DNA from: a bacterium
GTDB lineage: Bacteria; SAR324; NAC60-12
Reading direction: 5' to 3'
NCBI GenBank assembly: GCA_965233585.1
Contig: CBDDTI010000098.1
Location: 1 to 25,199 of the forward strand
Length of the DNA: 25,199 bases
In this document: in pieces, positions 1 to 25,199 of the stretch
Layout: the number at the start of each line of letters is the position of its first letter
Position numbering within the stretch: position 1 is the stretch's first letter
The notes under the pieces: model-generated
Database searches by the model: none
Seen by the model: the letters and a program-made list of their open reading frames with translations, nothing else
Told to the model about the DNA's origin: nothing
Translations under genes and position numbers: made by a program

Positions 1-650
1 CCTCTCCACTCAGGTTCACTCAGGACATCCAGAGGCTGCCCATTGTTTCACCAGAAGACCTTAGAAGAGAGATTTTTGTTTATCGGATTTCTCCTGCTCA
101 TCTGGAGTCTGGGAAGTAAGTTCACCAGAGCATCCTAATCTCGATTTGGTTCAATATGTAAAAATCCATGTAAGCAAAACCCATTATAGAGTATTTATTT
201 ATTTCCTCTGCCAATAGTATGTAAGCCTGATAGTAATTTCAGGTTTCCCACATAAAACCCTGTTTTTGAACGATTTGTCTGAAGTTCACATTTGGTGTGA
301 AAGTGAGGTGTGCAAATAGTGGACCCTATGTTTTCACATATATGAGTGCAAGTTTTGTGTGCCTATAGTAGTCTCTATGTCAAGTTCACTATTTACACAC
401 CCATTGTTTATGTAGTACTGGCACAAAAGTTGTGCCAAATAAATGTGCAAATAAATCCTGCCTTGAAGTACATCAAGGTCATGGTGAGGCAACTAACGCC
501 TGTATAGAAACCGGGTAGCATGAAGCTCAAATGAGATGCTTTCAGCCTGAAAGCATCTGAAAGCAGCTCAAATCATCTCAAATGCATCTGTTTTCATCTC
601 ATTGCAGATGGAAAGCAGCTTGTTGCAATTGAAATGGCATCTGAATGCAG

Positions 651-754
651 CTCAAAGCATCTCATTTCACCTCAATGTAAATTACATTGAGATGCTTTCA
701 GCCTCAAAGCATCTCATTTCACCTCAATGTAAATTACATTGAGATGCTTTCAGT
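651..754 (+). repeat. 52-bp tandem repeat x2 in left TIR, each unit with hairpin CTCAATGTAA-A-TTACATTGAG
   Basis: Units at 651-702 and 703-754 read directly. Confidence 0.9.
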
Positions 755-930
755 CTACATTGAGATGAATTCGGTTCACATCGAGATGAATTCGGTCTAC
801 ATTGAGATGAATTCGGCTTGCATCGAGATGAATTCGGTTTACATCGAGATGAATTCGGTCTACATCGAGATGATTTCAGTCTACATCGAGATGAATTCTG
901 TCTGCATTGAGATGAATTCGGTCTACATTC
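751..930 (+). repeat. 21-bp tandem repeat (consensus CGGTCTACATYGAGATGAATT), 8 units plus a partial, in left TIR
   Basis: Direct reading; produces the spurious SVYIEMN repeat ORF. Confidence 0.93.
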
Positions 931-1031
931 AGCTCGATGCAGTCAGGGTTTTTCACAGACAGAAGAAAAAGGCTTAGTTCAATCTAGATGGTAAATTCTA
1001 ATCAAAAGTTTCTCTCATGTTCCTTATTTAT

Positions 1032-3215
1032 TTATTTCTTTCTCGTCAGCTTAGGATATTTTCTAAACAAAGGATTTTTTACCAGGCGCGGCTTTTTCGT
1101 TTTAACAGTTAATGATTTTCTGTACATAGGGTTTCTCACTAAGCGAGCGGGTTGCGGAATTTCATCAACATCTAGTGCTCCAAGCATAACTCGCGGTTCC
1201 CTTTGAAAAAGTTTCTTGTCTTTTAAAAGTTCCAAACCGATTTTTACGGGTGGTTTCCTTTTCGACAGTTTCTTCCTCAAAGGTTTTACGTTTCGACTTG
1301 AGGGGCCCTCGACAATGTTCAATTTTTCTAGCCTAACCTGAGGTTTGGTTAGAAAAAGTTTCCGATCTTTCAACAGCTCTGAACTTATCTTAATAGGCGG
1401 TTTCTTTTTCTCCTTTGATTGCGCGATATTTTGCGGTTTTTTATCAACGACTAATTTCTCAAGTGCAACTTGCGGTTTCATTCGAAAAAGTTTCTCATCC
1501 TTCAAAAGTTCTACATCTATTTTAACCGGCATGTTAGTTTTCAACAGATTCCTCTCTGCTAAAGTTTTCTTCCCATCAAGTTTGAGGACATTCATCGGAC
1601 TTTTCCTGATACCTAATTTCTTAAGCTCAACTCGCGGTTTCATTCTTAGCAGTTTCCTATCCTTCAAATGTTCCACATTTATTTTGACCGGAGTCTTCTT
1701 TCCCGGTTTCGGCACGTCCGTTTCTGATGACTGCGGCTTCTTCCCATCAAGACTCGTCGCATTTACAGGACCTTCGCTGATATCTAATTTTCCGAGCTCA
1801 ACTCGAGGTCTCTTTCGCAACAGTTTCTCATCTTTCAAAAGATCTACACCGATGTTTACGGGCGAGTTCTTTTTCATTTTTTTTTTCCTTCGGTCTCTAA
1901 CCTTGGCGCCATTATTCCCATTAATTACCATCGACGATGAGTTACCCGAAGGACTTATCCTTCGTTTCTTCTTCCTCCTCTCGTTTTCCAACCAGTCTTC
2001 AGAATCTGTATTTTTTCTCTTACGACTAATGAGACTTATCATAGGTCTTAATCGGGCATATTTTTTCGGCGGTTTTTCCATTAATTTTCCAGACAGAGCG
2101 AGAGGCTGCAAATTGCCCATCTTTTTCCGTTTCCTTACCGTTCCCTGGGAATTCTCAGACCCCATTTCCCTCCTTTTCCTTTTACGATCGATTAAGCTCA
2201 CCGCCGGTTGTGATTGCAAATTATTCTCTCCCTCAATCAGCATTTCTTTCGACTGCTCAGCTTGAGCGTCAATAGAACTTGCGCCGTTTGTTGGTAAGGA
2301 AGCCCTCATTTCCAGTTCGTGTTCTTTAAGAAACGCTTCGTCCACGGAAATTTTTTTCCTAGTCGGTCCTGACTTGGACGAGTCCGCTGGAGATTGACTC
2401 TGATCATCGTTTCCTTTTTTTTTTTTCTTCATCGAGTCCTTTTGCCTCGGTTTGAATGTTTTTTTCCTGGGGGCTTTTTTCAAAGTTTGTTCCGCCAATC
2501 GCCTCTCGTTCGGACTTAATTCGTAACCGTGCTTCAAATGCATATGCTTGTCAAAAAAAGAGAATCGACTGAAGGATTTGTTCGGACAAAAGGGACACGC
2601 TAGTTTATGATTCTCGTCAAGCTTGCTCAGCGAGCTAAAGATTTTTTGCTTTGTACGGATGTAAATGTCCTGATAAGATTCGGGTGTCAATGAGACTTGA
2701 GATGAGGATGGGTTTGCATCTGCGATTGTAGGCTGTACTTCAGGCTCATTTTGCAAAATTGTCCGATGCTGCTGCAGGTGCAGCAGCGGCGGCGGCGGCG
2801 GCGGAGGTAGCGGTTGAGTTAGCTCGTTAATTCCCTCATCAATCGGCGCAAGTTGACTCGGTTCATTTCCCGACACGATGGGAGATGAAGTTGCCGCCGT
2901 GTCCGTCAAAGGAGCTTGTTCATCGTGTGCCAAAGCGCTGTCTAGACCTCCCTCATTCGTCAGGGCCGAATCCTCGTTGGAATTAATAGAAGAGTTTAGG
3001 GTTTTGTTGAAAGTAGTGACAGTCTCACTGACCGTTGGTGATTTGTAGGATTTGTGTTTATTGTACTGAATAGCATTTTCTATGTAATTTGAACCGGTAT
3101 TTAATTGATTTAGCTTTTCCAGTTTATCACCATCGGACAAATTTTTTCGAATTGAAAAGTAAATGCTGCGAGGCACCAGAAACATGCTGGAAACCCCCTC
3201 CCTGAGCTTCCTCAT
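1032..3215 (-). CDS. 727-aa Lys/Arg-rich putative nuclear protein with one C2H2 Zn finger and five C-terminal ~28-aa repeats each containing PxVxL
   Basis: Long ORF; CPFC-x13-HMHLKH; many NLS-like basic runs; repeats like PVKIxxELLKDxKLxxxxPxVxLxKL; AATAAA overlaps the stop. Confidence 0.85.
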   Translation of the reverse strand: MRKLREGVSSMFLVPRSIYFSIRKNLSDGDKLEKLNQLNTGSNYIENAIQYNKHKSYKSPTVSETVTTFNKTLNSSINSNEDSALTNEGGLDSALAHDEQAPLTDTAATSSPIVSGNEPSQLAPIDEGINELTQPLPPPPPPPLLHLQQHRTILQNEPEVQPTIADANPSSSQVSLTPESYQDIYIRTKQKIFSSLSKLDENHKLACPFCPNKSFSRFSFFDKHMHLKHGYELSPNERRLAEQTLKKAPRKKTFKPRQKDSMKKKKKGNDDQSQSPADSSKSGPTRKKISVDEAFLKEHELEMRASLPTNGASSIDAQAEQSKEMLIEGENNLQSQPAVSLIDRKRKRREMGSENSQGTVRKRKKMGNLQPLALSGKLMEKPPKKYARLRPMISLISRKRKNTDSEDWLENERRKKKRRISPSGNSSSMVINGNNGAKVRDRRKKKMKKNSPVNIGVDLLKDEKLLRKRPRVELGKLDISEGPVNATSLDGKKPQSSETDVPKPGKKTPVKINVEHLKDRKLLRMKPRVELKKLGIRKSPMNVLKLDGKKTLAERNLLKTNMPVKIDVELLKDEKLFRMKPQVALEKLVVDKKPQNIAQSKEKKKPPIKISSELLKDRKLFLTKPQVRLEKLNIVEGPSSRNVKPLRKKLSKRKPPVKIGLELLKDKKLFQREPRVMLGALDVDEIPQPARLVRNPMYRKSLTVKTKKPRLVKNPLFRKYPKLTRKK

Positions 3216-3568
3216 CTCGTCAAAAGTTGAGTCAAGATTGGTATAACTGCGCTAGCAATAGCCGTCAACACGCCCACAATCCCTCCTCTTTGCAAAACTT
3301 TTCTTTTTTTTACAATGTCCGTTTTATTGCGAGGGTAGTTTGATAGCCTTTTAAAGTCGGACAAATAGTTTCTGATTTTACTTCTTAATCTTCCCCTCAC
3401 GTGATTGCCGAGTCTGAGCTCACCGTTTAACACGTAATGAATTATTTGACATAAAATTTCAACGCCTTCATCATTCAAATGGCGAATGAAATTTGAACAA
3501 TCGTGACTTTTCAAGTGTTTTACGGCAGTATAAAGAGAAACTGCCTTCTCCAACGATCTCGCCCTCAT
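3212..3568 (-). CDS. 118-aa small basic protein with C-terminal QRGG plus hydrophobic/amphipathic helix (Polinton-type putative virion core or membrane-active protein)
   Basis: Ends ...KKRKVLQRGGIVGVLTAIASAVIPILTQLL; lies next to the ATPase; ATGA overlap with the next ORF. Confidence 0.75.
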   Translation of the reverse strand: MRARSLEKAVSLYTAVKHLKSHDCSNFIRHLNDEGVEILCQIIHYVLNGELRLGNHVRGRLRSKIRNYLSDFKRLSNYPRNKTDIVKKRKVLQRGGIVGVLTAIASAVIPILTQLLTR

Positions 3569-3597
3569 TTACCAAACTGTCCGTTCACAGTCTCTCC

Positions 3598-4284
3598 TTA
3601 AATGGAGGTATTATATGCTCTCATGGGCCGTTCGTCGGGGAAAATATGACTCCTCAACCTGACTAGATCGTTCTGTCGCTGATGAAAATCTAGCAAAATG
3701 TATCCGTATGGCTTTTCCTTGGTTGCCGTCCGATACGCTTCATTTAACAAGTGCCCGTTCCCGGGAAACACTTGTTTTGCAAGATGAGATACGGCGCTTT
3801 TATCTCTGGGGTTGTTAAATAAAATCATGTATTGCGAGTTGATGCTGAGCGTTCTGAGCTCGCTTTTGGCGCCAAACAAGCTCTGACATAAGAACACGGT
3901 AAAACAGTTGTAATGGTGTGTCAGAACCGTGAAAAAATGCTTCAACACCTGCCCGACTTCGTCTAAGTAATCATCAAATACCACTATTTTGGGTAGATTT
4001 TTCGGGAACATCTCCAGTATGTCCTTCATTTCCTCAACGGAGTTCGGCACGGATGCGAATTTATAAAAGGATCTATCCTCCTGGTTTGCATTCATCCGTC
4101 TCTCCATCTCATCGTACGCTTGCTGAGACTCTTTGAAAAATAGTAGCATGCATCGAGGCGTGGGTGAGAAGAACACGTCTTTGTCTTTGACCAATTTTTT
4201 CAACCATGATGTTTTTCCGCAAGAGGTTGGACCTACCACCATCAAGTTCGAGGGAATATTGAAACGCGTATCGAATCCTGACAT
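3598..4284 (-). CDS. A32/FtsK-like genome packaging ATPase
   Basis: Walker A GPTSCGKT, Walker B IVVFDD, then RTLSINSQYMILFNNPRD and KPYGYILLD; first ATG at 4284 (ORF track starts at TTG 4305). Confidence 0.93.
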   Translation of the reverse strand: MSGFDTRFNIPSNLMVVGPTSCGKTSWLKKLVKDKDVFFSPTPRCMLLFFKESQQAYDEMERRMNANQEDRSFYKFASVPNSVEEMKDILEMFPKNLPKIVVFDDYLDEVGQVLKHFFTVLTHHYNCFTVFLCQSLFGAKSELRTLSINSQYMILFNNPRDKSAVSHLAKQVFPGNGHLLNEAYRTATKEKPYGYILLDFHQRQNDLVRLRSHIFPDERPMRAYNTSI

Positions 4285-4314
4285 TGCATTAATTTTTTTC
4301 CCCAACTACGAGAT

Positions 4315-7300
4315 TTACTGTATTTTCTTACATGGATGTAAATGACATTTTTTAATTTGACTACTTCCCAAAGCTAACGTGCACTTTCCACAAGGCAGCA
4401 CATATCGCTTCGAGTCCATGGCTGAGAGAGCAATTTTCCGTTGGTAAGTGGTGCCAATCCGATGGTTTTTTGACTTTAAATGGTTGAAAGATTTATATAT
4501 CAAACTTGCACTATTCAAGCATTCCTCGTAATCGGCAAAGGACAATTGATTATTGATGCTGCTCTTTTTGAGGCCTTTGCAAATTTTCTTGGTCGAAATT
4601 TTTTTTGTTTTTAAATTTTTGACTGTCATACTATAACATTTCGGTCTCAGTCCAATAAATTCCGTAATTGCGGCTTTTCCTTTCATTTCATCTTTAAAGT
4701 AAAACAGGTGGTTGGCTCTGCTGTTGTCGTACAATTCGTGATCATTTTCGTATTTTGAAAAATCAAACATGTGCTCAATTGACTTTAATTGTTCTATCAA
4801 ATTGTCACATTTGACACTAAATAAAAAGGAGTCTGTGTCTGAGAAACATAATTTTAAATTTTTCCGACCGAAATGCTCTTTAAACTTGTCGTAGGATTGA
4901 TACATAAAAAGTTTGCTCAATTCCAAAATGGCAAATCCAACAGCTAACGGTTTTTTCATTTCAATCGAGTTGGGCTTCTTCATGACTGCTACCAGATCCT
5001 GGTTGATGATTTTAAAATTGGATACGTGCTGACCTATGCATGCTTTTCTTAAACTTTTCTCATCATCACACAAAACAATCTCGATGTAATTTCTGGCGTT
5101 TTCTGAAAAAAAGAGGAGAAAATCATTAAGTCAACATCTTTACAAAAATCATGCAACTTTCTTTTTCATGTTTACCTATGAATTTGCCGAAGGTCGCATT
5201 TGCAAAAAGTTTAAACAGTCGCAATTCGAAATCTGTCTTCGCCTCCGACCTCAATTTTGTAATCTTGGTGATAAAGTTCTTTAGAAAATCCTTCTGGGTG
5301 AATTTGATCGCTCTCCTGATCCTGATCAGCTCGAGTCCACGTTCGAGATAATATTTGAGGTTATCCAACAGAACCACATATTTGCGTCTCGTGTAAAATG
5401 TGGCCAGCAATTTCCTTGAAGAATATCTACGCTTCTTGTAATCTCGATAAGCGTGCTTTCTCAAAAGTTTCCTGTTGAATGGCGATAGATCCTCAAAGCC
5501 TACTGTACCGGTGTACGGGGCCAGAGGAAATTGATCATCCCTTTTGTGATACTTTGCTGGGTAGAAAAGGTCCACCTCGAAAGCGTAGCCAGTCTCGCTC
5601 TGTGTTGGTAAATTTAAAATATCTTTGGCAGACCATGTTCTCAGCTCGTCCTTCTCGATCCACTCGAAATCTCCTACGGGTAATTTAAATGTTTCCATGC
5701 TACCGTAGAGATTATTGGCTGTAAAGAACGGAGGGAAAAAATTAAACTCTGTTTAATTGATTTAGTCCCATAGTTTGTCTTGAAGGAGGAAAATGGAAAA
5801 AAAAAAAAATTTACCATCAACATAGAGTAAATGATCGCCTGGAGATTTCGGATCGTCGCTTCCCCTCGCATGTCTTGTGGCAATAAAACTTTGCCCGCCT
5901 CTTACACCTTTGGTGAAGAACTGTTCCATTTCAGGCTGATCAAACAAATCTAGAGAGCCGGGCGGTTTGCTGTCAAGACGTTTCTCGCTACTCCCTCTCT
6001 CATCCTCGTAAAACATCCGGAGCATAACATCGAACGATAAGCCCGGTATTCCTGTAATTAATTTTCCAAGAGAAAAAAGGATGATTTGGGAATAAGGAAT
6101 TTTTTTTTTTGCACTTCGGAAGAGAAATACTCACCCAGATAATAAACAGGATCCAGCTTAAAGTGTTGAATGACCATTTCTCTGTACCTAGTGAAAATTT
6201 CAGCCAGCAAAATGACGTCTAAGGCGCAATACAAGTTCATGTAATCCTCCATTGTTTTACAGCCGAAAAATTTGAACACATCTTTCCCGTGTTTGTGGTC
6301 TTCAGCGGAGATATGAGTCTCATTTAACCTCGAATAAAATGCCTCTCTTGAAGGAAACTCGCTCACTTTCAACGACTCATATGATGTAAAATGCTCATAG
6401 GCATACACTCCTTTCCTTTTTAAAAGTTTCAATCCGCGAGATTTTTTCCTCAATGGTAATTTGACATACGGCTGGAACTGGCGGAGGATGGGAAAGGTGA
6501 ATGATTTATCCTGACATAAATCTGTCATTAACGAGTCGAGACTGGACGATATGTGCTCCAAAGAGTCTCTGATTTGAAAACGGCCTATGGTGACAGTGCG
6601 ATATTTTTCCTGGTTTCTAGCCATTACTCGTGTAGCGCGCCCCATTTTTTCTATTATCAGATGAATGTCGTATCTAAAAAAGAAAAAAAATCACACATCA
6701 ATTAACACCTTTTTTCCATTCTCCATTCGAAAAAGTATTCTTCCTGCTAAAATTCTTACCCCTGACCATTGTGGAAATAAATGGGAGTTAGATACGGCCC
6801 TTGTCGATGTAGGTTGCAAATAGCATGAGCAGCTTGAATGTTTCCTCCCGACACGTGATCGTGATCCACCACTTTCCTGTACAAACGCGAATGATCATCG
6901 AATTTTTTCTCGCAAATGTGGCAATGGGTAGCTTCTCGGTATTTTCGCCATTGCACGTTTGAAGCCTTGATTTGACCAGTGCTCCGGAAGCGTTGTTTCC
7001 TATTGTTGACTATACTTTCATAACCGCTTAATTTCGATAAAAACACTTCGACAGCATCGTCACCGCTGTAGGTCTCTTGGTAAAAAACGTCACTGTCAGA
7101 ATCTACAAAACAAATGGAAAAGCCACATGCTTTGTGTTTGTTCAACACTTGGCTTGTAGATTTTTCACAGTCACATTTTAATGAGTTTTTGTTGCATTTC
7201 CTGCATACTTTTTCTTTTTGCCTCGAGTCTTCTTCCATGTAGCACTCGAAATCTGCAAATCCAACGACAGGAGCTTTGAAGCCATTTCTTTGTTTGGAAA

Positions 7301-8920
7301 AATTTAAAACGCTTCCCTTGGGAGGGTACACCACTGTTTGTTTATCTTGCTGACATATTTCTTGATGCGAATTTTTCTTCTCTTTAGGGTATTGGTATTG
7401 TCATCTAGCGAGGATGATTTTTTCCCTCTGAGGGTAAAATTTACCCAGAGGAAACAGTTTTGAATGGGTGATTTATTTTCGAGTCGAGCCTCAATTTCCC
7501 TCAAAATGAAAGTGGCCTGCCCTTGCAACATCTCCCAAAACTAGCAAGACTACCCTTCACAATTACCCCAGAGGGTAAAAATTACCCCCACTAGATGACA
7601 ATACCCTTAGAAACAAAATTCATCAGACACACTTCACAATAGTAATGATTGAGTGGATAAGGAGCTTGCTTCAGGCTTTGTTTTCGTCCATTTAAAAAGC
7701 CCCTAATGTTTTTGATGGTAAAAAAATGATGCTCATGGTTCAAACCGTTCAAAGATGAAGACATCTGCGAATGGAACCTTGTCACACCTGCTTGGCCTTG
7801 GCAAGATAAAAGTTCACGGTCACTTTTAATTAACAAAACATTTAAAACATTTTTATATTTTTTCTGTCTCCCTCTTATGTTTGAAAAAGTGTCCAATACA
7901 CAAATTTCACTCTCACTTTCGAAGAACACTCGAATTGTCAGCGGAAGGTGATTGTTTCTTTTGACAAACTTGTTAATCTGCTTAAAATTTAAAGGGAATT
8001 TAATGCCACTCAAATTAAACTTTCTAATGTACTTGTCTGGGAAGTGGTCACAGTGCTTGATGCTGACAGTGGCTGGCCATAAATGTCTTATTACACAATA
8101 CAAGAAATTCTTCTCATCATATGTGGTTTGCCAATGCACACTCTTGCACTTCAACAAGTACTTAGGCACAATGACAGAGTTAGAGTTCATATTTTTTTCT
8201 TGGGAGGTGCTCCTTTTTCTCCTCTAATTTCTCATCAACTCTCTCTGTCTCTCGGTCGGCTTTCAATCTTCACGTTGAACCGGGCTTGGTTGCAACAAAA
8301 CAAACATCATAGAGTAAGATGTCACAAGCCTCAAGATTTTCAAAACGCCAACCTGACCCGCGTGTCAAAAGATCCTCTTCCCTGGCCAAGGCACCTTGCA
8401 ACAATCGACTGATTTTTCTCTGGATACGCCTATCTCCTTCTAGTTCATTGAACACCAATCCTTTGCTGCGAAGGCTAAAAGTGTCGTTATCTGAGCTCTT
8501 GACTGGGCCTCCCTCTGATGATAAGTCAGAAATTTCGTAGCTGGCAGATATGACTATGCTGGCACGGAAAACGGTTCGTGTCATCAATTCCGTTTTTATC
8601 AGGTTGAAAATTTCTTTCAGAGATTTTTTTGAGTTGCAAAAATCAGCTAATGTCTGTTTTTCCGATGACAGGTCCTTTGTAAAAATGCAAACTCGATCAT
8701 TGATAGCTGATTTTTTTCGAAACACTAAAAGATCCTCATGTTCAGTTGACACGTGAAACCTTAAATCTTTTCTTTTGCTAAAGCCATCAGAGCAAAAGGA
8801 GCAAAAAAATCTCTGTTTACTTGAGCTTGTGGTGCTTTCACTGTGTTGATGAGATAATAAATGCCTGTCCAGGGCTCTTTTTCTTGAAAAGGAAATGTTG
8901 CACAAATGACATTTCTTCAT
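4315..8920 (-). CDS. polB: Protein-primed family B DNA polymerase, spliced. Segments: 8920-~8306, ~8223-7605, 7381-6760, 6673-6135, 6051-5815, 5718-5176, 5102-4315
   Basis: N-terminal two C2H2 fingers and GSGW; ExoI FADFEC; CHIC...DHDH...H.ICN Zn insert; joins rebuild HNGQG|YDIH (ExoII), YYL|GIPGLSFD, YVD|ANNLYG (motif A), KLFANATFGKFI|EN (motif B); FSDTDS (motif C). The junction at 8224-8305 is uncertain. Confidence 0.93.
5103..5175 (-). other. Spliceosomal intron in polB (73 bp)
   Basis: G|GTAAAC...TTTTTTCAG|; join gives FGKFIENARNY in frame. Confidence 0.9.
5719..5814 (-). other. Spliceosomal intron in polB (96 bp)
   Basis: G|GTAAAT...CTTTACAG|; join rebuilds catalytic YVDANNLYG. Confidence 0.93.
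6052..6134 (-). other. Spliceosomal intron in polB (83 bp)
   Basis: G|GTGAGT...TAATTACAG|; join gives DPVYYLGIPGLSFDVML. Confidence 0.92.
6674..6759 (-). other. Spliceosomal intron in polB (86 bp)
   Basis: GG|GTAAGA...T-rich tract TTAG|; join rebuilds ExoII FHNGQGYDIHLI. Confidence 0.93.
7387..7606. mobile_element. 220-bp MITE (PIF/Harbinger-Tourist-like) inserted in polB
   Basis: TTA duplicated at 7384-7386 and 7607-7609; TIRs GGGTATTG(GTATTG)TCATCTAG / CTAGATGACAATACCC; removal restores CEVC-x12-HQEIC. Confidence 0.88.
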
Positions 8921-9147
8921 TTCTTTTTTTCTCCCTCCCTCTCTCAGACACTCAGAATGGACACTCTTGTCTTTTTTCTCAATATCAATTATCTAGAAAC
9001 CGGAAAAAAGATAAATTCAATTTTACACACATGCAGATATTAGTGAGAAAAACACACACCATAATTTATTCACATTTTGTTATTATTTACATATACATTT
9101 TTTAAAAATAAAATGAGGGTCTCACACGCACAGCACTAGGGAAACGT

Positions 9148-10087
9148 TCAGCCTGATCCTGTACTTCCAGAGTTGTTTGACCCGTTACCAGGCTGTTGAT
9201 AAACTGAAGGCATAGGAACGTCTACGCCGTGCATAATGTTGTTGGCCAGAGCCAAAGCTTGCATCACGGTTAAACAAGTCACCCTGAACGTTTCCCTAGT
9301 CATTTCATCTCTTTTGAACGCAAATTCCAGCGGTGTTAACTGAAACAGATTCCCCATCCACTTAGATGCCCTCTCCAGCAAATAGGAAATTTGCCCATAG
9401 GCTGCCATTTCCTCTTGGCGTGACAGAGGCAATCGTAGCGCGGTTTGCCTGAGCTGTGCTTCTGTTAACACCTCGGGAATGGGAATGTTCCACCTCTCGA
9501 ATCGAACAAGTTTGCCTCCGCTGTAAATCGGCACCACATCGTATTTTTGACAACAACTGAGCTTTGTAAGGCGCCTTTTCACAGCTTCGGACATACCTGC
9601 CTCGAGTCTCAAGTTTCTGATAAATTGACTAGTGCTAGAGCTGGTGATAGGGGTCGGGGGTGCGGACGAGGGTGAAGGCTGTACAAATAAATTGGGGTTT
9701 GGAACTGAGGAAAACCGGAACCGTGATGTCACAGGCCTCCAAGTATTTGGAGCATAGGCCTGTGGCGCGGGTCTGGAGGAAACTGTGGGTGAAGCGGTTT
9801 GAAATAAATTCAGGATTGGGTATAGAGGTAGGGTTGACGGTAGGTGCCAGATTGATTCTTTTGAATCCCGCTGGACCGGCCTCCAAACCCTTGGCTTCGC
9901 TCAAAATCCTCTCACCCTCTTTCTGTGCTTCCTTTCTTGCCCTTTTTGCTCTCTTTGCCAGCACTCTGATTTTCAAAGGATCAGCTGTCTTCTTAATGTA
10001 AAATTCTTTCTTTTGCGACATCTTGCTGTTCATTTTGCTAGGACTTAGTTCTGAAAAGGAGGAGGTGGTGACATAATTATTTTCCAT
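9148..10087 (-). pseudogene. Unknown ~312-aa protein gene, probably one ORF broken by a +1 frameshift near 9811 (track ORFs 9635-10120 and 9148-9732)
   Basis: ATG at 10087 lies just after acceptor CAG|G; the internal repeat TSIPNP/NLFQ..SP vs SSVPNPNLFVQPSP aligns only if G9811 is removed. Confidence 0.55.
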
Positions 10088-10755
10088 CCTGATCAGAAAA
10101 AGGCTAGGCCATAAAAGCAAATTTGAAAAAAAGTTGAAGTTGCAAAATATGAAATGATCAAAAGGTTTTAACTTTACCTTAGAGACTGGAGCAGTAGATA
10201 TTGAAATCCTTAAACAGGTTTGGGGGTGTTTTTTCCTTGAGATGGATGGAAGGCAGAGAAGTTCTGAAAAAAACAGGTGTCAACATTAGTTGAGAGACAA
10301 GATCAAAATTTCAAAAGTAGTTTTTTTTTCCCACATACCTCAGTGATAGATGTTAAAATCTTCAAACAGAGTTTTTTCCTTTTGATGGATGGAAGTGAGG
10401 AGGTGGGAAAATTCTTCTGAAAAGAAGGTGATGACAAGATTAGTCTGACTAAAAAAAAAAACTGAAAATTGAGAGTTTCCATTCTGAACAGAAAAAGGCT
10501 AGGCCATAAAAGCAAATGTGAAAAAAAGTTGAAGTTGCAAAATATGAAATGATCAAAAGGTTTTAACTTTACCTTTGAGACTGGAGCAGTAGATGTTGTA
10601 ATCCTTAATCAGGTTTGGGGGTGTTTTTTTTTCCTTGTGATGGATGGAAGGCAGAGAAATTCTGAAAAACTGAAAGTTGAGAGAAAATATTAGGAAAAAA
10701 AAAGTTAAAGTTGCTAAGATCAAAATTTCAAAAAGTTTTTTCCACTTACCTTTCA
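10082..10755. repeat. ~400-bp-period direct duplication carrying repeated minus-strand splice sites
   Basis: 10082-10270 closely matches 10477-10669; 10299-10343 resembles 10716-10755. Confidence 0.85.
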
Positions 10756-10826
10756 GTTAAAATCCTGTAGATGTTTTGTCTTGGAAAGTGAAATGATAAT
10801 AGCTGTTGCACACACAATAACTCTCA

Positions 10827-10832
10827 TTTATA
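10827..10832 (-). promoter_or_regulatory. Candidate TATA box for the leftward spliced gene
   Basis: TATAAA on the minus strand ~80 bp upstream of the first strong donor AG|GTAAGT (10749). Confidence 0.4.
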
Positions 10833-11220
10833 TGCAACATTTTCCCCCACCCACCACCTGCGTGAGAGGGAGAAAAAAGGAAGAAAAGAAAGCAGCACAC
10901 TTTTTTCAATTATACCTTTGTCACAAAGGTTAATTTCAAAAAAAACTGAAAGACATTCCATGGAGCCACAGATGAGAGATTACCCATTTGGATTTCTTTT
11001 ATTTTCACAGTAGTTTGTCCCTGGGAAGCAAGATGTCAGCATCTGGTCATGCTCATCCATCAAAATTGATTTGTCTAATTTCCTTTTTTGAAGAAAAATC
11101 TCTGGGGTTAGACCTTTTTCCATTATTTTTCAAACATAGATACATTAATTAGAACTAGCTTGTGGGAGGGGAGGAAAAAAAGACATAATGCATGGACAGG
11201 TGACTTTTTTTAAAAGAAGA

Positions 11221-11411
11221 TGAGTTTATTTTTCTGACAGAGATTGATTTATCCAAAACTGAGCCCCATGGCTTCCAAAAAAGTCAGCTTTCTCTTTTAT
11301 TTATTTGAAAAACCTTTTCCAAAACAATTGAGTTGATTTTTCTGGCAGAGATTGATTAATGCAAGCTGTGCTCAATGACTTCCCCAAGAAAGTAGGCTTT
11401 CTCTTTTGTTT
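11221..11411 (+). repeat. Imperfect ~83-bp direct repeat x2 in the divergent intergenic region
   Basis: TGAGTTTATTTTTCTGACAGAGATTGATT...GCTTTCTCTTTTATTTA vs TGAGTTGATTTTTCTGGCAGAGATTGATT...GCTTTCTCTTTTGTTTA. Confidence 0.75.
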
Positions 11412-11552
11412 AACAATATCTGGAGGCAAAAAAATTCCTACAAAACTGGAGAGTCCCCCAAAATTATAGCTCAGTCTGCTCAGACAAGTTCATCTATTAA
11501 CACCTTTCAGCTAGTCTAAATTTAAGAACAAGGTTTTTTCCTGACTTCAAAC

Positions 11553-12673
11553 ATGGGCTCATTGAAATCTCTGAAGAATGGCAAAAAGAAAGCAGAGATC
11601 GAGGAGAAGAACAAACTCAAGATCAAAATCAAGAAAGTGGCGAAAGAGGGGCGTTCGAAAAGGTCTCCGCCCACGGTCATTAAGAAGTGCAAAAACTCTT
11701 CTTCTCAGAACAAGACCATTAAGAAGGTTGGTAGGAGCAGTTCAAAGGCAAATAAGGACAAAGGACATAAATTAGTAGCTGCGGAGGACGAGGACGAGGA
11801 GGGGGAAGATTCAGATGAGACAATGTCTCTGGCTGAAACCAGCGACTCTGACTGGGAGCAAGGTGATTCTGCTCATGCCATGTCAGACACTGAGACTGAT
11901 GTTGAAGATGAGGTGAGCGAAGATGATGAAGAAGAAGAGCCGATCAAAAAGAAACCGAAATCTGAAAAAAGCAGCAAGAAAAACCAAAAAAACAAATCAA
12001 ACTATTGCTATGATGAACCTCAGATTGTCAACAAGATTGAGCTGATTGATATGCCCAGGAAAAAGCAAATGCAAATTTTTGATCAAAGTCAGTGGAACAT
12101 AGCCAAGGCAGTAAGAACTGCCGAAATTGATATCGACAAATGGATGGAGCATCATTCGACCAGGGACAGTTATTTTTTCGGGGAGGACGAGGTAAGGGAA
12201 AAATAGTTCAACTTAATTAAAAAACTATGCAGTTGGTAAATTGTGCCATTTTCCCCTTCAGTATATTTACCCCAACTTCTCGACCATGCGAAAATTTGTG
12301 GAAGCATTGGCAAATGGTGAGGTAACACCACAGTCTGTCAGCTTGCCTTTTACTCCAATGAACAAGACCATCAGCAACAATCCAAAAGTTGTCATAGGTA
12401 TCAGTGGAGTGAGGCATCTTCAAAGAGCTGGGGGTCTGGCTGTTTGGCCAGTTTTTTATCTGTCCAAGGAACAAGTAAAATTATTTTACTTTAATAATTT
12501 GTCTATGATGATTCATTTCTTTTTCCTTTGTTTATTTCCAGTACAATGACAACAATAAATCTTTCAACACCAAGGTGCTGAGAGTCAATTTTCCTCTCCA
12601 TAAATTAGATGAAGTTGCAGAGGGTTTGCAAGAAATGGCACGTGGATTGGGATTCACACCTCCAGCTAAATGA
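11553..12673 (+). CDS. Three-exon 327-aa protein (11553-12191, 12262-12474, 12542-12673): Lys-rich, then acidic/Ser-rich N-terminus; globular C-terminus, possibly PC4-like
   Basis: Phase-0 introns GAG|GTAAGG...CCCCTTCAG| (70 bp) and CAA|GTAAAA...TTTATTTCCAG| (67 bp) give one continuous ORF. Confidence 0.8.
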
Positions 12674-13152
12674 AACAAAAGAAACTCAGTTGTGAACATA
12701 TGTCTTCTTGTTTTTCCATGAAATACAGAAAAATGAACACCCTGTAGGACTCTTCTGTCCAATTCTTCAAATATTCATGAAAAAAACTTTGCATAATTTC
12801 CTTTGACAGGCTTTTGATAAGAAGGGAAAAGGTCAAAAGCAGATCAATATATTCAGTTATAGGGAAAATTTGCAATGCACTGTTTTTTCATGACAAATGA
12901 AAGCTTTCTTTTCACACTTTGTCAGATTTTAGTGACATGGACTGAAACAAGACAAAACACATTTAGTTGTGAAAGTGTGAAATGAAACATGAGTCAGGTC
13001 AGTTTCTTGGCAATTAGGACAAGGCAGAACCTCCTAATTTAGTTTAGGAATGACTCATATTGCTTTGCTGTCTAAAAATATATAAAAATATATATGCAGA
13101 GATAAAATGAGGGGGGTGGGGAAGATTATTCTATGAGTTGGGAAAACATTCC

Positions 13153-13178
13153 ATATATATATATATATATATATATAT
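13153..13178. repeat. (AT)13 microsatellite
   Basis: Direct reading. Confidence 0.9.
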
Positions 13179-13586
13179 GAAGATCTCTCATAGAACATGA
13201 GATCCAATGAAAGAGGGGTGGGGAAGATTATCACTCTCACTTGAAAATTCATTCAATTTTTTTGAAAAAACTGGCACAGCCAACAAAAAAGAGGAATATG
13301 AAAAAATATCAAATTTCTCTGTGGCTCATCCGGGAAGAATTGGGAGATATGTGAGGGAACAGGTCAAGTCTGGACAGTCAGGTTGAGACAGAACATTCTA
13401 TTTAAATAGAAATGTCGCCAATTGCTCACTTTTTTGACATTCAATTTGCTTTTTGGCATTCAATTTGAAAAAATATCAAATTGGAAAACATTTCAAGACT
13501 CTGAATGCAAAAAGTCATTCAGATCTAAAAAAAGAAGCTGCAGCTCCAATATTTAGAAACATCAGATTAATAGAGCTCTTTCTTAT

Positions 13587-14106
13587 TTTCTGAAAACCTG
13601 TTGTGTAATTCCATTATTTCATGATGTATGTCAGTTAAAATAAAGTCCTGTGTAACCTTCTGTTTTTACATGTGATGGACAAATACAAAATGAAATATAC
13701 ATCTTTCTCTCATCATCAAAAAAGTTTATTATTGATATTCATTTCTGAAAACCTGTTGTGTAATTCCATTATTTCATGATGTATGTATGTTAAAATAAAT
13801 TCCTGTGTAACCCTCTGTTTTATATGTGATAGACAAATACAAAATGAAATATACATCTTTCTCTCATCATCAAAAAAAGTTTATTATTGATATTCCTTTC
13901 TGAAAACCTGTTGTGTAATTCCATTATTTCAAGATGTATGTATGTTAAAATAAATTCCTAACCCTCTGTTTTATATGTGATAGACAAATACAAAATGAAA
14001 TATACATCTTTCTCTCATCATCAAAAAAGTTTATTATTGATATTCCTTTCTGAAAACCTGTTGTGTAATTCCATTATTTCATGATGTATGTATGTTAAAA
14101 TAAATT
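13587..14106. repeat. ~155-bp tandem repeat, ~3.4 copies
   Basis: TTTCTGAAAACCTGTTGTGTAATTCC starts at 13587, 13742, 13897 and 14047. Confidence 0.93.
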
Positions 14107-14216
14107 TTGTGGCATTTTCATTTTGTAGGGGTAATTTTTACCCTCTGTGGCTAAGCTCTCTTCTCTGGCTCTCAGAACTTTTTTCTTCTGCCTCTCCCAG
14201 TTTATAGCTCATTTTC

Positions 14217-14756
14217 TCATCTTGTAGGGGTAATTTTTACCCTCTGTGGGGTAATTTTTACCCTCTGTAGGGAGCTTTTTTTTTTAGACAGAATTTTTAC
14301 TATATGTGAAACAATTCTCTCATTTCTACGTAGGGTGTTCCCATCAAACAGGGTGTGAAAAAGGGGAGGGTCACAATTAGGGTAAAAATTGACAAATAGG
14401 CAGAATGCTGCAGTGTGCCAGCCGCAAAATAACGAATCAAAATCTTGGATTGGGCGAGAGAGAACGCATTTAATTTTGCCACATCGTATCCATTTTTTTA
14501 GAAAATCAAAAAGGTGGGAATTGTAGATTGGTGGTAATAAAGCAAAACTATCGAAATACCACAATACATTGTCTCGGTCTATGTAGATGGCAATGAAGTG
14601 ACTCCCAGGATGATCAGCTTTGGACAGATTTATAATGGCAGAGCAGCACCTTCCCCACAAATTGAGAGGTACCCTGTCAACAGGGTATACTCCAATAAAA
14701 TTTTCACACTTTGGCAATAAAAAATTTTCTAGAAAATGATTGCTGAGACCAGACAT
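14217..14756 (-). CDS. Adenain-like cysteine (maturation) protease
   Basis: IINLS...PGSHFIA (His), YFDSF (Asp), IQ...LFCG (Gln/Cys). Confidence 0.92.
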   Translation of the reverse strand: MSGLSNHFLENFLLPKCENFIGVYPVDRVPLNLWGRCCSAIINLSKADHPGSHFIAIYIDRDNVLWYFDSFALLPPIYNSHLFDFLKKWIRCGKIKCVLSRPIQDFDSLFCGWHTAAFCLFVNFYPNCDPPLFHTLFDGNTLRRNERIVSHIVKILSKKKSSLQRVKITPQRVKITPTR

Positions 14757-14773
14757 CACGATCCTGTCTTTCT

Positions 14774-16108
14774 CTACTTCTCATCAGCTCTGATTACTTG
14801 GCCTTTTTCTTCGATTTTGATTCCAGAGTTGAAGATGGTGTAAGACAACAAATAGATAGGGTGATCGTGTGCTGATTTGAAGCCGAATTCAGCGTCCAAT
14901 TTCCCTGACTCGTCTGGATGGATATGGTATCCGTTGCACCGATCCGGAGTCAGGTCTGCGGTTAGAAAGCACCTTCCTGCCTTAAAAACCTCTTTCGTAA
15001 TACCGCAAGAATGATTCGATATCCCGAATCCGATACTGTCATACAGATGCCTGTACAAATCAATGAAATTGTCAGTGTCAAAGTCTGGCTGGAAAGGTTT
15101 GGGGAAAACGCATTGCCCGTTCTTGAACAAATTGAATCGATTTAAATCGAAATGTTGAAAATTGAATGGGTTTTTGTCGCTGCTGTGCGTCATGGCTTCA
15201 TTATGAATCATGACGAAAATGACTTGTTTAGGCAGGAGTCCGGAAGCCACGTTTGTCAACGAATAGGAGGTAACCCCTGGAGGTATTACAAATTGCTTCA
15301 ACTGAGTTCCTTTATACGGAATGTAGCAAGGCTCCTGAGTCAGTTTTAATTTGAATTGGTTCCTGAGCTGCTCTGTTGGTAAGACTTTTCTCATTTTCAA
15401 CTTCAAATCTTTTAAAATTATGTTAAAAGATTTGGAAGGCTCGTTGTGAAGAAGGCCAAATTTCGGGTTATTTCTCACGAGTTTGACTTTCAGATCCACA
15501 TTGGGTGGTAAATATTTATCAGTGTACATGATATCTGCCCCCAACCTGCTGCAGAAGTAGACTTTTTTTCCATTCTCTATCAGGCTTCTACGTTTTATCA
15601 AGTCAGCATCGTCAGCAGGGTCGTGTTTGTCTATTTGATTTTCATCTTCAACAAAGTAGCCCTCTGCTCTCAATTGACATTCTTTGCTCTCTCGATCATA
15701 AGAAAGCTCGGTTTGAATAAAATTTCTAAAAGGATAAGAGTTTGCCGTGCTTAAATCGCAGACTTGTGTTCCATTTATGTATATTTCCACTTGGCTGAAC
15801 AGATTGTGCGCAAAATTATTCGCCAAATACACTTTGTCAGTTGCCTTCACTTCCTTTTCATCATCTGTTTTGACAACAAAATGCCCAATCAGTCTGCTTT
15901 GGTCCAAAATGACGGAGCATTCTTCATCCCGTGGAATAACGAATTCAATCGGGCCGGAGTTGGTGACACTCGTAACACTGCTATAAATCACATCTCTCCC
16001 ATCCAAGAGACTAGTATCCTGTCCCAGCGGAGCATGAAGATCGAGAGCTTGTTCTATCAAATCGTCCTGCTCAACGGCAAGACCGCCGATACCGCCTTTT
16101 TCAGACAT
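14774..16108 (-). CDS. Major capsid protein 1 (Polinton-type double jelly-roll)
   Basis: GPIEFVIP, NLFSQVEIYING, YPFR, KYLPPNVDLKVKLVRN, LPKQVIF, NPFNFQHF and DLTPD, as in Polinton MCPs. Confidence 0.88.
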   Translation of the reverse strand: MSEKGGIGGLAVEQDDLIEQALDLHAPLGQDTSLLDGRDVIYSSVTSVTNSGPIEFVIPRDEECSVILDQSRLIGHFVVKTDDEKEVKATDKVYLANNFAHNLFSQVEIYINGTQVCDLSTANSYPFRNFIQTELSYDRESKECQLRAEGYFVEDENQIDKHDPADDADLIKRRSLIENGKKVYFCSRLGADIMYTDKYLPPNVDLKVKLVRNNPKFGLLHNEPSKSFNIILKDLKLKMRKVLPTEQLRNQFKLKLTQEPCYIPYKGTQLKQFVIPPGVTSYSLTNVASGLLPKQVIFVMIHNEAMTHSSDKNPFNFQHFDLNRFNLFKNGQCVFPKPFQPDFDTDNFIDLYRHLYDSIGFGISNHSCGITKEVFKAGRCFLTADLTPDRCNGYHIHPDESGKLDAEFGFKSAHDHPIYLLSYTIFNSGIKIEEKGQVIRADEK

Positions 16109-16191
16109 TGCAGAACTTTAACTTTTTTTCCCTCGCTCACTGTCACGCAAAAAAACTTCACCTTCTTAAATTAGTGTCACAATGCATTCAT

Positions 16192-17532
16192 CTAATATTT
16201 GAGTTTCGTTACTTGGAGATTTTTATCGATAACAATTCCGGAATTGTAGAAAGCATAAGAGATCAAAGTGTATGAATCATTAAGGGGCCTTGAAAAAGTC
16301 AAATCCAATTCAAGATTTCCGGCAACGGATGGGTGATGGTGGAAAGAATTACATTTGTCAGGGGTCAAATCAAATGCCAGAATTGTATACCCTTTTCTGA
16401 AATTCTTTAGCGTTACCAGGTTTTTGGTGCCTACGTTGCTTTGAAAATGCTCGTATAATTCAACATAATTACCGCTCGCAAAGTCACATTCGATGGGTTT
16501 TGGGAGTAGCGGTCTTCCGTTGTTTTTCAAATTAACACTTGATATATATGCGTGTTCAAAATAGAAATGTCTCGCATCATACTTCCTGGTCAAAAGCTTA
16601 CTCTTTACAAGCACGAAAATAATCTGATTAGGCAGAATTTGATCATTTATATGGTTCGCACTGTAGACGGTCGAATTTTCAGGAATATGGTGATGTATTA
16701 GCCGACTGTCTTTGTAAGGTAGGAAACAAGGTTCCTGAAGTAACTTAGTCTGAAACCGGTTGCGCACGCGTTCAGAGGCAAGCACCTTTCTCATGTGAAG
16801 CTTCAAATCTTTCAAAACAAAATTGAAAGTTTTGTCCGGTACTTCTTGATCAATGCCAAATGTCGGATTAAACCTTGACAATTTCATTTTGATCTCAACG
16901 TTCGGAGGTAAATACTTGTCCGTGTGTAAAATATCGGCCGGTATGGTCGAATTGAAATATACCTTTTTTCCATCCAAAATCATCTCGTGGAACTGAGTCC
17001 TATCTTTGCAATTATGAATTCTTCTAGCCTCCTCTGTGAACATCCAATAGCAATACTCCCTATGATCTTTGTAATAGCCTTCTGCTTTGCCTACATTATT
17101 GATGACATTCCAATGGTAGGAGAGAGAGGAATCAATATAATGCTTGAAGGGATAGGAGACTGGTGCACTTAAATCACAAACTTGTGTTCCGTTCAGATAG
17201 ATTTCAATTTGTGAGAACAAGCAGGCTCCCCAGTGATGCGATAACGTGACATTATCGTTTGATGTTACTGGGGTGCCGTCCTTATCCAGCACAACAAAGT
17301 GCCCCTCTAATCTCGCTTGATTGAGAATAAAAAAACATTCAGGGTCTGGAGGGATTTGAAACTCAACACCTTCAAGACCTTCAACAGGAGAAACACTGCT
17401 GTAGCACACGCTACGACCCTTTATCAGATCGTTTTCAGCTTCGAGAGGAGTGTGAAGATCTAGACTTTTCCCCTTCAACTCGTTGATTTCAACATTTAAT
17501 CCTCCCACGCCTGCGCGCATCAACGATGCCAT
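16192..17532 (-). CDS. Major capsid protein 2 (paralogue of MCP1)
   Basis: Collinear motifs LFSQIEIYLNGTQVCDLS, YPFK, TDKYLPPNVEIKMKL, LKDLKLHMRKVL, FDLTPDKCN; ATG at 17532 or 17520. Confidence 0.86.
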   Translation of the reverse strand: MASLMRAGVGGLNVEINELKGKSLDLHTPLEAENDLIKGRSVCYSSVSPVEGLEGVEFQIPPDPECFFILNQARLEGHFVVLDKDGTPVTSNDNVTLSHHWGACLFSQIEIYLNGTQVCDLSAPVSYPFKHYIDSSLSYHWNVINNVGKAEGYYKDHREYCYWMFTEEARRIHNCKDRTQFHEMILDGKKVYFNSTIPADILHTDKYLPPNVEIKMKLSRFNPTFGIDQEVPDKTFNFVLKDLKLHMRKVLASERVRNRFQTKLLQEPCFLPYKDSRLIHHHIPENSTVYSANHINDQILPNQIIFVLVKSKLLTRKYDARHFYFEHAYISSVNLKNNGRPLLPKPIECDFASGNYVELYEHFQSNVGTKNLVTLKNFRKGYTILAFDLTPDKCNSFHHHPSVAGNLELDLTFSRPLNDSYTLISYAFYNSGIVIDKNLQVTKLKY

Positions 17533-18086
17533 TTTCTCAAGCAAATGACGTGACTATTAGCAATATAAAACTGAGCTGCAAAATTGATCTCCTAGATGAA
17601 ACAACGATCTCCTTAAATAAGGAGGCGGACACAAGATCTCACGGGAATTTTACGGTGGTTAAAAAAAGATATGTCTACATTATTTTCAAAAAGCGGAAAA
17701 ACAAGCAGAGCTACCACGTGAACATCACCAAGGTTCCATCTTCAGCAGAGATAATGTCCTCGATTGACCAATTGAGCCGCATAATAACTAACAACTTTAT
17801 CGTGAAGTCTTATAACATTGAAAATATGACATGTTCTTTTGATGCAGGCTTTAACATTCCACTGATCGAGGTATTTGATCAATTGGAGAAAAAAAGCTTT
17901 GTCAAGAAAGCCCGATTCAACCCGGAAAGATTTCCTGGAATATTTGTGACTTTCGAATTCAACACAATTCTATTGTTTTCATCTGGAAAAATGGTAATAA
18001 TTGGAGCAAACGACATGCAAAGTGTGGAGGATAGCTTAGACAAAATCTTGCACTTTTTGAAACCTTATAAAGCACTGCAAATATAA
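17526..18086 (+). CDS. TATA-binding protein (TBP)-like, 186 aa, core domain only
   Basis: Second repeat IENMTCSFD..F.IPL...FNPERFPGI...TILLFSSGKMVIIGA matches the TBP signature; first repeat (ISNIKLS...YIIFKK...HVNITKV) is degenerate. Confidence 0.9.
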   Translation: MPFSQANDVTISNIKLSCKIDLLDETTISLNKEADTRSHGNFTVVKKRYVYIIFKKRKNKQSYHVNITKVPSSAEIMSSIDQLSRIITNNFIVKSYNIENMTCSFDAGFNIPLIEVFDQLEKKSFVKKARFNPERFPGIFVTFEFNTILLFSSGKMVIIGANDMQSVEDSLDKILHFLKPYKALQI

Positions 18087-18153
18087 ACTACCGCGTAGTT
18101 TGAACTTTACCGTAAAGGCATAAACACCGCCTCCCGCTGGAAACAAAAAAAGT

Positions 18154-18903
18154 ATGCCTGCTCCAAATGAGCGGAGCTCCGGCTGTGAGCATCGGCATAC
18201 GGTGGATGAAATATCTTGCGGGGATTTGGTCTGTATAGACTGCGGTCTTGTACTGGATAAAATCTACCTCTACCCTATGAAGGCTAATCGTGCGACCTGG
18301 AGAGAGAGAATGGCATCTGAGTCCTACTACGACAATAATAAAAAAAATGATCGCATTCATGTGCAAAACTGCATAGATATGATTGAACATATGTGCGGTA
18401 AATGTAACATTGACAGCGAAGATGTCAAAGCTTGCATATTGAAGAAATGGCAGGATTTAGGAAAAATATACAGAAAGAATGTTTGTCAGGAGAGTCTGAT
18501 GCTAGTTTGCATGTACATGACGTTAATCGAAATGAAAGTGCCACGCCCGTTGAATCATTTATGCACCCAGACAAACATAGACCCGAAAAATGTGTGGAAC
18601 TATCTCAAAGCCAACAACTCATTTTACAGGCCGAATTTAATGTGCGAATATTTTCTGCATGACATGAACTTACCATACAAAGACATTGAGCAAATAAGAT
18701 CATTGGTCAAAAAGTTTGAATCAAAGTACGTTTTTTCTCAAAAAACCTTGATTGCGTCGAGCGCCTATATCTATTTAAGAAATCGAGACGCAACTGAGAA
18801 AAAGGCAAAGATCAGCATAAGTCAATTGGCAAAACAATTAGGCGTAAGCTCAACGGCCATGTACAGGTGCATTAAGAAAATTGAATCATCTAGCAGAGCA
18901 TGA
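18154..18903 (+). CDS. TFIIB-like transcription initiation factor, 249 aa
   Basis: Zn ribbon CEH...GDLVCIDCGLVL; reader-like TWR; two cyclin-fold-like repeats (ESLMLVCMY...VPRPL; KTLIASSAY...ISISQLAKQLGVS). Confidence 0.87.
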   Translation: MPAPNERSSGCEHRHTVDEISCGDLVCIDCGLVLDKIYLYPMKANRATWRERMASESYYDNNKKNDRIHVQNCIDMIEHMCGKCNIDSEDVKACILKKWQDLGKIYRKNVCQESLMLVCMYMTLIEMKVPRPLNHLCTQTNIDPKNVWNYLKANNSFYRPNLMCEYFLHDMNLPYKDIEQIRSLVKKFESKYVFSQKTLIASSAYIYLRNRDATEKKAKISISQLAKQLGVSSTAMYRCIKKIESSSRA

Positions 18904-19334
18904 ATTTCCACCGAGGTGCGCCTATTCAACAGGGTGCAGGTTTAGGTTCTATCTTCAGTGGGCTTTTTAGAACGCTGGTGCCTGTAGCTAAGACTGCGGC
19001 AAAAACTGTAGGCAAAATTGCGAAAAGCAAAGGAGTCAGGTCAGCAGGAAGATACTTGAAGAAGGAGGCCACTCGAGCAGCTCTTGACTCAGCTTTAGAG
19101 GCGCTGGAGGGGAAAAAAGTCGGCACCGCGGCAAAAAGGAGACTAAAAACTGCCACGAAAAATATTCTGCTAGCAGGCAAGGGAGTTGAAGCTCCTTATG
19201 CAAGGGAGAGAGGCACCAAGAGGAAGAATGTCAAATTCCAAATGGGAAATGCCAAAAGAAGAAGAAAAAAAATAGAACAGAAACCGCTTTTTGACGACGA
19301 CGATGACCACTACGACGAAGACGACGATTACTAA
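18900..19334 (+). CDS. 144-aa basic protein with N-terminal QxGxGLG plus amphipathic helix (Polinton-type putative core protein)
   Basis: IQQGAGLGSIFSGLFRTLVP, Lys/Arg/Ala-rich body, acidic tail. Confidence 0.8.
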   Translation: MNFHRGAPIQQGAGLGSIFSGLFRTLVPVAKTAAKTVGKIAKSKGVRSAGRYLKKEATRAALDSALEALEGKKVGTAAKRRLKTATKNILLAGKGVEAPYARERGTKRKNVKFQMGNAKRRRKKIEQKPLFDDDDDHYDEDDDY

Positions 19335-20409
19335 AGAGGAGTTTATGGATGCTTACGCATCACCAGGAACACCTTTGGCCTTTTCATCGCCTTACCGTGT
19401 TTACAAACATTTCCAGGGGGCCATACCGTTGAAGACTATTAAAAAATGGATGCACGGCTTGGACAGCTACACATTGCACAAACAAGCAAGAGCGCCCAGA
19501 CCGAGAAACCCTACCTACGCCTACAACAAGAGGTATCAGTTTCAAATCGACTTGATCGAACTAGGGCGGTTAGCCGAGGCCAATGATGGGCATCGCTTCT
19601 TGTTAACGGTGATTGACATATTTACCAGATTTGCTTTCGTAGAGCCCCTCAAAAACAAAACAGCACCGGCTTTCTTGGAGGGATTCAAAGCAATCATGTC
19701 AAGAGCTGAGCAATTTCCGCAAAAAATTTTAGCTGACAGAGGTTCCGAGATAAAGAACAAATTGTTCAGAGACTACTGTCGGCAAAATAACGTTCGTCTT
19801 CTGCACAGCGACAACTTTGTGCATGCACCATTCGTGGAAAGATTTAACCGGACGTTAAAAACACTGATGTACAAATACATGACGGCAAAAGAGACGGATA
19901 GATTCATCGACGTGCTGCAACCGTTGGTGAACACCTATAATTTACGTACACATAGGATGATTGGTATGTCACCTGCCCAGGCCGAAAATGAAGAAAACGC
20001 TCATTTGATTAGAAGGAAACAGGAGGAGCGTTATTCGGAAAAATCCAGACGACCACCCAGATTTAAGAAAGGACAGACCGTGAGAGTGAGTAAACTGAAG
20101 GGACAATTTGATAAGGGATATGATGAGCAATTCCTTGAGGAGATTTATAAGATTAAAAGAGTATTCACACGCCTGCCCATTCCCACCTACGAGTTAGAGA
20201 CGTTGGATGGGGATGAGACGATTGAGGGGAATTTTTACGGAAACGAATTAACTTTAACGGAAGTGCCGAAAGTCTTTAAGATTGAAAAGATTCTGAAAAG
20301 GAGAAAGGACAAAACTAGCGGACAAAAGCTGGTTTACGTGAAGTGGAAGGGATATAGAAACCCGAGTTGGATTCCAGAGCGAGATGTGATAAATTTGAAC
20401 CAATCGTGA
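19303..20409 (+). CDS. Retroviral-like (rve) DDE integrase with C-terminal chromodomain
   Basis: FQIDL, LTVIDIFTRFA, ADRGSE, VERFNRTLK; chromo-like FKIEKILKRR...YVKWKGY..PSWIP; ATG at 19303 or 19345. Confidence 0.96.
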   Translation: MTTTTKTTITKEEFMDAYASPGTPLAFSSPYRVYKHFQGAIPLKTIKKWMHGLDSYTLHKQARAPRPRNPTYAYNKRYQFQIDLIELGRLAEANDGHRFLLTVIDIFTRFAFVEPLKNKTAPAFLEGFKAIMSRAEQFPQKILADRGSEIKNKLFRDYCRQNNVRLLHSDNFVHAPFVERFNRTLKTLMYKYMTAKETDRFIDVLQPLVNTYNLRTHRMIGMSPAQAENEENAHLIRRKQEERYSEKSRRPPRFKKGQTVRVSKLKGQFDKGYDEQFLEEIYKIKRVFTRLPIPTYELETLDGDETIEGNFYGNELTLTEVPKVFKIEKILKRRKDKTSGQKLVYVKWKGYRNPSWIPERDVINLNQS

Positions 20410-20413
20410 AATT

Positions 20414-21940
20414 ATGGACGGGCACATCATTTACTGCATTTCTAACGCTAGCACAGATTTTTACGAAAACACATTGACCAGCTTTACAAACTTTTTCCCC
20501 AAAAACTTCGAATTTGTTAAAAGGCATTGGGAAATTGGAGTCTCGGCATTCGGTCTTGATTTAAACATCAAGGAAAATTTAGAAACGGACGTGATTCAGA
20601 TTAAGTCAGACATCACAGCTTTTACTGAAGCTGGGTATTCTTCAATTCTGTACACAACCCGCTTGCCTTCTTTGAGAAAACAGGAATACTTTTATCACAG
20701 CGTGAAAAATATTAAATATTTCCCGTTGCGCAACACATCCATAAAGTCAATAAAGTTGGAAATCATTGACGCAGCGGAAGAAAGATTAAAACTCAAATCA
20801 GGTCAGCCTACCATAGTTCAATTCCATTTGCGCAGAAGGGTGAAGAAGATGCTTACAAACCACGTGCAGATTGACTCGAAAATGGATGATGGCCTAAATT
20901 CTCAGCAAAAAAATAATAATTTCGAGGTTCATTTAAAAAAGCCCATTTATTTGAAGCACGGAGCAAAAATTGCTTTGACCGACATTTCCTTCCCCAACAG
21001 CATTAGCAACATACCCGAATTTGTGCCTGAGAAGAAAATTGTGGTTTCCTCCAAGCCTTTTAGTTTTGAAATTGATATCCTCCCTAGTGCGAATGAAGAT
21101 CCGAGGATGCGCAGACTTTTAGGAGAATACATAGAATTTACATACCCAATCAAAGGAGGAAAACAACATTTCGGAATAAATTACATTGCCAAATTCTACC
21201 AAACAGACACATTTGAACCGCCAAAAGTTAAACTTGAATTCACAAACCAAACAAGAAATTTATATGGTATAGAAGGAGATGTCACAGTGAGCGAAGGTGA
21301 AAATTTTGTGACATCAGAACCCGTATTAGACACCGGCATCTTTACTCACAAAGTCCGAATTACAATAGAGCCTTTCAGAGGTTATTTCACCGTGAAAAAG
21401 GGAAATTGCTCGACCCCGGACTGCATAATTCAAAACCTTGTTTCGAATCTGGACCTGAATCTCGCAATGTTAGTGGAGATTCACAATCATCAAGGTCATC
21501 TTAGAATCAAACAGACTAGCGAGGCCAACAGACGCAATCTACTAGCCAGATTGGAAATACCAAGCGAAATGAAAAAATTGCTCGGACTCGAGCAAAATGA
21601 CACTGCTGATTTAGATGAAGAAACCCGCCAATTCACAAGCAGGCATCCCCTTGACTTGAACGCTCTTTATCCTGGAGTGATGGTGTGCTACACAGATTTT
21701 GTCAGTCACTCAATTATAGGAGACCGGTTTTATCCTGTGTTTAAAATGATTCCTCTACCAAAAATTACAGAAAATGATAATTATGTATCCGTTCATTTCA
21801 AGAATTTTGAATTTTTAAAATGTAACACGACTCGTCTGGATAAATTACGATTTCAATTGAAAAGACTCGATGGAGGATTTATTGATTTTTATGACAACAA
21901 AAAAATTATAATGAATTTAGCCATACAAAATCCGAAATAA
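20414..21940 (+). CDS. Minor capsid (penton-like single jelly-roll) protein, 508 aa, apparently two tandem domains
   Basis: SNAS.DFYENTLTSFT...WEIGV; second start-like motif NNNFEVHLKKPIYL...IALTDISFPNS; C-terminal YTDFVSHSIIGD...RFQLKRLDG. Confidence 0.78.
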   Translation: MDGHIIYCISNASTDFYENTLTSFTNFFPKNFEFVKRHWEIGVSAFGLDLNIKENLETDVIQIKSDITAFTEAGYSSILYTTRLPSLRKQEYFYHSVKNIKYFPLRNTSIKSIKLEIIDAAEERLKLKSGQPTIVQFHLRRRVKKMLTNHVQIDSKMDDGLNSQQKNNNFEVHLKKPIYLKHGAKIALTDISFPNSISNIPEFVPEKKIVVSSKPFSFEIDILPSANEDPRMRRLLGEYIEFTYPIKGGKQHFGINYIAKFYQTDTFEPPKVKLEFTNQTRNLYGIEGDVTVSEGENFVTSEPVLDTGIFTHKVRITIEPFRGYFTVKKGNCSTPDCIIQNLVSNLDLNLAMLVEIHNHQGHLRIKQTSEANRRNLLARLEIPSEMKKLLGLEQNDTADLDEETRQFTSRHPLDLNALYPGVMVCYTDFVSHSIIGDRFYPVFKMIPLPKITENDNYVSVHFKNFEFLKCNTTRLDKLRFQLKRLDGGFIDFYDNKKIIMNLAIQNPK

Positions 21941-21954
21941 AAAAATCATTTATT
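21936..21954. terminator. Back-to-back poly(A) signals between convergent gene blocks
   Basis: AATAAA on + at 21936-21941 overlapping the penton stop; AATAAA on - at 21949-21954 just after the 21969 stop. Confidence 0.6.
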
Positions 21955-21968
21955 TCCACAATGTGTTT

Positions 21969-22241
21969 TTAGTTCGCATTCCTAACAAGGCAACTATTCG
22001 AAACATTTAAGCCGGTGGAATTGAAAGGTCCGGAGTGTGCGAGTTTATTCATTGTATGGGTTACGGTGCTTTTTGTGCGCAACACAGCACTGGTTAGATC
22101 GGAAAAAAATTGAACAAATCCCATCAAAGAACACTCCATGAGAAGAAGCACCAAACAAAGGGCAAGTATCCACTTCGCTCTTGAGGACATTGATAAGGAA
22201 GAGAAAAGTGTTTGAAGTCTATTGACCTCTATGGCTTCCAT
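21969..22241 (-). CDS. Small putative membrane protein (~90 aa)
   Basis: Hydrophobic WILALCLVLLLMECSLMGFVQFF; N-x-S/T sequons (NST, NVS) near the C-terminus; start uncertain. Confidence 0.5.
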   Translation of the reverse strand: MEAIEVNRLQTLFSSLSMSSRAKWILALCLVLLLMECSLMGFVQFFSDLTSAVLRTKSTVTHTMNKLAHSGPFNSTGLNVSNSCLVRNAN

Positions 22242-22288
22242 ATCTCGACAATAATGCACATGCTCATATTCATATGGATTCCCTCTTC

Positions 22289-22606
22289 TTATATTCGGGT
22301 AATATTTCTTTGAGAGTCATACTTGGTTAGAAGAAGAGAAATTTCATAATATGTAACGTAGAAAGAGAGTATCAAAACCAGCAGGAAGCCAGCGCACAAA
22401 GCCAAACAACCTTGTCTCATAGATTTTAAAAGTGTGTCCATGTCAAGTTTGTGGATTCGGCAAAAAGGAAGTTCATCACGTTCTGAGAATGATCCATAAA
22501 CTGGTCTTTCATTGACTCTTTGTTGTTTCCTAAAGTTGTATGGTATATTTGACTGCTTGATAATTTCCTTCATTTCGTGCACGTCAAATTGATCCTCTCG
22601 AGACAT
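22289..22606 (-). CDS. Small putative membrane protein (105 aa)
   Basis: ATG ORF, tightly packed; hydrophobic CLALCAGFLLVLILSFYVTYY. Confidence 0.6.
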   Translation of the reverse strand: MSREDQFDVHEMKEIIKQSNIPYNFRKQQRVNERPVYGSFSERDELPFCRIHKLDMDTLLKSMRQGCLALCAGFLLVLILSFYVTYYEISLLLTKYDSQRNITRI

Positions 22607-22623
22607 ATCCCGTATTTTTAAGC

Positions 22624-23172
22624 TTAGAAAATTTCCAAATTCAGAAGATTCTTTAGTTCCTTCCCCGTCTTCACGTATTGCTTATGCATTTGACGGATTT
22701 TTATGACACTATTTTTTAATTCAGCACTATTTAAGCTCTTTCCACCTGATTGAACAGATTCTTCGTAAGCCACATCAAGATGCCAGACAAGGGTACTTAT
22801 TGCATGTGCAGCGTTATCAATCCGATCTTTTAGACAACTTAGCGGAGAAGGAATTATTGGAGGTAATTGAACAGGTAGACTAATTCTATTTTCATTCGTC
22901 TTACGAACGGGAGAATGGACGTGTTTATATTGTTCCATAGGATAAATTCCACATTCGTCTATGGCTTGTTTGAGAGGATCGTTGAAATCCAAGGCTTGAG
23001 ATGGCGGGAAATAATCAGGAAGCGGGTGAAATGATTGAGATGCGGGGAAAGGCGAGTTGGCATCGGAAGCATCGATCGTTGATTTTTCCTGAACAGTGTT
23101 TTCAGATGATTTCCGATTACAAAACTTCCTTTCAGCAGATTTTACATCGCTTAATCTTTTAAACATGTTCAC
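22624..23172 (-). CDS. Hypothetical protein (182 aa), Pro-rich middle and helical C-terminus
   Basis: ATG ORF just inside the right TIR, co-oriented with two downstream ORFs. Confidence 0.65.
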   Translation of the reverse strand: MNMFKRLSDVKSAERKFCNRKSSENTVQEKSTIDASDANSPFPASQSFHPLPDYFPPSQALDFNDPLKQAIDECGIYPMEQYKHVHSPVRKTNENRISLPVQLPPIIPSPLSCLKDRIDNAAHAISTLVWHLDVAYEESVQSGGKSLNSAELKNSVIKIRQMHKQYVKTGKELKNLLNLEIF

Positions 23173-23308
23173 TCCTCCAAACCTATCTCACAAATGACAG
23201 AAAAATTGAAGTTTGAAGGTTTTTTATTCAGTCATTCTCAGTCACACACACACAAACTACAAGTTGAAACTTGAATTACTTAAAATTGAGCAAGAAGGAT
23301 AAATTTTT

Positions 23309-23862
23309 GATTGAACTAAAACTTTTTCTTCAGTCTGTGATACCGGACTGCATCGAGCTGAATGTAGACCGAATTCATCTCGATGCAAACCGAATTCATC
23401 TCAATGTAGACTGAAATCATCTCGATGTAGACCGAATTCATCTCGATGTAAACCGAATTCATCTCGATGTAAACCGAATTCATCTCAATGCAAGCCGAAT
23501 TCATCTCAATGTAGACCGAATTCATCTCGATGTGAACCGAATTCATCTCAATGTAGACTGAAAGCACCTCAATGTAATTTACATTGAGGTGAAATGAGAT
23601 GCTTTGAGGCTGAAAGCATCTCAATGTAATTTACATTGAGGTGAAATGAGATGCTTTGAGGCTGAAAGCATCTCAATGTAATTTACATTGAGGTGAAATG
23701 AGATGCTTTGAGCTGCATTCAGATGCCATTTCAATTGCAACAAGCTGCTTTCCATCTGCAATGAGATGAAAACAGATGCATTTGAGATGATTTGAGCTGC
23801 TTTCAGATGCTTTCAGCCTGAAAGCATCTCATTTGAGCTTCATGCTACCCGGTTTCTATACA
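23309..23862 (-). repeat. Right terminal inverted repeat (~554 bp), with 9 units of the 21-mer (23361-23560) and 3 units of the 52-mer (23557-23712)
   Basis: Reverse complement of 501-984 with one extra unit in each array. Confidence 0.95.
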
Positions 23863-25199
23863 ACAGTTATTGCATATGAGGCCTCTGAACACACCTTACC
23901 TCTATTGTTTGTCCCACGCTTGTGAGGACCTTAGGAGGCAGAATGTTTAACCCTGCCTTTCCTTCAAGGACAGCGGGAAAGAGTAACTAGCTTTTTAACT
24001 GTGTGAGTTCTGTCAAGCACGCAATATGAGTGTGACTTTATCACCTGTGTCATGATTTTGTTAAAAAGCAGTAACTTACATTTCACATGAGGTGTTCTCT
24101 CTTTCAGAGGAATTTGGACAATCAAGGAGAACAGTCATGAAGATTCTTCTACTTTTTTGCACTTTATGGAGTTCCATATACATTGATCCTTCTGATGGGG
24201 GAACTTTTAGTAAGTATAATTACTAAGTTAGATTCTTCTTTCCTTGCTTCATTGGTTGAATAATATGTTTGGGCCATGAGCAGGATAAGCCTATAGCCAT
24301 TTCCATGATGCAATGCCACGTTAGGTCCCCAAGGGTACCAAGAATGAAATGAACTGGATGTAATGAAAAAACTGCCATTGAAAGGCTGGGGATCGAACCC
24401 GGAACATGATTGCATTTCATGCAAAAAATGCAATAATTATTTCTTTAGCTACCAAACACTGTGAAGTCAACAGATGGCTCTGTAAGTCAGAAGGCTAAAT
24501 CAGAAAGGTTTAATCCTTGATGATTTCAAGGTGTTAGACTGATTTTTTACACTCTCATTTAGTTTTAATACTTTTGGCATATACTTTTCAAGCAAAATTA
24601 AAATGTTTTTGACATCTCCCTATCAGAATAACTTCTGTAGGATTGATTATCTCTTCAAAATCATTTCTGAAGTCACATGGCTTCATATAAAATATTCCAA
24701 AATGTGCATGCATTCAATAAGGCTGTGCAGGGTGAAACTTTGCCAAAAAATTAATAAGCATGCATGCAGGTTTATTAGATAGGACATAGTAGTTGGATGG
24801 TTGTGAGAGTATTTTTTACGTTATGGATATTCAAATTCCCTGGGATTTGAAAGAAATTCTGACTCCCACCAGAAAGTAATTTTTCCCATCTTATAGAGCA
24901 ATCTTCCATTTTCCAGTCCCCTAGGGGATGGTATATTACTACATTAATTGTTGTTACTGATAGCATTTTCCACAGGTATATATTTTTTTTGACTTAATAC
25001 CTGCCAAAATTTTGCACCTGGAGTAATATATATTTCCCAAAATGGCCGGCATTTTCTTCCCGTGGTAAAAATTTCCACCAAAGGGGAATCGTATTTCCAA
25101 TAGGCAATTTCCCTTCTGGAATGAAGCGAGGGGTGTAGGGAACTTGCATGAGGGAATTATGATTCCCCGAGGGTGGAGGCTTTCTCCAAGGGAACAAAA

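Follow-up and report, generated by a model that had tools for sequence, protein, structure and literature searches.

A zinc-finger protein with five PxVxL repeats from a Maverick/Polinton-like element as a candidate multivalent HP1 ligand

How Maverick/Polinton elements persist, choose their sites and pass between silencing and reactivation is poorly understood, and most Maverick genes besides those for the polymerase, integrase, ATPase and capsid are without an assigned role. The locus described here raises the question of whether one such gene encodes a ligand for HP1. Its product, the 727-aa protein P0001, had been read from the DNA letters as a nuclear zinc-finger protein whose five tandem PxVxL motifs would bind HP1. 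If true, a multivalent HP1 ligand encoded by the element itself would tie it to heterochromatin through a concrete molecular link that can be tested. It would also bring a virus into the emerging 'grammar' of HP1 partners, with valency controlling condensate behavior. In the portions of the literature covered, nothing was found that joins Polinton/Maverick elements with PxVxL or gives these elements an HP1-binding protein. We regard the protein as a plausible candidate for a multivalent HP1 ligand, with a probability of roughly 40%.

The element and the gene

The window, by which we mean the whole stretch of 25,199 nucleotides that was analyzed, is a 23-kb Maverick/Polinton-like (adintovirus-like) integrating virus element, and the bacterial bin that holds it contains dozens of related element copies. 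Its terminal inverted repeats are about 450 bp long and 94-98% complementary (Table 1). The chromodomain integrase and private transcription factors named in the original prediction were recovered by Pfam as an rve integrase (37.2 bits) with a chromo-like C-terminus (Chromo 23.5 bits, below the 25.1 cut-off) and as encoded TBP-like and TFIIB-like proteins; a search with the integrase chromodomain, meant to lead to an HP1, returned nine close relatives, all of them integrases and two of them annotated with PF00385. The polymerase scored 27.5 bits against PF03175 (cut-off 25.8), and the Pfam match of the ATPase was weak. Double jelly-roll capsid genes are present in the element, and the model of the 444-aa capsid protein (pLDDT 76.9) matches capsids of adomaviruses, adintoviruses, virophages and giant viruses with E down to 1e-24. 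A protease-like ORF found no database support, and PDB sequence searches with the capsid and protease-like ORFs gave no matches or insignificant ones.

Table 1. Features of the window, with residue numbers of the 727-aa protein where they apply.
Feature	Residues	Positions	Strand	Basis
Left terminal inverted repeat, about nine 21-bp sub-repeats (735-928)		494..947	.	inverted-repeat search and TRF
Gene for 727-aa protein P0001		1032..3215	-	ORF lists and translation
C-terminal module NPMY ... NPLF-RK-YPKL	695-723	1047..1133	-	alignment A1 and C-terminal ends
Unit 5 core; PRVML 1182-1196; E-3, A+4; most degenerate	655-685	1161..1253	-	
Unit 4 core; PQVRL 1329-1343	606-636	1308..1400	-	
Unit 3 core; PQVAL 1461-1475; E+3, K+4, L+5	562-592	1440..1532	-	
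Unit 2 core; PRVEL 1623-1637; E+1, K+3, K+4, L+5, I+7	508-538	1602..1694	-	
Unit 1 core; PRVEL 1794-1808; E+1, K+4, L+5, I+7	451-481	1773..1865	-	
Lys/Arg-rich linker, several KRKRR-type clusters	251-450	1866..2465	-	pLDDT mostly <50
Single C2H2 zinc finger and flanking helices	178-250	2466..2684	-	alignment and AlphaFold2
Three-helix N-terminal domain, family-conserved	16-57	3045..3170	-	AlphaFold2 and alignment
Integrase: rve core and chromo-like C-terminus		19303..20409	+	Pfam
Right terminal inverted repeat, about ten 21-bp sub-repeats (23362-23577)		23343..23869	.	inverted-repeat search and TRF

The gene for P0001 is the first inside the left terminal inverted repeat and reads outward, with its start overlapping the stop of an upstream gene for a 118-aa protein. 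It belongs to a fast-evolving, unannotated family with a helical N-domain, one C2H2 finger and a basic tail. We found 43 homologous ORFs in the same assembly and 31 matches in a library of 1.84 billion proteins, the latter all on ENA metagenome contigs; a word-indexed homologue search with the tail gave no match, and scans of viral, metagenome and genome contig collections returned no relatives. Among the sequencing runs listed, 5 entries from 2 studies, there was no RNA set. The gene is 28-33% identical to its counterparts, in the N-terminal part only, whereas its neighbors (the 118-aa protein, the ATPase, the C-terminal part of the polymerase, the integrase and the first capsid gene) are 54-77% identical. 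Such far faster evolution than that of the neighbors fits a protein at the host interface.

The N-terminal part of the protein is folded in the AlphaFold2 model. The N-domain helices span residues 16-25, 29-40 and 44-57 (pLDDT 67-87), and M11, L13, P15, Y19, N39 and Y44-I45-E46, within or near this domain, are invariant in alignment A2. The zinc finger recognized in the original prediction is well supported: C207, C210, H224 and H229 (C-x2-C-x13-H-x4-H) are invariant in 10 family members and are modeled in a beta-beta-alpha fold with pLDDT 90-97. Database searches added little to this picture. Pfam gave no match at E<=0.01, Foldseek of the model against the PDB gave none at E<=0.001 and returned only weak rows to Kaiso fingers (E about 4-8), and the ESM Atlas returned scores of <=0.86 for the N-terminal part, with C2H2-type leads, and no usable match with the tail as query.

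The linker at residues 251-450 is mostly unstructured in the model, with the exception of one predicted helix at 293-304. Tail residues 440-727 have pLDDT 36-49 and no secondary structure, in a model for which the alignment over the tail was shallow (21 sequences). K and R together make up 29% of the tail, which is ~290 aa long (287 aa) and has net charge +51. Collectively, these features suggest that the tail may be an intrinsically disordered platform of short linear motifs, and its K/R clusters are the one sign that points to a nuclear protein. The only tail feature common to the full-length family members examined is the NPMY ... NPLF-RK-YPKL module.

The five repeat units

Translation of the gene and mapping of the motifs placed all five PxVxL cores exactly where the original prediction had located them. 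The repeat length it gave, ~28 aa, does not describe the units, which are spaced by 57, 54, 44 and 49 aa and consist of a conserved core of ~31 aa followed by a linker that cannot be aligned. A sixth PxVxL, PAVSL at 2193-2207, lies outside the repeats in the Lys/Arg-rich linker. All repeats do keep PxVxL, as had been proposed, but the rest of the unit is not simply variable: the five units agree fully at 11 of the 31 core columns (P-20, I-17, L-12, K-11, D-10, K-8, L-7, P-2, V0, L+2 and L+5), and PxVxL supplies just 3 of them, leaving 8 further columns that are equally invariant. As the invariant columns span both, PxVxL is no better kept within the protein than the LKDxKL block. Beyond PxVxL, the units keep K+4 in 4/5, L+5 in 5/5 and I/V+7 in 5/5. 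The tetrapeptide LKDE is indeed found in two repeats, at 1827-1838 and 1494-1505, with LKDR, LKDR and LKDK in the remaining three; the SUMO consensus that it had been taken to form is not a conserved feature, being present in just 2/5 units, and relatives read MDKKL or LKQDG there.

The meaningful signal in these repeats is that key residues have stayed constant while the DNA diverged. Between units, the cores are 57-75% identical in nucleotides and 35-71% identical at third positions, synonymous codon variation is found at 9 of the 11 invariant core columns, and TRF detected no repeat in the tail DNA of the window gene. These observations argue that the core residues have probably been kept by selection, not by recent copying. 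The motif count itself is not the meaningful signal, since the five copies are duplicates and not independent events: in 20,000 shuffles of the 287-aa tail the mean number of PxVxL motifs was 0.295 and the maximum 4, so that none reached the observed 5, and PxVxLx[KR][LIVM] was observed 4 times against a shuffle mean of 0.021. Substitutions were also counted between the window copy and the C212 copy, but these are 99.2% identical and their 17 codon differences do not suffice for a test of selection.

Conservation in homologues, which had been proposed as a check, differs between parts of the family. The motif is present, often in several copies, in the window lineage, in the sister lineage C593/C608 and in the library proteins P0025, P0007, P0009 and P0032; it is missing from C382-type and distant types. 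No such tail motif was found in 8/8 copies of the C382-type sister subfamily or in 29/29 copies of distant subfamilies in the same assembly, and C246, C58 and P0022 each have a single copy with A at -2. Its absence from the C382-type and distant subfamilies, together with its single occurrence in C246 and C58, indicates that the motif is dispensable for the family. C593/C608 has a distinct young array of about twelve 23-aa units, each with P-T-[VI]-K-[LV]-x-K; TRF described it as a 69-bp repeat in 10.6 copies, 90% identical, and the motif itself was counted 12 times.

We compiled 20 homologous motif copies from 7 lineages. The counts at positions -2 (P 17/20, A 3/20), 0 (aliphatic 20/20: V 16, I 3, L 1) and +2 (aliphatic 20/20) are circular because these positions formed the selection pattern, whereas +4 (basic 18/20), +5 (hydrophobic 20/20) and +7 (hydrophobic 13/20) were unused in selection. 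No copy (0/20) is acidic at -1 or +5.

The HP1 signature and competing readings

The extended HP1a signature has a core that is hydrophobic at -2, Val/Ile at 0 and aliphatic at +2, a basic residue at +4, and a hydrophobic residue at +5 in about 80% and at +7 in about 60% of cases; it needs 3-6 basic residues between -4 and +4, bars acidic residues at -6, -3, -1, +1 and +5 and aromatic residues at -4 and +6, and the published HP1a-binding motifs are located in disordered regions (PMC12526061). The positions shared across lineages here, P(-2), V/I(0), L(+2), K/R(+4) and L(+5), are the near-invariant ones of that signature (PMC12526061). At -2/0/+2, 5/5 window units conform as P-x-V-x-L. The full signature, which derives from Drosophila HP1a, is passed by 1/5 window units, namely unit 4 (PQVRL). 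Units 1 and 2 fail on E+1, unit 3 on having 2 basic residues, and unit 5 on E-3 and 2 basic residues, with A at +4.

Among relatives, the full signature is passed by 12/12 units in C593, by 6/12 in P0025 (6 full-signature and 12 core matches) and by 2/5 in P0007 (2 and 5); in P0009 and in P0032 a single full match occurs. Among 7196 other ORFs of the assembly, full matches occur at 0.104 per 1000 aa, with at least two in just 3 ORFs. Recurrence alone proves nothing, as matches also recur in the folded repeats of unrelated proteins encoded in this assembly: an RCC1-like one carries 5 PxVxL, and a TPR protein matches the full signature 5 times, or 8 times when a simpler core-plus-5 regex is used. 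A scan of the assembly with the PF01393 chromoshadow profile gave 0 matches and was uninformative, the control being equally blank. The conserved unit also exceeds the 15-residue HP1 motif, and P-20, I-17, L-12, K-11, D-10 and K-8 are unexplained by HP1 binding.

These unexplained positions between -20 and -8 would suit a different reading, in which each motif is a docking strand for a partner other than HP1 (CRM1 as an export signal, calcineurin through a PxIxIT-like motif, the APC/C through a RxxLxxL D-box, or the element's own integrase or capsid) and the array controls shuttling, turnover or assembly. CRM1 nuclear export signals follow a hydrophobic-x-hydrophobic-xx-hydrophobic-x-hydrophobic spacing, which V0, L+2, L+5 and I/V+7 fit in 5/5 window units, and R-1 in units 1, 2 and 5 gives RxxLxxL. 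Short motifs of this kind are, moreover, notoriously over-predicted. What counts against such partners is the pattern in the relatives: S+5 in 9/12 C593/C608 units breaks the export spacing while P-2, V/I0, L+2 and K+4 are kept, and the HP1 signature predicts both the basic residue at +4 (18/20) and the central V (16/20, at a position used in selection), neither of which is, to our knowledge, predicted by the other candidate motifs. We consider a non-HP1 partner rather unlikely. The plain PxVxL pattern, for its part, is reported to match >50% of the proteome (PMC12526061). Besides the SUMO site, three candidates were set aside: the APC/C D-box because R is not conserved at -1, where Q, K, V, L and T also occur, the PP1 RVxF motif because the aromatic residue is missing, and a folded repeat domain because the tail is without predicted structure.

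The charge of the tail (+51, 29% K plus R) raises the prospect that the tail condenses the genome or belongs to the virion core, much as the basic core proteins of adenoviruses do in function; on this reading the repeats would be a charge-and-hydrophobic pattern that packs DNA or lines the capsid and PxVxL would be incidental. The gene always adjoins the putative packaging ATPase and a small membrane-anchor-like protein, the element has double jelly-roll capsid genes, and the motif-less subfamilies retain a basic repetitive tail and the NPxY...YPKL end, which suggests that the common function of the tail is not PxVxL. Charge-driven condensation leaves unexplained, however, why P, V and L are invariant amid synonymous variation and why repeat units that differ between lineages have arrived at one seven-residue core; we judge this role unlikely to be the explanation of the repeats. 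A virion-core role and HP1 binding are not mutually exclusive. It is far less credible that replication slippage produced the repeats neutrally, in a tail that is of low complexity and evolves fast, and that they have no specific function. No part of this fast-evolving gene is less conserved than the tail, repeat type and number vary in every lineage, and the C212 sister copy is already broken by two single-base deletions. P0003, a public fragment of 83% identity, is changed at 4/30 key positions (five units, each at -2, 0, +2, +4, +5 and +7; a comparison by eye), close to the expectation from overall divergence. Yet the units are old, as the blank TRF search and third-position identity of 35-71% indicate, with 11 columns invariant and 9 of these carrying synonymous changes, and the same core recurs across lineages with just 24-35% overall identity.

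Possible mechanism and known parallels

In the reading we favor, the gene encodes an accessory protein of the Maverick/Polinton-like integrating virus element. The three-helix N-terminal domain and the C2H2 finger would very probably hold the protein on DNA or on a partner specific to the element, and each unit would present a strand-forming motif, K-L-x3-K-P-x-V-x-L-x-K-L-x-I, that docks in the peptide-binding cleft of an HP1 chromoshadow-domain dimer. One molecule could then bind several HP1 dimers simultaneously, coupling the element or the protein to H3K9-methylated chromatin beside the chromo-like domain of the integrase. What the analysis shows is the motif with its conservation pattern, the predicted lack of structure and the related arrays in other lineages; that HP1 is the partner, that binding is multivalent and that the protein is nuclear we infer. 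The outcome may equally be tethering or targeting of the element, recruitment of HP1 for silencing (latency) or titration of HP1, and the sponge, tether and anti-silencing roles of the original prediction stand on the same footing.

The closest single-motif parallel is the HP1 box of KAP1/TRIM28, which, as crystallized, reads P486-R487-V488-x-L490-E491-R492 (PMC12126490). The window core, P-[RQ]-V-x-L-[EGK]-K, resembles it, units 3 and 4 reading P-Q-V-x-L-E-K. In both proteins basic residues precede the proline and the motif lies outside folded domains, in KAP1 within a DNA-directed silencing system associated with zinc fingers. There is one box in KAP1 compared with five in the 727-aa protein and twelve in a relative. 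KAP1, a host protein of the RBCC/TRIM type, depends on KRAB zinc-finger proteins for its recruitment; finger and boxes here sit on one small element protein. HP1 binding is proven for KAP1 and proposed for the 727-aa protein. A bolder proposal, and an improbable one in our estimation, is that the clade encodes its own KAP1-like adaptor, in which a sequence-specific anchor, formed by N-domain and finger, carries an evolvable set of 5-12 HP1-docking motifs. On the element DNA, this set would seed HP1 condensates or take them over, and it would act with the chromodomain integrase as a switch for latency or heterochromatin homing, which lineages would tune by expansion, contraction or swap of the array. 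The anchor might conceivably read the arrays of 20-21-bp sub-repeats in the terminal repeats.

Two other HP1 ligands bear on the motif itself. Like the Drosophila 'HP1a Access Codes' of XNP and HP5, the window motif has alternating hydrophobics at -2/0/+2 amid a Lys/Arg cluster, a basic +4, a hydrophobic +5 and a disordered context, here a predicted one, and HP5 uses two HP1a motifs redundantly (PMC12526061). That signature comes from one insect HP1 and may not suit the HP1 of the host here, and the sections examined make no mention of tandem arrays with 5-12 copies. INCENP has a strand-plus-helix (SSH) module, which shows that a PxVxL/I strand may bind HP1 stably only with the help of a conserved element next to it (PMC11116813). 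A second conserved block, L-K-D-x-K-L, likewise lies beside each window motif; the extra element of INCENP is a helix C-terminal to the strand, whereas the extra block in the window is N-terminal.

At the level of the whole protein, the comparison is with element-encoded links to chromatin. Gammaherpesvirus LANA and EBNA1 are chromatin and episome tethers of DNA viruses, and the chromodomain integrases of chromoviruses and Mavericks target heterochromatin. The 727-aa protein has no sequence relationship to LANA or EBNA1. The proposed likeness to these tethers and integrases is that an element-encoded DNA-binding module would be combined with a module that binds host chromatin, and arrays of 20-21-bp sub-repeats in the terminal repeats adjoin the gene; the integrase has a chromo-like domain. 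That the 727-aa protein might bind these terminal sub-repeats is pure conjecture. Within one host genome, sister elements carry 0, 1, 5 or 12 motif copies, making the family a natural experiment on motif function.

Repeat units of the P0001 tail

Of the explanations weighed for the tail of P0001, the best supported, at a probability of roughly 0.4, is that this element-encoded zinc-finger protein carries a disordered, multivalent set of ligands for the HP1 chromoshadow domain. Scripted mapping of P-x-V-x-L in this 727-aa protein returned five motifs at exactly the positions of the original prediction, and a sixth (PAVSL) outside the repeat units. In 20000 shuffles of the tail, the mean number of PxVxL was 0.295 and five was never reached. 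The length of the repeat had been put at ~28 aa, whereas each unit has a conserved core of 31 residues plus a linker that cannot be aligned, with unit-to-unit spacings of 57, 54, 44, and 49 residues. The suggested SUMO sites (LKDE) did not hold up, being confined to two of the five units and not conserved.

Numbering the motif Val as 0, 11 of the 31 core columns are invariant in all five units: P-20, I-17, L-12, K-11, D-10, K-8, L-7, P-2, V0, L+2, and L+5. PxVxL is thus conserved within P0001, yet not better than the L-K-D-x-K-L block, as both are among these columns. The units are old. Synonymous codon differences occur at nine of the 11 invariant columns, nucleotide identity among the cores is 57-75% (35-71% at third positions), and Tandem Repeats Finder (TRF) detected no repeat in the tail DNA.

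Features of the window discussed in the text
Feature	Position	Strand	Remarks
Terminal inverted repeats	about 494-947 and 23343-23869		94-98% complementary
Sub-repeats of the terminal inverted repeats	735-928 and 23362-23577		20-21 bp units
P0001 gene	1032-3215	-	unbroken ORF, 727 codons
C-terminal end of P0001	1047-1133	-	[YF]PKL end
PxVxL, units 1 to 5	1794-1808, 1623-1637, 1461-1475, 1329-1343, 1182-1196		
PAVSL	2193-2207		outside repeat units
LKDE	1827-1838 and 1494-1505		
Polymerase gene	4315-8190	-	at least five ORFs in different frames
Tandem repeat	13587-14106		155 bp, 3.4 copies, 95% identity
Paralogous gene pair	14774-16108 and 16192-17532	-	adjacent, 44% identical; the first gives a double jelly-roll capsid model
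TBP-like protein	17526-18086	+	Pfam TBP, 59.7 bits
TFIIB-like protein	18154-18903	+	zinc ribbon 18.4 bits, below cut-off; C-terminal helix-turn-helix matches

The P0001 family and the HP1a-binding signature

P0001 has no match in Pfam. HMMER, run exhaustively against 1.84 billion representative proteins, gave 31 family proteins. In the assembly, homology to the N-terminal part was seen in 43 ORFs; the tail is matched there only by the window itself and by a frameshifted sister copy on contig C212 that is 99.2% identical to it. Conserved across the family alignments are an N-terminal segment and a single C2H2 finger, in which C207, C210, H224, and H229 do not vary, with a conserved helix behind it; the tail is variable, very basic, and repetitive. 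An AlphaFold2 model built on a 21-sequence family alignment predicts three helices at the N-terminus (residues 16-57, pLDDT 67-87), a structured finger region at 178-250 (pLDDT 90-97), a further helix at 293-304, and residues 440-727 unstructured throughout, without secondary structure (pLDDT 36-49). Gene order is constant, with polymerase, ATPase, and a 118-aa protein preceding the P0001-family gene, which is by far the fastest evolving of the element: its identity is 28-33%, and that over the N-terminal part alone, against 54-77% for the 118-aa protein, ATPase, polymerase C-terminal part, integrase, and first capsid gene. The full-length members examined end in NP[FVLM][YF]-x2-3-[YF]PKL and a few basic residues. 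In the family alignments it takes the form NP[FVL]Y..[YF]PKL. This end is the most conserved tail feature of the family, and its [YF]PKL is retained in distant subfamilies that lack the rest of the tail.

The HP1a-binding motif was redefined experimentally in 2025 (PMC12526061). The signature of that study asks for a hydrophobic residue at -2, for Val or Ile in position 0, for an aliphatic one at +2 and a basic one at +4, and for three to six basic residues between -4 and +4, with preferred hydrophobics at -7, -5, -1, +5 (about 80%), and +7 (about 60%); acidic residues are absent at -6, -3, -1, +1, and +5 and aromatic residues at -4 and +6, and the motifs sit in disordered regions. The P0001 units carry Lys at +4 (4/5) and, in all five, Leu at +5, Ile or Val at +7, and Leu at -7. 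Unit 4 (PQVRL) alone agrees with all the rules. The others depart from them through Glu at +1 (units 1 and 2), a basic-residue count of just two (unit 3), or Glu at -3 and Ala at +4 (unit 5). Of the multi-copy lineages, that of the window fits the signature least well. The acidic +3 residue of units 3 and 4 is compatible with an HP1 ligand, since the crystallised HP1 box of KAP1, a human ligand with proven binding, has E491 there (P486-R487-V488-x-L490-E491-R492; PMC12126490).

We tallied 20 homologous motif copies from seven lineages. Position 0 was aliphatic in all (V 16, I 3, L 1), as was +2, and -2 was Pro in 17 and Ala in three; because the copies were picked by this -2/0/+2 pattern, independent evidence comes from the remaining positions alone, namely +5 (hydrophobic 20/20), +4 (basic 18/20), and +7 (hydrophobic 13/20). 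Among the relatives, the C593/C608 subfamily, also from this assembly, is the most informative; its tail consists of about twelve 23-residue units unlike those of the window in sequence, every one carrying P-T-[VI]-K-[LV]-x-K. The C593 tail lies in a separate reading frame after a frameshift and that of C608 is ended by the contig edge. This array is young, as TRF finds 10.6 copies of a 69-bp unit that are 90% identical. All 12 of its motif copies passed the full signature; the background in 7196 other ORFs of the assembly was 0.104 full matches per 1000 residues, with at least two in only three ORFs. The metagenomic relatives P0025 and P0007 had six and two full matches (12 and five core matches), and P0009 and P0032 one full match each. 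The differently built arrays have in common Pro or Ala at -2, Val or Ile at 0, Leu at +2, Lys or Arg at +4, and hydrophobics a few positions upstream, a core that is the HP1a signature of PMC12526061.

Among homologues, arrays occur in C593/C608, P0025, and P0007, but the tails of all eight C382-type copies and all 29 copies of two distant subfamilies have no such motif, so the family can do without it. Contigs C246 and C58 and the relative P0022 have a single copy with Ala at -2. In place of the array, these lineages have repeats of other short elements, NEPLSKLRR and KLTVDEILKQDGKLFKLRKNPFY among them; KLTVDEILKQDGKLFKLRKNPFY has an upstream half as in the window unit and an NPFY end where PxVxL would be.

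Readings of the array

Docking of the PxVxL strand to a partner other than HP1 is unlikely in our estimate. What the arrays have in common is probably not an export-signal spacing, since 9 of the 12 C593 units have Ser at +5. Counting against the HP1 reading, folded repeats can also contain recurrent PxVxL or signature matches, as two unrelated proteins of the assembly show: an RCC1-like protein with five PxVxL and a TPR protein with five full-signature matches (eight by a simpler core-plus-5 regex). That P0001 is a DNA-condensing core protein with an incidental motif is slightly less probable still, and is compatible with HP1 binding. Neutral slippage is very improbable, given old units in which 11 of 31 core columns are invariant, nine of them with synonymous codon differences.

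Under the HP1-ligand reading, the folded front end would anchor the protein, perhaps on the 20-21-bp sub-repeat arrays of the terminal repeats, and several HP1 dimers would dock on the tail; in concert with the chromo-like domain of the integrase, this would couple the element to H3K9-methylated chromatin. The outcome may equally well be tethering or targeting, self-silencing for latency, or HP1 titration.

HP1 ligands of the PxVxL type are well known. For 5-12 of them in tandem on a protein of Maverick/Polinton elements, here a putative HP1 ligand from an unannotated family, literature searches at listing level returned no report. They likewise gave no paper combining Polinton, Maverick, and PxVxL; the six papers with Polinton and 'heterochromatin protein 1' were, by title, reviews or unrelated studies.

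The element and its assembly

The window, an entire contig of a 12 Mb, 747-contig assembly, is a eukaryote-type, virus-like Maverick/Polinton-like element. Pfam identified protein-primed family-B polymerase pieces and an rve integrase with a chromo-like end. A chromoshadow domain search of the assembly gave no match, the control search being silent too, and the integrase chromodomain as query had only integrases among its matches. The AlphaFold2 model of a 444-aa protein (pLDDT 76.9) gave double jelly-roll capsid matches in adomaviruses, adintoviruses, virophages, and giant viruses, with E down to 1e-24. Distant-subfamily elements (e.g. C328 and C82, by tblastn mapping) have only one such capsid-type gene. 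The TBP-like and TFIIB-like genes are kept in all related elements mapped; at listing level, no paper joined Polinton with both 'TATA-binding protein' and TFIIB.

The polymerase ORFs are separated by gaps of about 110-360 bp, which could be short introns or frameshifts; in the C212 copy (99% identical) the first and last pieces are laid out as in the window. The 155-bp repeat stretch lies between gene blocks and is AT-rich (30% GC), without an ORF of at least 100 aa.

The terminal sub-repeats, often grouped as 61-63-bp triplets, form subfamily-specific arrays of about 8-20 units in six of seven contigs examined, including the window, and may serve an element protein as arrays of binding sites (iterons). 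They lie just outside the P0001-homologous gene in C382, C530, C246, C401, and C58; none was detected beside the C593 copy.

With 64 capsid protein matches, from dozens of related elements, and the 43 P0001-family ORFs, the bacterial bin has evidently absorbed much multi-copy eukaryotic DNA. Contigs C328, C224, and C212 each hold two or three element copies, tandem or nested, and on C212 the near-identical copy of the window stands beside distant-subfamily copies.

Follow-up and report, generated by a model that had tools for sequence, protein, structure and literature searches.

Tourist-like MITEs of the PIF/Harbinger type, of which mPing is an example, are small, non-coding elements that have terminal inverted repeats (TIRs), are flanked by a 3-bp TTA/TAA duplication and recur between many unlike flanks, and the element analysed here resembles them in all of these respects. 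A 3-bp duplication of the form TWA is the signature of PIF/Harbinger (Tourist-like) elements, and mPing, like other Tourist-like MITEs, is known to excise precisely. A second group that invites comparison are the introners of Micromonas pusilla (IE1), Aureococcus, dinoflagellates and other families, which, like our element, are TIR-bearing non-autonomous transposons with a 3-bp duplication that sit in coding exons, carry GT within an element end, and restore the reading frame upon removal. In Micromonas, as set out in the legend to Fig. 2 of PMC11282704, it is the duplication that supplies the co-opted 3′ AG, so that every insertion becomes an intron, whereas at the locus described below the AG belongs to the flank, outside the duplication, and the splice signals depart from the local intron consensus. 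Introners are reported mainly from aquatic organisms in passages of the same source (PMC11282704), and introner-bearing genes of viral origin are noted in a passage of PMC12130899. Transposon-in-virus nesting has a further precedent in the MITEs of Pandoravirus salinus which, in the part of PMC4495683 that concerns them, represent a cellular MITE family that colonises a virus-like element, much as is seen here; unlike that case, the target in ours is a Polinton integrated in a chromosome, and the gene interrupted is one for replication.

The window, as we call the whole stretch of 25,199 nucleotides that was analysed, is a contig (C98) of an assembly filed as prokaryotic, and most of it is a Polinton/Maverick (Table 1) that has polB, a gene for a protein-primed family-B DNA polymerase matching PF03175, together with an rve integrase and long TIRs flanked by GTTATT, a 6-bp duplication established by comparing the left junction in a second contig (C212) with the right junction in the window. 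The assembly comprises 12.0 Mb in 747 contigs, with completeness 92% and contamination 2%, against 1.6-9.7 Mb for 40 relatives, and polB paralogues of 64-77% nucleotide identity occur on more than 20 of its contigs; from this size and these paralogues we conclude that a prokaryote was binned together with eukaryotic, Polinton-rich DNA, which makes up much of the assembly. Many of its contigs are eukaryotic and carry Polintons with introns, Harbinger-type transposases and chromodomain integrases, and marker-gene contamination figures are blind to them.

Table 1. Coordinates of the Polinton, its polB gene and the inserted MITE in the window
Feature	Position	Strand	Remarks
Host Polinton/Maverick	501-23861		~23.4 kb; TIRs ~450 bp, made of sub-repeats
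rve integrase with chromodomain	19291-20409	+	PF00665
ATPase	3598-4305	-	weak match
Protein-primed polB	4315-8190	-	start ATG at 8190; Pfam PF03175 matches exon 4
polB exons	8190-6760, 6673-6135, 6051-5815, 5718-5176, 5102-4315	-	first exon holds the MITE
polB intron 1	6674-6759	-	GTAAGA...TTTTTTAG, ends TAG; 86 nt
polB intron 2	6052-6134	-	GTGAGT...TTACAG; 83 nt; phase 1
polB intron 3	5719-5814	-	GTAAAT...TTTACAG; 96 nt; common to paralogues
polB intron 4	5103-5175	-	GTAAAC...TTTTTCAG, ends CAG; 73 nt
MITE	7387-7606		220 bp; without coding capacity, no frame open through the element
Target-site duplication, left copy	7384-7386		TTA
Target-site duplication, right copy	7607-7609		TTA
Left TIR	7387-7433		GGGTATTG[GTATTG]TCATCTAG...; holds the palindrome GGGTAAAATTTACCC
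Right TIR	7566-7606		holds GGGTAAAAATTACCCC
Hypothetical intron proposed earlier	7382-7604	-	GT..AG, 223 nt; arithmetic from sequence, use predicted only

On the plus strand, positions 7380-7610 read ...CTCT/TTA/GGGTATTGGTATTGTCATCTAG...CTAGATGACAATACCC/TTA/GAAAC. The inverted arms of the element (7394-7433 and 7566-7605) are 85% complementary over 40 nt, with an extra GTATTG in the left arm, and its minus-strand RNA is predicted to fold at -90.2 kcal/mol (z = -5.6; none of 200 shuffled sequences folds as well), the TIRs forming an uninterrupted 24-bp helix. With its TIRs, its target-site duplication, its short length devoid of a transposase gene and its many copies at different sites, the element is a genuine MITE, and the family is a real mobile repeat. 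The original prediction, which had called a 220-bp TIR element with a TTA/TAA duplication from this one locus, was right, and the call is strengthened by the multiplicity of copies with unlike flanks.

Evidence for these copies comes from Logan contigs of three runs of one sample (X1, X2 and X4) and of a seawater metagenome from another study (X5). All four sets derive from DNA, because the polB introns are retained in them (one record, X1 record 3, spans 4846-7592 and keeps every intron that it crosses), and they have no bearing on expression or splicing. Among the sequencing runs listed for this locus there is none of RNA. Summed contig depth in the bin 7478-7711 reaches 353 (X1), 275 (X2) and 147 (X4), compared with 7-30 in neighbouring bins, which places the right end of the MITE at 15-35 times the neighbouring summed depth in this one sample's DNA contigs. 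Loose ends accumulate behind 7607 (11 contigs in X1 and 6 in X2) and behind 7609 (7, 8 and 9 contigs in X1, X2 and X4, respectively), and in X1 alone the right end is joined to at least 18 unlike flanks (11 + 7 junction contigs). The consensus of these flanks agrees at only 0.47-0.56, so that the flanks of the MITE copies do differ from one another, and, judged by majority letters only, they diverge after T+AA or TTA, that is, after T(A/T)A. A commoner subfamily has only the last 44 nt of the MITE in common with it, as indicated by loose ends before 7563, which show a consistent consensus and number 11, 6 and 9 contigs in X1, X2 and X4.

A search of the host genome for further copies, which the original prediction had proposed, thus has a twofold outcome: there are many in the DNA contigs of the sample, but the assembly holds the full MITE at this locus only, on the two contigs C98 and C212, and none of 40 relatives has a copy. 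Public contig collections were less informative. Scanning with a 16-mer returned 42 single matches in genome contigs of unrelated prokaryotes and 5 in viral contigs, which we read as chance since none of them continues into an extended MITE end; a 23-mer and a two-ended gapped MITE pattern found nothing in metagenome contigs, two further MITE patterns found nothing in viral contigs, and the TIR sequence itself had no usable match in the collections scanned.

The duplication, TTA at this site and T(A/T)A at the other copies, is of the TWA form expected of PIF/Harbinger transposons. The Harbinger-type transposase domain PF13359 is matched 11 times in the same assembly, among others in stop-free frames of 355-395 aa, and one of these loci has a Myb-like second reading frame, a pairing that again recalls the known PIF/Harbinger systems; in contrast to those, an autonomous partner whose ends match did not come to light, the terminal 12-mer of the MITE being present in none of the six transposase loci examined in an assembly from which the host genome is mostly missing. 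The MITE is Tourist-like and probably of PIF/Harbinger type.

The gene that it interrupts is otherwise in good order. Once 223 nt are subtracted, the five polB exons comprise 1104 codons followed by a stop (3315 nt in total), and they contain no other stop or frameshift, so that the MITE insertion is the only lesion. The exon joins read HNGQG/YDIHL, YYLG/IPGLSF, YVD-A-NNLYG and FGKFI-E-NARN, and among the motifs of the protein we take FADFE to be Exo I, HNGQGYD to be Exo II, and YVDANNLYG to be a further polB motif. An intron occurs at the place of intron 1 in two paralogues of the same assembly (C58 and C47) as well. Intron 2 is missing from both, where YYLGIPGLSF is continuous, and it must have been gained, or else lost, within this Polinton lineage; as a repeat it has no further copy in the assembly except on contig C212. 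Upstream of polB, a C2H2 zinc-finger frame (8270-8920) is a separate gene, because a TAA and then an ATG part the two in paralogue C58.

The insertion site lies in exon 1, within a CxxC-x12-HxxxC knuckle just upstream of FADFE. Entering the MITE, the minus-strand frame reads TCT AAG GGT ATT GTC ATC TAG, the TAG being at 7593-7591; the 223-nt insertion thus shifts the frame and brings a stop five codons in, such that translation of the unspliced gene would end after 195 polB residues and the additional G-I-V-I, before Exo I. Homologues are uninterrupted where the MITE and its TTA duplication sit. In all seven that were aligned, namely five database proteins (59-80% identity, picked from 21 matches) and the paralogues C58 and C47, exactly three residues separate ...CLMxF(x) from KKxxH, and one of them, P0004, reads FWSKEKKNSH at the insertion site. 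These homologues bear out the knuckle spacing and the empty-site protein that had been deduced from the window, and the ancestral uninterrupted state of polB is kept in many paralogues. Among the longer proteins of a 5.8-billion-protein collection, no uninterrupted relative exceeds 80% identity, which means that neither a spliced nor an empty version of this particular polB copy is on record there.

What singles out this insertion is its relation to the reading frame. A stretch of 223 nt on the minus strand is delimited by G7604-T7603 and A7383-G7382, and its removal would leave TCT AAG GAG AAG in place of the TCT AAA GAG AAG of the empty site, both encoding S-K-E-K. The arithmetic, first pointed out in the original prediction, is exact, and the complete frame of 1104 codons is restored along with the four residues. 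Other pairs fare worse. GTTTCT (7614) combined with the AG at 7381-7380 is in frame but deletes four residues, and GTCATC (7599) with the same AG is in frame and adds one; both are poorer donors and both break the x12 spacing. A better-looking donor, GTAATT (7585), and a better-looking acceptor, TAG (7406-7405), come after the stop or out of frame.

Two readings follow. The one that we hold to be likely is that a Tourist-like MITE made an ordinary, disruptive insertion in the polB of a Polinton. A Tourist-like MITE, probably of PIF/Harbinger type, would have inserted at a TTA in polB exon 1 of a Polinton that was itself integrated in a eukaryotic chromosome, in DNA whose contig came to be binned with a prokaryotic assembly. 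Most likely the insertion broke polB and left this Polinton copy dead or dependent on polymerase supplied in trans, and the GT..AG pair would then most likely stem from a chance combination of TIR sequence (GGGT...) with local flank (TAA/AG) and not be a working intron. Against this reading stand the coincidence that it demands and the fact that polB shows no other decay in either contig. By our own estimate, an AG falls right after the duplication in ~1 of 16 cases by chance and the change from A to G is silent in ~1 of 3 frames, from which a protein-neutral GT..AG pair would be expected in some 2-6% of cases for one insertion.

The second reading, that of a nascent, introner-like intron, holds that the spliceosome uses G/GTATTG and TAAAG/ and so produces full-length polB with no more than a silent change from AAA to AAG; we regard it as unlikely. 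In its favour are the exact 223-nt arithmetic with a spacing equal to that of all seven uninterrupted homologues, and the intactness of the rest of polB in both of two contigs that are ~99% identical. The host, moreover, splices short GT-AG introns in this same polB, one of which (intron 2) is lineage-specific. The introner mechanism is documented in the parts of PMC11282704 and PMC12130899 that describe it, and the mainly aquatic distribution given in the former (PMC11282704) has a parallel in the seawater metagenome from which one related contig set comes.

The splice signals, however, do not resemble those in use nearby. A by-eye comparison was made with eight local introns, the four of polB in the window and two each from the paralogues C58 and C47, whose donors are GTAAGA, GTGAGT, GTAAAT, GTAAAC, GTGAGT, GTAATA, GTAAGT and GTAATA, with A at +4 in all eight. 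Every one of their acceptors is YAG, and in seven of the eight a T-rich run adjoins it, the exception being intron 2 of the window, where the run lies ~20 nt further upstream. The candidate donor, AGG/GTATTG, has T at +4, and the candidate acceptor, ACCAATACCCTAAAG/, ends in AAG, with two T in its last twelve bases and hence no adjoining T-rich run. At 223 nt the candidate is also far longer than the four introns of the window (73-96 nt), and in the predicted fold its donor G/GU is buried inside the 24-bp TIR helix, which may well hinder the binding of U1. Thus, unlike those of introners, the candidate signals do not match the introns of the host as far as these eight local examples represent them.

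Nor do the element and its duplication provide both splice sites, as introners do at every insertion. The end of the MITE together with the duplication, ...CAATACCC + TAA, contains no AG; the AG at 7383-7382 belongs to the flank beyond the TTA duplication, so the acceptor is not a property of the MITE family and would be a one-off of this site. At the other copies the majority flanks begin with AA, AT or GA, not with AG. An insertion in a transposon gene can, besides, persist without any help from host splicing. Still, weak splice sites can be usable at a low level, and one form of the proposal would be an intron at birth, in which the MITE happened to meet a site that supplied an AG and is spliced in spite of weak signals, the TIR helix perhaps bringing the ends together; this, too, we consider improbable. 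Were the MITE spliced out, the Polinton would stay replication-competent. All the indirect tests made on the sequence nevertheless point away from an efficient intron, and we infer that the MITE is not spliced, or not efficiently so. The original prediction of an introner-like MITE is consequently upheld as regards the MITE and the exact splice arithmetic, whereas the introner part of it is unsupported, both by the signals and by the position of the AG in the flank; its own caveat, that an AAG acceptor lacking a good pyrimidine tract might mean that the insertion just inactivates polB, turns out to be the better reading, given YAG in eight of eight local introns.

If polB is disrupted, the disruption might be reversible: a MITE that is still mobile could be excised precisely from DNA by a transposase, restoring polB after a temporary silencing. 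Such a cycle, to which we assign a low probability, would accord with an abundant family, with the stop-free Harbinger-type transposase frames of 355-395 aa in the assembly, and with a MITE that is 100% identical in two contigs whose surrounding polB differs by ~1%. That identity, though, amounts to 0 differences over 226 nt where ~2 would be expected, which is not significant, and the six transposase loci examined all lack the terminal 12-mer of the MITE. An empty-site joint is likewise missing, as is any joint at 7382/7604, from the DNA contigs of the four runs X1, X2, X4 and X5, which drop rare variants and in X5 do not include 7010-7945. That the repeat was mis-joined into polB during assembly is highly improbable. 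None of the Logan contigs, it is true, extends over the entire MITE, and the breaks fall in its right TIR (7569-7592). Yet the independent contigs C98 and C212 share the site and its duplication, X1 record 3 crosses the left junction with no differing letter, the right junction is crossed by records 4, 13 and 22, which start at 7569, and a duplication with exact frame arithmetic is unlike a chimera.

Contig C212 carries the identical MITE at the same polB site with the same duplication. Positions 1-500 of the window are 100% identical to it and polB is ~99% identical, and because of this near-identity, above all over the first 500 bases, the two contigs are one locus seen twice, in haplotypes or strains. 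By eye, their polB genes differ by 5 silent changes and by 8 that replace an amino acid (9 nt), small numbers that leave silent changes in 7900-8190 uncounted; one of the replacements, in C212, turns into V a G just before FADFE that is kept in all seven homologues. An integrated copy drifts whether it is spliced or not, and these counts therefore carry no information on splicing. The two contigs also differ at the border of the Polinton, where, compared with position 500/501 of the window, C212 has 436 extra nucleotides (62137-62572) that separate the end of the Polinton from the left flank common to both. The duplicated GTTATT and the initial TGT of the TIR lie in this stretch, all of which is missing from the window, and either a haplotype deletion or an assembly difference could account for the gap.

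As it stands, a disruptive insertion amounts to one transposon nested in another, which is nothing unusual, and implies that this copy of the Polinton is probably non-autonomous. Should a 7605/7381 junction be present in RNA, the locus would instead represent a datable, single-event intron gain from a generic MITE whose family is not specialised as an introner, made in one step within a virus-like element, and would bear on the origin of introners from ordinary transposons. Possibly more important than the insertion are its surroundings: Polintons with introns, each equipped with a TBP-like gene, form a large family that has gone unnoticed in an assembly filed as prokaryotic. In the window, the TBP-like protein of the Polinton is encoded at 17526-18086 (+; PF00352, E = 2.5e-16), next to a frame at 18154-18903 (+) with a weak match to a TFIIB zinc ribbon and an HTH. 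Across the assembly, 41 TBP-domain matches are spread over ~35 contigs, and most of the matching frames are 188-208 aa long; many of them share a contig with a polB paralogue. Judged by title or abstract, none of the papers listed for Polintons together with the TATA-binding protein appears to deal with such a gene.

Other features of these Polintons deserve brief mention. One contig of the seawater metagenome joins 4354 to 7956, skipping 3601 nt and with them nearly all of polB, and could either derive from a related Polinton that has lost polB or be a chimera. The extensive non-coding region at the centre of the Polinton contains four tandem units of ~150-155 bp each, at 13587-14126. Close by, at 14123-14272, are three copies of GGGGTAATTTTTACCCTCTGTGG, nearly equal to the subterminal palindrome GGGTAAAAATTACCCC of the MITE, and GGGTAAAAATTACCCC has 5 matches in the window where 0.01 would be expected. 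The GGGGTAATTTTTACCCTCTGTGG copies could be either remnants of related MITEs or a motif common to the MITE and Polintons, and the occurrence of a TAAAAAT core beside TBP genes encoded by the element is suggestive only. A similar pair of motifs is found at 9680-9770 of another Polinton contig of the same assembly, C328.

Follow-up and report, generated by a model that had tools for sequence, protein, structure and literature searches.

A conserved TBP-TFIIB gene pair in an apparent Polinton-type element

Genes and boundaries of the element

We analyzed a window of 25,199 nt, the whole stretch of DNA under study, in which two co-oriented ORFs for a TATA-binding protein (TBP) and a TFIIB-like factor lie on the + strand without internal stops. 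The principal features are as follows.

501..947, strand not assigned: left terminal inverted repeat, which contains short tandem repeats and pairs well from near 501
3598..4305, minus strand: candidate packaging ATPase (A32/FtsK-like P-loop); Pfam ATPase_2 1e-4 and Pox_A32 0.011, both below cut-off
4315..8190, minus strand: intron-bearing pPolB gene; PF03175 on one exon piece, and GT-AG introns
14217..14759, minus strand: probable adenain/Ulp1-like cysteine protease, judged by position and by H/D/Q..C motifs seen by eye
14774..16108, minus strand: capsid-like protein, paralogue a, 444 aa; paralogous to 16192-17532, no Pfam match
16192..17532, minus strand: capsid-like protein, paralogue b, about 446 aa from the ATG at 17532; Atlas lead only
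17526..18086, plus strand: viral TBP, 186 aa, with a derived N-terminal and a canonical C-terminal repeat
18154..18903, plus strand: compact TFIIB-like factor, 249 aa, with ribbon, linker, and two cyclin repeats
18900..19334, plus strand: small, very basic protein with an acidic tail, by its sequence a candidate core or DNA-condensing protein
19291..20409, plus strand: retroviral-type integrase with a C-terminal chromodomain (Pfam rve, Chromo)
20414..21940, plus strand: conserved 508-aa protein, candidate penton; no Pfam match, Atlas lead only
23343..23869, strand not assigned: right terminal inverted repeat, the second inverted-repeat arm

Upstream, the TBP gene meets the capsid-like gene head-to-head, the ATG of the former (17526) overlapping that of the latter (17532, minus strand), and the TFIIB stop overlaps the ATG of ORF 18900-19334. 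A sequence-only reading of this DNA had described two intact, co-oriented ORFs overlapping their neighbors at both ends, exactly as found here. The inverted-repeat arms (494-947 versus 23343-23869, about 450 nt each) are 94-98% complementary and lie 22.4 kb apart, and their positions give an element length of about 23.4 kb. No target-site duplication was read at the element ends, where mismatches blur the exact termini. Together with the Pfam content, these arms bear out the proposal of a Polinton-type element bounded by terminal inverted repeats (TIRs).

The integrase matched rve above its cut-off (3.6e-9, 37.2 bits versus 32.6), and its Chromo match (5.2e-5, 23.5 bits) lay under the cut-off of 25.1. 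On one piece of the pPolB gene, PF03175 scored 27.5 bits against a cut-off of 25.8 (E 2e-6); the breaks in this gene show GT...polypyrimidine...AG signatures, and their positions are common to all lineages of the element. The possibility that pPolB is a decayed gene was rejected, the breaks being introns. The ATPase ORF, which is kept in 44 contigs of the assembly, reached 15.7 bits against Pox_A32 (cut-off 22.8). The protease ORF had no Pfam match and adjoins the capsid-like gene in all lineages; in a related element of the assembly, Peptidase_C5 was matched at 22.1 bits (cut-off 21.3), fused to the integrase. The very basic protein is the downstream neighbor of TFIIB in all lineages, and relatives of it lie 3' of TFIIB at the metagenome loci L014 and L015. 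The element also codes for a C2H2 zinc-finger protein, as identified by Pfam.

Pfam gave no match for a double jelly-roll major capsid protein or a penton among the capsid-like and "penton" ORFs. The nearest Atlas clusters of capsid-like paralogue b are eukaryotic 450-aa hypothetical proteins, one of them with PF21738 DJR-like_dom in 15% of its members, and those of the 508-aa protein hold hypothetical proteins from viruses of the Preplasmiviricota and from arthropods, at low recognition. The placement of the pair between a capsid and a core/integrase/penton block, as read earlier, stands as to position, with the labels "capsid" and "penton" being language-model leads only. Among the cluster members of 20 proteins, names were limited to a single "hypothetical protein" and a single "unnamed protein product [Sphagnum tenellum]". 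A Pfam scan of 21 ORFs found no RNA polymerase domain, in agreement with the sequence-only reading, and the element contigs of the assembly showed no giant-virus genes. The bin from which the window comes is mixed, with 5 large contigs and about 740 small ones. Element DNA was present in sequencing contigs from three runs, including an about 98% identical piece covering the TBP gene in a seawater run of a second study.

Two divergent transcription factor genes form a conserved module

As judged from its sequence and predicted structure, ORF 17526-18086 is a genuine two-repeat TBP. Pfam PF00352 matched the protein at residues 96-179 only (E 2.5e-16, 59.7 bits versus a cut-off of 22.9) and was present in 24 of 24 homologues, and the PDB sequence matches of the ORF were TBP in 35 of 35 cases. 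In the AF2 model (pLDDT 91.6), the S1-(H1)-S2-S5-H2 pattern occurs twice. Foldseek with this model returned TBP throughout ranks 1-44, with TM-scores reaching 0.71 across 186-195 columns, the full length of the protein. The two-repeat saddle is supported by AF2 and Foldseek. Two phenylalanines of the C-terminal repeat, F136 and F151, do not vary and correspond in alignment to those of FPG and F-S-S-G-K in archaeal TBP. Unlike that of cellular TBP, the N-terminal repeat is missed by Pfam and lacks helix H1 in the model; in the sequence alignment, its F54 is invariant and its F42 conserved.

ORF 18154-18903 is, by profile and modeled fold, a compact, divergent, and reduced member of the TFIIB family. 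The protein consists of a CxH...CxxC ribbon (residues 11-35), a short variable linker (36-63), and two cyclin repeats (64-249) ending in a helix-turn-helix. Taken singly, the sequence gave weak signals: Zn_Ribbon_TF was matched with E 0.0016 (18.4 bits, under the cut-off of 29), and the best PDB sequence match was human TFIIB with E 0.0023. Relatives passed the ribbon cut-off of 29 (P0061, 29.5 bits; P0069, 30.6; P0070, 34.6). Profile A1 matched TFIIB at 3.8e-5, and profile A3, made of 40 members including the window protein, matched human TFIIB at 1e-27 with the ribbon and both cyclin repeats aligned. In this alignment, the viral ribbon falls on human residues 24-55 and the cyclin repeats on 98-291 (domain E 1.4e-21). 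The same profile gave 2.2e-16 for yeast TFIIB, 2.7e-16 for Brf1, and 3.3e-16 for archaeal TFB. All 40 of 40 sequences keep the ribbon ligands C11, H13, C27, and C30, C-x-H replacing C-x-x-C.

The TFIIB-like model has ten helices between residues 64 and 248, with 31 residues at pLDDT <50, and Pfam HTH_11 was matched at 216-245 (26.2 bits versus a cut-off of 25). Its Foldseek ranks 1-34 were all TFIIB or Brf chains, with low TM-scores (0.29-0.43; rmsd 8-20 A), and the best BFVD matches were TFIIB/TFB of giant viruses and archaeal viruses. The TBP and TFIIB signatures named by the sequence-only reading, and the fold and profile searches that it had proposed for both ORFs, thus came out positive, that of TFIIB being weak in the single sequence and clear in the family. 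The folds and domain order of the viral pair are those of cellular TBP/TFIIB and archaeal TBP/TFB (PDB 1VOL, 1C9B, 1AIS, 1D3U), whereas the fold-alignment identity to cellular proteins is only about 14-22%, C-x-H stands in place of C-x-x-C, and the B-reader and B-linker are nearly absent. The latter is seen as human residues of about 56-97 without an aligned counterpart; the viral residues 36-63 are short, length-variable, and of low pLDDT. The B-reader and B-linker are required for start-site choice and DNA opening. Because this stretch is so short and variable, the viral TFIIB might not support initiation alone.

The two genes are conserved and linked. A co-oriented TFIIB gene follows TBP 53-141 bp downstream at 41 of 41 TBP places in the same assembly, spanning at least five diverged lineages whose proteins are 39-62% (TBP) and 29-45% (TFIIB) identical to those of the window. 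All 39 capsid-integrase neighborhoods, the window counted, carry the pair. The ORFs are largely intact, with TBP of at least 180 aa in 39/41 and TFIIB covering the whole match in 39/41, and the dN/dS medians of the pair are about 0.15-0.26 in every dS bin, indicating purifying selection. TBP followed by TFIIB was likewise found at L014 and L015, where TBP identity is 27-29%, and one protein, P0135, is a TBP-TFIIB fusion. Looking for longer (fused) proteins related to the TBP family gave nothing, which is weak evidence, and scans of IMG/VR with profiles A1 and A2 found no relatives. No host-type TBP or TFIIB came up when the whole assembly was scanned by HMM. Complex prediction with TBP and TFIIB residues 60-249 gave a score of 0.01 and a mark of 0.32, which speaks neither for nor against binding. 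The sequence-only reading had argued for long viral residence of the pair rather than recent capture, and had suggested looking for the linked pair elsewhere and for dN/dS across copies; the 41/41 linkage, the lineages, the dN/dS values, and the distant metagenome pairs agree with its view.

Candidate promoters and possible roles of the pair

The following candidate promoter motifs were found in the window.

11519..11528, plus strand: WATTTAAGRA motif, 25-34 nt 5' of ORF 11553-12206
16163..16172, minus strand: WATTTAAGRA motif, 55-64 nt 5' of capsid-like gene a
17610..17619, minus strand: WATTTAAGRA motif, 78-87 nt 5' of capsid-like gene b and inside the TBP codons L-N-K
18082..18087, plus strand: TATAAA, overlapping the stop codon of TBP and 67-72 nt 5' of the TFIIB ATG, for whose gene it is a candidate TATA box
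18772..18781, plus strand: WATTTAAGRA motif, 119-128 nt 5' of the basic-protein gene

Either AATATAAA or TATATAAA occurs 59-121 nt 5' of the TFIIB ATG in six of six representative lineages. WATTTAAGRA was seen four times in the window against 0.89 expected, each time upstream of a co-oriented gene; over six related, non-independent elements, 8 of 14 sites lay upstream of co-oriented starts, versus 4.4% of the available space. Plain TATAAAW was not enriched in the window (15 versus 10.9 expected, with 12 of 100 shuffles reaching 15). Because many of the putative promoters sit within neighboring coding sequence, coding constraint could mimic conservation of the motifs.

TBP and TFIIB nucleate the Pol II pre-initiation complex, in which TFIIB contacts the C-terminal stirrup of TBP. 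We favor, as fairly probable when taken jointly, the reading that the window is a single, complete Polinton/Maverick-type element of about 23.4 kb with a TIR at either end, inserted into the genome of a eukaryote, and that the pair most likely serves as a private promoter-recognition pair recruiting host Pol II to the TATA-like promoters of the element. On this reading, the contig would have been co-binned into a "prokaryote" assembly. The module, apparently placed between capsid-type genes and a core-protein/integrase block, combines a TBP whose C-terminal repeat, in cellular TBP the TFIIB-binding side, is canonical and whose N-terminal repeat is strongly derived with a TFIIB that retains the polymerase-docking zinc ribbon, two cyclin repeats, and the terminal helix-turn-helix, almost without B-reader and B-linker. 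The identity, conservation, and linkage of these two genes are demonstrated by the data above. The two proteins would jointly bind the element's own TATA-like promoter cores, and the ribbon would recruit host RNA polymerase II. We infer the host enzyme because the element carries no polymerase and pPolB has spliceosomal introns, which point to nuclear expression. The outcome would be a private initiation route that leans less on host TFIID/TFIIB and might serve the virion-gene (late) class. For the redirection of host Pol II to late promoters, as put forward by the sequence-only reading, what was found is a candidate TATA-like motif 5' of capsid-type genes. A more far-reaching version, which we offer tentatively and would not yet bet on, is that these elements form an unrecognized large Polinton-type clade with an orthogonal mini pre-initiation system, in which a lopsided TBP and a TFIIB devoid of B-reader, occasionally joined in one chain, recognize a TATA variant specific to the virus (WATTTAAGRA or TATAAA) before virion genes and engage host Pol II with no need for TFIID or TFIIA.

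Rather than driving the promoters of the element, the viral proteins might titrate TBP, TFIIB, or Pol II of the host or sit on its promoters. They would then dampen or reprogram host transcription or counter silencing of the integrated copy. The strongly derived N-terminal TBP repeat and the essentially missing B-reader/B-linker fit this idea, as a protein made of ribbon and core could attach to Pol II and to TBP-DNA and yet bring about no productive opening, and TFIIB is a common viral target (excerpt of PMC8119876). However, a pure inhibitor has no obvious need for adjacent partners in 41/41 copies or for the P0135 fusion, the DNA-facing phenylalanines of the TBP C-terminal repeat and the terminal helix-turn-helix of TFIIB are conserved, and TATA-like motifs precede the element's own genes. 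We thus regard such interference with the host as unlikely, both as a mode of action and in the aims suggested for it.

More improbable still is that the pair serves another polymerase, either that of a co-infecting giant virus in a virophage-like lifestyle or, with the TFIIB-like protein in the role of Brf or Rrn7, Pol III or Pol I of the host. Giant viruses do pair TBP/TFIIB-like factors and polymerases that are both their own, the BFVD neighbors of the TFIIB-like model include giant-virus TFIIBs, and Brf1 nearly equals yeast TFIIB against the family profile. On the other hand, the best profile match is a Pol II TFIIB, the human protein, the 249-aa factor has no Brf-type C-terminal extension, the element contigs carry no visible giant-virus genes, and the spliceosomal introns of pPolB together with the chromodomain-like integrase region (Chromo below cut-off) point to nuclear life.

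That host TBP and TFIIB were recently captured by one element as functionless passengers is very improbable: Polintons do acquire host genes, and an adintovirus preprint places TBP among "homologs of host proteins" (excerpt of 10.1101/697771), but the low identity to cellular proteins, the five or more diverged lineages, the dN/dS values, the distant metagenome elements holding the pair, and a compact TFIIB family of 465 representatives all speak against it. The best PDB matches of the viral TBP are archaeal TBPs, profile A2 scored archaeal TBPs at 4.5e-26 to 7.6e-22 versus about 1e-17 for eukaryotic ones, and an A2 search of genome contigs gave only archaeal cellular TBPs (5 loci), which share the word FNPERFPG. 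This preference may reflect the more symmetric archaeal repeats, because only the viral C-terminal repeat aligns, and to both of them. It is barely credible that the contig is an archaeal mobile element with native TBP and TFB, "prokaryote" bin or not, given the mixed bin, the GT-AG introns with polypyrimidine tracts, the rve integrase with chromodomain, the C2H2 zinc-finger protein, a TFIIB profile favoring human TFIIB over archaeal TFB, and the eukaryotic Atlas neighbors of the capsid-like protein.

Relation to known systems

Polintons are usually viewed as fully dependent on host transcription, and virus-encoded general transcription factors are held to be a hallmark of giant viruses. TBP and TFIIB genes are found in polymerase-less giant viruses (prasinoviruses, chloroviruses). 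The sequence-only reading had called the two factors typical of giant viruses with their own RNA polymerase; this needs correction, since polymerase-less giant viruses carry both, and a published proposal is that they thereby turn host Pol II toward viral genes (excerpt of PMC12085832), so that the idea of host Pol II redirection is not new in kind. Chrysochromulina parva virus BQ1, a giant virus without RNA polymerase, codes for TBP and TFIIB homologues like the element. The genomes of such viruses are, however, an order of magnitude larger or more, and in the excerpted gene table, which extends beyond 130 kb, the genes are not adjacent, TFIIB standing at about 63 kb and TBP at about 98 kb (PMC12085832). 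In contrast, the pair described here forms a fixed module of neighboring genes in an integrating element of 23 kb, its TBP has a derived N-terminal repeat, and its TFIIB is about 70 residues shorter than cellular TFIIB, with the CxH ribbon variant. Poxvirus VITF-3 is likewise a virus-encoded, promoter-recognizing, atypical TBP/TFIIB-like heterodimer (excerpt of PMC12917281), but it partners the poxvirus's own cytoplasmic polymerase, whereas the element has none.

The element shares TIRs, protein-primed PolB, and rve integrase, as well as candidate packaging-ATPase, capsid-type, and protease-type genes, with Polintons/Mavericks, adintoviruses, and other MELD viruses. As to the novelty of the pair, on which the sequence-only reading made no firm claim, a "TBP" label already stands in the gene-map legend of the adintovirus/MELD paper (PMC8502044, section 3.4, in excerpt), and TFIIB or a conserved TBP-TFIIB module in Polinton-type elements was not found in the literature searched (running text). 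What is new, as far as that text goes, is the TBP-TFIIB module in a Polinton-type element, preceded only by that passing label.

The module lowers the known minimum genome size for a eukaryotic virus with its own promoter-recognition factors, and it offers a very small natural system in which to ask what TBP and a ribbon-and-core TFIIB can do with Pol II. It also provides a handle on how virion genes are switched on in dormant integrated copies and an extra data point for the debate on the relationship between Polintons and giant viruses. If the mini pre-initiation system outlined above were real, no smaller viruses with general transcription factors of their own would be known than these elements of 20-25 kb, which would also be candidates for the source, or the sink, of giant-virus TBP/TFIIB genes. 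Given how large the compact TFIIB family is, such modules may be common and under-annotated.

A Polinton-type element in a mixed assembly

The assembly is filed as a prokaryote genome. Five of its contigs are large (0.14-1.07 Mb), the remaining 740 or so are about 9 kb long, and all have a G + C content near 40%. It is a mixed bin, in which homologues of the Polinton genes of the window lie on 64 contigs, some of which have them in two or three copies, arranged in tandem or nested. The 25,199-bp window contig itself carries one complete mobile element with the following features.

Features of the element in the window
ca. 501-947 and 23343-23869: terminal inverted repeats of about 450 nt each, 94-98% complementary, enclosing about 23.4 kb
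1032-3215, minus strand: 727-aa lysine-rich low-complexity protein with internal repeats of about 40 residues and one C2H2-like motif
4315-8190, minus strand: pPolB, with four interruptions
14774-17532, minus strand: two paralogous capsid-like proteins in tandem (444 and about 446-450 aa)
17526-18086, plus strand: TBP
18154-18903, plus strand: TFIIB-like protein
Integrase (rve, 37.2 bits; cut-off 32.6) whose C-terminal region resembles a chromodomain (Chromo, sub-threshold at 23.5 bits; cut-off 25.1)
P-loop ATPase with sub-threshold similarity to A32
C2H2 zinc-finger protein
508-aa protein without a Pfam match

GT...polypyrimidine...AG signatures are clear at three of the four interruptions of pPolB, and every diverged copy has its breaks in matching positions, with one gap enlarged to 1.3-2.3 kb in two lineages. 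A fragmented pPolB was rejected on account of these signatures and the shared break positions, which together indicate that the breaks are spliceosomal introns. The introns, the integrase, and the zinc-finger protein jointly mark the element as nuclear, eukaryotic, and of the Polinton/Maverick type. Judged by its genes, the contig is thus such an element, mis-binned with a bacterium.

A protein language-model look-up provided leads on two of the other products: the nearest relatives of the 450-aa protein were eukaryotic hypothetical proteins of 450 aa, and those of the 508-aa protein were hypothetical proteins of Preplasmiviricota viruses. As a further lead, a 'DJR-like' domain occurs in 15% of the members of one cluster near the 450-aa protein. 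The capsid-like gene is duplicated in tandem in the window lineage and two others and is single-copy in more distant lineages. The 727-aa protein is only partially conserved, in the nearer lineages. In a seawater metagenome run from a second study, one contig covers window positions 17445-18174, including the TBP gene, and differs at 12 of 730 letters; a near-identical element was therefore present in an independent sample.

Identity of the TBP and TFIIB ORFs

The sequence-only reading had described two intact, co-oriented ORFs overlapping their neighbors at both ends, and this was confirmed. The two genes are tightly packed; the ATG of the TBP gene overlaps head-to-head with that of the upstream capsid-like gene, and the stop codon of the TFIIB gene overlaps the ATG of the following ORF. 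Both assignments, to TBP and to TFIIB, also stood.

The TBP ORF matched Pfam PF00352 with an E value of 2.5e-16, over residues 96-179 only, and all 35 of its sequence matches in the PDB were TBPs, the best being archaeal (5e-15). An AlphaFold model built with 25 homologues (pLDDT 91.6) shows the strand-helix pattern of the TBP repeat twice, the first repeat being without helix H1, and in a Foldseek search of the PDB ranks 1-44 were all TBP (TM up to 0.71, whole chain). The C-terminal repeat retains the invariant phenylalanines of FPG and F-S-S-G-K. The N-terminal repeat is derived in a way particular to this family and carries Y-H-V-N-I-T-K as an invariant motif. The TBP profile matched archaeal TBPs (4.5e-26) more strongly than eukaryotic TBPs (about 1e-17).

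The single TFIIB-like sequence gave weak signals (Zn_Ribbon_TF, 18.4 bits, cut-off 29; top PDB match human TFIIB, E 0.0023), and a profile of 16 close homologues reached 3.8e-5. A 40-member profile with the window protein as its first row matched human TFIIB at 1e-27 in an alignment that took in the ribbon and both cyclin repeats; yeast TFIIB (2.2e-16), Brf1 (2.7e-16), and archaeal TFB (3.3e-16) scored lower. The model (pLDDT 75.8) begins with three short strands and continues with ten helices; its Foldseek ranks 1-34 were TFIIB or Brf chains with low TM-scores of 0.29-0.43, a probable consequence of differing domain orientations. In a viral structure library, its neighbors were TFIIBs of giant viruses and one TFB of an archaeal virus. 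The protein departs from standard TFIIB in two respects: the zinc ribbon ligands are C-x-H ... C-x-x-C in all 40 sequences, and ribbon and core are joined by a short, variable stretch of poor model quality (residues 36-63), with no counterpart of the cellular B-reader and B-linker (about residues 56-97 in human TFIIB).

Conservation of the pair

The linked pair recurs in other elements. At each of the 41 places in the assembly with a TBP gene, a co-oriented TFIIB gene lies 53-141 bp downstream, and TBP and TFIIB stand between the capsid and integrase genes in every capsid-integrase neighborhood (38 and the window). The gene order protease, capsid gene(s), divergently TBP, TFIIB, basic protein, integrase, and 508-aa protein is found in at least five lineages, in which the TBPs share 39-62% and the TFIIBs 29-45% identity with those of the window. 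ORFs are intact at nearly all places (TBP of at least 180 aa at 39/41; TFIIB spanning the whole match at 39/41). For both genes, median pairwise dN/dS (Nei-Gojobori) was 0.15-0.26 whichever dS bin was taken, although the pairs are non-independent, and neither TBP nor TFIIB showed signs of neutral decay within the assembly. Taken with the invariant linkage and the number of lineages, these values support the earlier proposal of a long viral residence.

Outside the assembly, a large protein collection contained 24 relatives of the TBP and 15 of the TFIIB, and in three TBP/TFIIB pairs the lengths of the longest contigs agreed. Scanned with the TBP profile, JGI metagenomes yielded six loci. In the two loci (27-29% TBP identity) whose sequence continues far enough downstream, a TFIIB-like protein is encoded directly after TBP, with relatives of the integrase or the basic protein nearby. 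A third has protease, capsid, and TBP in the matching arrangement and is truncated at its end; of the others, one is truncated at TBP, one resembles a cellular TBP without TFIIB, and one is doubtful. An exhaustive search with the TFIIB alignment profile retrieved 465 cluster representatives at E ≤ 1e-3 (101 at ≤ 1e-10), nearly all of which are compact proteins of 215-280 aa matched end to end. Pfam ribbon and/or TFIIB-repeat matches (E ≤ 0.01) were obtained for 47 of 50 representatives, a non-random set chosen among 150 listed as the first full-length and longer ones. The metagenome protein P0135 (507 aa, two source collections) is a natural single-chain fusion, in which hhalign assigned residues 2-166 to the TBP family (97%, E 5e-11) and residues 245-482 to the TFIIB family (99.9%, E 1e-33).

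Two further loci in the assembly, L024:6740-7615 on contig C389 and L025:6903-7649 on contig C273, encode proteins of 291 and 248 aa with the same CxH...CxxCGLVL ribbon, which align with the TFIIB family over the ribbon and the start of the core only (hhalign about 91.5%, E 8e-7). C389 also encodes a protease-rve-chromo fusion protein (L024:14833-16242) and a tyrosine recombinase. Judging from such sequences, TFIIB-like genes may occur in further Polinton-like families.

Possible role and candidate promoters

Cellular TBP bends the core of the promoter, the cyclin repeats and terminal helix-turn-helix of TFIIB contact the C-terminal stirrup of TBP and flanking DNA, and the TFIIB ribbon docks the polymerase. 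Identity, adjacency, and conservation are established for the pair, and the element carries no RNA polymerase gene, as had been read from the sequence. Because the introns show a nuclear element, the polymerase partner is most likely host Pol II. We consider it rather probable that the pair would act as a private initiation set for that enzyme. The viral proteins retain precisely what this minimal chain requires (C-terminal TBP repeat, both cyclin repeats, helix-turn-helix, and ribbon) and have given up the parts for contact with other host factors or for start-site selection (N-terminal TBP repeat, B-reader, and B-linker). The loss of B-reader and B-linker also suits a decoy or a host-control function, which we regard as unlikely. 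Use of the pair with another polymerase is more doubtful still. That the two are passenger genes is contradicted by the conservation data and very improbable, and an archaeal element, at odds with the introns, is hardly credible.

That Nucleocytoviricota can carry TBP and TFIIB genes is well known, and this extends to members that lack an RNA polymerase. The two TFIIBs and one TBP of Chrysochromulina parva virus BQ1 are described as likely redirecting host Pol II (PMC12085832). The premise that such genes accompany a viral polymerase was therefore too narrow, and the idea is less unusual than the sequence-only reading held, since the mechanism, not new in kind, had already been proposed for polymerase-less giant viruses. 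In the text retrieved, papers pairing polinton with TATA-binding protein contained no report of a TBP gene in a Polinton-type element, and those pairing polinton with TFIIB concerned giant viruses. One virus does bear a TBP label on a gene map in the adintovirus/MELD paper (PMC8502044, Figure 5), and the open-access text searched made no mention of TFIIB in Polinton-type elements. What appears to be undescribed is the fixed, adjacent, sometimes fused TBP-TFIIB module with its reduced TFIIB architecture, as well as, seemingly, its status as a conserved trait of a clade of integrating Polinton-type viruses of about 20-25 kb. The large metagenomic family of compact TFIIBs likewise seems undescribed.

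For WATTTAAGRA, a candidate TATA-like promoter word, four occurrences in the window compare with 0.89 expected (0/100 shuffles reached four), and all four sites lie 25-128 nt upstream of co-oriented genes, namely both capsid-like genes, the basic protein gene, and ORF 11553. Across six representative elements, 8 of 14 sites (9 of 14 with one that the script had overlooked) were 20-150 nt upstream of a co-oriented start, positions that make up 4.4% of the available space. TATAAA precedes the TFIIB ATG by 59-121 nt in 6/6 lineages, and in the window it overlaps the stop codon of TBP. Plain TATAAAW was not enriched in the window. These motif counts are leads only, because the elements used are related and many sites lie inside coding sequence. 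One WATTTAAGRA site upstream of a capsid-like gene (17610-17619, minus strand) is opposite the family-conserved TBP codons L-N-K, and this segment may be under dual coding and promoter constraint.
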